Assembly (NCBI GenBank): GCA_002633005.1
Contig: NMRA01000097.1
Coordinates: 831,734-895,733, forward strand
Origin: Phoronis australis
Lineage: Eukaryota; Animalia; Phoronida
DNA length: 64,000 nt
Reading direction: 5' to 3'
Shown: piece by piece, positions 1 through 64,000 of the stretch
Numbering within the stretch: the stretch's first letter is position 1
Layout: the number at the start of each line of letters is the position of its first letter
Position numbers and translations under genes: made by a program
The notes under the pieces: generated by a model
The model's input: the letters and a program-made list of their open reading frames with translations, nothing else
Database searches by the model: none
Told to the model about the DNA's origin: nothing

Positions 1-423
1 TGCTGGGAGATCAAAAGGAGAGAGCTGACACGTACCTAATAATGTCAGCATTTACCCTTAAAATGCTACTTGCAAATTAATCATTATTTCCGAGTCTGGT
101 GAAACGCAATTCGACTGAGCAATGTTGTCCTACAGTCAACCAATACCTGCAGATTCCAATAGGGGTAGAAAGAGTGTAGTTAGTCTACTGAAGTAATTCA
201 GGAAATTCCACTAGATTCTAATTTTAATGCCTTAGCCAATTAATTACAAAGGTATTGTCTCTGTATGTTTTGGCTTTCACATTATAAGTGGTGGCAGTGA
301 CATATGACAGTAGTTTTTTCACTATTTGATATGCGCTTGCGTTTTCCCAGGTGTTGCGTTAGTTTGGATTTTGAATTTGTGATGAGGGCTCCCGAGATCA
401 CAAGAACCCAAACACAAACTCAC

Positions 424-3400
424 CTGTTTGTTGATAACTTTCACCGCCCAAGCTTGGCTTGTGCTTATCTGAAAACACTGGTAGACAGTGGACGAGGCGC
501 CACTGAAAATAAGCAAAACAGGCCATGATAACGAATACGACAACATAAGTTATACAAAGTTTTCTAGCTATTGATTACCAAGGTTTCCAATGTTTGCCAT
601 AAATACTCGAAAAAAGAACTTTGCTGATAAACCACCACAAAAATTTCAGACAATTTTGCAAACACATTATGCAGACTCAAACTGAAGTTTCCCGCTTCCC
701 CTCCAACATATCAACGAGGAACTCCGGTTTGTCACAACCAACTTTACTGCAACTCCACTTCCTACTGACTGGTGACATCAGAGTTAGTTCACTGATTTAA
801 ACACCAGGTGGCATATTTGAATCGTACTCTCGAAGTAATGTATTTGAGATAATTAAACATCTACATTTACAGTGAATAAGCCTCACTTATCAGTGTTGTT
901 CTCTCAGATTTCTCTTATCATATTCTTTTACCAGCAACTATTGATGGTCGGTAATGAAAGATGCAGGAATAATGATGAATGTATCGTTGAGTCTTGCATG
1001 ACAGACTTGCGACAAGCCGAATTGAAGTTAAGAATAGGAGTTAAAGTTTCCCAACGAAGCCGAGTTGCGCAACTCCACACTTTAATCTACCTATTTTGAA
1101 AGGAGTTGCAATGGCTTAAGTCCAGTTACGCTTTCCCATAGAGCCGACCTTTGTAAAACACGAGTATTGCACTGTAGGTGGGAAAACGACATTAATAGTA
1201 CAAAACAATACCCAGCACCTTCCAGTAATTCTACTATCAGGATTTATAAAAGTCGATCAGAATCTATTTAAACACTGGCTTAATAATTTGAACGCTTCGA
1301 TAAATTGTTATAAACTCCAAGATGAAGTTCTTCGTCATTTATTTCTGCAAAACAGCCTGTTTAGACTGAAATGCCGCCAGAATCTCTTGAAGCTTAAAGG
1401 AAGTCTGCTCAATTCCAATGGCCACTTAAATATCACAACAAAGGGATGATACTGAGAACTGATGTAATCATTCCTGAGAACTTGTCTAATCTTGTGTACA
1501 CATAAGACTAGCAAGTGGGTACTTGTGCCTTGATAAATACCTGCAGATGCAGCCAGGTAAATACAAATGTAAAGATTATAGAATGACTGGGATTGTCACA
1601 CAAAGGCTGAAGGCATTATACCAGTCAGGTCAACTCCACTCCATAGACAGCTGAATAAATCTACAGGTGAATTATAACAGTGATCAAACCTCACTAGTAC
1701 AGTAGAGTTTTACCAATTTAGGAGACAGTATGGCAAACAAGTGAAATTTTGTTTTCCTTTTTTTCATACAAGTATGCCCCCCTATCAGCATGGCCAAAAA
1801 AATTACCAGCATCCCGTTTTTGAGCCATGCACAGAGTGATGAATAGAACCCCTGCATTCAACTGATCAACCAGGAAGTCTTGCCAGCTCTATGATGATTT
1901 ACACTACAATACATAACCTAGAGTTACTTTGCCTTCAATACACAATCTAGAGTTACTTTGCCTTGTGTGGCTTCAGCTTACCCTTTGCTTAATATCAAAA
2001 CCACAATATCCTACAATGGGAAGGCAAAGCTTCAGGACCAGATGACAAGAGTAAAATTATGTGCTCAGAGCCAGAATTAAGGCAATTGAGCAGATCAAGG
2101 GTAGGTGATGACATTGTCGTTTAAAGTAATTGCAAGGTAGTGCTAATTCACCCCATGCATGCTAACATTTTTAATGAGACCACTTGAGAACATTTATATG
2201 TGATAATTAACAAATTATTTCTAATTCCATAGGTAATTATCCAGACCATAACAGGATATAAAACGATGCCCACATTTTGAGAACCAGTTTGATGCCCGTC
2301 ACTTGGTGGAAAAACTGGGAGCACACTTATTGGACTATAATTATTTATTCCAGCAAAATACCAGCAAATAGTAGCAGCAACATTGCCCTTTAATTGTTGA
2401 CCATAGCAGTGGCAATAACTTTGATGAGACCAAATTTGACTGTTCATACCGCATCGAACCATCGACCCTCCATTTTTAAATCCACCTGTTTCCTACGAAG
2501 TTAACTGGTGCTGTTAAACTTCGATCCAGGACCGAACTTACGATCGTTTACACTAACCACAACTCCTCAAAACATCAACGCATTGATATTAGAATGAAAT
2601 GGGCTTTAAAACAATTATCATTAATTACAACTTTCATTACCAGTTTGCTAACTGACAAGCTTTCATACATCTTCGAATTTCTAGAACCGAAAGTTCGCGC
2701 ACTAAAACCAGGGTTGGGTTTAGTATGAACTTGGCAGCATTAACCACATATAATTTGTGAAATCGGATAATCAAACTGATCTAGTGAAAAGCCTGCTGCA
2801 CAGTGCAGGAAATAAATTCCTCTTAACTTTAGATTGCTGCTGACTTTTCGCTACTAATCTACACTAAACAATGCTGTTCATGTAATAACAATGGTCTGAC
2901 TTTGAGTCATCAAATTACTATAGTGATGTTTAATGCGACTAAGTATACACCTTGACCGAGTTGTACAGCACCAGACACTACATCACGAGTAATGGCATAC
3001 GTAGTATGCGGCAGGCATTTGAAAACGAGGTAAGCTGACAAACTACCCAACAAAAGACAGAACAAAAACCTCAAGCTTATCAGCACTGACATAGTAATTA
3101 AGTCTCCAGACAATAATTATCAGATCAAATTACCATAAGGAAGCTCAACAGACTCTGCTGTGGTTATCAACACAAGATATTCACAATGCAACTTACAAAT
3201 TCATGTATGTTGTGTGTTAAAAGTAATATAGTTTTCACCAAATACTCAGGGATCACATCCACATTTTGTTAAAAAGAAATAATGTGTGGTCCCCAATTTA
3301 TAGATTTTGACAAAAATCATTCAACTGTGCATTAGGAAAAAATACGAGTTTCATGAATCAAATAATACGAGACTTGAGTTTCGACGACAGATTGAAACAT

Positions 3401-6400
3401 AAAGCTAGACTAAACTTTAAAGTTCAGACCATTATAATTTCTTTGTTGTTTTCATTCAACCAGGTTGTTTTTTTTTCTTATGTGAAGCCAAAACATAACG
3501 ATTGTTTGGCGTTGCAAGAAGACAGAAATCTCAACTCTGCAACGAAAGATAAATTACATAAAGGTAGCATTAGTAAAGAGATCACTCCCCACTGGGAATT
3601 TTTAAATAATTTAGTATTTTCACACAACCAACGAGTTATTTAAAAACTCCCCCTTAAAAACGCAAAGTATCTAAGCAAGTTAAAACTTAATTCAGCAAGC
3701 CGAGTCAGAAAAAAATAATATGAATCAAGATAAAGTATTACATCTTGATCTAACATAATAAAAGATCGGACTATCCAAGGAAGGATGGCAGTTTTACTCC
3801 CATTTACCATAATTCCAAAAAAGCTTTCTTGTCAATTTTTTATATGTGCAGACATTTGCAATTCTTCGCTGTTTTCTCATCAACAATTTTTTCACACACT
3901 TATGAACACTTTGTTTCTAATCTCACTGATGACAGTTCTTTGCTCACAACTTTTGCATAGAGCTTATAACAGAATCTCACCACGTTCGGACAAAAATAAT
4001 TGCGAAAAGTACCCTTTTTTCATTTTGTAGGTCTTCAGAAATTGTTGTGTATGCCCAGTTATTCAATATATTTTACAGAACTTGAATATGGAAAACATAA
4101 ATTTGATGCTGCACAAAAACGAACAAATAAGGAAAATCTAATTTCACTTTTCCGCCATACTACATGCCCTAAAGTGATGAGATTTTAACGTATTTAACGC
4201 AGCATTAGTTTAGAGTTCTCAGGTGTTTTTTTATTTTTCCGAGATAAGCGATTTGTCACTTGAGTCAATGTGGTTCATAAGAAAAGAAATGTGCTTGCAG
4301 CTTATGTGAAACAAAAATCGTCATTCTTCGCCAATTCAGCACACAATTAATGGTTGACAAATATAATCTTATACTCATTGTCAAATTTCTCAAAAAATAA
4401 ATAAAAGAAAATTCAAGTCTATTCTTAGATGCCATACAAAAATATGATATCGTTTCCATTATTGCAAGGTACCAGGCCATTTGAAAAATGACTATTTCTA
4501 ATCGCCCATTATTTCATTCGAAAGAAGTGAAGAATAATGATATTCATAAGAAAAACAACAGAGCAGGTAGGAATGCATAATTGTGGAGCGAGAGGAAAGA
4601 AGATTAGTCTCCCTGATCTTGTCTGTAGCAGTAATTAGCCAAATTAGCAGCAGAAATCAATGCAAGCCTCTCACCAAGAAATGTGAGTGTTAACATCCAG
4701 AGGGACATGAAAGGTGTGAATGTTTTAATATCAAAACTGCTTCGTTTCTGCAATAATAACTAGCATCTCAGTGAACGGAATTTTAACATATTCACATTTA
4801 CGTCTAGTCATAACCCGGAATTTACCATTGTCATGACAACGGAGCAGAACCTGAATTCACAGTCAGAACAAGCCTTCCCTGGTATAACTTGAAAAACGTT
4901 ATTTGCACTGTCTACATTTACACAAGGCAAAGCTAGTAATAGTCTCTAGGAAGTGCGAAGCAATTCAGCAGTGCTCTCCTCAATAGGAACACAATATGCA
5001 ACCTTTCATCATGATTATTCAAAAAAATTGGAGGCTTTCGAGGCAGAGGGCAAATGATACAAAAACAACAGGAAGGCCACTAGGGGACACAAAGTAAGTC
5101 AAATTCATCTAAAATGAGGATGATACTGTTGCTTGTTATATATGACATGAACAGTCACAAATGAACTTCCTAGATATCATTAGGCAACGCAAACAAAACA
5201 AAATTGCCACTAGATGACGCCACAGGAGCTGGATCTGTCCCAAATTACATATCAGTCCTTCTCTCCTCAGTAGAAACACAGGCCACAAAATAACGTGGAG
5301 ATCCATCAAGGAACTTGAATTGAGCCACCAAGGCAAAAATAAAATTGCCACAAGAGGGCTGTCAGACTCATTCAAGGATCTTCATCAGCCACCCACTTCC
5401 TAGCAGGAACGCCTAGGCCAATTTTCGTCATGATTCTTAGTTTTTTGGTCGATAGAGGCAAATGTCATGAGACTAAAAAACTTAAGAATCATGACGCTAG
5501 GTGAAATTCACTAAGTCATATCTAACTGAAATGGGAAGGTATTATTAACTCTTAATAGAAACCTATCTGTCAAGTTTAATAAAAGTCTGCCAAGGAACTC
5601 TGAAGTCGCGGAAGACAACATAAAAAATAAGTAGCCGGACAGAACCATAATCAGAGCTGTCAGAAAGTCATCATCATCCATTGCCATATTCTTAGACATA
5701 GACCAGTTAAAAGATGCTACAAGAGATTTAGGACAAACAGCCAAGAAAAAAGGAAATTGCCCCTTTGAGGTGCCAGTAGTCAGAGCCATTCAAAAATTAT
5801 CAATACCTGCGTTCTCCTCACTACGAACAAATATGCCAAGTTTGATACTGTAATAATCTTACGGTGGTTTTTCAGATAGAGAGGGACGCCAAAAAATTGA
5901 CAACAAAAATGGCCACAAGGTGGCGCTCAGTACACAAAATCACTTAAAAAATTTATTCACCAAACTTTGTGAAAGTCTGTCAATGAACTGTAAAGATGCA
6001 GAGGAAAGTGTATAAAAATAAATAGCCACTAGGGGCACAGTGATAGTCGGATCCAACCGTTGTGACTTCCATAGAACTTGAATACATTTAATCGTAAAAT
6101 TCAACAAAGTTTCTGCAAGGGGTTCACGAGATACAGTCGCAGACGCAAAAAGAAATATTCCCACTAAGTAGGACCTGAATTTGCGACCCACAGGTGACCA
6201 TGTGCATCTACAAATGACGGATGAATGAAAAACTAACATGAACCAATCCGTCTGTTCTCAAAACAGTACAGAGGGCGAAAATCACGCCGTAATTTCAAAA
6301 ACGGTTAGTCTGCTAATATTTTTGAAAGAATGAATTTGGTAAACGATAAAGACATAAGCTTCAGGAAACAATTCTCAACAATAAGCAGTGAATTGTAAGT

Positions 6401-7609
6401 TAATGTTTAACCAGTGGCAAGAATTGGCGATGGAATGAGCATATAGGGGAAAAAGCTATGCTTAGTTGAGCATGGTTTGCAAAATTTCTAGAGTTATGCC
6501 CTGTAGGTGACGCAGTGGTCAGAGCTGTCCGAAAATCCTCACTTAAGCCAATCTCTTCCCTGAAGTTTCCTAATCATCATTAGAGTGGTATGGCCGATAG
6601 AGAAGCAGACGGAAATTGGAAAACAGCAAACCTTAAGGCCTACTGTAGACTACATCGAATCCATCCAAAATCAAGAAGGTCGCATCTCCTTAACAGATAT
6701 CTTTCTGCCAAATTACAAGAAAATCTGTATAGAAACTCTGAAGATACAATCAGGCAAACATAAAAATTCCACTGAATGGCACAATGCTAGATGCTACCGT
6801 TTTAGCCATACAGACGGACTGCCTGCAAAAAGGGTAATTTTTGCCAGCAGTTGAGTTCCTCACCACCTAGCTGAGTCGCTTGCCGTAAGCGAATCTTGAC
6901 GTCAAACATGTTCATTTTCTGCCATAAATTTAATAATGTGACGATAGAACAAAGGCCTCATACCCCTGCCTATGTGTGTGTCCTAATTTAAGCGGCTTGA
7001 CTACAAAAGTGCCAGTGGTCACTGTCTAGGGTAACTCAAACCTCCAGTAAAAGACCCTTGGTTGTGACCATTCATATTACTGAAGTTTTGGCTGCAAAGC
7101 AAAGAGCTATCAAAAACACCAGTTCTCAAAATCAAGAACCACCAAAACGGACGGCTGAAGGATTGGGTATCCACGGCCCAAGCACACAACAGGCTCATGT
7201 GATCATAAATTTTGAAAGCCATGCAGCATTCATTCACATCATACCATGCGACTCATGGCCTCATGTGGGGACTGGTTTCGGGGCCTAATTTTAAACGCCG
7301 TCATTTTTCAAACGGGTTCAAGAGAGAAAGCAATCGCTGTCACATGTGAATTAGATTGATTTTAATTAAGAAACATAGCGTTCAAACTCGGTGAATGGTG
7401 ACACTTTTGACTACTAGCACGAAAAGTAAACCGAGCCGATGTCGGACTGATCAATTTTCCCGGGTAATTCCAACTTATGATGCACTGAGCACCTGTGCTT
7501 TCATAAACACAAACCTTCCTAATTCTTTTCCGAGTGTGTAGTAATCTTCAAACGCTTCGTCTTTTATGCTATCCTCTATCCAGTAGTCTAGACTTTTTCC
7601 AGCAGGCAT
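424..7609 (-). CDS. CAMK4: Calcium/calmodulin-dependent protein kinase IV-like, 5' partial (coding exons 7515-7609 and 424-502; the remainder lies left of the window)
   Basis: Exon 1 reads MPAGKSLDYWIEDSIKDEAFEDYYTLGKELG with a phase-2 donor GTTTGT. Exon 2 (acceptor ATTTTCAG, donor GTGAGT) continues in frame as SGASSTVYQCFQISTSQAWAVKVINKQ. This matches the CaMKIV N-terminus (DYWI...ELGRGATSIVYRC...YALKV), i.e. kinase subdomains I-II with the glycine loop and the AxK lysine. Confidence 0.88.
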
Positions 7610-7699
7610 TTTTGCAGCGGAAATTTAAAACTTGTACCGAAACTTTTCTGACGTGCTCAACTTAGACAGTGTTGACGAAAGGTCGAACCCTTAGCAATG

Positions 7700-7707
7700 T
7701 GACGTCA
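7700..7707. promoter_or_regulatory. Perfect CRE palindrome about 90 bp upstream of the CAMK4 start codon
   Basis: TGACGTCA at 7700-7707 in a CpG-richer stretch; function inferred. Confidence 0.45.
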
Positions 7708-8624
7708 TAAGGTCATGACGCATGTGCAACATTGAATCTGTAGGCCTACCCAGCGTTATGCCCTGCCCACCAGTAAACGTCTGGGCCCCGGGTGTGGCCG
7801 GTGTTTCATCGTACGTATTGCGTTGCACTGCCGAAAAGCACACAATGATATATGAGCGTCATCGAGGCCTTCCCTGATGCAGCTAGCGGAGAAACGGACA
7901 AACGAATGACAAGTTCAAGAAATAAGGCAAAATGGCACTAGACAACGGAAAATTCAATTGGAAACACTGAAGGCGCAACTGCAAAAACTCTGATCAGTTG
8001 AATTGACAAAGCCAGCGCAACAACAACCATGTATGGAGAGATCAATTAAAAATAAGAGAAATTTTGATAAAAATTCACGTCGCGTGGAAACGAGTACCCA
8101 TCAGCTAGTCAGTGCCCGGCACTCAATGGCAAATCAATGTTATGACAAAGTATGAAGCACGGTCGTAACTAAGCTCATCGCTAGCCCGGAACTTTAAGAA
8201 CAAGTCATAATTATTGGGTTCCTAACAGAGCACGGCAGTTAAGACGCACCCGTACAGCCCAGAAAGCAACATCAAAAAATTGTCGATGTAGTCCCGACTC
8301 TGATCAGAGCCGATTGCTCCATCAGTTCTTGTGTAGTACACTACCACTATTATCTTTCGCCGGCCGTGTTAATCAAACTATAAGACGGGGATGATCTATA
8401 TGATTATTGCTAATGAAATAATTTCATAGGGAATTGACCATTCCGTGACTTGGACTGTCTCGGGTAAAATTCGGGCAAATTGATATCATTACCCTCCCTG
8501 TCTCGGCTAAAAAAAACGTGAACTAAGCCCGGACCATAGACATTAATACTGTGATGTCTATGGTCCAGACCTCACGCCTAGTACCGTATTGCCACGCCTT
8601 TATGTCCATGGGCGTCCCGCGCCT

Positions 8625-9092
8625 TGTGCGGAACTGCTCAGTTATACGCGAAACTTAGGCGCATGCGCCTGTATGCGAGCCACTTGGGTAAAAATTAAAA
8701 GCCGTAAAATCGGCATTATGTCGGACATATATATATATACGCCATACCTGGATTTGCCCCTGTTAGACACCGATTTAATTTGTTCCAGTCATTAAGAAAA
8801 TTAATGAAAGATAGCCAATTTTAAGGTGTGTTTTAAGATACTGCTATTATAAAACGACACTTGTTATCAATTTAAGTTAAGTAGAATTTTCAATAAAATT
8901 TTGTTCATGAAAAGCAAAAGTCAGTTTTTTAAACAGAAAACGCCGTGGTGCGCCTATATGCAAATTAGTGTATGGGCCTATGCAAGGGAATTAGTGCTGA
9001 GCTTATATGCAAAACTTAGGCGCATGTAACAATATGCGAACCATTTGGGTACTGAAAGCAAGCCGCAAAACTAAAGGCATTATTTCGGATAC
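8625..9092 (+). repeat. Pair of diverged direct repeats of about 105 bp (about 8625-8730 and 8990-9092)
   Basis: Both contain AAACTTAGGCGCATG...TATGCGA.CCA.TTGGGTA...AAGCCG.AAAA...GGCATTAT.TCGGA. Confidence 0.6.
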
Positions 9093-9956
9093 AGGCCTAT
9101 GGGATTAAAGGCGCGGTGACGACTCGACACGGATCCCACGGATCCATGGCGAATTTGGTGAGTTAGTCTGTTTACTATCTGCCCCTATTTTGATTCTTGA
9201 TAAGGAGGTTGGGTCACATCCCTGTATGAAGGCGGCGAGAGTAGCGCCTCCACGAAATTTCGAGTCCAGGCTCAGCCTAACTTGTACTCCTATAGTTAAT
9301 GCTGAGGCAGTCGAGTGAAAGCTAGGATTATAAATCTTTGTTCGTAAGAGCTTCTTGATCGTGAATACGTGTGAAAATCAGTGGCGGATTTAGAGGGGGC
9401 CGGGCAAGGGGCCATGATGCCCCCCCCCACCAAATTTCTCCCCAGATTACTTTAGGCAGTTCGGGGGTGCGAATGCCTGACGGGCAAAGGTTTGGTTAAT
9501 ACTCTTCCCTGCACCCCCCACCCCCACCCCCAACTTAAAATCCTCGATCCACTCCTTAAAAGGCGCCATAAAACATTGATAAAAATTTTGGGACGGCCGC
9601 CTATTTTCACGAATATACAGACGGTGAGTGCTGACAGCTTTGTGTAACACACTGCTACCTATTGAGCAAAAGATAAACGACACTGTTTCATGGGCTTCGG
9701 TTTGACAGAGTGATGTGAACTTGCATTTGAATTATTCAGTCAAGTCTACAACTTTGTTTTCAATTTTGAAATTAAAGGCAGCGGAATTTCCAAAGTCTAC
9801 CTAACCCTAAAAATACCCATTGAACTCATAGTATGATATGGGAACTGAAGGTTTGTAACACATTTTGTCGTGTTCTTGCATTCTCTCACAATGTACCGGT
9901 ATCGCAGATAAGATTTCTCCAGCATCGACTCCGATTAAACTTTTCCGCGAGTATAA

Positions 9957-10030
9957 CGTGCCCGTATTTTGAGAGCCAGATTGATGCCCGTTATTTAGTG
10001 GAGAAATCTGGTTCTCAAAATTCGGGCACG
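9957..10030. mobile_element. Palindromic core of a short MITE; one-armed copies at about 2265-2318 and 14567-14621
   Basis: CGTGCCCGTATTTTGAGAGCCAGATT pairs with AATCTGGTTCTCAAAATTCGGGCACG. The motif ATGCCC-ATTTTGAGAACCAGTTTG-TGCC recurs at the two other sites. Confidence 0.6.
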
Positions 10031-12479
10031 CTATGTCAGACCTTTACCGTTAGAGAACGTGACTTTGGGGATTTTTTGTACGCGAATCAATGAACGTGAT
10101 TCGTACTTTTCAGTGTATAAATAACGAGAATTGATTCAATTCAATGGATTTGAATTTTAGCCGTCACATTCGTCACTAAAAAGCACGCTATGCTGGCGGA
10201 GCTCAACCCTATTCGATAAATGGCTGATGAAGAAGTCATCGGCTTTCATTTCGGGGAATGTTTGGCAGACAACGGCGAAAATTGGCGACTTGTAATCAAA
10301 TCACATGCAGATGTTGTTGTTTATGGCGCGAAAGCTAATAACTTTAACAATAATCCCAAAAATGCGTTTTTCGGTTGTAAAACCGAGACTCACATACTCT
10401 CTTGAAGCGTTCCTACAAAGGATTTTTTGCACTGTTTGAGGTATTTAATAATTTTATAACATAGAATCAAGCTAAAGAAACGGTTATTTTGGGAAATAAT
10501 TGAGACAGTTTGCAGGGAAAGATTGTTACAGTCGTCAAGTCGAGCTCTGAAAATATCCTAAGGTTATTGCTAAATATCATCAAAAATGTAGATCAAGTTG
10601 TTTTGGGGAACTCGTTTACAAAAAAAGAAGTTCGTCCGATACGAATATGCAGCCGATTGCATTTTTGAGGTGATTGAAAGCCATGGTTGAAGACAAACAT
10701 TACCAATGTTTTAATTGTTGTGGCAATTTCAGTGGCTGCACTCTTAATTAATTTGAACGATTTTAAATGATTGCAGGAGCGTAGGGAGGCAAAAATTATT
10801 GAGGGGGCACAAATCAAATCGACTTCACCAAACAACACCCCCTTCCTATCGCCACCCCCCCACCCGCCATATTTGTACCGAATACCCCCACGTCGGCCAT
10901 AAGTGGGATGAGCAATGAACAATCCCGGGGATGAAGCCATCAGGATTTGAGTAACTCCATTGCATGGGCCAAGTTTCATGGGGAGTAAGAATGAACCTAG
11001 GGCCAGCGCACTGACGGGTCGCTGGGAGCTGCCTCAAATTAGTATCTGATAACAGTGAGAAAATTCCTAAGTCGATGAATTAAAGCTCAGTAATGATTCA
11101 CTTGAGACAGGTAGCTTAGCTCGCTGCCAGGTCAAGATTCGTTTTATTATCATCCAGTTTCGGGAAAAGTTCGTTTTATTATCATGATGGTCATTATTTG
11201 AAAAGGTAAAGTCCCAAGGTCGCTAGTATAGTGCCTTTGGGGCTGTTTCAAAATATCTCGTTGAAATACGTCTGGTAGTCCAATTTCTGATGGCTGGGGA
11301 AAATGATTCAGAGTGTGTCCCAAAATGTATACACTTTAACGCTTGGAGTTCAAATTTAGCCTCCGGTGGGTCAAGGCACCATTACAGCGTCCTGTCGTTG
11401 GCAGTAAATTTTCCAGACGTGAGGGGTGCTGAACGTGCGATAACATCTGGCTTACAGTAACTTAACGCTCATTTTTATCAGCCCACCCCAGTCAGGCTAG
11501 ATACGATCTGATAGGAGATTAGAGCAATTATCAAAAAAGAGCGCAGGCCCTCCAACCATCAACGCCAGAATGGAGTTAATTGGCTACGGGGGTCACTTCC
11601 CAACTTGTTGTTGGGCTATACAATCGAAAAAGTTGGGAGCAATGGGATGTCGCCGTCACTAAATGCCCAGATTCTGTGTGGGCCTACCAGGTAACACCTA
11701 ACGTGGGTGCCGCGTCAGTCATATGACGTGCTTCGCCTGTGTAGTAAAGCCCGGCTACATCAGTGGGAATGAGAGAAGAGACCTTAAAAGCCGGTTGTAA
11801 GATTTACAAAAAAAACAACAGGAAAATCAGTAGAGATGATCGATTATAACATTGGGTCCTCTCTTCCTAAGCGGTCCCTTAAGAATAACACGAAAAGAGT
11901 GGCCACTTGGATGTCATCAATTGCACCGTGAAGGGCTGGGTCCCTAATTAAATATGACAAGATTGAAAGATCAGCCGGGAAAGGCGCAGCAATTGATGTT
12001 ATCTGTCAGGTCATCAATTTTTCACGAGTGATATAAAATTTCGAGAAAAAAAAATAAAGCGATAGTTGTCTCCATTACCCCTTGCCAGAGAGGAGCCTCT
12101 AGAAAAATATGGCTTTCGTTGCATTCAGAAAATTGCCTTAAAATTTTCTCTGTCCGTTAGTGAAGGCACGGTCACTCCAGCATGACCGCAATCAGTACAG
12201 TCACCCAATTCACCGTTCATTAATTGACAAATTGCACAAAATGAGTAACTTAAAAAACGTGAACTCTTTACATTTTAAAATTGGACTGAGCTCAAACATG
12301 TTAAAATAAAATTTCCAGGTGACTATGCTCGCGAAACCTGTTTTAAAGCTCCTCGGAGCTCAGGCGCCGCTTTGGCCCAGTTCAGACCTACTGTGCCCGC
12401 TGTCTTGGCCTGACCATAGACATTCTTCTACTACGGCCTGACACTAAGGACTGTACTTGCTGACACTAACCCGCGCCAC

Positions 12480-12843
12480 CTTGTGACTGGCTGGGAAAAT
12501 CAAGCCATTTGACGTCATCAAAAGACGTGATGACGTCATGGTTGGGTAAACGTAGTCACAACAACCTGCATCATGGCGGAAGAAATTTCGCTGGATAACT
12601 GAATATAACTTGTAATGAAGCTGTACTGTTGGTAAAGGTATGTTCGATTTTTAGGAATAATGTTTCAATTTTCACTTTCCTTTTGTTTTGTTTGCAGTCT
12701 GGCCGCATCGTAGCCCGAGAGCCCCGGCCCGAAGCCTTCCCAAATCCCATTGGAAGTCCCAGGTCGGGAAATGTGCACATCGAGACATCGAGTAGACTGT
12801 ACAGTCGGAGCCAGTGCCAGTGCCAGTGCCAGTGGTCCGTAGG
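12480..12843 (+). promoter_or_regulatory. Probable kinesin promoter and non-coding 5' exons
   Basis: Two perfect CREs (12510-12517, 12531-12538) and CATGGCGG (YY1-like) at 12572. Donor AAG|GTATGT at 12637/8, a strong acceptor ending at 12697, donor AGG|GTAGGC at 12843/4, and an acceptor at 14392 just before the kinesin ATG. Confidence 0.5.
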
Positions 12844-13532
12844 GTAGGCGTAGAGCTGGAGAGTGACCATCGTCTCTAGCTGGGTATCCCACCCCCCTCC
12901 CATTAATTGTTTACAATGTGAGGACATTGACCTACGCTCATGATTTTGAGCTAATTTACCGACACTCATATTTTGCAGAGCGTGGCTCCTTTAGTTCAAA
13001 CTGACCGAGACCTGTCTATCCCGAGTTACAGTCTCAAGGGTTTGAATTCCTATAACGACCCTGGTATGCATACACCAATAAGAATCTGTGAAACAGAAGT
13101 TGTTCTCGAGGTTCAAATAAGCAGAGAGTATCACTTCAGAGAATTTCGTGGAAAAGTAGTCAAGTTATCACAATTTGGAAAAGGGTGAAATGCTGCCCCT
13201 TGATGCTCCATGTTATCTCAAGAAAACTTTGGGGAATCTCACAGCCAAATGCCATTCAGAATTGATGATGCTGTTTCATTCATTAGCAACAGGTGCGAAC
13301 ATGGCGGTGTCAACTGGGAAATAGTGCGAACAGAAACTTGACTGAATAGTGAGGAAATGCGGTAGGGGACACATTCATATATTTTTGGAATGAGAATGAT
13401 AGGTGGAACGATAGCAAAATCATGTGTGTAGGTCAATTTCTTAACATTGTAAACAATTCCCTCCCCCCCCCCCCTCCCCCCAATATGCCAGCTTTTCGAC
13501 TAATTATGTCTCACGCTGATAGTATTAAGTAT

Positions 13533-13983
13533 TGTTGTAATAGTGCTTCCAGTGAATCATATGAGCCTCTGTTAGCTACTTGCTAACGGGCAATTGCTTA
13601 TTAGCTGAATGGTTAGTACGCTTGCCGGTGTTATGGGGGTCGCTGGTTTGATCCCTGGGTCGGGTAATCTCAACAATCACTACAATTGGTGTAGTCGACA
13701 AACGGATGGTATGCCAAGGAAGCACTGCCTACTCAGGGGCCTGTGGACCTCGGACAGGGAGCAATTGGTGTGGATCCAGAACACAGGAGAGCATTGCTGA
13801 GGGCATATTACAGGACTGCGCCTGTGTTCTATAGGAAAGCGGGGAATGAAGTAGACGTGCCTGCGGTGATATATGAGCCTCTGTTAGTCACTCACTTGCT
13901 TAGTAGCTAAATGATTAGCATGTTCGCCATTGTTATCGCGGTCACTGGTTTGATTTCTAGGTCGAATCTCAGCAATTACTACA
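13533..13983 (+). mobile_element. Non-autonomous miniature LTR retrotransposon (TRIM) with tRNA-like LTRs
   Basis: Direct repeats 13533-13684 and 13847-13983, each TG...ACTACA. PBS TGGTGTAGTCGACA at 13687, PPT AGGAAAGCGGGGAA directly before the 3' LTR, flanks GTAT/GTAC. A box TAGCTGAATGG (13602) and B box GGTTTGATCCC (13645) lie inside the LTR. Confidence 0.8.
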
Positions 13984-14007
13984 GTACCTTATACGCATAG
14001 AGCTGAG

Positions 14008-14280
14008 TGGACATTGCCATCGTCTCTGCTTAACAATAGAGACGGTGATGCTCCCATAGGGTCTTCATATGACGTAAGCTTTTTGGCGAATTGTGCCTCA
14101 CACTGGTTAAACGATCAAAATCACATTGCTATAAATACCTTTAGCGCATGGAGAGACACCTTAGGAGGCCATCGATATTTTAATTCCTTCGAAGTTGAAA
14201 ACAAATACTCCCGTAATCAGAATTTTTTTCGAGCAGTCCTTTGTTCAGTTGCCCAAATCGGCAACTGGCTATTTTTTTCT
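14008..14280 (+). mobile_element. Solo TIR of the same Mutator-like family, just upstream of the kinesin ATG exon
   Basis: CCATCGTCTCTG..., GGCGAATTGTGCCTCACAC, GACACCTTAGGAGG and TTCGAGCAGTCC are collinear with 52278-52550. Confidence 0.7.
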
Positions 14281-14430
14281 TTCTCGCACAGACACCTTTC
14301 CCGTGATTGTTGAGACTTTGCGGTTTGACCACTCACGTTTTATTTCCTTGTGTGTTTAATGCACTGATTAGTTTGTTGTTTACTACCGACAGAGTCTGCT
14401 GGACAGAACTTAGAGCTACGTATAGTAACT

Positions 14431-17400
14431 ATGGCGACCAGAGAGCGAATTAAAGCCAAGAAAAAGAAGGTCACTGCACGAGTGGCCCCTCAAGCTCCTT
14501 TGGACAGTGGTAGGCTTTTTCACTTGTGTTCACTTTGCCCATTAAAGGGCAATAGTCGGATGTAACATGCCCATATTTTGAGAACCAGTTTGGTGCCTGT
14601 TATTTGATGGAGAAAACTGGTTATCAAAGTTCATTTTATGACAATGTTTGTGATCATTGTTGGGTGGGAGAGACTTCATGAAGTTATTATTATTGTTGGG
14701 TGGGAGAGACTTCATGAAGTTATTATTGTTGGGTGGGAGAGACTTCATGAAGTTATTATTATTGTTGGGTGGGTGAGACTTCATGAAGTTATTTGCTTTG
14801 ACTAGAGCTAGAAAATAACATAATCTGTAATGTTTTTGGGATTTGAGATATTTAAAATCACCAATTTCAGCCGGTGTCTAGCACACGTGCTAAAATGAAT
14901 GGCCTGTGGCTTGACGATAAATGTAAAACACTGCCAGCTATATCAAGGGGGATTAGTTTTGGCTGTAGAGTGTAAGACTGTAAACGCAAGGGTACCAAGT
15001 GTAAAGTCTTTTAAGCATATAGGATCGACTGGTGAAAAAGCTTGAAATGGTCAATTGTTGAAGATTACTTTTGAACCAAAAGTGAATTACGCCTTTGTTT
15101 TTGAAATGGACACAGTCTTAACGGGTAAATGGGGTTTAGTATTCGAGATGTCTAGTTATTTGTCATTCTTGAAGTGAATAACTTTGGTGTATGACATCTT
15201 TGTCTAGCAGTAGACATAGAGTTCAGTTCAGAATATGTTAACTTGGATCTCGACTTGACAATTTGACAGGTTGGCTTGAAATGTGATGAAACAGGGAAAG
15301 AATTTGAGTTATGTCTACTGTGTTATCTTACGAATAACGCAGGCATGATTCACTATATGGCAGGGTATTTCTGTTATTTCTAATTGTCACGCAATATTTC
15401 ATAATTTCACGTTGAAGCAAGCGTTTCACTGGTGGAAATTTGATCTATTTTAACTCACTATCGCTGAGTGAGACTTTAACTCACAAATTCATCATTCTAC
15501 ATAGGTTTTGTGTAAAAATAGCATCAAGAAGTTTGCGTCTGGTGAAATTCTGGACAGGTGGAATTCCTGGGTATCTATTTTAATTGAGCATCTTGTTTTC
15601 CACGCGGTCTTGTGTATACAAACTTTTTGATCAAAATATTCATCGATATGTCATAATTTCTGTTGCAATTTTGCATAAACTAATCAAGTGCAATGACCGT
15701 GTTTAAACATTCTCTTTGCTACAGAACTCCTTTCTGATGATGATAACAGGACAGAGCAAACCAATGTAACCATGGAGACGGAGCTGGACATCTCCGGTGT
15801 CCCTGCCGCAGACAGTGCACCTAAGGGCAGCATTATCTCTGTGAAGGAGGCTGCAGGCAGCCAAGATCGCCATGGGTTACCAGAGGTATTTGTTGTCATA
15901 GGAACGTTGTTAATCTCGAGGGTTGTCCCTAGGCAAAACCCCCAACTTGGATTAAACTGTGCATCCCTTTTTGTGTGCCATGCAACTCGCGAACATCCAT
16001 GGTGCAAATTTGCATTATTACACTTGCTGAGGGTTTTACTGTTATTTTTACAACAGACACAGAAATAAGCACCATTTTGTTCTTCTACCCTTCCTTTGAT
16101 GTCACGAATAGAGACTTAAGACTTCAAACATGGCTCGAGATTCTAAAACATAGCTCAGGGGTCTGTCTCAGGAGAAGTGACTTAAAACTTAAGCCAGAAA
16201 TTTGGTCTTACACTCCACACAATAGGTAAATCTCATTTAAGTGGATGTAGGACCTTATTGGCTAGCCTGTGCATTTGGTGATTAATTTTTATCAATCTGC
16301 TATTGATTGGATCATGTGACAGTGTCTTCTTAATAGTAACATTTAGAAAAAAGAAAAGTAGTTCCCTAGCAAAGCGAGGGCAGATCCAGGATTTTTTAAA
16401 AGGGGATGGGGGTCGGATCAAGGATTTTTAAAAGGGGGCCCCAAGTCAACAATGTGAAAATTCTTGATTTGATATCACTAAAATCAAGGGAAATGGAGGG
16501 TCTGGACCCTCTTGACTCCCCTGGATCTGCCTATGAAAGCAACGGTATTTTTTACTAACTTGGCCAAAATTTACTTGATAATGTTCAAGATAAACCCTCC
16601 AAAATAATTTTACAAGTTTCTAAATTATCACTTCATTTTTGTTGTTTGTAAGTCCAGGCCTAGTTTGATACCGCATCATGCAAGTGGTACATTTGTATTC
16701 GTAAACTGCATCTTGGTGAACATTGCATATTCTGAAAGTTTCATAGAAGTCCAATTAGTCATTTCTGTCAAATTCAGACCTTTTCCGAGGGTCTTACATA
16801 ACCGTATCAGGAAAAGTACAGTGTCTGAGAATATTGGGATGACTGCTAGTTACTGAGATAATTTCTAATTTATTTCTGGTCTGTAACGTGAAGTGGGAGT
16901 ACAAAACGGAATTTCTATTTTAGGTCTTAAGTCACAGTCTTGAAACGGACCCAGAGCTTTTCAAATATGTCACCAGCATACCACACATGGCTGGGGATTT
17001 TCAAACATTACGCTGGGCCATGTTCCAGCTCCTTCTCATAGAACACTTTGACAGATAATAAGTGTAGTTGAGTACTAGGATTTAAATTGTACCTTGTAGA
17101 CAATGTACCAGACTGGTGAGATCACTGAGTGAGATCTCTTGCAAATAATAGTCTGCATTCCGTGTGGGAGTACAGCATCTGTTCAATCCCCAATTTGCTG
17201 TACACTTTTTGTAATTAGAATACTGGTAGGTTCGACACAGCACAGATATTTCACCATTATTGTTTCCGTACCTCAATATGTTTTATATAATTTTTTTTCA
17301 AGGTATTGAGTTCACATTGTTTAGCATTCTTTTTACATATGTGTTCTCAGGATGAACGATCAGCCAGTCAGCAGTCGGGCAAGTTTCGCACATCAGAGAT

Positions 17401-20400
17401 TGGCACCCCTGAACCCGCTCGTGGCGGCAGAAGCAAGACCCCCGACACTATTTCGCCCAAGCAGGCTCTCTCCCCGAGCAGCCGGTCTGCCAGCCCCGTA
17501 CCTAGAACCTCAAGCCCTTTGCCTGGTTCCCGTCCCACTACGCCGGGTTCTCGTCCTGGCACACCCAGCAGCTCCCTTCTGCCATTTCGTCGACACAATG
17601 CCGTGGAACCTACGGATGCAGATGTAACCTCTAATGCCGGCAGTCAGGTGTCGCTGCGATCACATCAATCAAGAAGTATGCAATTTGTTACAGCTCTCAT
17701 GTTGAATGCCGTAGAAATTTTGTCTTTAATTGCTAAAAGGTGGAGTTTCAAAATGAAGGATAGTTCATTGTTGCTTTTGCTCGTTTTTGTTGTGGTCAAA
17801 TATCAGCCACGTTCCCCTTTTTAAAATTATTTTAAAATCGCACAAAATTTTCCATATCAGGTCCAAAATTCCACTTTAATGATTAAAAATTCCCCTCAAA
17901 TTTAGAATCCTTCAGTAAAACGTTAAAACATTAGTTTTGGCTACTTGAAGCTGAACCAAGAGTTGTTGACCAGAGTATTGGGTGGTATCCATGTTGAATG
18001 TGCGGTGGCTTTTCCCTTCAACCAAAAAATTCCCCTCTCAGGAGATTCAGGCACCTTTTCCCTCAGGTTGGCGAGGACCTGTTATGTCTGTAGTAAGCAC
18101 CTACCATGTACGAAGACAAATTGTTATGCATTTAATACTGCGTTGTCCATAGTAAAAAGAATGTTGAGGTGTGTTTGAGGTTCATGCTATTCCAACATGA
18201 CAAACAAGGTTACACTTCATTGGTTAATAACTGAAATGTTCTAATCCTAGATTGTTATGTTATCAAACATTCAGCTTTAAGTGTAAATGGATGAACTCTT
18301 CCCAGGGATTTGTGTATTTAAGGTCAATGTGTAAATCCAGGAGATGGCATTTTTTGGACCATATATGCCTGTGCATTTATTTGACAGTTGAGAATATTCT
18401 TGTAGGTGTGTTAACATGGAGGTGTAATGCTGACATATGATCGTTCTCTGCTTTCTAAAAAAGTTTGATTATTAACATCATGTGTATATTTTCAAGATTG
18501 TGAAAATTGTGAAGGTTTCAGAGTTCAATTTTGCACGTTTCCTAATATGCACCCAGAGCATATTTTGTGTTGTAATTGGTTGCGTTTTGGCTGGACTGTT
18601 TGTGTTGGAGCTTTATTGGTTCATACATCAAATGAAAAATATGCCTCCATCATCTTTGTTGTAGCTGCTTGGGCCGATGAAAATGAGAATAATGAGATGG
18701 TTGCAGCCGATTCGATGGAGCGTGGCGGTGCTAAGTCACCTGGTGCCAGCATCATAAGTGTGTCTGAGGCTGCGAAAGACCAAAGAGTGACCAATGTCGA
18801 GGACACAGGTCAGTTGAACACTGGTGTTCAAAAATACTCTAACGCACCACTTTAAGTCACTCTGAATTAGATGAGGCTACAACTCCATTTACCAACCACT
18901 GCTGTAACAGTAAAAATTCTCCAATTTGGGATAGTGAAAAATTAATTATTTCATTCAAGGTAGGAGCTTGTTCCAAATCGGCCTTTCCAAATTCGAGAAT
19001 CACTGGAAAGAGCAAAATTTGAATGCCAAAATCACCCTCGTCCCAAATTCCAGAATCAAGAAAATTTTAAATCAATTTTTGCATTGAGTTTCTGCATGCC
19101 AAATCCTAGAGACTGTCCCAAATTGTCGAACTTTTACCGTAACTCTGAATGATGCTTGGTTATTGAGATTTGATAGCACTGGCCACAGGCATAAGTTCTT
19201 TTGTGACTAGCTTCTTTTGTTTGTCGTGGGGGAAGAGAGAAGACTGTCTGGTTCTCTTTACACAATGTACTGACTTGGTCTGTGCATCTAATAAATAGCC
19301 TAATTGGAATTTTTATCATAATGGTCTAAATACTCTAAAGAATTTGGAAATACAAGAAAGTCTCTTGCTGCCCAAGTCGCGGTACACTTGGCATGTTGTG
19401 AAACCCTTTACCATTCCTAACAAGTGACTTATTGCGTTCTACAAGAGCTCTCACCACGTAGTACATAAAACCTTTACCATTGAAAGTGAACTTTTCTGGG
19501 ATAAGAATTATTTGTGAGTGGTAAAAGTTTTTGCAGTTTACGAAGAAACTGTTTCATGCAGAGTGTCAGTGTTTCTGCCTTTGTTGTGCATGACAAGAAT
19601 TTGATTACCTCCCCTGTAATGAACCTTGACCTGTCATCCTGGGCTTGGTAATAAGACAGTTTTTCATTGCTTGAGGTTTAGTTTGTTGACTTGACTTGAG
19701 ATGGCAGCATAGTTTATGTACCAACCATGGTCTCGGGCAATAGTGAGCTGAATACCCTAAAAGTGCTTCCTTTAGCTCGGAAATCCTTCCTCATCTGAGT
19801 GAGAAACTGGTTGATGATGTCAATTTTACAGCTGCAGAAAGTGATCTTTGATGACCGAATGGGGGTGTATAACCATTTTAAGTGACACGCAAATATGTTA
19901 ATTAAATAAATATGTTAATTAAATGTTAGTGTTGCTAAAATTTCATCAAACTGAATCATTTTTTTTATAGTTCTATATTGTCGAGTTACATTTTTTGATT
20001 TCAACATTTCTCGTTATGCACATGAATGGAGTAAAATTGATCGTGAACATCCTTTTTAATCCTTAACCTCTCTCTGCCTTTCAGACGTGAAAAGTGTGCG
20101 TAGCAGCAGCAGCGCTTCACTATCGCCCCCTAGCATGAAGGGTGAACAACAGGCCTACATCCCGTATGAGTACGCTCGCACCTGTATTGCTAAGATCATG
20201 GACGACATGAAGAGAATGAAACTAAGCCATATCAATATCGTTCATAACATTGAGTTGAACTACAAGGCCATCGAGGATGAGACTCAGGTCTGTAGTGGGC
20301 AGATTGTACCATCTTCGCTTTTAGCTGGTTATTTGCCAGCAGCAATGTTGACAATGGACAATTGGCATTTGCAGTGCTGTCAGCAGTAGTATCTGCTGTT

Positions 20401-23400
20401 AGCGGCGGCAGAATGAATAACTGACATTTTTGATTATTTTGCTAGATGGCGTTCTACAATATCTGACAATTTGACGCGATGTGCAAACTTTTTTGTAATG
20501 AAAATTACGCCAATTTCTCAACATCATATCAGGGTCCTCGATGCCTCGATTTTGATGCGAATATCAGCTCTATTCCCCGTTTGAAAAGATTCAGGGCTTG
20601 GAATTTTCCGCGGAAACGCGGATTTCCGCTTTTTTCAAATGTTCTGTCCGCGCATTTTATTATATTTCCGCGTAAAAAAAATCGGATTTGATCTAAAATT
20701 TCCGCGGCAAATTCCTTTCTTACCGCGGTGTTGCAGACGACGTTCACCTCGAAAAGCGGAAGTTGCTCTTTATGTTTCGGAGGAACGTAAATTGTCAACA
20801 TTGCCGGGGCATCTGGGATAGCGTGGTGGGATTTTCAATGGCGTCTCGTGTTATTGTAAACCACGGCGACAAATACTACGGGTCTTCAGCCAAAAATGTG
20901 TGGATTGGGAGTGGACGGACGAGCTAAAAGGACGCAGACGCATGCTACTGATGGTGGTAACGTTTTTTTTTAGTCCTCCCGATTTTTGTCGGGGGAAGGT
21001 TCACATCGACCATTTCAAGGCTGGGTAGCGCGCATGATTTGGGCCGTAAAAGTTTCCGCGTTTTTTGTCATTGGTCATTCNCTATAAAATCGTGAAACTC
21101 CAATCATCAGACATAAGATTCCCTTTAATGATTAAAAAATTCCTGTCAAGGTTAGAATCACTTCAATGTGTAACACGTTACTTTTGGCTATTGGAGACTA
21201 TGCCTATGAGATCCAGCCACCAAGATGAGGAGTTACCTTGACCAAAAAATTAGCCTCCCAAAAGGCACAGATGAGGGAGGACCCTACACACTCTAAGTCA
21301 AGTAAGAGGGTCTGTTTCTCTGTCCAATTTGTTAGGGTATCAAGAACACTACACTGTCAAAGAGATATAATAATCCCAATACAGTGTCATGTAGTGAGAT
21401 GTGCTGTGTTCAGACCAGCATTGGGTAACTTGGTAACTTGTCTTGACTTTGTTGGGTTCGTGATTCAGAGAGAAATGTGGTGCTGTGGTCCTCTTGGCTC
21501 TTAGCATGTTTATGGTGTTGGTGTGCGCAATCCAAATTTTGTGCTTATTGCTTTAATTCCAGGTTTTCCACGGCAGTTTTGTATTTAAGGTAACCTTGAC
21601 AGTGTCGCTTATCCATAGGTGTAAGGGCAGAATGTCTGGGACACCGACTGAAATCAATAGGTCTAATGTTAAACTATGATTTTATAAACTGGAGATCATC
21701 ACTCATGCTTTAGCTGCAGAAATATAGGCCTCCAAAGGCACTCTCGATAACATTGTTTTGTCCTAGACTTTACATACTGGCATGTCTTATCTGATTTCAG
21801 GGCCAGTTCAATATCTTTGTGCTCAACCTGCGCCGTACATACAAGGAAAAGGTTTACACGTTTAGACAAGTGATTGAGTTGCACCGAGATGACCTCAACA
21901 GGAAACAGGACTATTGGGACGAGTCACTTATCGTAAGTTGCGGGATCAGAATTTAAGAGAATTCGAGGAACTGATGAAAATCAACTGCCATTACTGGAAG
22001 TCCGGATATCCAAAAATTTCTTTCTACTTCATTTTTGCTAAAATTATTATAAGAAGGAATTGTAATGCAGGTCAGATTAAATGAAGCACATTTCCTAGTG
22101 CTGTATCAGTGTGGTATCATATTTTCATTTCAGAGTTTGAGCGAGCGTAATAAGAAGTTATTGAATGACAAGAGAGCACTGTTGATCCGTAACAAGGTGG
22201 AGTTTGAACGTCTAGAGAGAGAGAAGGAAGAAGCGGTCAAGCAGTTAACCCATGAACTGGACACGGTCAATTTCAAAATGTCCGCAGGTGAGGCTGTGTT
22301 AATATTTGACGGTGTTAGATTTGTCTTTGAAGATCTGTACTCCCTCAGCAAGTTTCTGTCCAATACCCGGCCAATTTTTCTCCTGGCACTCTTTCCAATT
22401 TCCAACTCCCTTCCCACCCGTTCAGTCACCCATCCCCCTACCCATCANCCCCTCTTGTACCTTCAGCGACCCCCAACCCTTGTGTAAACACTCTCCCATA
22501 CCAACCCCCTCCCTGCCTGTACCCTATGCCATCCCAACCCCTCCACAGACTCTGCTCTCACCAATCCAATTATCTAGCCCTTTATCAGAAAGTCTAAAAG
22601 TCTTTGAGAATCATAGATTATCACTGACTAAACGTGTATTAATTTCTTGTTTACTTTTAGCTGAAAAAGAGCATGTGGAGTTGATGGAAAAGCAGAGACT
22701 GGAACACGTCCAGGTGGTGGAAGAGAAGGACAAGGAGACTAAGGTATTTGCATGCTTTGGCAAGGCATTGTGGGAACTGTTAGTGACATGTGGTGTTAAC
22801 GCTTTCAAGTGTCCGTGAACGTAATGTACCTAAAAGTAGCACAGTGTAGCTTAGAGTTGAGGAAGTCTAGAAAAAAATGAAAATCGTAAAAGAATGAACC
22901 AAACATTTTTGGGAGAGAATTTTTTTAGGTTATTGGCGGATAAAGTATTATGTTTTTAAAGTTAAGTTTAACTGCAATGTCTCGATCTTTACGTCCAAAG
23001 ACACATATTATTTGGGATTGTTGAGAGAGATAGATATCTTGAAGTTACTTTCTTTGACCAGAACAATAAAACAACGTAATGTATTGTTTTGCAAATCTCC
23101 AATTTTCACCATTATTTACCAGCCGTTCGTTGAAATCAAAGCCGGTGAATTTACCTATTAGGTTCAGCTGTGCCAGTAGAGTGTTGGACTCTGACTACTA
23201 AGGTTGTGAATTCAATATTGCGTTAGGTCTGAGTTCAGAAAACCATTTTTCTCACTTTGAAACATACTCAATATTACAGTGAATATCATTTGACGTGTAC
23301 TAGTAGAACAGATTGTCGTCTCCCACTGGGACACTGTTCGTGGGTATAGGATCGTCTCAACAGGCATTCCCGAAGTAAACATAGCATAATAAACAAACTT

Positions 23401-26400
23401 CCATGTACATCATTCATCCACCATGTACTGGGGTCAGTTTATAAATTCTATGTCATTCACAGATTGTCAAAGATGAACTAGAATCTGAGAAACAGGAAGT
23501 AATTCGCCTGAGAGAGCTGTTGGCAAAGATGAAGGAAGAGGCGAGGGAATCGACTGTAATTGTGGCCGCCACTGCAGCCCCATCTGTTGAGCTAGAGGCC
23601 AGTCAGCAGTCAGAGCCCGCTCCCGTGGTTACTGCGGTGCGAGAATCTTCATTTACTGCCCAGCCGAAGGTCATTGTTACAGGTGAGATTATTCGTTGCA
23701 TTTGACTTTTGCTGAAGCGGTTTCAAAATTAATGAAGTACTTTTAATTTCCAGAATACGGTGACACCCTCTCTGTTTTTATGGTATTTACCCACAATGCT
23801 GTTCAACAGTAGGGCACCTGCCCACAGTTGTGCACTGCTGTCGTGCTAATCAATATTTTACATAGCATTAGTTTGCACTCATCATTCTAATGTCAATAAA
23901 TTGTTTCTGTAGTAGTACAGTAAGTTCCACTATGGATATCACATGTTTAAAGTGTTGAGTGTGACTTGTTGAATCGTTGTTCACTTGTCTGCGATGTGTG
24001 TTAGATGCCGTAATTTTTTAAAACTAAACCAGTTGTGTAATCCATTTTTCTGCCTCTTCAAAGGAAGATATTTGAATCTAAAATGAGGAAATTTGAGGTA
24101 AAATTCAAAGGAAGCTTAGTCATTTAATTGTTGAATGATTCATTTGTTAAATTTTACAACTTTACAGGATTGATGTTTTGCTGCTAATTGGTAAAGGTGC
24201 AATTTGAAATGTGTGCCATTAATGGAAAAATGCATTATATAATATAGTAATGTACACATGGCAATCATCATGAAGTTCTATGTATAAACAAGTACATTGG
24301 TGCACTATGCACTCTTGTCAACAATACACAAACTGGTCCTTTTGTTTAAAGGCATAGTATGCAGATTTCACAAGAAAACAATTTCCATCTATATTACAGG
24401 CTTTAGAATGTAAGTGTTACACGTTGCCTCAAAGCTAAACTTCAGTTGGAGTAGGAAACTTAAAGTTGTTGTTACATCACTGAATCATTCTTGTTCTGGA
24501 TTGCCAAATGTTTTAAGGCTTGTGTGTTTCTTCAGACCTTTCCAAGGAAGAGCGCGAAAAGATGGAGGAAGAACGGCGTTTAATCTCGGAAGAGCGAGCC
24601 AAGATGGCAGAAAGCATGCGGACAATGGAAGCAGAGATCGACAAATTTCAAGAGGATCGTAAGGCGTTCAACGAGGAGAAGAACAAACTGCAGCTGGAGA
24701 TGAATGCTGCGAATAAGGTAGTGATACTGGATGTGTTGTATTGAGATTGAAGAACTATTTGCAGTGAGGAATGAACATGCGCAGTCCTTCTTTCCGTGTT
24801 GTAGTTGTCCCCTGCTATTATGATATTTGCCTTAGCCATGTTTCCATTGACTTTTATGCACAACCTGACCAAACACACTCCTAACTGGTTAAGGTTTAGC
24901 TTAGTTCACTGCCAACAAAAAAATTTACAATTGAAGAAATCATATCAGTATGGACAAACTGTTTTGATTGGGATGGAACTACTTTTTCTGTTATTCAACC
25001 ACTGACTTATAATTTGTTACTATTTTGGAAAACTTCGGTACGAAATTGCTTCAGTCTGATTTTTTGCTCATTTTTCAATTAGACTGTTGATTATTAGCTG
25101 CTCATTATTTCATTGGCAGGAAATCATAGAGTGGAAGACCAAGTATGAGATGCTAAGGTCACAATTGGGTGACCTTGCTGACATCAAGGCAAAATACGAC
25201 GCGCTATTGGCTCAGTTTGAGGTCATGGCGGCTATGTCAAAGGTCGACACAGAGGAGGACAAAAAGAAGGCAGAGGTAAACCCAATCACTTGACTTGACT
25301 TTTGACCTTTGTTGTACTTGAGTCACTCAACTTAGTATTACACTCTGACAGCTGGGTCACTGTTGTTTGCCCGCGGGGAGGGATCTGTGGCCAGAGCCAC
25401 CATCTTCTGCAGAAAACCCCCAAAAAATTCACTGTAATTTCAAGAATGCGTTTTAAAATTAGACCTTCTAATGAGTTAAAAAATTTAGCATTTATCCAAT
25501 CAAATGGATCGGCCGGTGACAGGAGATCTTTTTTTAACTTCACCAGCTTTGTACGTTCGAGGGTCGCAGGTGTACTTTAAACTTTACACTCATCACAACA
25601 TAATTACGCCACTGTCACAAAAATGCACTGAAATTTGAACATTTATTAAGACCAACGTTACTGAAGCAGATTTTATTGTTTTGTCTCGTGGTTCACACTT
25701 ACTGAGTTTTTGCTCAATATTTCCTATAAAGGAAATCCATGGCATCTCTGATATGTTTGGTTTCAGGAAACTATGGCAAAGACTAAAGAAGACCGCGACA
25801 TGATGGAGGAAGAGAAGCAAAAGATTGAGGAAGACATCAAGAAGTGGGAGGCGGAGTTTAAAGCCAACAATGGGCGGGACCCAACTGAAGATGACAAGTA
25901 AGGAGNGCGTGATTGACAGCTTTGCCTGGTGCCTGTAGGGAGGAGATAAAACTAAATCAAATTATGCTTTTGAAATAACCATGTTTATCATGTAGTCCTA
26001 ACACTGAGACTGAATTAATTAACTTAGTACAAATCATACCCTTAAAATCACGGCGTTTATTGGTTAAATCCTTTCAATATAATTTTACACATTGCACTTC
26101 ATTATGTAATAGAAATCTTTTAAACAAGCAATAGCACTTCTTGTAAATCTCCAGCTGAAGATTGACAGACATTTGGTATTTATTCTAAATTGTCAAATAT
26201 GTACATGTATACAAAACACGTTCATGTCTGATCTATGACTGATATTTCCAGGGATGAGTCGGTGAATGAATTCTATGTAATGTTGAATGAGACTCAAGGA
26301 ATGGTAGATAAACTGGACACTCAGCTAGACACCTTAGAGAGCCTCAAGGAGGGCAAGGTGCCTGAGGCCCCCAAGGTGGAGGTCGCACCTATCACCATTG

Positions 26401-29400
26401 CTGAACCGGAGATCAGAACAGTGGAGGTGGGTGCACTCTTTGTTAAAGGGCCATATCCATCTTACTCTCTACCTCAAAATGCAGTTTATAAAACAGGTCA
26501 CTGAACCACACAGACTGTGTCTCAAACTTTACGTGTCAGCGTTAACCTTTTTCTAATGAACAGGTCAAAGTTCACTTGATCTACACAAGAGGCTTCATCT
26601 TGGTTTTTGCTCATTCATGTTTTGCATTTCGGCGCATGCCACGATATCCTCAAGAGACAGCTGTACATACAAACTCTTAGACCTACATGTACATTATAAT
26701 AGCAGCGATCTAGGGGCCATCATAGTACTGGACTTTTTTTGTTCACCCATAGGTGACAGTGCCTGACCCAGCAGTGGTAGCTGCTCTTGAACAGGCCCAG
26801 AATGAACTCTCTGAGTTAAAGATTGCTCTGACCAAAAGTCAAGAAGAGAACTCGCAGGCCCAGGAACAGATATCTAGTGAGTGGCACTTACTACTCTGCT
26901 AACGTCCTACTGTTGACTCAGAGTGCTTGCTGGTGATTGTTGTGAACCAAAAGAAAAACTATATGTCATGAATAACTTGAAAATTGGGCGGAATTTTTTT
27001 GCTCCGAAATTTTGGGTACTTTTTAAAGTTGCCTTTTAGATTTTCCTCCCTGCTTCAACAATGCCAGCCAGATGAAGTCATTAATTCATCAACTGTTTGA
27101 TAAAATGTCTTAAATACATATGTGTCTGTCTGTGTATAAAATCATGGTATTTGGTATCCTTTGCTACAAAAGTATTGGCAAAGTGTTCAGAAATAACACT
27201 CGGTCCATTGTTAGATTAGTCAATCACAGGACATTAGTGTTCAATTCAGAATCGTGAGGACTTCCTTCATTTCAGGTGCGCATAGTTGTTCCATTGAAAA
27301 TAAAACAAAGGCAGAATTGTTATCGTGATTGTCTAAATCACAATGAAAATGATTAGGTGGAATACAGGTGACATTTAACTTGGCCAATCTTGGCAAAATA
27401 TATGTTGAGGGACTCCAGTTGGTAAAGTAGAAACATTCGGAAAGTGGGTCTGCCCTGAGAAATTAATTTTAAGGGTGTACTGTTAAATAGTGTTTGCAAA
27501 GTTCTCACTAATTATGATCATGATTACGTCATTGTAGCTGAAAATTTCATTGCATTTGGTACTTGAGTTGCATTTTAACATGGAACTGTCTCACTTTGCA
27601 GAGCTGAATTCCGAAATATCCGAAAAACAAGCAGATCTTTCTAAGTTGGAGGTGGAAAACAAGAGTCTAGTCGAACAGTTGGAAGAGGCAGCCGCTAAGA
27701 TCAAAGAACTCGAAGCTAAGCTGGCACTAAGTGCTGCCACCACTGTAGCAGTGGCAGTCGAGAAAACCGAGGTAATGGGAATGACATGAGATAATGATTC
27801 CCTTTATGTGATTCTAATGAGACTAGTTGACAAATTGGTCATTATTATCGAAACGCCCTCAAGTATTACATATGAATCGTTGTTTGTAGGCTCCACAAGG
27901 TGTCGTCGGTGGTATTGAGCCTGAGGTTCATCAACAGATGAGGTCTGATTATGAAGAGAAACTGGAGGTAATGCACGCGATACTATTTATGTGACATGAA
28001 TTGTCTAACAAAGGCCTACATTTTGGTTCTCCATTCAGTTCCATTGAACATATACTAGTAACTGACATGGATTGGGCTCAGTAACCAGTAGGAAATTGTA
28101 TCACTCAGTGGAAGGGAAGGTAGAATCAAGATGTGGATGTTTTCCTGGGCCATCCACATCACAATCGTTCTCTTGTTCCATAGATTGTAAATACGTGCCA
28201 GGGGCATGAGAATTGACTTGGAAAAATACAGAACTCAGAAATCTGTGTTTACGGTTTAAGTTTATAGGAAACATACTACTGGAACCTTGCAATGTGTCTC
28301 CTATGCAATTAAGTGCCGTGTTTCATTTGCAAACATATGAGACATACAACTCTTTAATGTTGCGTGGTCCTGAACGAAACTTTCGGGTCACCCAATTTCA
28401 TATTCTGTGATGAGTAAGACAGGCAGAGCTGACAGAGACAAAATGCAATACTTACATTCACAAACACTGTGTGGTGTTGGATGTTGTAGTGTGGATCCTT
28501 TGAATATTCCCCATCACAACTTAAGGCTAATTTGACTGCGCGAGGATTGCAAATAATTTACAAGAAACGCAACGAAACCCCACTGTTATAATTCTCCATG
28601 ACATTCTAGCAGTAAACCATACATTGTATCCCTACTGTATTAGGCAAGGGATAACTGCCTCATTAGCATAATTTATGTTTACAATTTACTACTACTGACC
28701 TTCAGAAACTGAACGCACAGCTAAAGAATGTAGAGAAATCCAAGAAAGCAATTGAAAAAGACATGAAGAAACTGTTGAAACAAATGGGCAAGAAGAAGGC
28801 AGCTGGTGATGCAGAAAGCCTGAAACTGCTTCTTGAGGCTGTTGTCAAAGAGGTATCTATTTTTAGTTGTTCTTCAGAGCGATGTGCTATTGAGAGCTTG
28901 CGCCATTTACACAAGATCACTGACGTGGCAAAAGCTGACAGTGCAGAATGAAATGTAAATACTGTGCAAGACAAACCTGATCAGACAAAATACCGTTTTC
29001 TTGTCATGACACTTAATTTTATTAATAGCAAAAATGAGTGGTGATAACTATTATTATGCCATTGATGACAAAGGTCTAATCACAGATTATTGGCTTAAAC
29101 TCCTTACTAACTGTCTTGTACCTGTGTGTTAACGTTAAATCTAAACGAAGCTATATTCCATTTACTAATTTGTCAAGAATAATACCCATGATGTTCCTTG
29201 TTTGGACTTGATGTTTGGTTGACAGCGCAGTCCCCTTTGTTGTGTGCTCCATTTCAATACTTGTTCCTTGTTAGGCGCACACAGTTAATGGTGAAGTGAA
29301 GCAAGCAGGCACTAAAGTGAAAAAACAACTTGACGAAGTGAGCGCCGAATCTAACAAACTGCAGGCGGACCATGAGCAGAAGAAAGCTGCAGTGGAGGAG

Positions 29401-32400
29401 TGGGGGAGGGTGTTCACTGAACAGAATGGCAAGCCGCCCACCGAGGAAGACAGGTGATGAGGGCAGAAGTGACACTTTCTAGACTAAGTGTGAAAAGCTG
29501 AAGTGTAGGAATTCACTTTTAATTTGTAGCAGTCGATAAAATTTCTTTAGGAGATATGGTTCTCAAGTTTAAAGTTATTTAGATGCTGTTTAGGCAGTAT
29601 GACCATTGTCTTGGAACCTCTATTTTAGACAGTGGCGAGTGTCAAATGTTTTGATTTGATTTTGCAACTCTTGCCAAAAACAAGCTGTGAAGTCGCATTT
29701 TTTATCCTACTTTTGATGTTAGCCATTTTGACACACAGAAGCTGCACTCAGATGCTTCAGATGCAAGATTGTCTTACTTCAGAAACCACTTAATACGTAA
29801 TTTGGATATTTTTAGAGCTTGCACAAAATTTCAGAAGTCGGACATTGACTTGTTGCTCAGCGCAAGCACGCAGGTGGTCTTAGAACCGACTGTACTGTCT
29901 CCCTTTGGAGAGCCGTGCTGAAAAGCAGTTCTTGATGCATCAGGTCATCTTTTCGACGGGCATTAAAAATTGTAAAGTAACATTGCCTGTAATTTCCAGT
30001 CTCACCTGGTTTTTTTTTTGTTGATACAAGATCAGAGTTAAAACAAGTCTCTGAGATTGCACTTCTCATCATCATCGGTATTTTATCAAACTTGCGGTTT
30101 GAAGTGAATCTGTTGGCTTCTTAATTTCATGACTGTGACTCTCAGAAAAACGGTACACCGTAAATAGTGTGCCTTCCATACTAATTTGTTTTGAGTCAGC
30201 ATTGACCACATTATGCACACTGTAAAGCAGAACTGGTAATAACTTCCAGTGTGTCTGTGTTTTGTTTCTCAGGGATGAGAAAGCTCTCAAGCTTTACACT
30301 GATTTAGAGATGAGTGGCAGCTCTCACCGTGACAACGACCTGCGGGTCACTGCCCTCACTATGATACACACGGGTGTGGTACCAGAGAAGTACGCGCCCA
30401 TCCCTGTGCAAACTGGTTCTGGTGGAGAAGGTAACTATTGAGAAAAAGATTTTTTGCTCATTGTATTTTTACATTCTAGGCTGTCGTGTACTGACCAAAC
30501 TGTTTGGGAAATTTTGGTTTTCCCATCATGATGTGAAATGACTTTTTTGGCAGGAGATCCTTTGTGCGGTCAGTCGTCATGAAATTGTGTTCGTCAATAT
30601 GTTATCTTTAAATGCTCCAGAGATCGGATTATCGCAAGTTATACGGCATTCTCAAGTGCTTAAATGCATTATCTGTGAAATGACTGATCTAAGAAATATA
30701 CAGCCTCTTTTAGGAAACCCTTAGTGTTTATGTAGAGCGTAGGTACCGTGATTTCATATGATTTATATATCTGACTGTGTGCGTGCATATGGTTGCACGT
30801 GGTGTTATTGTTTTGGTACAAAACTATCGAGGAAAAAATCATGGCAAGGAATTGCGCATTGTTGTGTCAAATTATTTTTGCATATATTTCACGAGTCTGC
30901 AATAGTTAAATACAAGTAATCAATGTCGCAACTTGGATGAACCTTCCTGGCTAAAATTTCCTTCGAAGCTCATCATGTTGTTTTGGAATAAATTTTATGT
31001 TTTACTTTAAGTTTCCTATTTTATTAGTGCCTTGAAAGTTGTTCCTAATTTTAATGTCAGTAGTACTTATTACTTTTCTTTGTAACTCTAAATTTTGTTG
31101 ATATATACTAATGGAAGCTTTCAAATGCTGTTCTGAAGAGCTAAGAAATCGCAAGTCAGTGCACTCAAAAATTTGAAAATGTGCCACAAAATTTGAGACT
31201 TTTCTTCCAACAGACGCTGCCATTTTGTCCATAAGGTATTTCAGAACTCCGCTTCAGATTTTCTATGCTAACTTTCTTAGGAAACAAGGAAGACATTGAG
31301 AGGCTTGAGAAGCAAGTGGCTGATCTTGAAGACAAAGTCTCAGATCTTGAGTCTGAGGTGGAGACACTTCAAGAGTCGAAGAAAACCAGTGAGGAAAAAA
31401 TCACCGAGCTCGAGGACAAAATACAGGAACTGCAGCGGCAGTTGAGTGAAGCGCCATCTGCTGGCGCTGCTGTTGCTTTGAGTTTATCGGCTTCATTAGA
31501 TGACGACACGGAGGTTAGTTGTGGTCTTGATAGACTTTTTGTAATGTGTTGCTTAATTTAGGGATCGTCTTATGGTGAAGCCCTTTGAAGCTGACGAAAT
31601 ATTTGCCATTAAATGGTGAACATGGGAAATGGCTGCTGAATCATGCTCAGGAATACAGTGTTTACATTATGGGGGCATTTTTATTCAGAGACATTATCAA
31701 AGTTGATCAATGTGTACGATTTGAACTCTGACTCTCAGGTGAGAGACCTCGGTTCAAGCCACTGCATTATACAATACCTCGTATGGTGTCTTATATGCGC
31801 ACTGTGTGGAACAAGTGAAAAGAGCATATTAATTTATTAAGTTGTCTTCAGTACTGTAACAGTTAAGTGTGGAGATTAAATTTTTCAAAATACATTTTTT
31901 ACAGTTGAGAGTCCGCGTAATGAAGTGTTTATAGCTTATAGCCCGTCACACCGGAGGTGCAGTGCCACTGCAGTGCTTGTACGGCATAAACTGCAGTGGC
32001 ACTGCCATGATCACCGTGGTTCTGCCATTGATCGCAGTAGCACCGCAGAAAACAGTCAAAACCGCTGACCGCAGTGGCACGGCGGAAACTTTGAACATGT
32101 TCAAAACTTCTGCAGTGCTACCGCAGGTTGGAGCAATCTGCAGTGGGACCGCCGCGACATCATCGTGACCGCTGTGCAAACGCCAGAAACATAGACTGTC
32201 GACCCTACGGCGATCCTGTGGCACAAAGAAAAACGCATGTGTGACGGGTAAACTATGAAACGCTACAGACGGTGTCACTACAGTGATGGCAGTTTTGACC
32301 AAAAACTGTAGTTTCACCGCGCCTCTGGTGTGACGGGGGTATTAGTGAGGTTGAGGTTACTATGTAGTAGAATGTGCACTTGTCATTGCTAAAGTATTGT

Positions 32401-35400
32401 ATTCATTGGCACTTGAACATCCATTCAGGGTTTGGGTGACCAGCTGTCAGAACTGCAAAAGCAAATCGATCGTTTAGAGGCGGAGCTAAGAGCGGAGCAG
32501 TCTGCTCACGAAGTGACACGTGAAGAGCTGGAGACACTGAAGCAGCAGTTGTTGATAGTGAATGACAAGAGTCAGGAAGAGAAGGCGGAGCTAGAGAGAA
32601 AGCTGGAGAGTGCAAAGTCAGTGACGGAGGCACAAGTTGTGAAATTAGAGAAGGTATGAAAATCATCGGCAAATAAAAATGGGATTAAATCCATGCTGTC
32701 TGTCAAAATCGCAAGTTTTGATTTAGGCCACCTGCTGTTATGAAACTGGCCTGCAATTGCTGTTTAGTCAAACTGGGAATGATCTCAGGTCTTCAGACCA
32801 AGCTAATGAAATTTCAGGTCACACTGTGAACATAAAGTCAATGACGCATGACCCAGTCGATTGCAGAATGGTAGTTAGTCAAAATTCAAATTCTGCTGAC
32901 TTTCTACTTTTGAAAAATTCTGATTTGTATTTTGAAGCTTTCTATGTATGAGTTTGAGTGCGCATACTCGTGGATGATATCCTACATAACTTTTAACACA
33001 GAAGAGAGAGACAAGAAGATGAAATTTTGCTTCTACTTTGCAGTATGTTTAAGGAATCTTTCTCGAGACCTGTTTACACAGGGCGCTGCAACTGTTTTAC
33101 GGCTTAGTTATGAGCGGCACCTTTCTCGTACTGTAAACTGCCCTCATTATTTAATCTGACAGATTTGATGACACAAGGCGATCGTAAAGCAGTCTGAACA
33201 TTACTGTACTCTTGTTTGTTGTATTTACTGTTATCCAGTCTGTTTGTTTAGGAGCTTAAAACTGCAAAGACGGAGATTGAAGAGTTAGAAAAAGCCAAGT
33301 TTGCCAACGCTCCTGTTGATACGACTAAAGAGCTAAAAAAGCTACAGGAAAAGATAGTGAGTTACATCAAAATGTTTCATCTGCGTTTTATCAAATGTTT
33401 CATAGTGTTGAGAGAGTTCTTAAAGCAAAGATATATTAAAACAGTCAGTTATTTCTTTGAATACAGCAATTTGTGTTGCACATTTTAACCTTATTTGTGG
33501 TTTTGAACAGTTAAATTTATCATTGTAATGTATCCTGTTGATCTATCCTCTGCTCCTTGTACTCAAAGCTGAACTCAAAATTATTTTTGACAATTTATGC
33601 TCTATTTTTGTGTGAACTCAAGATATCTGTTACTTAATGATCAAGTACACAATGCCTTACATGACATGTGTAACCCTAGTTTGTCCTTGATGACCAAGAA
33701 CCAAAAATTAGGAGTTTGAGAAACATAATATAAATCACGACTTATATTATTGTTTATTTATCGACTCTACAAGATTGGCTGCTTCCAAACTACTCTTAGT
33801 ATGCGTCATGTTAGTTTCAGAGACAGTTTTTCAATATGTCTCCTTAGCACTTACAGAATGCGTTGTGTTGAATCATGACCTTCAGTATATTGTCTGTAGC
33901 CACCGATAGCATGTTGTTTCTAGCCGCAGTGTTTACACTGTCCAACAACTGAATTTAGAAGTGTGGCTTGGGCATTTAGTATATCTTTTCTTTCTCAGCA
34001 TGCATTATTTATCGTGTCTATAGAAATCTCTGGAGAAGCAAAACTCCACCATGTCATCAGCAAGCATCACCATGACAACGGAGATCAAAGAATTGAAGGA
34101 CAAGTTGAATGTGACGGAAAAGTCAGTCAAAAACCAGGCGGCACTAGTGTTGGCTGGTGAGGTGAGTCAGCGGGAAAACGTTAATTCTCTCGAGCGAATT
34201 TCATGTCGATGATAAAATAGCAAATCTTTGGGCATAACGATGAAGGAACCTTGTTGTCTGTGGCAAGTTTTGTCTCCGTTTTTCTTGTTGTTTTACATTG
34301 TACATAATTCAAATTAATTTGTAAGATGTATTTCAAACTATAAGTTTTTTATCTTGATTTAAGATTAAAGTGATGTAACTCAATAAATGAAGATTTTATT
34401 CATTGTGTTGTTAAATATTTTTGATTTCGCTGTAATTTGAAATCATTTAGACTGTGACCAGTCATCAACTTTATCCAGTTTGGTTTCTGTCGTCTGCCAA
34501 ATTAGGTCAAGGTCAAAGAGGCGCAGAAAGAGAAGGCGATGCAGATTAAGAAGATGGAGCAAGAGATGGCGAAGAAAGAAGAGAAACGTGCTGCGGAGGA
34601 GAAGAAGAAGGTGGCAGCACTGGAGAAGAAGATTAAGGAGCTCCAAGCAGCAGCTGCAGGAGCTCCATCTGGTGGACGGCCCACGACGGCAGGGGTAGGT
34701 CATGTTAAGTATGATTTAGACAAAGCCATCGGATTGTTTATCATTTTTATTGAAGATAAGAAGCACCAAAGTTCAATTTGGCCGATTATGGTTTTGAGAT
34801 CATGGTGAAATCTCAGCCTAAACTGAAATCTTCTGGTGACATCATTGAGTGTCCAAGCGCGTTGTCGTCTTATTACTTTGACAGCCATGTTGCATTCGAC
34901 ACATAAAGCAATATCCATCAAAATAGCTGGAAGTGATTGGATTCCAGTTTAATGTTTGTCATACTGTGCTTGTTTTCCTCTGTGTTTGCTTACGCTGCGT
35001 GTTTTGTAATGCATTCACTGCCAATATTGAGTTAATGGGCTCTTTAGAGTGTGCCAAGTACATTATTACTACTAATTTAGTACATAAACCTGCACTTTCA
35101 AGTGTGCAGTCCAAAACATGATCGGACAGTCTTCCAACATATGGATTCAAGTGTTTGTATGCTCAAGTTATTATTAGTGTGCTCGAAAAACGACCTAAGC
35201 ACTCAAATCCGTAGGTTGGTAACATTTTGAAATTTTAAACTGCCGTCTCGTATTTTCGAACTTCACACTGAGGCTCACAAGTGTAGGTTTGTGCACTCAC
35301 ATAATTGGCTGCGCTCAAATGTAATGGGTGCCTTGAAGTACTTATTGTTAATTGTTTGGTAGAAAAAAATGTGTTATGCNTACAGCAAAATGTTTCATTA

Positions 35401-38400
35401 TTTGTTTTATCAAATGTTTTATAGTGTTGAGAGAGTTCTTAAAGCAAAGATATATTAAAAAACAGTTATTTCTTTGTACACAGCAATTTGTGTTGCACAT
35501 TTTAACCTTATTTGCAGTTTTGAACAGTTTTTGTTAAATGTATCAATGATTGTAATGTATCCTGTTGATCTATCCTCTGCACCTTGTACTCAAAGCTGAA
35601 CTCAAAATTATTTTTGACATTTTATGTTCTATTTTTTTGTGAACTCAAGATATCTGTTAATTAATGATCAAGTACATAATGCCTTACATGACATGTGTAA
35701 CCCTAGTGTGTCCTTGATGACCAAGAACCAAAAATTTGGAGTTTGAGCAACAAATATAAATCATGACTTATATTATTGTTTATTTATCACTGTACAAGAT
35801 TGGCTGCTTCCAAAATGCTCATAGTATGTGTCATATTAGTTTCATAGACAGTTTTTCAGTATGTCTCCTTAGCACTTACAGAATGCGTTGTGTTGAATCT
35901 TGACCTTCAGTATATTGTCTGTAGCCACCGATAGCATGTTGTTTCTAGCCGCAATGTTTACACAGTCCAACAACTGAATTTAGAAGTGTGGCTTGGGCAT
36001 TAAATCCTTTCTCAGCATGCATTATTTATCGTGTCTATAGAAATCTCTGGAGAAGCAAAACTCCACCATGTCGTCAGCAAGCATCACCATGACAACGGAG
36101 ATCAAAGAATTGAAGGACAAGTTGAATGTGACGGAAAAATCAGTCAAAAACCAGACGGCACTAGTGTTGGCTGGTGAGGTGAGTCAGCGGGAAATGAAAT
36201 GTAAAACGTTAATTCTCTCGAGCGAATTTCATGTCGATAAAATAGCAAATCTTTGGGCATAACGATGAAGGAACCTTGTTGTCTGTGGCAAATTTTGTCT
36301 CCGTTTTTTTTTGTTGTTGTTTTATATTTTACACAATTCAATTTGATTTTGTAAAATGTATTTCAAACTATAATTTTTTTATCTTGATTTAGGATTAAAG
36401 TGATGTAACTCAATAAATGAAGATTTTATTCGTTGTGTTGTTAAATAGTTTAGCTTTCGCTGTTATTTGAAATCATTTAGACAGTGACCAGTCATCAACT
36501 TTATCCAGTTTGGTTTCTGTCGTCTGCCAAATTAGGTCAAGGTCAAAGAGGCGCAGAAAGAGAAGGCGATGCAGATTAAGAAGATGGAGCAAGAGATGGC
36601 GAAGAAAGAGGAGAAACGTGCTGCGGAGGAGAAGAAGAAGGTGGCAGCACTGGAGAAGAAGATTAAGGAGCTCCAAGCAGCAGCTGCAGGAGCTCCATCT
36701 GGTGGACGGCCCACGACGGCAGGGGTAGGTCATGTTAAGTATGATTTAGACAAAGCCGTCAGATTGTTTTATCATTTTTATTGAAGATAAGAAGCACCAA
36801 ATAAGACTTTGTTTTGGCAAAGTTCAATTTGGCAGATTATGGTTTTGAAATGGTGAAATTTCAGCTTAAACTGAAATCTTCTGGTGACATCATTGAGTGT
36901 CCAAGCATGTTGTCGTCTTATTACTTTGACAGCCGTGTTGCATTCGACACATAAAGCAATATCCATCAAAATAGCTGGAAATGTTTAGATTCCAGTTTTA
37001 ATGTTTGTCATACTCTGCTCGTTTTCCTCCGTGTTCACTTACGCTGCGTGTTTTGTAATGCATTCACTGCCAACATTGAGTTAATGGGCTCTTTAGAGTG
37101 TGCCAAGTACAAACCATCCAAATATCTGTGTGCACAGGTTTTTTAACTTGAGCGGACAGTTTTCCAACATATGGATTCAAGTGTTTAGATCATTTTCAAG
37201 TGTTTGTATGCTCAAGTTATTATTAGTGTGCTCGAAAAATGACCTAAGCGCTCAAATCCGTAGGTTGGTAAACTTTTGAAATTTTAAACCTTGACTCGAA
37301 CTTCACACTCACAAGTGTAGGTTTGTGCACTCGCATAATTGACTGCGCTCAAATGTTTGGGTGCCTTGAAGTACTTGTGGTTAATTGTTTGATAGAAAAA
37401 AATGTGTTATGCATTGTCGCGGATTTCATTTTTGATTTTCACGGATTATTTTGTTTCACTTTTGTATTTATGAACTGACTAGTGTATTTATCTTTGTATG
37501 TTCCACAGCCCAAAGGTCCAGATGCCAAGTCAGAAGCCGCCATTAAACAACTGAAGGAACAGGTTGAAAGACTGAAGAAGGAAGGTGTGGAATTGAAGAA
37601 TCAGAATAAGACCATGGATGCAGAACTGAAGAAGGCCAAGTCAGAGCTGTCATCTGCTGGTGCCCAGGATGTAAGCTCTTTGGTTTTGAAGTGTGTGCAG
37701 TTTTGTTTATGTTCCACATATGTCCCTTGCAAGTTATGATTCGTCCAAGTGGTAACTCCATCTAGTGTTTGGTCATGGAACCTGAAACTAGTTTTTCTCA
37801 GAGTGGTGGCCATGTTGCTGGTCCTGCATGAACTGATGTCTAAACTTTCTTGTGAGACTTTTGTTCTTCCTAAACAACTTTGTCACATCCTGGTCATTTG
37901 TTTGTCTTAATGAATTGAAATTGGTTACTATTTTGGTGCCTGAAACTAATCTTCTGTGACAATCAACTTAGTGTGGGGACTGAAGCAATGAAAAACTGTC
38001 AGTTCTTCTCGCGTCTATAAATCAGTATGTACCTAAAGTATGTAAGGAACTTTTTATAACAATAAGTGGCCTGTATCATTAGTTATTTCTTGACAAGTGC
38101 GGGTTTGTTGCGCCTTTAAATTGTGTGCACAGATTATAGAATGGCGCGGTCGTGAAGGTCTGATGTTTTTCTCACTCTGTAAGAAGATCCATCTTATTTC
38201 AGAAACAAGCTGTCAAGAAACACGAGAAGATACTGAAGGAGTTGGAGAAGAAGTTGGAGTTGGAGAAGAAGAAAGCGGAGAAAAATGAAGAAAACTTCAA
38301 GACGAAACTGGAAGAAGCAACTGAGCTAGAAAAGGTGATGATAATCTCTTCTTGCTGACTAATCTTTAACTTTGTGAAGTCACTAATGCCTGAGACTCGG

Positions 38401-41400
38401 GGTCATGACCTCTTCTTATTGCGCTCCAAGCAATGGGAACTTCAGTTACAACAAGTATGGTAAAAATTCTTTAATTTGGGACAGAAATAATTGCTAAAAT
38501 TGCCTTATTTCAATTTTTCTGAGATTTACCACATCAAGGAGCAAAATACTTCCATGTTTTTATGCAAAGATTTGGTCCGTAGCCTGCACAAGACTGTCAG
38601 TCCTTTCCAGAGATCTGGGAACATAGAGCACAGTCACGATCAGTTTGTCAACATTAAGTATAGAAAGGCTTTGTTCGAGCAACATGTGAATTCCACTAAT
38701 TATGCGTCCTGCCTCTAACTGACAGTGCTTGTTACAGGAATTATCCAGTAAGAAAAAGGAACTGGACAAGTCGAAGGCGGAGCTAGCTGAGCTAGGCGTG
38801 GCTGCCAAGGAGGGCGTGGAGGCAGCCCTGAAAGTCAAGGAGCTGGAAAAAGAGGTCAAGAAATTAACCGAGGAGAACAAGACCCTGGGGGAGAACTTCA
38901 ACAGTGAGAGGGTAGGGCACTCAACTATAGTAGTATTATTTAGAAGTCAGTATGTATTGATAGCGTCAGAAGTGGTATTAATTCGTTCTAGTCAATGCCT
39001 GACTCATTTTGAAACCTTTTGATACTTCGATTTGTGCTTATCCCGCCATGTTGGAAAACTTTCGTGTCTGAACCAGTTGCAGTCACTCTCTTCAGCTGAT
39101 GCTGTTTGCCAAAAATAGTGGAGACAAAATGACCCAGAATTCCCCTATCTTGAGCACAAGTGCAGTTCCTCAATATACCAACTAAAGTCACTGTGGTCTT
39201 CACCGTCAGGGTATCTGTAATGACCTGTCGTCATGGGAACCACATTTTGGCGGATTGTCTTTGGCATGTAAACATTTTTTGGAATCTTCAAAGGAAACAC
39301 AATTTTAATTTTACAATCACTGCGGTTATTTTTACAATAGCATAAAGTCTCGTTTCTTGAAAACTAGCGCAGAAATCTAGGCTCGGTTGGTGTAACTCAA
39401 ACTTGATTTTCCAGAAAATTTGAAAATGATAAGTAAATCAAAATGACGTCGTTATGACAAAGTGTCAGCCACAATTGGTGTGTGACATTTGATTTTATAA
39501 AGAGTATTTGTCATTGCATTTCAATTCAGGTTCTTCGTAAGAAGTACTACAATATGGTGGAGGATATGAAGGGAAAGATTCGTGTCTATGCACGTGCCCG
39601 GCCTCTCAGTGGCAGTGAGAAGGATAGGGTAAGAAGAGACAATTAGGTCTTGCGCATTGCATTGTGGGACAGTGTTGTCTGACTTGACTCATCGTAGTAA
39701 TGAGGTTGGATTTTGCCATGTATAGGTTGGCTCCATCTGGACAATGCGACGAATTTAAATTTAAAATTTGCGAATGATATGAAGAGACATTTACATATTC
39801 CAAACGAACTTCCAAACATGCACTTGTGAGTTAGTGACTCCGAATATTATTAATTTTTCTTTGTTCATAACACTGTATGTGTTGCTTTTTGTATCAAAAT
39901 ATGTTGCCATGGAGACGTAAGTTGTGGTTTGGCCAAATTCTTGACGGAGGTCTGTAGACGCAAGAACCTCATGAAGGAAGCTATTGTGATCAAGTGTTTT
40001 TCTTGTAAACATGGTGATATCTCGTGTCATGTTTTGCTTTACCGAGGTTCTCAAATCTACGTAATGCATGCTTGGTCTTTGTTGTTTCCGAGTTTCTTGC
40101 CCTTAGTATCCTGAACAAGAAAATTCTTAATATCAAGTCTGACCAAATTTCGCCAAAATTTCTCGCACTTTGTTGCCTGTGACTATTTACTGAGATTCTG
40201 CCAACCTGTGTACTCTGATCTCTGTTGTTATCTCCCCTGTCAGGGTAATTACGACATCCTTAAGTCACCCGACGAGTACACAATACAAGTACAGAGTGCT
40301 CGTGGCGTCAAGGAGTTCCAGTTCGATCGCATCTTTATGCCCAGCAACACACAAGAGGACGTCTTTGAGGACACTTACGTACGTCACATGGTGTTTTGGG
40401 CACCTAACTATTGCCATGAATCGGAAGATTTTATATTATTGTGCGAAAATCAGCATATTTGCAATTTTAATAAGTGCTTTGATTTGTGGATGTGTTATGG
40501 AAAGAAGTGCGAGATAATTGATGAATGTGTTGTGCTATTTTGCATACTACGTATTGTTAACGGTAAACTTTCTTTAAATCGGGACGTGATATGGCGGAAC
40601 AATAAAGTTTTATTTTATAAATAGTTTCAACAGGAGTAATATGACAATTGTACTTAATTATTTGAAAACTTTATTTAGATCGTGTGTCATCATGAAACAC
40701 AAGATGAAATTTGGAGCATTTTTTGCAGTAGTGAGCACTTGAAAAATAATAAATGACAATTTTGGCCATTATTTTTGTTTGAATGTTAGGAAACTTAAAT
40801 TACTGTTAGTTGAAGCATATTCTTGTTCTTAGGCGCTCTATCAAATTGAAACAATACCAGTTTTTACATGGGTAATGACATGACCACAACTTGTGCACTT
40901 GAGCATTGTTTGAAAGAAATATTTGGAGAGCACGTTGACTGTATGCCTGTCACTTCATTACAGAATCTTGTCCAGTCTGCTGTGGATGGTTACAACGTTT
41001 GTATATTTGCCTATGGTCAGACAGGCTCCGGTAAAACATTCACCATGATCGGTGATCGCGAACAGAAGTTCCCAGGTATCGCCCCAAGAGCCTTCGACAG
41101 GATCTTCTCTCTACTAGAAGCCAACAAGTGAGTTTGAATTGTCCTGCCCCTTCTCCTTCTGCAGGGTCCTACTGTAGCCCCTGTGAGGGAAGCTGTCTTA
41201 TGGGGTATCAGCACAACCACTTGATTGATTGTTGGGTTTGTTTAATAGTGGACATTTTATTCTGCAACAACACGATGAATTTTGGATGTGTTATGAAACT
41301 GGACATATTCACACGTCCAGTTGATGTACTTTATGCGCAAATTAGAAATCAGCACTTCTTAAAACGCCCTGTTATATTTTTCCCGACATTGCGTAGCCAC

Positions 41401-44400
41401 CTTGATCCTTCTCGAAATTGATGACTGATGGATTACCGTGAAAATTGTGCCACTCTCTGCGTGTGTTCCTTGCCAACTGTAGGGTCCTGGACTGCGAGAC
41501 GGATAACTTAAATCTGACACCACCGTCTCGGTTCATGGAGGGATTCGTGGGTTTCACCCACTCAACCCCTCTGCCACCATGCTCTGACCAAGAATTGTCT
41601 CTCACTGTCGCCTCAGGCATCGACTCCTGGAGAAGCCAGACGGAAGAAATATACAGCGCTTGTCTAGAAGTGCTTTAATTTGCACAACAAGGACACCTTG
41701 TGTGTATTATATAGTGCACATAACTTCTCTTTCTCGGATTGTTGTGTTGTGATGGTGCCTTATCTGTGAGAATTGTTAAACAAGACCATATCAGAAAGTG
41801 AAACTCTGGCCTATTATCTCTGATCAAGTTATTGTTGGACGCTGGTTTGTTAGTCCAATTATTTGACAGTTCAGCATTTTAGACCTTGTTTTTGCCAATA
41901 GGTTCTGTTTGTATATTGTACTGTACTCCTCTGTTCCCTTAGGTCAAAGTTCTCCTTCAAGGTTCAGTGCTACATGCTTGAGTTGTACAATGACAAGTTG
42001 TTGGATCTCTTAGCTAAGCCTGGCTCCAGCAGTGACGTAAGTAACCATAGGGTATTCATTCTTTGCATTGTCTCATTAATTGTTTCAACGCTGCCCTAAA
42101 AACTTGATCATGGTGTTGTTGTAGCGCGCCTGCATCTGCTGACAGACAGTTAAGTGTTGTCAGTTCTCGGTTGTTTTGGATATTGAATTCTTTAAAAATG
42201 TTACCGCGCTCATCAACTCTTGAATCGTTGACAAAAACTCAAGTCGTGGTCAATGCGAACACGTGTCATTTTCAAACTTGCAATCTTAGAGTTGATCAGT
42301 CTCAAAGATCTTTGTAGTTTTATGTTGTTGATTTGGTGATGGTTTAGCCGTTCTTTTTTGGAATGGAAATAGAATCTCGTCACGTGAGGAATATTACAAG
42401 ATTTAATTCTATTTAATACTTTGATCAAGCATCTAAACAGGGCAACAAACAGCTTTATGTATGTTTCATGAAGTAAGTGGTTAACATGTGATTCTTAAGT
42501 CTTAACAAGACTTTTGATGAAGTACTTCCTGCAACCACACAAATTGTATTACTGTGGATAATGTTGTATGTTAATTGATTTTGTCATTTCCGTAAGTGGT
42601 TCAGGAGCACTCTATCTTCAGTGTTAATACATTTTTATTCCTCGTTATGCACCCGCGCTGTGGAATGAGTATCCCGATTGACTGGTCGGCCAGCCGGGAT
42701 ACAGCCGTGTCGTTATCAGTTTGACAGTGACAAACCAATGTTTATGTAGTCCAGCTCTCTTATTGTCTGCTTTCATCTGATAAGCTCACGTAATCCAGCA
42801 ATTTTGTTGTAAACAGTGTGCCTGATGCTAACCGATATTTAAAATTACTATTTGCAAACGACTTTCAACACATGTCGTATAAAGCAGATGTGTTTTGTAT
42901 GAAATACTTTCTCCAAAAAACTTCAAATGGAGTAAAACGATTGACTTTCAGAGCAATTAGACTTAACTTTCACCTTTGAATCCTTTGTGTGACTGTAAGC
43001 TCTGACCAGCTTAATCACAGAATTGTGTACCAACACAAAAGGCTTGCTTTGCAAGTTCAATAGAGCATATTCTAGATTAGATCGTGATAGTGGAAATTTC
43101 TTGATTTTTATCCTCCAGGAGAATGGTACATAACGTAATAAAACGTCCATTTGACCTTTTTCACTCCTTGTGATTTAATAAAAACAACTACGATAACATT
43201 TTAAAACGACTTGAATGACATATTTCGGTGTCATTTAGTCAAACACCATCGTCAGAAGAAGAGAGAATGTAATGGCCGCCAAGCTAGGCCTGATGATGGT
43301 GTTTGTATAAATGATGCCGAAACATGTCAAGTCGTTTTAAAACCGTAGTTGTTTTTATTAATATATGTTGGTACTTGCTATTATGAAGATCCTTGTGATT
43401 TCCAGGAAAAACTGGACATTAAGAAGGACAAAAAGGGCATGGTGGTCATCAATGGTGCAGAGATCAAGGACGCGCACAACTCTAAGGAGCTGTATGCACT
43501 GTTCGACAGTGGCTCGGCTAACAGACACGTGGCATCTACAAGTATGTAGCATGGCTGGTTTAAAGTCCTGTAGCTGCAGTATATTGAGTGATCGTGTGTG
43601 AACAAATGGTTTAAAGCCATGTGTATTGCCATCTTTGGAGATATATTTTGGTTCATACTCTGGGTTGAAACCCTTAATTTGTAGTATTTTTAATTCTGCG
43701 ATTTAGTGTTCCCAGTTGTTTCTATAACTATGGACCGAATAGAGATCAGTGATTCCTTCCCGGGAAGATAGATTACCGCCAAGCTTGATTTATTCAAGTT
43801 GAGTTTGAGATTTCACCTTTTGCAGTTTGGTCAAACCAACTTGTGTGTGTGTGTGTGTGCGTGCGTGCGTGTGTGCGTATAGTACATAAAAAGTGTCCTG
43901 TGGCCTAATTGCCCTGAATAAATCATCATATCGTATCTAATATATAATCAACCAGTTTGCATTTCTCTTACTTTGAATCGATGTGATGTAAAGGGTTCGT
44001 TCTTATAAACGGTCGATATAATTTTTCATGCAGAGTTTATCATCGATGGTGGAAAACCTCTTTTGATCATTTATTATACTCAGTGATGAGAAGTCGTGAT
44101 AAATTATCAAGACTGATGATAAACTTTGCATCTAGTGATAGTCACTTAGTACAGGTCTCTTGTATTTTGAAAATCAATTTTCTCCACTGAATAACTGGCA
44201 TCAAACTGTTTCAGTAAGTCTGCCAACCTGTAAGCGACTATTGCTGATGATCATTTATCCTTAGTCTGATATGATTGTGTATCAATCAAATGGGGGTGAG
44301 GTGGTCCATAGTCTCTGTACATTGTTCAGTATGTGGGACTATCAGTTCTGTTTGAATGCTTTCTGCAGAGATGAACGCTGAGAGTTCCAGATCGCATCTG

Positions 44401-46655
44401 GTGATTGGCGTCATTATGGAGACGACGAACAAGACGTCTGGAGCAGTGATGCGCGGCAAGTTGAGTCTTGTCGATTTAGCCGGATCAGAGAGGGTGGGCA
44501 AGACTGGAGCTACGGCTGAACAACTCAAGGTAAGGGGTAACGGTGTACAGCCTTATGATAGTAGGAACAACCGAGTCATGGAAGGTTAGAGAGTGATGGA
44601 GTGGTGTACTGCCTTATGATAGTAGGAACAACCGAGTCATGGAAGGTTAGAGAGTGATGGAGTGGTGTACAGCCTTATGATAGTAGGAACAACTGAGTCA
44701 TGGAAGATTAGAGAGTGATGGAGAGTGATATGATGTTGTTGATCGTATGATACGGCAGAATCGTGGAAGGTTGGACAGTGATGGAGTATGTGATTATGTT
44801 TTTGATTGTGTGTATGACACAGCTGGTTCAGGAGAAATGGGAAAGACTGTGTACTGAGTTGAACAGTTAATATTTACATGGTGAACGTTATCGTTATTCA
44901 AATGAAGTTCTTGCTGCGAATATGGAATACTCCCTTGAAATTTTCTGCTCTTGTTGCAAAGTAGTCTAGCTTTCTCTAATGAGGAATAGCAACTGTCTGA
45001 TTCCTGTGAGAACTTCATCCTTTTATAAATAGTAATGACGTGGTGGTGAGTGTGGTAATCGTAATGAGTTGAAGAGAGAAAGGAAGTAAGTAGGATGGTG
45101 ATGAGGATTGTGGGAGTTAAAGTGGTGTTGAGTTTGATTTTTAGTAACCATGATGCATAGAATGGCGATGATAAAAATGTTGGGTTTTTGCGTTCCGATT
45201 CATAGTTGAGTTGCAATTGGTATAATCTAATCAGATTGTAAAATATATGATAGTGTGTCACGAAATGATAATCCAGAGCTGAAGAGCAATTGACATTGTA
45301 ATGTCTAGACATTTGTAGCATGTGTACTCTTTTCTAGTGCTAGAATTTTCTTTTTCTCCAGTTGATTGAATATTGCATAAAAATTTTAAACACAATACGA
45401 GATTACCATTATTGAAGTATTTGTGTCATGCACATGAATTTAATAGTGAGATTTTAAAATAATCATAATTTTTTCAAATTTCTCGATGTGCAATATGTGC
45501 AATCCTCATTTTCCAGGAAGCCAATTCTATCAACAAGTCCTTGTCTGCTCTTGGTGATGTCATCTCAGCATTGTCCAATGGGGAGAGCTTCATTCCCTAC
45601 AGGAACAACAAGCTGACTATGCTGATGCAGGACTCTCTCGGTGGTAACGCCAAAACCCTCATGTTTGTCAACATCTCCCCTGCCGACTACAACGCTGACG
45701 AAACTGCAATTTCTCTCCTGTAAGTTTTCGGTGGTGACAACAAGTGTTGGATTTGTTTTTATCCTTAAGCTAAACTGTTGTCTAACAGCCGTGCTGGCCT
45801 AGCACAACTTAACACTTGATCAACTTGCAACCTGAACAACTGCTGTGGTCATGCAGTCACCGCTAATTTGGGGTTACTTGTACTTTGGGTGACAGGCCTT
45901 AGCAAAGTGAGCAGAACTTGCCCATTTTTGAAAGTGCTGCAGAGTTGCCAAACTAGAGCAAATTGATTTAAATCAGGGAACGGTCATTTATTTGTGCTGT
46001 AGTAGTTTGATTGCATATTGCGATCTAGCACCAAGTGCCCGTCTGACCACAGCATTAGATTTTTTGAATTTCAATGGTGTCAACGATTTGACCATGTCTC
46101 TCTCTAAGATGCATTAGAGTTAGATCCAAATGTTTCCAATCTGCTTCTAAGGGTTTTGTGTGATTAGACAAAGTTTATATCATCTTGAATGTAATTTCAT
46201 GTTTCAACTGCTATGTTCGTAGGTATGCTTCAAGAGTTAAGTGTATCACCAATGACGCAAGCAAGAATTCGGACAACAAAGAAATTGCGCGCCTTAAATC
46301 AGTAAGTGTCCGTCGTTTCAGTACTGTGCCTTAAGTGTACATTTCTCAGTACAGATTGGTGGTTTTACCACCTGTCTTTGGTCACTTGATGATATCACAA
46401 GATATGAATTTGATAAGCAATATAGCCAAGTTCCTAGTCCAGGCAGAGAAATGGAAATGTACTAAATTTAGATGTTGAATTGCACTTTGTTCGAACCAAC
46501 AAGTGTTTTATATGTATAGTGTGTTTATTGATGTAAGGGGCATTGACCTAATTACAGTGAATAAATCAGTGCTGTTATCAAAACAATGTGTTCTTGTGTC
46601 ATTTCAGGTTATTGCCAAGTTGAAGAGTGGCGAAGCAGTGGAGGAAGAAGTCTAG
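14431..46655 (+). CDS. Kinesin-14, C-terminal motor, KCBP / kinesin-C (calmodulin-binding) type with a very long coiled-coil stalk; about 1825 aa (about 1934 aa if both duplicated exon pairs are used)
   Basis: GT-AG exons with mutually consistent phases: 14431-14509, 15725-15885, 17351-17675, 18665-18808, 20085-20287, 21801-21932, 22134-22287, 22661-22743, 23463-23682, 24536-24717, 25120-25275, 25767-25897, 26252-26426, 26753-26876, 27602-27771, 27890-27967, 28706-28852, 29275-29453, 30273-30430, 31281-31513, 32429-32653, 33252-33356, 34024-34161, 34506-34694, (duplicates 36041-36178, 36536-36724), 37509-37670, 38203-38334, 38738-38911, 39530-39628, 40244-40378, 40964-41127, 41943-42036, 43406-43541, 44369-44529, 45517-45719, 46223-46301, 46608-46655. 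Motifs: neck [23 protein letters not shown]-loop [11 protein letters not shown], switch I NAESSRSH, switch [20 protein letters not shown]. The N-terminal exons are less certain than the motor exons. Confidence 0.93.
14656..14793 (+). repeat. Minisatellite, 4 copies of a 33-36 bp unit
   Basis: TTGTTGGGTGGGAGAGACTTCATGAAGTTATTA(TTA) repeated. Confidence 0.9.
16375..16535. mobile_element. Short MITE with GGCAGATCCAGG terminal inverted repeats (hAT-like ends; related end at about 9379)
   Basis: GGCAGATCCAGG ... CCTGGATCTGCC with G-run/C-run subterminal tracts; no clear TSD. Confidence 0.5.
17856..17960 (+). repeat. Dispersed repeat, second copy at about 21106-21205
   Basis: Shared CTTTAATGATTAAAAATTCC...TCAA...TTAGAATC-CTTCA...TTTTGGCTA. 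Confidence 0.6.
18908..19139. mobile_element. Tc1/pogo-like MITE
   Basis: Imperfect 28-bp TIRs CAGTAAAAATTCTCCAATTTGGGATAGT and ACTGTCCCAAATTGTCGAACTTTTACCG, followed by TA; internal CCAAAT repeats. Confidence 0.6.
23150..23400 (+). mobile_element. Possible degenerate tRNA-derived SINE
   Basis: tRNA-like head (CAGTAGAGTGTTGGACTCTG...GGTTGTGAATTCAA) and an A-rich tail AATAAACAAAC; heavily decayed. Confidence 0.3.
31939..32341. mobile_element. PIF/Harbinger-like MITE in a kinesin intron
   Basis: TIRs CCCGTCACACCGGAGGTGCAGTG and CACCGCGCCTCTGGTGTGACGGG, with TTA on both flanks (31936-31938, 32342-32344). GC-rich interior with repeated GCAGTG. Confidence 0.75.
33363..37412 (+). repeat. About 2-kb direct tandem duplication (33363-35379 and 35381-37412) containing two kinesin exons
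   Basis: The copies are collinear with scattered substitutions and indels. The junction is the single N at 35380. Confidence 0.95.
39530..46655 (+). CDS. Neck, motor domain and C-terminal calmodulin-binding-type helix of the kinesin (last nine coding exons)
   Basis: The neck and tail resemble plant KCBP. The tail [41 protein letters not shown] is a basic amphipathic helix followed by an acidic end, as in KCBP. Confidence 0.95.
43842..43878 (+). repeat. (TG)n/(TGCG)n microsatellite
   Basis: Seen directly in the sequence. Confidence 0.9.
44542..44787 (+). repeat. Minisatellite, 3 copies of a 61-bp unit plus a degenerate fourth
   Basis: GGTGTAC(A/T)GCCTTATGATAGTAGGAACAACCGAGTCATGGAAGGTTAGAGAGTGATGGAGT starts at 44542, 44603 and 44664. 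Confidence 0.9.
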
Positions 46656-48202
46656 TCAATATTGCTATTACTTCACCACACTGGCATCTAATCGTGCCCA
46701 GACGGGATAATTGTGAACAATCAATTGAAGCGGCATTAACTCTACGCTTTCTGTCAAAAAAGTTTTGATTCAGGCTATTTAATCATGACAAAATTGGTAT
46801 TGTCACAAAATTCCATGTCACGTGACCATAAATTTTACGACGATCTTCGTCTGACGAAATGACAAACTGTCAGTTCTTTCCAAACCCAGAAATGACGTCT
46901 GCTTTAACTGAGGAACAATTTGAGTCTAATTTCATCATGGTATGTAACCTAAATCAATGTTTTTATGGAAAGCATGGGTTTAATGCTGCTATAATTCACG
47001 TGGTATTTAGTCAGTAGTTCTTCACTGGGTCAAACAGACAGAAGCAAGCTAACAAATTATTATAATACTCGTCTTGTCTGATAAAAAAACTACAAGGCTG
47101 AACTGCAACTCCAAGATTACCTTGTGTGCTGGGTAAGCAATAACATAGTTAACAAAAACCTAATACTTAATGGGCAAAAAATAATTGTCTGTTTAGAAAA
47201 TTGAGATGGAGCTTTTTGTAAAATCATTTTGGTTCAGATGGCATTTGCTTAGTACTTGCAGCACTCATTTTGAGTGTAACTTCCGTCCTGTAGTGGTCCA
47301 GCAACTTCTGCTTATATTGACAATGAGCCTTTTTGAAGGTAGACTTATTTTTTAGTTGTTTTTATCTACTTTGTAAGTATGTTCATTGACATTCCGTCCT
47401 AATCGATGATTCATAGATTTCTTGTATTTAAGCTTCGTTTTTATGTACAATTCCTGAACATTCCATCCTCTGTTTGCGCGACATGGTACTCTTTGCATTT
47501 TGTCCATTCACACTCGTTATGAACTGTCTGCTGATCTACTAACACCATGCTGAGTTTTAATTGGAGCTCGATTTATTTTCAGATTCCTTTAACATTTAAT
47601 TCTTCTTAGGTTTCACTTTGTGCGGTAGTCAAGAGAAAAAATTATCTTTGAATTTATATCTGTAGCTAGATAAAGTGGAAATATGAGTTTTCTTGGAATG
47701 ATAGCATTTTAAGTCGTTGTTTTTACTTTTTCTTGTTTAGAAAGCTACGGTACTGGCACCTGTCAAAAGTATTTAAGGTATTGTAGCAAAATCACCTTTA
47801 CAAGTATACAGGAATTTCTCAGCCTTTGTTGTGAACTTGGTATCTATTCAAACGGTGATGTCGTGGTTGTGTTATGACTACCCACAGGCTTTTGATCGAC
47901 TCCGTTCTGTGTCTCCATAAGTCGTAAAGATAAGCAATTGCCCATTTCCAAGTGAATTATTAAACATAGAGGGGCTGGATCTCTCATGCATTTACTGTAT
48001 AGTTTTCATATGCTAATTTTATAGTTTAATTTTTACTAATTGCCTGTGATCATTTGGATTTGCATTAGGCCAAAAGAATTTCTGCTGAATAGTGTGGCAG
48101 CATGTCAACGCATTGTGTTGCTCTTAAATGCGATAAATATTTATGTAATGACGAATCATTAACACTGTCTTATATACATATATATAGATGTATGTCAAGG
48201 AT

Positions 48203-48208
48203 AATAAA
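48203..48208 (+). terminator. Candidate polyadenylation signal of the kinesin gene
   Basis: AATAAA about 1.5 kb after the stop codon, followed by a T/GT-rich tract. Confidence 0.4.
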
Positions 48209-49739
48209 CAAGAACTATTAAAGAAAATCTGCTGTTTTTCTAAGTGGCTTAAAGCTACCAACACAAGAGCGTAGACAGCATGTCGTGTTCCTTTAGCTAT
48301 ACATCATAGTACAGGGATTTACATGTACAGCTTCCGTTCCTCATGCACACAAGCCGGGTCTCTGTTCCTCAAGTTTGGCAAGATGGCACAAGTTTTCATG
48401 AGATGCACTATCTCGGTTAAATCTGTCATTTTTAGAATCGCGACAAAACAAACTAATCTGAACGATGACTTGTGTACAAGTATGAGAAGGAAATGTGACG
48501 ATGGTAACCTGTATTACTCTGCATTGTAAGAATACCATGAAATCTCAAATGCTCTCCCTTCATAGTTTAGGGCACAAATGCCATGGGTGTTTCTCAATGC
48601 CCACTCATCGAATAGAGTGCGTCACATGTCATCTTTGACACTTTTTACCCACCACCCTAGTCATGATATAAACCCCCTTTTATGGAAGAACCAAAAGTTT
48701 GTTGGATATTCCGTTTTTATTAGTGATTCTAATGAAAAACTAATGTCTTTATAGTCATAAGTTGCATTTGCTGCTGTTGTATTCAGTAATGAAATGAAGT
48801 AACACCATTTTAACAATCAAATCATACTGTGTTGGAAATATTCTAATCACCTGATGGCATTACCATGATTCCAACAGCAATCTGACTTGAGATCACCAAA
48901 AACAGTGTACTCATTGTTCAACCATAATCTGTAACATTTGCTTGGTATGCTACTTGGCTGTTTTCGTAAATTTAGATGTAGAAGTTTTGGTCCACACTGA
49001 TTTTAGTAAAAAAGCTCACTACAGAGGAGCTTGGATGTAAACGCCTTGGTTTACACACTTTTTTGTAAAAACCTCACTGTATGTGTAAGGGGATTACTGG
49101 TGAAATGTGGGGGTAACGCGTCGTTGGGATCATGGACGCCCTGGAATATTGGTAACCCCATTTTGGACACCCTATTTTCGAAATACTGGATAAAGACCTG
49201 CTCCTGATGTACTGTATATTCTGCTTATTCTAATTCTTTGCAGGAGATCTCGAGTAATCTATTATTTTCTAATCATTTGTTGGAAACTATATTTTGTGGC
49301 CGCAAAACAAACTTTCCCATACAACAATGACCAACATCAGGGCAGCTGGCATAAAAAACACGGTTATCTTAATATGAAATCACCTACAACCTTGAAATAT
49401 CTGATACATCTTGTGTCCAGTCATCTGAAATAGCCATCATTCTTTGTAAAATGGCACTGGGGTATTAAGACTGTTCAGTAGCAGACAAGCATTACCGTGA
49501 ATGACAACTTTAAGTTGAGTGGTGCTGTACACTAATGTCATTACCTTACCCAACACTGACAGTGAAGATAACCGTGAACACAACAATGTGACGAAGAGAC
49601 TCGGTGGACACACCTTTTATTACAAAATGAAGATGAACAAATACTTCAGTGTAAAACAATAAAAACGATACGATAAAAAGGATCAATCGAATAGTCTTCT
49701 TCAGTCTCTGCAGTCTATACCAGTCATCCAAAGTAGTGG

Positions 49740-52700
49740 TTACCGCCTCCTCTGTGTGCTGATGTACAAAACTGTAAAAATGAAACCTATTAACAAATAA
49801 TTTCTGGTGAAAAACAGGATCCTATATGTGCTAGAGAAGTGTGTTCACATGATAAAGCACGGTTTGCAAGAAGTTATAACTTATGCATGCAAGCACTTCA
49901 TTCGAGCCNGCCTCAGAGAAACAGGAAGTCCGAAAAAAGTAGAAAATGAAACAAAAGCAGTAACTATCAAAATTCGGCAAATGCACAATTCATAGCTTTG
50001 AACGTACACCGCTTTTTCTTAGTGGAAGGTCCACATTCTCAAAATTTCAAGCCCCCCGTCCATTTTTAGGCTGGGTGATGTGAACACAGTAACCTACCAT
50101 TGTTTCCCCTGATGAACGCGTCGCCATATTTATTCTTCAACTGTCCATTAACGTACTCTTCTGTCTGCTCCAAAGCTATGTTCATGTACCCATCAAGGCA
50201 GGACAACACACCTGCAATTAAAATACTTGATTATCCATCCACTTGAACACTGTCTACACAAATCTTATGGACCGTCTAACTAATAACAGTAATTTCATCT
50301 CCTCAACACCTGTCCTTCATGGATGCTGTACCAAGAGAAGTCTACCTATCACGAGATTTAAGCATCCTCACTTTCACATACTTAAGGCCTCATTCATCTA
50401 AGGAGAGATTTTTCAGGAGAGAGGAAATCATCTTCCTCTCCCCCATCGCCACTAATAGCACCCCCACCCCCGTCGGCACCCCTCATCAACTTTGCCAAGT
50501 AAGTACCTAAAACTAATGTCCTGTATTGCTCCAAATCGTTGCCTGTGTTTGTTTCAAGTGATTCTAACCTCGGAAAGATTATTAGTCACTTGATGGATAT
50601 TTTTGAGCCTGACGAGGGAAATTTCATAATTTTTTCAAATATTTTGGGAGGAGTTTGGGCTAATATTTGGCCCCAAAATAGAGGATTCTGTACTTGAAAA
50701 TAAATTATAGTTCACTCTCACTAGACTAGAAAATATTAATTGATTTACTCACTGTTCATTTTTGGCTAAAACAGACATTTAAAGAGTTCCGGGAGGTTTG
50801 TTGTTACTTGATGTGTTGTGTAAACTTGTGTGTATGGTTGTTTTGTCAAAGCCAATCCACACAACCATTTTTTTAATTCCCACAGTCAATCTCAGTAATT
50901 TGCTGAACTCTTTTCAATTGTCAAAGGTGCCAAACTTGAATTTTGATGGTGATGTAGAAAAATCCACCAGTACTGAGACTTGAACCGGGTATCTCTAGTG
51001 CGTAAGTACACTTTTTGTCCATTACCAAGCGGTTTAGAGAGGCTTTTTTCAACAGTACGCCACACTCGGAATCAGATTTCACGTGTTCTGGGGGTGACTA
51101 AGTCTCCTTTCGCCTTCTGCCAGCGAGTCCAGGATCTCACTGTAGATTCACAACAGTTTTGTATCACGACTTTCAGTTTGTATGCTCGACTTTCACGCTG
51201 GGAACCCTGGTTCAATTCTTGGTATTGATTTCTCAACATTGATTTCTCATTCACTTCTTTTTCCCCTTGTTGTGCCTACTACTCTCACCAGGGGATGTGA
51301 CGTCTTATCCCCTGTCACGAGCAATGCAAAAATGGCTAGTAGCTGATTTGGGAAACTGAACAAAGGACTAGTCTTCTTCTTCTTCTTCTTACGGTTTCAA
51401 AAAATGATCAAAATACTGATCCTTATATGTTAGTGATAAACTGAACTGTGCATAACTATGAAAATAAAAGCAAAACAAAGTGCGGTATAGTGCCAGAATA
51501 AAATTAATTTGTTTACTGAGTAAGGTTGATGTTAGCCTTGGTACAAAGCTGTATATAAATATACAACTTTGCAACGATGTGGGTAAAAAAGTGGTAAGAT
51601 AATATCTGACACAAAATTAGTGCCGTTAAAAACTACTGTTTTCCTTGAGTAAACAAAATTATTTAACAAGGTTGGAAAAAATGGCGTTCTACCAATATTC
51701 TGCTGCTAAAGTTGTGGAGCGATCTTTAGCGACGGGTTTCGGCGCCATGAAATATTGCGTCACCAATTGGCCAGTTTCTTTTGTTGCCGATTTTTTAATC
51801 AACTGCTGTTCTTTCACGAGCTTGCATACACGTCACAACAAATTATTGGAACTGGTTTCACATCATTACAAGTTTTTAGAATTTCGATACCGAAAAACCG
51901 AATTTCAGAACAAATTTTGCTTCTCCGAAGTTGTCGCGAAAATTTAGGAAATGGCGCATAACACAAACATATTGTTTTCAAAACGACGACATACTTTTCA
52001 TTGTTAGAAAAGGCGGAGAGTTACGCAAGAAAATGACGTTTATTGCATTGTTTTTCACTTAAACGGCTGTAACGGGCAAGGTGAGTATCGGTTGATTCCC
52101 AGATTTTGCATGCACCCTGTCCGGTCTTTAGCTTAAACATTTTGATACAAGTTTCACGGCGCAGAACTACCCTGACTGCGTGCAATTTCGGGGTCTACGG
52201 AAGAAATACACACAGTGGTACCTAGCTGTATTTTGACGACAGTCTTCATACAGTTAGCTGGCTGGCTAGGTTGATGTTAGGCAATGACCATCGCCTCTGT
52301 TGGCCCGAACCAGAGACGATGCAGCTTTTGTAGGCGCTCCATACGCCGGAAGCTTTTCGGCGAATTATGCCTCGCACCGACTAAACCATCAAAGTCGCGT
52401 TGTAATAAATACCCTTTGCGCATAGAGGAACACCTTAGGAGGTTGTCGATGTGTTTAATTCCTTCCAACTCGAACACATACTCCCGTTATCAAACTTTTT
52501 CTTCGAGCAGTCCCTATTTCAGTTCCCAAAATCGTGAACTCAACATTTTCACTCGGCGCATGCCAAGAGTTTCTTTTACCAGGCCGAAGGTGTCAGAAGT
52601 TGTGGTCCTACTGGTGAACTTTGAAAGCTGAAGTTCCCGCCCTTTGCGTACATGCTGCCGGGAACCAGCCATGCATATGCCGTGTTGTTAAACATTAAAA

Positions 52701-53401
52701 TTTCAAATATGTGCGCAAAGACTATTAAATGTCATATCAACAGCATTTATTTTTATCAAATACAAACAATAATTCATTGAAATACAATCAAGTAACGCCA
52801 ATTAAAGACAACTATAAGAGGTGGCATTTTGGAAACAAACATTTGACTGACAAGACCGCAATGGATCACCTTTGGCCTATTTAAAGATTGAGGTCATGAA
52901 GTCACATCACCTAGCGAGCACGGTAAAAATTGGAGCGTGCGCAGTATAAAAATGGTGAGTTCACAATTTTGGGAACTGAACGAGTGACTGCTCGAACAAA
53001 AAGTTCGATAACGGAAGTATTTGTTCAAGTTGGAAAGAATTAAACACACCGCCAACCTCCTAAGGTGTCCCTCTATACGCAAAAGGTATATATAACAACG
53101 TGACTTTCATGCTTTAGCCAGTGCGAGGCATAATTCGCCGAAAATCTTCCGGCGTATGGAGTGCCTACAGGAGCTGCATCGCCTCTGCCTCTGGTTCGGG
53201 CTAACAGAGGCGATGGTCATTGCCTAGGTTGATGTTTGAGATGTGAACATCTCTCTAGTCAGAAACAGGAACAGTTGTGTTTTAAAGATTGCTAAGTAAC
53301 TTCCTCTACAAACCTCTGTAATCGACACCAGAATTCAACTTTACAACAACAGGTCTTCCAATAATTTGCTTCAAAAAGTCGCTTGGAGTTTTACGGCTCA
53401 T
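49740..53401 (-). CDS. LSM6: U6 snRNA-associated Sm-like protein LSm6, complete, 77 aa (exons 53314-53401, 50098-50211, 49740-49771)
   Basis: Spliced translation: MSRKTPSDFLKQIIGRPVVVKLNSGVDYRGVLSCLDGYMNIALEQTEEYVNGQLKNKYGDAFIRGNNVLYISTQRRR*, nearly identical to metazoan LSm6. Both introns are phase 1 with canonical splice sites. The gene is absent from the ORF track. Confidence 0.97.
52278..53226. mobile_element. Non-autonomous long-TIR DNA transposon (Mutator-like) in LSM6 intron 1
   Basis: About 310-bp imperfect TIRs starting TAGGCAATGACCATCGCCTCTGT and ending ACAGAGGCGATGGTCATTGCCTA. A perfect 9-bp flanking duplication GGTTGATGT lies at 52269-52277 and 53227-53235. No transposase ORF. 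Confidence 0.85.
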
Positions 53402-53631
53402 GTTTCTTACCCAAGGTGCAGAAACGGAAATGAATATGTGGCGCTACAATTCATAAACCTTGACAAACTTTTACTCTACTTTCATGCATAAAACTTTCAA
53501 AATAGGAAGAAAATATATTTTTTTGCGAAATATGTCACTGTTCGTGTCTCAGATTAATTCTTTTTGGGACGGCAATTACTTTTGACTTCAAAGTCGTCTT
53601 ACGTGACCTAAAGTCACGTGATTTAGTCAAA
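53402..53631. promoter_or_regulatory. Compact bidirectional promoter between LSM6 and HSCB
   Basis: Divergent ATGs 230 bp apart, E-box GTCACGTGA at about 53613, and CAAAATGGCG (YY1-like) overlapping the HSCB ATG. Confidence 0.6.
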
Positions 53632-56600
53632 ATGGCGACCTCCTGTTGGAAGCTGACGCTTGCAATGATGAGAAACGGAATGTTGGTGCCTACCTACCTT
53701 CTTGTATTTTCCATGTTTTTTTCCGTGTTTTCCATGTATTTATTGGTTAAGTGGGGAACTATTTAGTTTTAACATTAAACATCCCGTTAAAGTATCTTTG
53801 TCTCATTAACTTTGTGAAAATGTTCGTTAAGTTTGTTTATTCCTGGACCTGTTAGTGTTAACCACACCTGTTGTCGGTTGACGTTTTGACTTGTGGCTGA
53901 CTTCCCAGTTTAACCAGGAGACAATGTTTCGACAAGTCACGTGTTTACCTCGTAGTCCAATGTTGGGCGGTGGCATGCAACCGAGTTTCGAATTGATCCA
54001 ACTACTGTTCGTGGCTGGTGTGATTCTACCGGCAAAATACAACTGACGTTAATCTTTGGACAAGTCTAACCCTAACCTAGACAAGGTCTATCGTTTCTAC
54101 TGGCATTGGAACAGTTTTGACGAATTATGCCTCGCACTGACTAAAACATCAAAGTCACATTGTTATGAATACCGTTTACGTATAGAGGGACACCTTAGGA
54201 GGCTGTCGTTGTATTTACAATTCCTTCCAATTCGAAAAATTCTCCCATTATCAAACTTTTTCTTTGAGCTGTCCTTCGTTAAGTTCCCAAAATCAGAAAC
54301 TCGTCATTTTTAACACTGCGCGCGATGACCTCCTAAGGTGTCCCTCTATGCGCAAAAAGTATTTTTTACAACGTTACTGATGTTTTAGTCAGTGCGAGGC
54401 ATAATTCTCCGAAAAGCTTCCTGTGTATGAAGCACCTATATGAACTCTACCGTCCTACTGGCATAGGTGGTCACTGTCTAACCGTTACCCTAACCCTAAA
54501 CCTGTGGCTGAAAGTCCTAAACCCTTTGAAGGATCTTTTGGCTAGTTATATGAAACTAATAAACATCTCTAGAAGCATACTGTTTGCAGTTGTGGGTACA
54601 TTTCAACAATTTACATTGCTCTTGTTGAATTTCATATCCATAGTCTGCAAACGGAGGAGTAAGTTTCAGTGATATCGCTCACTTCGATTTTCTGTTCTCA
54701 AACTTTTTAAGTTCACAGCAACAAAGATTTTTATGTCGCTAATTGTTCCCAAGTTCTTCAAGGAACTTTTATTCGTTATATGTTTCATTCCAGATTCCAG
54801 GCATCATTAAATGCAAGAAACTTTTATCCTGATGTAAGAACTGGACAAGCTCTTCTGTTCAACTTTCGGTGTGCACAGTCAGTTAACTACAGTAAAAACT
54901 GCAATGTCCAGTGCTGGAAATGTGGACGGAAGACTGACGTCAGCACGGAAGAGCGGTTTATTTGCTCTGGATGCCAGACAATACAGCCACCACACCCGTG
55001 TCTGAATCATTTTGACGTGATCGGAACAGAGGAAACGTTCAATCTGGATGTGAAGAAGTTAACTTCAACATTCAGGAAACTCCAAATGGAGTTACATCCT
55101 GATAAGTTTTCACAGAAGTCTAAGGTGAATATTTGAAGATCTTCGTCCTTGTGTTATGAAAACTGAAATGGGCTTTGCAAGTCTATGGTGAACAACCAAT
55201 ATTTCTGTAAACTTAAGTAGTTATTGTAAGGATAAGATAAATGATACCTTAAATTGATTTTTGCTCAATTATGGTTATTGTTAAATAAATTCAATCAGAC
55301 ATTCATAGAAATGGCGTGAAAGTTTAGTTATATCAAGTAGTTATGTTAAAAATCCCCACTAATTTCAGACATAAATAATTGCCAAAACCATCTTTTTCAG
55401 TTTTAAGAGACTTCTACCATTGTTGTGATTTCCCATAATTTTTCTAAATGGTGTAAAGAACTTGGAAACGGTACTGGTTTACTTTGGTATTTACCTATCT
55501 TGCATGAAAAAACAAAATAAATTTTACTTGTCAAATTCTGTCTTGAATTGGGGAAGGTTTACAGTATTGCTAGTGAAACTACAACTCTCGCCTGTTACGT
55601 AACAAGTGTGAAGGATCAAGTTCTCATGGAATGTTGCTAGAGTTGTTATTGTAGCTGACTGGTTTCTGTAGTATAGATCACAATTTTTTTTTTTGGTCGA
55701 ACAGGCAGCGTGCACAATATTCCAAAGTTACACAGTCAGTATTTTAATTCATTTACAAACAACAGGATGGGGCTGACGAATAAACTGTAGGTCCTTTCTT
55801 CATGCCTTGTGTTTGCCAGCCCACTTGCCACTCCCACTGTAGCGCCACCTTTCCATCTGAGGAAAAGTTAGATATCCATATCTCACTTGGCACCTGGCCA
55901 CCCTTTGTCATCCTCCAGGTGTTGATGCACTGTCCTGTTGCCCTTGGTTGGCCAATGTGCTCATGCTCAGTGCTGGACAAAAATATTTGTCTCTAGTACT
56001 CTTCATTTGTTTAGCAGACAGTGTGACTGACAAGAGAATTTCTATTTTATTAAATACCTCCAATAAAGTAAGGATTAAACCGTTTTAGTTATTACAAGCA
56101 CGGATTGTGGTGTGTCAATGTCGTTAAAAACAAACTTTGCTGAAACTCCATTGTTTGGCAAAAAGTAAACATCTTTTGGAAAATGGCCAATTTGGTGTTT
56201 ATTTTGGTCTGGAATAAGTGAAGAATTGTCGTAATATGAATTTAACAGTGCAGCTTTCTGAGTTCTGATATTTTGTCATTTCAGGAAGAGAAAGAATTCT
56301 CAGCTTTACAGTCATCTTTACTCAACAAAGCCTACTTCACTCTATTGAAGCCAGTATCCAGAGGATTGTATATGCTTGAACTCAACGGAAAAGCGGTGGA
56401 GGAAGGGGAGGTAATTATGGACCCGGAATTCCTCATGGATGTCATGGAAACCAATGAAAAAATCAACAACGAAGAGAACACAGATACTTTAAAAAGGATA
56501 GAGGAACAGAATGTTCAATTGTTGGACAAGATTTTGATGGAAGTTTCTCAGTGTTTTGAGAGAGGTGATGTGGAGAAAGCAAGAGAGCTGTTGACAAAGA

Positions 56601-56662
56601 TCAAGTATTATTCCAACATTGATGAAAAGATAAAAGAGATCTTTCAGTCTAAATTAGGATAG
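53632..56662 (+). CDS. HSCB: Iron-sulfur cluster co-chaperone HscB/Hsc20, mitochondrial, about 252 aa (exons 53632-53681, 54794-55124, 56285-56662)
   Basis: Tetracysteine motif CWKC...CSGC..IQPP, J-domain with LHPDKF, and HscB C-terminal domain (LLNKAYFTLLKPVSRGLYML, DPEFLMDVME, KIKYY). The first exon (MATSCWKLTLAMMRNG, phase-2 donor GTTGGT) is inferred from phase compatibility and a presequence-like composition, and is less certain. Confidence 0.93.
54077..54480. mobile_element. Internally deleted, older copy of the 52278-53226 element in HSCB intron 1
   Basis: Shares CGAATTATGCCTCGCAC...ACACCTTAGGAGG and its inverted copy CCTCCTAAGGTGTCCCTCTAT...GTGCGAGGCATAATT. Confidence 0.75.
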
Positions 56663-57336
56663 CGTTCTACCTAATGTTGATATTTTTTATTTATTTTTAC
56701 AGTTTAGTTTTAATGTTTTTAATTGTATATTGACTGTTTACATATTAATGTATGAGTGTTGTGTTCTAGTTAGTCACAAACCACAATGTCCAAAACACAA
56801 TATCTTTTTGTGGCTTGTCACATGGCTGAGAAACCAAAAAACTTACACTGTGCAATAAGCCTACATACAGTAGTTTTCAAAGTAAACTAGACAATGTGGA
56901 AATTCCATGCCCTACTGCTACTAAATATCCATTTTCTTTTTCTACTAGAATCTGTTTTAATTCTAGCGATATCTCAACAAAATTTTCAGTTGTTGCTCCA
57001 TCCACGTTGGCGAAATTGTGACAATTAACTGTACAAGTCTATTACATATTAAATATACAATTAGCGACTTGGCGCAATAATGTAACATTAACTCCACCAA
57101 AGATTTGACAAAAATACTACTTTATCGTGACAAGGCTCAACGACTAAACTGCCAATTATTTCTGGAAAGAAATTAGGCATAGTTCTTTTGAGGCCAGTAC
57201 AATTAAAAACTACTGTACAGTCCGTCCTAGTAAACAGCAGACGCATGTTGCAGACGTCTGCTTCATCATCATGCTACCATAGTTGCTTACTTTTGCCTAA
57301 CTTTTGTTCCTATGTTTATGTTGAAGAGATCATTTT

Positions 57337-57528
57337 ATAGACCTTATTCATGCATTTACCATTTTAAAAAAGCCTCTTTAGGTTTAAAAAAACATGTATT
57401 TGAGACATAAATATAATGAGGTACGCGAAAAATTGCGTTTTGCACTGTGATTATGCGCAGAATGCATTGGTTTTTAAAACCTTAAAGGAGGCTCCTTGTA
57501 ATATGGCGACTGCGTGAATAATGAGTAT
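57337..57528. mobile_element. Degenerate foldback MITE between the HSCB and CREB3 3' ends
   Basis: About 55-bp imperfect inverted repeats (TTATTCATGCA...AGCCTCTTTAGGTTTAAAA versus TTTTAAAACCTTAAAGGAGGCT...TGCGTGAATAA). Confidence 0.5.
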
Positions 57529-58000
57529 ACTAAAGACTGTGATGTGATAATCATGAACACAGGAACACACATCACATCCACCAACAATTACGTGAAATGC
57601 ACTTTGTTCTTGGTCTTTACATCAAATCCAGTGTGATCCTTATCACAAGGTTATGTTGTTTCAATCAACAGGATTTTGTGTGTGTGCCGCTGTAGTGCAG
57701 GTCGCAACACTGAATGACATGACCATAATGAAGTATAGGATTGAAAATTTCACTTCCATGGTCGGGAATATTTTTAAAATGCTGAATTCTGTAAGATGGC
57801 AAATTCATTGTTAATTGTATTGCAGTGATAAGTTGTTGCATTGTTTAATGCTTCGTTGAAATCGCAACTGAATGTGGTTTCCAAATGTTTAGCCAAAAAC
57901 AAGACCATTGAATTTTATCGCCCCCACCTCTGTAAATGATCAACTTTGTCTCTGTGTAGTGATCGATAACTCAATACAGAAGCATGTGAATTTAAAATAC

Positions 58001-58006
58001 TTTATT
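58001..58006 (-). terminator. Candidate polyadenylation signal of the CREB3 gene
   Basis: TTTATT on the plus strand, about 1.5 kb downstream of the CREB3 stop codon. Confidence 0.35.
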
Positions 58007-58639
58007 CATATCTGAAAACTAAAACACTGTACAACAACTTACACAGAAGCCAACCAATCAAAACACAAATTAGCAGAAACATGCTGACTGTTCTACTTAT
58101 ATGTTTACAAATCCAACAACAAATAAAGCCCCGCCCAGCGCCATCTTCAAAAATCATAGATTGATTCAGTCCATTTGGCACAAGTCAGTTGAGACTATTG
58201 TGCAAAGAGTACAGACAGTGTTACCACAGTCTCCCCTTTCCAGAGTCCCCAAGCAAAAGAAGCTGGTTAAAAAAGTAAACACTCCAGTTCATGGTCCATT
58301 ATTCCAAATGCAGAGGTACATTCAGGGTCAGTAATTGGGAAATGGAGTTGTCACCTATTGACAAAAGAAATTCTCAAGTGGTTTTTTAGTTTAATGGTAT
58401 TTACAGAGGTTACTGGCCACAACTGACCAAATCAAGAGCATATGCCAAGCAAAATTCAGCTTTGAGTAAGCAGAGACTACAAAAATCCCAAAAATATGAA
58501 AGACATGGAGTTAATCTATTTACAATTAGTTGAACGCGTACGATAAAATTTAATAATATCTCTTCAGTTCCAGCTATATTTACATTGCACATTCAAAGAG
58601 TTAAAGTTATGACCCAGAACATGCAGGATGTTTGATGGC

Positions 58640-58928
58640 CTGGGGTCCGATTCATGAAGTCAGAAATTTGGTCCTAAACTCCTCATAACTATTTCTGAAT
58701 AATATTTAAAACTCGCTTGAGCAAAAGTACAAAGTACCTGAGAATATACCCACATTTGCTACGTACTGAGATTTATTTGAAAAAAAAAAATATTATTACA
58801 AGGCCAAAATAATTACAAGGCCATGATGTGTCAATAATTACACGACTAAACTTTTATTCAGTAATTGTGAAGAGGGAGTCCAAGACCACATTTCTGACTC
58901 GAATTACTTTTCACGAAATAGATGCCAA
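58640..58928. mobile_element. Degenerate MITE downstream of the CREB3 stop codon (probably in the 3' UTR)
   Basis: AGTCAGAAATTTGGTCCTAAACTCCTC is inverted relative to GAGGGAGTCCAAGACCACATTTCTGACT. Confidence 0.45.
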
Positions 58929-59487
58929 GAATATATGGAATAACCCTACCTTCTCGCATTAACAATCGTCATTTACACAGCTACACGTATATTTTAAAGG
59001 GGAATTTTTATCACGAGAGCTCACGAGAGCACAAATTCACTAATTACTAGGTAAGAGTAAAACACGCAATCACAAACTTTTAACATCTCATGTAAAACTC
59101 TAGTGCCTCGTAACCCTGTTCTTGGACCATACCTAGTTGACCCAATTTTCTTGACCCGGTTATCCGGTCAAAGGTCAGGTGTACACACAGGTAAAGTTTC
59201 TACTTAGTGCAAATATTACGCTTATACAAAGGATTTGTAATCTCCTTTGACAAATGAAGTAGAACTAAGTGGAATGCATGAAATATCATTTCAAACAGTG
59301 CCGCTGATGCAGTTTTGTAGCACATCAAAATGAGCTGCTTTCCTCCCATCAACCCATCAAGGAATGCCCTTTTAAGTAGACGGACTTTACTTTAATTAAA
59401 ATCAGCGCACTATTCTTTGTGTAACTACATTGGTGACCTTAAATAAAAATGGCAAACAATGATTAATCTTGTGCATTAAATGTGACA

Positions 59488-62400
59488 TCACGTGGCACCA
59501 ATGAGGACACTCTCTTGATTTGACTCAACACCCTGAGGCTCCTGTGAAACCTCCCGTTTCACATTGCTGTTGCTTATACTGTCTCTCAATGAGGTATCTG
59601 AGATTTGTGAGCTCTCATTTATCACAGTCCTCTTTACATCTTCAACGACGTCTCCAGATTCCTTTGATAGAGGGACGGAGTTGTCGACGTGTTTTGATCG
59701 GGTCTCTGATGGTAGTGAAATGGCAGGTGATTTTGGAGGTGTGTCCCACGGGGGACTTGGACGAATGGAGACATCGTCAATGTTGTTGTGGTCTTGCAGT
59801 AAGTTTCTGGACCGGCCTACAAAAATACAAAGGCAGCACTTGCATTAATATGAGGGTTGGTTTTATTTTCATACATTGTTATGCGTCCATTTGTACATTT
59901 TGCTTACTTCTAGCAACACATAATGAAAAATTATGACCATGATCAGTTGAATAGATCATTAATGACTTTTGAAAGTTGGGACAATTAATAGCAGCTTGCG
60001 CCAACCTTTCATAGCGCGAATCAATTTCTAACACACTCGCCTTAGTGAAATTAGAGGAAAACTCGCCATAATAAAAATTTCTAAGCATGCTTCCATCCCA
60101 AAACCACGAACCGAAACGAAGGTTTTAAACATGGTGCTATAAGTCTTAAAGACTTTATTTTCCGTCAGTTGAGGTGTATGGAGTCCAGTTTAAACACCAA
60201 CAAACAGTAATTAGGAGTAAAAACATCCATTGTGTGCAAACAGTATTAAACCTCACAACAACAAACATCAACGTCGCTCACCTGCCAATGGCTTCATCCT
60301 CGCGCCACCATTACGAACCAACGACAAGGGCGTCAAGGCACCGTCCTCGACAGCAAACGGTCCCCAACTGGGCAGGATAATGAAAGCGAAGGAGAGGACG
60401 AGGACCATAACACAAGTGCCCGTCTGCGCCGGTTTACACGAGGCCTGCACCATCGCCTTCAGCCGTTTGAGCTGGTCCAATAGGGAGGTGTTCTCTTTCT
60501 CCAGTGTCGCCACCTTGCGGTGCAACTGTTTGTTTTCTAATGTACAGTGCTTCACTCTGTGCTCCAGGCCTTCCATGTAGTCCTGCTTCTTCTTACGCGA
60601 GTTCTTTGCTGACGCCTAAGAACAGGATGGCGATATGTTAATGATGATTGATGCTGTCGTCAACTTAAAAACTGGCGAAATGTTATGCATATTGTCTTTT
60701 AGCATCATCAAAACTGTGTTTGTTATTCAAGTTATTGCTACAATTATGAGTGCGGGTAAACTTGTAGAAATACAATGGAAAATGGTCAGTGCAAATGTAG
60801 ATAGTCAATAAATAGGTAACTTGATGTAGTACATGCAAGTGTAATCCTGACCAGTTCATAATCATGGATAATAAATATAACATGTAAATGTACTAAGCAA
60901 TTAATGCAACCCAGCCGTGATGCACCTTCCCACAAAGAACCTTAGGTTAAGCAGAACCAAGACATTAGCCATGTATTTGTGGTGAGAAATTTTTGTTTTG
61001 GGATACGAAACAGTGGATTCTGTGCCATACTTTATGAATTCTATCCATAATCCAACATTCCAGCCTCACCAACCTATCAGTGGCCGCAATTTTGCTGGCA
61101 ACGTCAGGACCATACTAGTGAAACACTCAACTTTCATTTAATGAGTGATGATGCGTGATCTTCAGTGACCTTGCTTTTTAGCGATATTCTTGGATCTATG
61201 GAACTGCGTCACTTCTGTTCTCGCCTTATTCCATACTCGGATGAGGATTGTTCCAGTAGTCAGTACTCACTGACAGTTCACTACATCCTGAGACTCAAAC
61301 TAACCCACCCTGTCTAGTAAACTTATTGAGCCTGCCTGGTCTCAGGCAGTAGCCAACTGTAAATTCTTCCCTAGCCCTAAAACTGCCCCTAATCTGACTA
61401 AGGAACTAGATCAGACTACAAGGCTTGGCATGACCAATGACAAAAAAGAGGAATACTTTCCCAGAGATGCATCATTCCACAAATAAATAGGCTTGTGTGA
61501 TAGAAATATTTGTTGTGTTGTAAATTTAAGCGAGATATTAAATGTTTTGGACGAATTAAGTCAAAATAATGATAAAAAGAGACGAAAATGGAGGAAACTG
61601 GAAATCGTATAAGGGAAAATCGAAACCAAAAAAGAGGAAATCCTCTTAAAAGAGGAAAGTTCCAAGTCCTGCAACTAGAGTTATAACAGTAACAGCCAAT
61701 GACGGTAAAATACATATTTTTGTAAGATTGGTTTGTAGTGTCTTCAGTATTAACAGCCAATGGGACATAACGCAGTCTGGCCCTGTTACTCCTTTACCAG
61801 TTTGAAGACTCGAGAAGAAGCCAATTACCTTATTCCTGATCTTCCTGCGGACTGCCTTGAGGACACGCTCCTCCTCCTTGGTCAGGGGCATGTCCACCGG
61901 AAGTTCGTAACCCTCCTTGGACAGTAGGTATTTCTCCTCATCACTCAACCGCAGGTGAGGTAACGACTGCAAATAGATGCAGCAACGTTAGCGATAATAT
62001 AGAATATGGACTAATCATAGCTTCGTCCCAAAATACCACAGAGCCTTGACTGGTTCTGGAATATTTACCCACAATGCTGCATGTCAGTCTGGGACTTGAT
62101 TGTTTACTGTAGCAAAGTGAAGTTTAATGCGGACACCAAGTTGTCAAGCCAGATGAGCGCGCACTATATCGCTCTTTGACTCATCTTGGAAACATTTAGC
62201 AGCCCAACTTTTCGAAAACTAAACAATCATATAGTACATTATTCTGCCTCAACAGAACAGAAAATCATGCTAACAACTTAAAATTCAAAAAACGCTGATT
62301 CAGTTCGTATTTCAACAGTGAAACAGTTAAAGGCAATGACCAGAAGAGACAGCGTTTCCCAGTGCTGGATTCCCATTTCAATAACACTCAAATCCCAGTC

Positions 62401-64000
62401 ACACAGGCAAATGATTGGACATTGCACACAAGTATCTCCTGCTGTTCAGAGCTGGGTATGATTTATGGAGAACATGGAGTGAATGAAACCCAGAATACAG
62501 TGCAAAAATATTTTTCGGGGGTGCCAACATTAAAAAATAACCACATTTCTAAGGGGTGCCATAAATAAAACAACTTGGTTATCAACGGCATCTACATTAA
62601 AAGATAACCAGACTTCTGGGAGGTGCCAACACTAACAAGTCACCGGGTTTCTGGAGGCACCAACATTGAAAATAACGAGAATTTTGAGGGGTTGCCAACA
62701 TTACAGAATAACCAGATGTCTAGGGGCACCAACATTAAAAATAACAAGAATTCTGAGGGTGCCAACATAGGAAAAAAAAACAGATTTAGGTTTGGTAAAA
62801 TTCATGGGTCAGATTTTGGCAAACAGCTGCGAAAACTTCAGTTGGACCATCACAAACATTTTATTGCCGGTTTTTGAGTGAAACAAATAAATACCAGTCA
62901 AAGTCTGACTTACATCACTAGTGTTTTCTACATCTTCTGTAGTGATATCTTGTGTGGTGAAAGGCAGAGTACCGTCTGTGATGACACGGACCACGCGCAC
63001 TGGTCGTGTAGTCTCTATGGGTGTACTCAATGTCTCTGTAATGTCTGAAGGCCAATCTACAAGTAACGAACATGGTCAATAGATGGCTTTACCAGTCAAT
63101 GTATTTTTAAAAGAAGTTGACCAATGAATCTATGATTACACTGACCTTTGCAAGTGAGTGTAGAGTGTGCTCATTGGTGAGTGAAGAGTGTGCTCACTGG
63201 GTGTAACCAAGACAACTGAGTGTAACCAAGAAAACTGAGTGTTACCAAGACTACAGTGGCAAACTCAGTATTACCCAGTAGTTTTTGTCAATTTACAAAT
63301 TTAACAATTTTACAAATTTCAGTTAACGCTGCAACTATAAGAATACAGCTGAAGATATTTTTTTAAAAAACACTCGTTATATTCCAATCAAATGTTAGAG
63401 AAAACTTGTCAAGTTCTCAGTCACAAAGTATTGTCCGATTCCTATGGTACAACAATAGTCGAAACATTTAACAAAGATCTCACTCTATGCACCCAACAAG
63501 CGAGTTTTACTGTCACAGACAAATGCTGAATCACACCCCTTATAAAATTACTGAAAACAAACACCTCCCAATAAGCAACCATTTCAAAAGTAGATCACAA
63601 CAGACCTGTTAAATGTTCCAAGAAGCATTGTCAAGCATCATTCAAATTGATACATAAGCCATTCACCTCCCATGGTTCAAAGAGTTACTAGTGAAGTAAT
63701 TACTACTGCCATACTCTGCCCCCCACAAAAGGACCTACATCAGCATTTCTGATATTGTGGACAAGATGGCGCCAGTTGTCCCAGTACTCTGGTATTGACA
63801 AAGCACAATGAACCTAAGAACAATATGTTTTTCTAATGACAAAGTCATTGCAAATGTACTCACCTAGATCAATTGTGACATCCTGGTCTGCAGTGTCAGT
63901 TACAACGATTCCGTTCTCCTCTAGTAGAGAGCTGAAGTCAAAGTCAACCAGACCGAGGTCTTCAGTAGGCAGAGGTGAAAGTTCACCCGAGCTGTCCATG
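59488..64000 (-). CDS. CREB3: CREB3-family (Luman/CREB3L3/CREB3L4-like) ER membrane-bound bZIP transcription factor, lacking its 5' end (exons 63864-64000 partial, 62914-63056, 61829-61966, 60282-60615, 59488-59816)
   Basis: ATB-like region [33 protein letters not shown], basic region [26 protein letters not shown], leucine zipper, transmembrane segment [21 protein letters not shown], and an S1P-type site RSRNLL across the last splice junction. Stop codon at 59488-59490. The symbol is family-level only. Confidence 0.92.
62515..62775 (+). repeat. Degenerate tandem repeat of about 30-35 bp, roughly 8 copies, in a CREB3 intron
   Basis: Recurrent GGGTGCCAACATTAAAAATAACC...TTCTG. Confidence 0.8.
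63155..63252 (+). repeat. Short tandem repeats (2 x AGAGTGTGCTCAxTGG; 3 x ACTGAGTGTAACCAAGA)
   Basis: Seen directly in the sequence. Confidence 0.75.

What the first reader, a model, noticed from the sequence alone, without database searches (positions are those of the whole stretch)
13533..13983. Miniature LTR retroelement (TRIM) carrying a tRNA-like Pol III promoter inside each LTR
Seen: two diverged direct repeats (152 and 137 bp), both TG...ACTACA, enclosing only 162 bp with no coding capacity. Two nt after the 5' LTR is TGGTGTAGTCGACA, a 12/14 match to the reverse complement of the metazoan tRNA-Ser 3' end (TGGCGTAGTCGGCA). A purine tract AGGAAAGCGGGGAA abuts the 3' LTR, and the flanks are GTAT/GTAC (4-bp TSD, one mismatch). 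The 5' LTR contains an A box (TAGCTGAATGG) and a B box (GGTTTGATCCC) at tRNA-like spacing; decayed versions are present in the 3' LTR. Known: TRIMs are non-autonomous LTR elements, Cassandra carries 5S rRNA-derived sequence in its LTRs, and the Helenus group carries tRNA-like LTRs (4-bp TSD in animals). Inference: this is a SINE/LTR hybrid, possibly Pol III-transcribed and mobilised in trans by a Gypsy-type partner. It may be an undescribed family. It sits in the likely 5' UTR intron of the kinesin.
Basis: partly seen in the sequence, partly recalled or inferred. Interest (0 to 1): 0.8.

Follow-up and report, generated by a model that had tools for sequence, protein, structure and literature searches.

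The report
Old Helenus-type tRNA-promoter mini retrotransposon
This is an old, damaged copy of a repeated, gene-less jumping element with a tRNA-type promoter in each end repeat; it belongs to the Helenus type described in 2024, comes from what is likely a brachiopod-like marine animal, and shares with many animal Helenus families a hairpin-plus-palindrome motif that likely marks the ends of the element's RNA.

Summary
13533-13983 is LTR (152 nt), primer site, 162-nt non-coding middle, purine tract, LTR (137 nt); the LTRs are 79% identical. Over 1,000 contigs per DNA run lie on this 900-nt stretch, most deeply on the 5' LTR. Other copies end at the same places, often follow a purine tract, carry a full 14/14 tRNA-Ser primer site and an intact B box. 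It is one multi-copy LTR family, not two SINEs. It meets the structural definition of Helenus (Kojima 2024); its primer site is absent from that paper's sequences, so it is likely a new family. The host kinesin groups with Lingula (61% identity), so the host is likely another lophophorate. This copy is old, with a damaged 3' LTR, probably in the kinesin's 5' UTR intron. Pol III transcription and the Gypsy partner are inferred, not shown. The scan has reported Helenus-type elements in many other genomes. One addition: a hairpin plus 10-nt palindrome precedes box A, and by eye such a palindrome sits there in 18/18 vertebrate, about 33/51 bivalve and 3/3 nemertean Helenus LTRs. The paper's text does not mention it.

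The parts
13529..13532 (+). Left flank of probable 4-bp target site duplication (GTAT)
   Evidence: 3 of 4 match to the right flank; 5-bp and 6-bp versions match 0 of 5 and 1 of 6
13533..13684 (+). 5' LTR, 152 nt, TG...CA
   Evidence: ends shared by other copies (loose ends at 13533, 13543, 13671)
13569..13589 (+). Hairpin upstream of the promoter (8-bp stem, 5-nt loop)
   Evidence: z -2.8 for 13560-13600; 2 of 200 shuffles as good; -11.3 kcal/mol; the only listed majority difference in other copies, 13581, is in the loop (40 of 187 rows shown)
13589..13598 (+). Self-complementary 10-mer starting 13 nt before box A (one G-U pair here; perfect in copies that read C at 13598)
   Evidence: self-duplex -13.0 kcal/mol; 14 of 2998 random window 10-mers as strong; C at 13598 in 100 and 109 contigs
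13602..13612 (+). Box A of the tRNA-type Pol III promoter
13645..13655 (+). Box B; other copies read GGTTC, the Helenus-conserved form
   Evidence: (C at 13649 in 67 and 74 contigs)
13687..13700 (+). Primer-binding site for tRNA-Ser (12 of 14 here, 14 of 14 in other copies)
   Evidence: (C at 13690, G at 13698)
13685..13846 (+). Internal region, 162 nt, non-coding
13833..13846 (+). Polypurine tract abutting the 3' LTR
   Evidence: similar tracts precede other LTR copies (table 7)
13847..13983 (+). 3' LTR, 137 nt; lacks 10 nt of the hairpin/palindrome module; decayed boxes A (13904) and B (13947)
   Evidence: hairpin -0.5 kcal/mol; palindrome lost
13984..13987 (+). Right flank of probable 4-bp target site duplication (GTAC)
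14431..14433 (+). Start codon of the host C-terminal-motor kinesin (context, not part of the element)
   Evidence: the frame begins MATRERIK, the Lingula homologue MATREKIK

Best explanation
This is an old, damaged full-length copy of a multi-copy, non-coding LTR element (a TRIM) with a tRNA-type promoter in each LTR, that is a Helenus-type element, likely a new family, which would be transcribed by RNA polymerase III and copied in trans by the proteins of an autonomous, likely Gypsy, retrotransposon. Shown: the layout, the many other copies with shared ends, the tRNA-Ser primer site, the purine tract and boxes A and B. Inferred: Pol III starts near 13589, about 13 nt before box A; the RNA runs through the primer site and purine tract into the 3' LTR; host tRNA-Ser primes the first strand, the purine tract the second; a partner integrase inserts the DNA with a 4-bp duplication; recombination between LTRs leaves solo LTRs, which appear to outnumber full copies. 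This copy is likely inactive: its LTRs differ by 21%, primer site and B boxes carry changes, and the 3' LTR has lost part of the upstream module.
For: Layout and significance. Multi-copy: 1193 (X1) and 1486 (X2) contigs laid on the 901-nt stretch at 80% likeness, with summed depth peaking over 13548-13640 (other repeats at the stretch's ends also contribute, and depth is not a copy number). Shared ends: loose ends pile up before 13533/13543 (26+28 contigs in X1, 33+36 in X2) with purine-rich letters next to the TG, one set closely resembling this copy's own tract; behind 13671 (19 and 26 contigs) they run on to ...TACTACA. Primer site: other copies read C at 13690 (6 and 5 contigs; 22 of 22 and 20 of 20 RNA reads) and G at 13698 (8 and 5 contigs; 17 of 17 and 19 of 19 RNA reads), giving 14 of 14 to tRNA-Ser. 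One template: at 6 of 14 listed LTR sites where most other copies differ from the 5' LTR, the two LTRs here share the minority letter (3 of the 6 are CpG-type sites). Solo LTR: RNA loose ends give GAAG before the LTR start (81 and 91 reads) and GAAG after its end (72 and 45 reads), fitting a solo LTR with a perfect 4-bp duplication if both come from one locus (not shown). Helenus definition and the 4-bp/Gypsy link for animal families: PMC10886601. Sizes fall within the animal Helenus range in Table S1.
Against: No RNA read lay on 13734-13950 in either RNA run at 80% likeness (18-19% of each run read; library type unspecified), and no pile-up of RNA starts or ends was found, so Pol III transcription is not shown. 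RNA reads on the LTR are mostly of the orientation expected for antisense passage in longer RNAs, if the library is of the usual stranded kind. No autonomous partner was found or could be searched for. Ser-primed Gypsy (Mag) elements in a mosquito mostly make 5-bp duplications (PMC3286476, Table 1 passage), so primer type does not point to a partner. The duplication at this copy is only 3 of 4. No T run of 4 or more lies inside the element, so the terminator is unexplained. The loose-end consensus lines mix many loci (agreement 0.36-0.56 in DNA).
Confidence: 0.9

Rival explanations
1. Two tRNA-derived SINEs inserted independently 162 nt apart, with primer site and purine tract by chance.
For: The two repeats differ by 21%; LTR-only sequence is far deeper than the middle; each unit has A and B boxes as a SINE head does.
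Against: Both units have TG...CA ends and no poly-A or simple-repeat tail; boxes lie about 70 nt inside the unit; other copies are preceded by purine tracts and followed by a 14/14 primer site; the two units share 6 minority letters.
Confidence: 0.02
2. A chimeric copy made by recombination between LTRs of two different Helenus subfamilies or loci, so the 21% difference overstates its age and the flank match is chance.
For: Two kinds of purine tract precede LTR copies (ending GGGAA and GGGGAG), so several internal types share the LTR; the flank match is only 3 of 4; one contig joint goes back from 13689 to 13564, as tandem arrays would give.
Against: Six shared minority letters between the two LTRs fit one template; changes are transition-rich (19 to 10) as in decay in place.
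Confidence: 0.08
3. An ordinary Pol II-driven TRIM whose tRNA-like boxes are an unused relic of an old SINE insertion.
For: No RNA evidence of Pol III starts; no T4 terminator; Helenus transcription has not been validated experimentally (PMC10886601 Discussion).
Against: Other copies keep the exact B-box core while the cloverleaf is not kept, the pattern expected when only the promoter is selected; this rival is compatible with Helenus membership as defined.
Confidence: 0.12

Closest known systems
Helenus / TRIMp3, animal families (Kojima 2024, PMC10886601; main text parts 1-5 of 6 read, supplement parts 1 and 5-11 of 11 read, whole supplement searched for 12 motifs)
   Same: Two LTRs with tRNA-type boxes A and B, primer site for a tRNA 3' end, purine tract, no coding, under 1 kb, probable 4-bp duplication, solo LTRs. 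LTR and middle lengths are within the bivalve/nemertean range. By eye the stretch upstream of box A resembles coelacanth LTR2_Lch and mussel Helenus-1_BaPl (hairpin, palindrome, T-rich spacer, box A).
   Different: Primer site matches a tRNA-Ser 3' end not among those in Figure S2 (which lists two other Ser types, and covers wasps, vertebrates and bivalves only); 0 hits for it in Data S1. Host is likely a lophophorate other than Lingula, not in Table S1. The three Lingula families lack the palindrome module and use another primer. The T run before box A is interrupted here.
Cassandra (plant 5S-derived TRIM; known here only from the account in PMC10886601)
   Same: Pol III promoter inside each LTR; RNA starts in the 5' LTR and ends in the 3' LTR with a short terminal repeat (18 nt).
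   Different: 5S-type promoter, plants; transcription shown experimentally.
Ajax (nemertean 5S-promoter TRIM, PMC10886601)
   Same: TRIM with a Pol III promoter fragment; by eye Ajax-1_LiLo also has an 8-nt palindrome and TTT just before its promoter.
   Different: 5S promoter, tRNA-Leu primer, 5-bp duplication.
biv-TRIM of bivalves (PMC6934838; passages read)
   Same: Animal TRIM with solo repeats and tandem forms.
   Different: No canonical primer site; palindromes and hairpins reported in the inner domain, not before a promoter in the terminal repeat.

Membership tests
Helenus (TRIMp3) | Two LTRs with TG...CA ends around a short non-coding middle, total under about 1.3 kb | tested here: met
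   152 + 162 + 137 = 451 nt
Helenus (TRIMp3) | [quoted passage not shown] | tested here: met
   TAGCT..TGG; GGTTT here; GGTTC in 67 and 74 other contigs
Helenus (TRIMp3) | Primer-binding site complementary to a tRNA just after the 5' LTR | tested here: met
   12 of 14 here, 14 of 14 in other copies, against human tRNA-Ser; the host's own tRNA-Ser was not available
Helenus (TRIMp3) | Polypurine tract before the 3' LTR | tested here: met
   table 7
Helenus (TRIMp3) | 4-bp target site duplication (animal families) | tested here: inconclusive
   3 of 4 here (chance 0.06); 4 of 4 for an inferred solo LTR whose two ends were not bridged; 5 bp does not fit either
Helenus (TRIMp3) | Interspersed multi-copy family with solo LTRs | tested here: met
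   up to 100-109 contigs at one LTR site, shared ends, mixed flanks; copy number not measured
Helenus (TRIMp3) | Transcription by RNA polymerase III (proposed, unvalidated for Helenus itself) | not testable with these tools
   RNA-seq runs show no start or end pile-ups and no reads on the middle; library type unspecified
Helenus (TRIMp3) | Mobilised by an autonomous Gypsy element with the same primer | not testable with these tools
   no genome held
tRNA-derived SINE (SINE2) | Promoter at the 5' end, 3' tail of poly-A or simple repeat, no primer site or purine tract | tested here: not met
   boxes lie about 70 nt inside a TG...CA unit; no tail; primer site and purine tract present
Functional tRNA gene | Full cloverleaf | tested here: not met
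   ARAGORN 0 genes; no Rfam tRNA hit at E up to 10; acceptor and T stems pair poorly. Tested on this copy only
Retrozyme / ribozyme-bearing TRIM | Self-cleaving ribozyme in the LTR | tested here: not met
   3 chance-level hits, none a ribozyme; only Rfam families, and only this decayed copy

The most novel reading that the evidence does not exclude
Aquatic-animal Helenus elements share an unreported cis-module: a hairpin, then an 8-12-nt palindrome whose centre changes between families while staying self-complementary, then a short T run and box A. Pol III starts at the palindrome in the 5' LTR, so the hairpin is transcribed only in the 3' LTR, where it helps the polymerase stop; the palindrome is the short terminal repeat that lets the RNA ends pair or dimerise for strand transfer and packaging. 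The module in fish, coelacanth, bivalves, nemerteans and this lophophorate-like host would mean one shared origin or spread, not separate births, and would explain how one Pol III promoter is read through once and stopped once.
Probability: 0.25. Interest if true: 0.6.

Novelty: new member of a known kind. Interest (0 to 1): 0.32.

Why it matters
As a host record it extends Helenus to a likely new lophophorate host and a new primer tRNA, which is modest. The side observation matters more: Helenus has no proposed start, stop or packaging signal, and a palindrome that keeps its self-complementarity while its letters change across phyla gives a direct test of how a Pol III-made LTR RNA gets its terminal repeat, and bears on the paper's view that Helenus arose several times.

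Tried and rejected
No whole genome is held, so no copy count, LTR tree or partner search. No other copy in the window. ARAGORN and Rfam found no tRNA or ribozyme. Exact 21-nt LTR pattern in metagenome contigs: 0 matches. No RNA holder listed by the run search; this blank is not evidence. The second read lay showed 15 of 188 joints, none a splice joint across the element, so the intron is not confirmed. The HSCB exon gave no named relatives. The first tree run timed out; the second used 31 of the 68 long homologues and left out a duplicated exon. Whole-LTR folding is not unusual (z -1.19). Self-priming by the LTR's tRNA-like end was considered; by eye its 3' end does not match the primer site, and a host tRNA-Ser does. 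Literature searches: 'Helenus' or 'TRIMp3' since 2024 gave 21 papers (20 listed, titles seen; one meeting-report passage read); 'non-autonomous LTR retrotransposon + tRNA-derived + RNA polymerase III + palindrome + LTR' gave 0; TRIM with phoronid/brachiopod gave no TRIM paper among 20 listed of 975; 'Gypsy + tRNA-Ser + PBS + 4-bp TSD' gave 0. The scan's own notes had nothing by sequence, nearby, or for the palindrome. The published Helenus sequences were compared by eye only; no alignment or covariation statistic was computed on them.

Full report
Observation. The 5' LTR is 13533-13684 and the 3' LTR 13847-13983, both TG...ACTACA, 108 of 137 columns identical (19 transitions, 10 transversions; K2P 0.255), far above shuffles. 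The 162-nt middle has no coding frame of note, begins with a primer-like site at 13687 and ends in a 14-nt purine tract touching the 3' LTR. Box A (13602) and box B (13645) form the only such pair in the window at one mismatch each; the 3' LTR has decayed versions at the same 43-nt spacing. The flanks match 3 of 4, which chance gives 6% of the time. There is no second copy in the window, no called tRNA and no Rfam match of weight.

Is it a family? No genome is held, so I used public runs of the same species label and laid two DNA and two RNA runs on 13300-14200 at 80% likeness. 1193 and 1486 contigs were laid; summed depth peaks over 13548-13640 at thousands of times the level of single-locus contigs, is roughly ten times lower at box B, and is only a few times that level over the middle. 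The tool warns that this is no copy number, and the DNA runs are one sample that may be the window's source. Loose ends pile up at the LTR start with purine-rich letters next to the TG (two kinds, one like this copy's tract) and continue past 13671 to the same TACTACA end. Other copies read C at 13690 and G at 13698, giving a 14 of 14 match to the tRNA-Ser 3' end as printed for human tRNA-Ser in PMC3299991 (one passage read), and C at 13649, giving the B-box core GGTTC. RNA loose ends show GAAG on both sides of an LTR, which fits a solo LTR with a perfect 4-bp duplication inside an expressed RNA, though no read bridges both ends. At 6 of 14 listed LTR sites the two LTRs here share a letter that most other copies lack (40 of 187 variant rows were shown). 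These results reject two independent SINEs and favour one insertion.

Host and position. The downstream gene is a long C-terminal-motor kinesin found in many invertebrates. Summed tblastn scores rank Lingula anatina first (1603 bits; next 1395). In a tree of 31 homologues it pairs with Lingula at 61% identity, with SH-aLRT 89.6 for the pair plus one unnamed long-branch protein and 53.9 for the pair alone. The host is therefore likely a lophophorate other than Lingula; one gene and one lophophorate in the sample make this moderate evidence. The start codon is at 14431. A candidate upstream exon ends at 12637 before GT, an AG acceptor ends at 14392, and four RNA reads cover 12623 in the orientation that fits a + strand RNA, but no splice joint was displayed. 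The 5' UTR intron is likely, not shown.

How it works. Shown: structure, copies, primer site, tract, boxes. From established LTR-element biology and PMC10886601: tRNA-Ser primes, the tract primes the second strand, and a partner's integrase inserts the DNA; animal Helenus are linked to Gypsy by primer similarity and 4-bp duplications. Inferred: Pol III transcription from the 5' LTR. Against it: RNA runs gave no start or end pile-up and no reads on 13734-13950, and the element holds no T4 run. This copy is likely dead: 21% LTR difference, changed primer site and B boxes, and a 10-nt loss in the 3' LTR.

Membership. Every structural feature that defines Helenus is met except the duplication, which is inconclusive but fits 4 bp and not 5. 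Twelve motif searches of the paper's supplement gave no hit for this primer site or for distinctive LTR stretches (line breaks can hide LTR motifs, but primer sites start their records). Table S1 lists only Lingula among lophophorates. Repbase and Dfam were not available. It is thus most likely a new family of a known kind. The scan's notes list 136 findings in at least 23 genomes for the same words, so the type has been met many times on other DNA.

A side result. In the 5' LTR an 8-bp hairpin (13569-13589; z -2.8) is followed at once by a self-complementary 10-mer (13589-13598) that starts 13 nt before box A. It has one G-U pair here and is perfect in copies with C at 13598 (100 and 109 contigs). 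Such a 10- or 11-mer occurs at 2.6% of window positions allowing three offsets; I noticed the feature after looking, so this is no formal test. Reading the published LTRs by eye, a self-complementary 8-12-mer followed by TTT and box A is present in 18 of 18 vertebrate, about 33 of 51 bivalve (one has a T-T mismatch) and 3 of 3 nemertean LTRs, and absent in 3 of 3 Lingula and the one ctenophore LTR. Its centre differs between families (TTAA, ATAT, GATC, GTAC, CATG, TGCA, CCGG, TCGA; AATT here). About 11 of them have an unpaired central base and could be read as small hairpins. The families are not independent, the upstream hairpin was seen in examples but not counted, and wasp and fungal LTRs were not scored one by one (I did not see the module in those I read). 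The paper's main text has no 'palindrom', 'hairpin' or 'dimer'; its figures were not visible to me. Palindromes drive Ty1 RNA dimerisation (PMC6844567, abstract), and upstream hairpins raise human Pol III termination at T4, less with distance (PMC13385618, passages). That tRNA-derived SINE heads start about 10-15 nt before box A is recalled, not from a call. Together these suggest that the palindrome is the RNA's terminal repeat and pairing signal and that the hairpin helps stop transcription only in the 3' LTR. Against it: most families have T3, below the T4 threshold in that paper, this family's T run is interrupted, and a third of bivalve families and all Lingula ones work without the module. 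I give it 0.25.

Verdict. Real feature; new member of a known kind; interest 0.32, most of it from the conserved module.

Noticed in passing
window 14038-14276; copies at 52278-52563, 52935-53226 (inverted), 54108-54446: A second high-copy repeat starts about 55 nt after the element; inverted copies near 52-54 kb suggest a non-autonomous DNA transposon.
   Followed up: no
window 33363-37412: 2-kb tandem duplication (89% identical) inside the kinesin gene that duplicates coiled-coil exons (34509-34691 and 36539-36721); could be real or a haplotype artefact.
   Followed up: no
window 20591-21080: Very high-copy repeat of about 490 nt with sharp ends and AT-rich flanks; RNA reads are abundant and strongly strand-biased.
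   Followed up: no
window 12905-12948 and 13415-13458: 44-nt inverted repeat pair around 466 nt just upstream of the element, in repeated sequence; likely a MITE.
   Followed up: no
window 14650-14793: 33-36-nt minisatellite with a palindromic 12-mer in each unit, in the intron after the start-codon exon.
   Followed up: no
window 54711-56662 (+) and 60268-61987 (-): HSCB co-chaperone exons (PF07743) and bZIP exons that look CREB3-like (label recalled).
   Followed up: partly
PMC10886601 Data S1, Helenus-2_SyJa and Helenus-2_SyUm LTRs: By eye these two wasp LTRs hold a hammerhead-ribozyme-like core (CTGATGA...GAAAC) after box B; not tested.
   Followed up: no
loose ends before 13533 and 13543: Two kinds of purine tract precede LTR copies, so at least two internal types may share this LTR family; joints going back from 13689 and 13712 hint at tandem arrays.
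   Followed up: no
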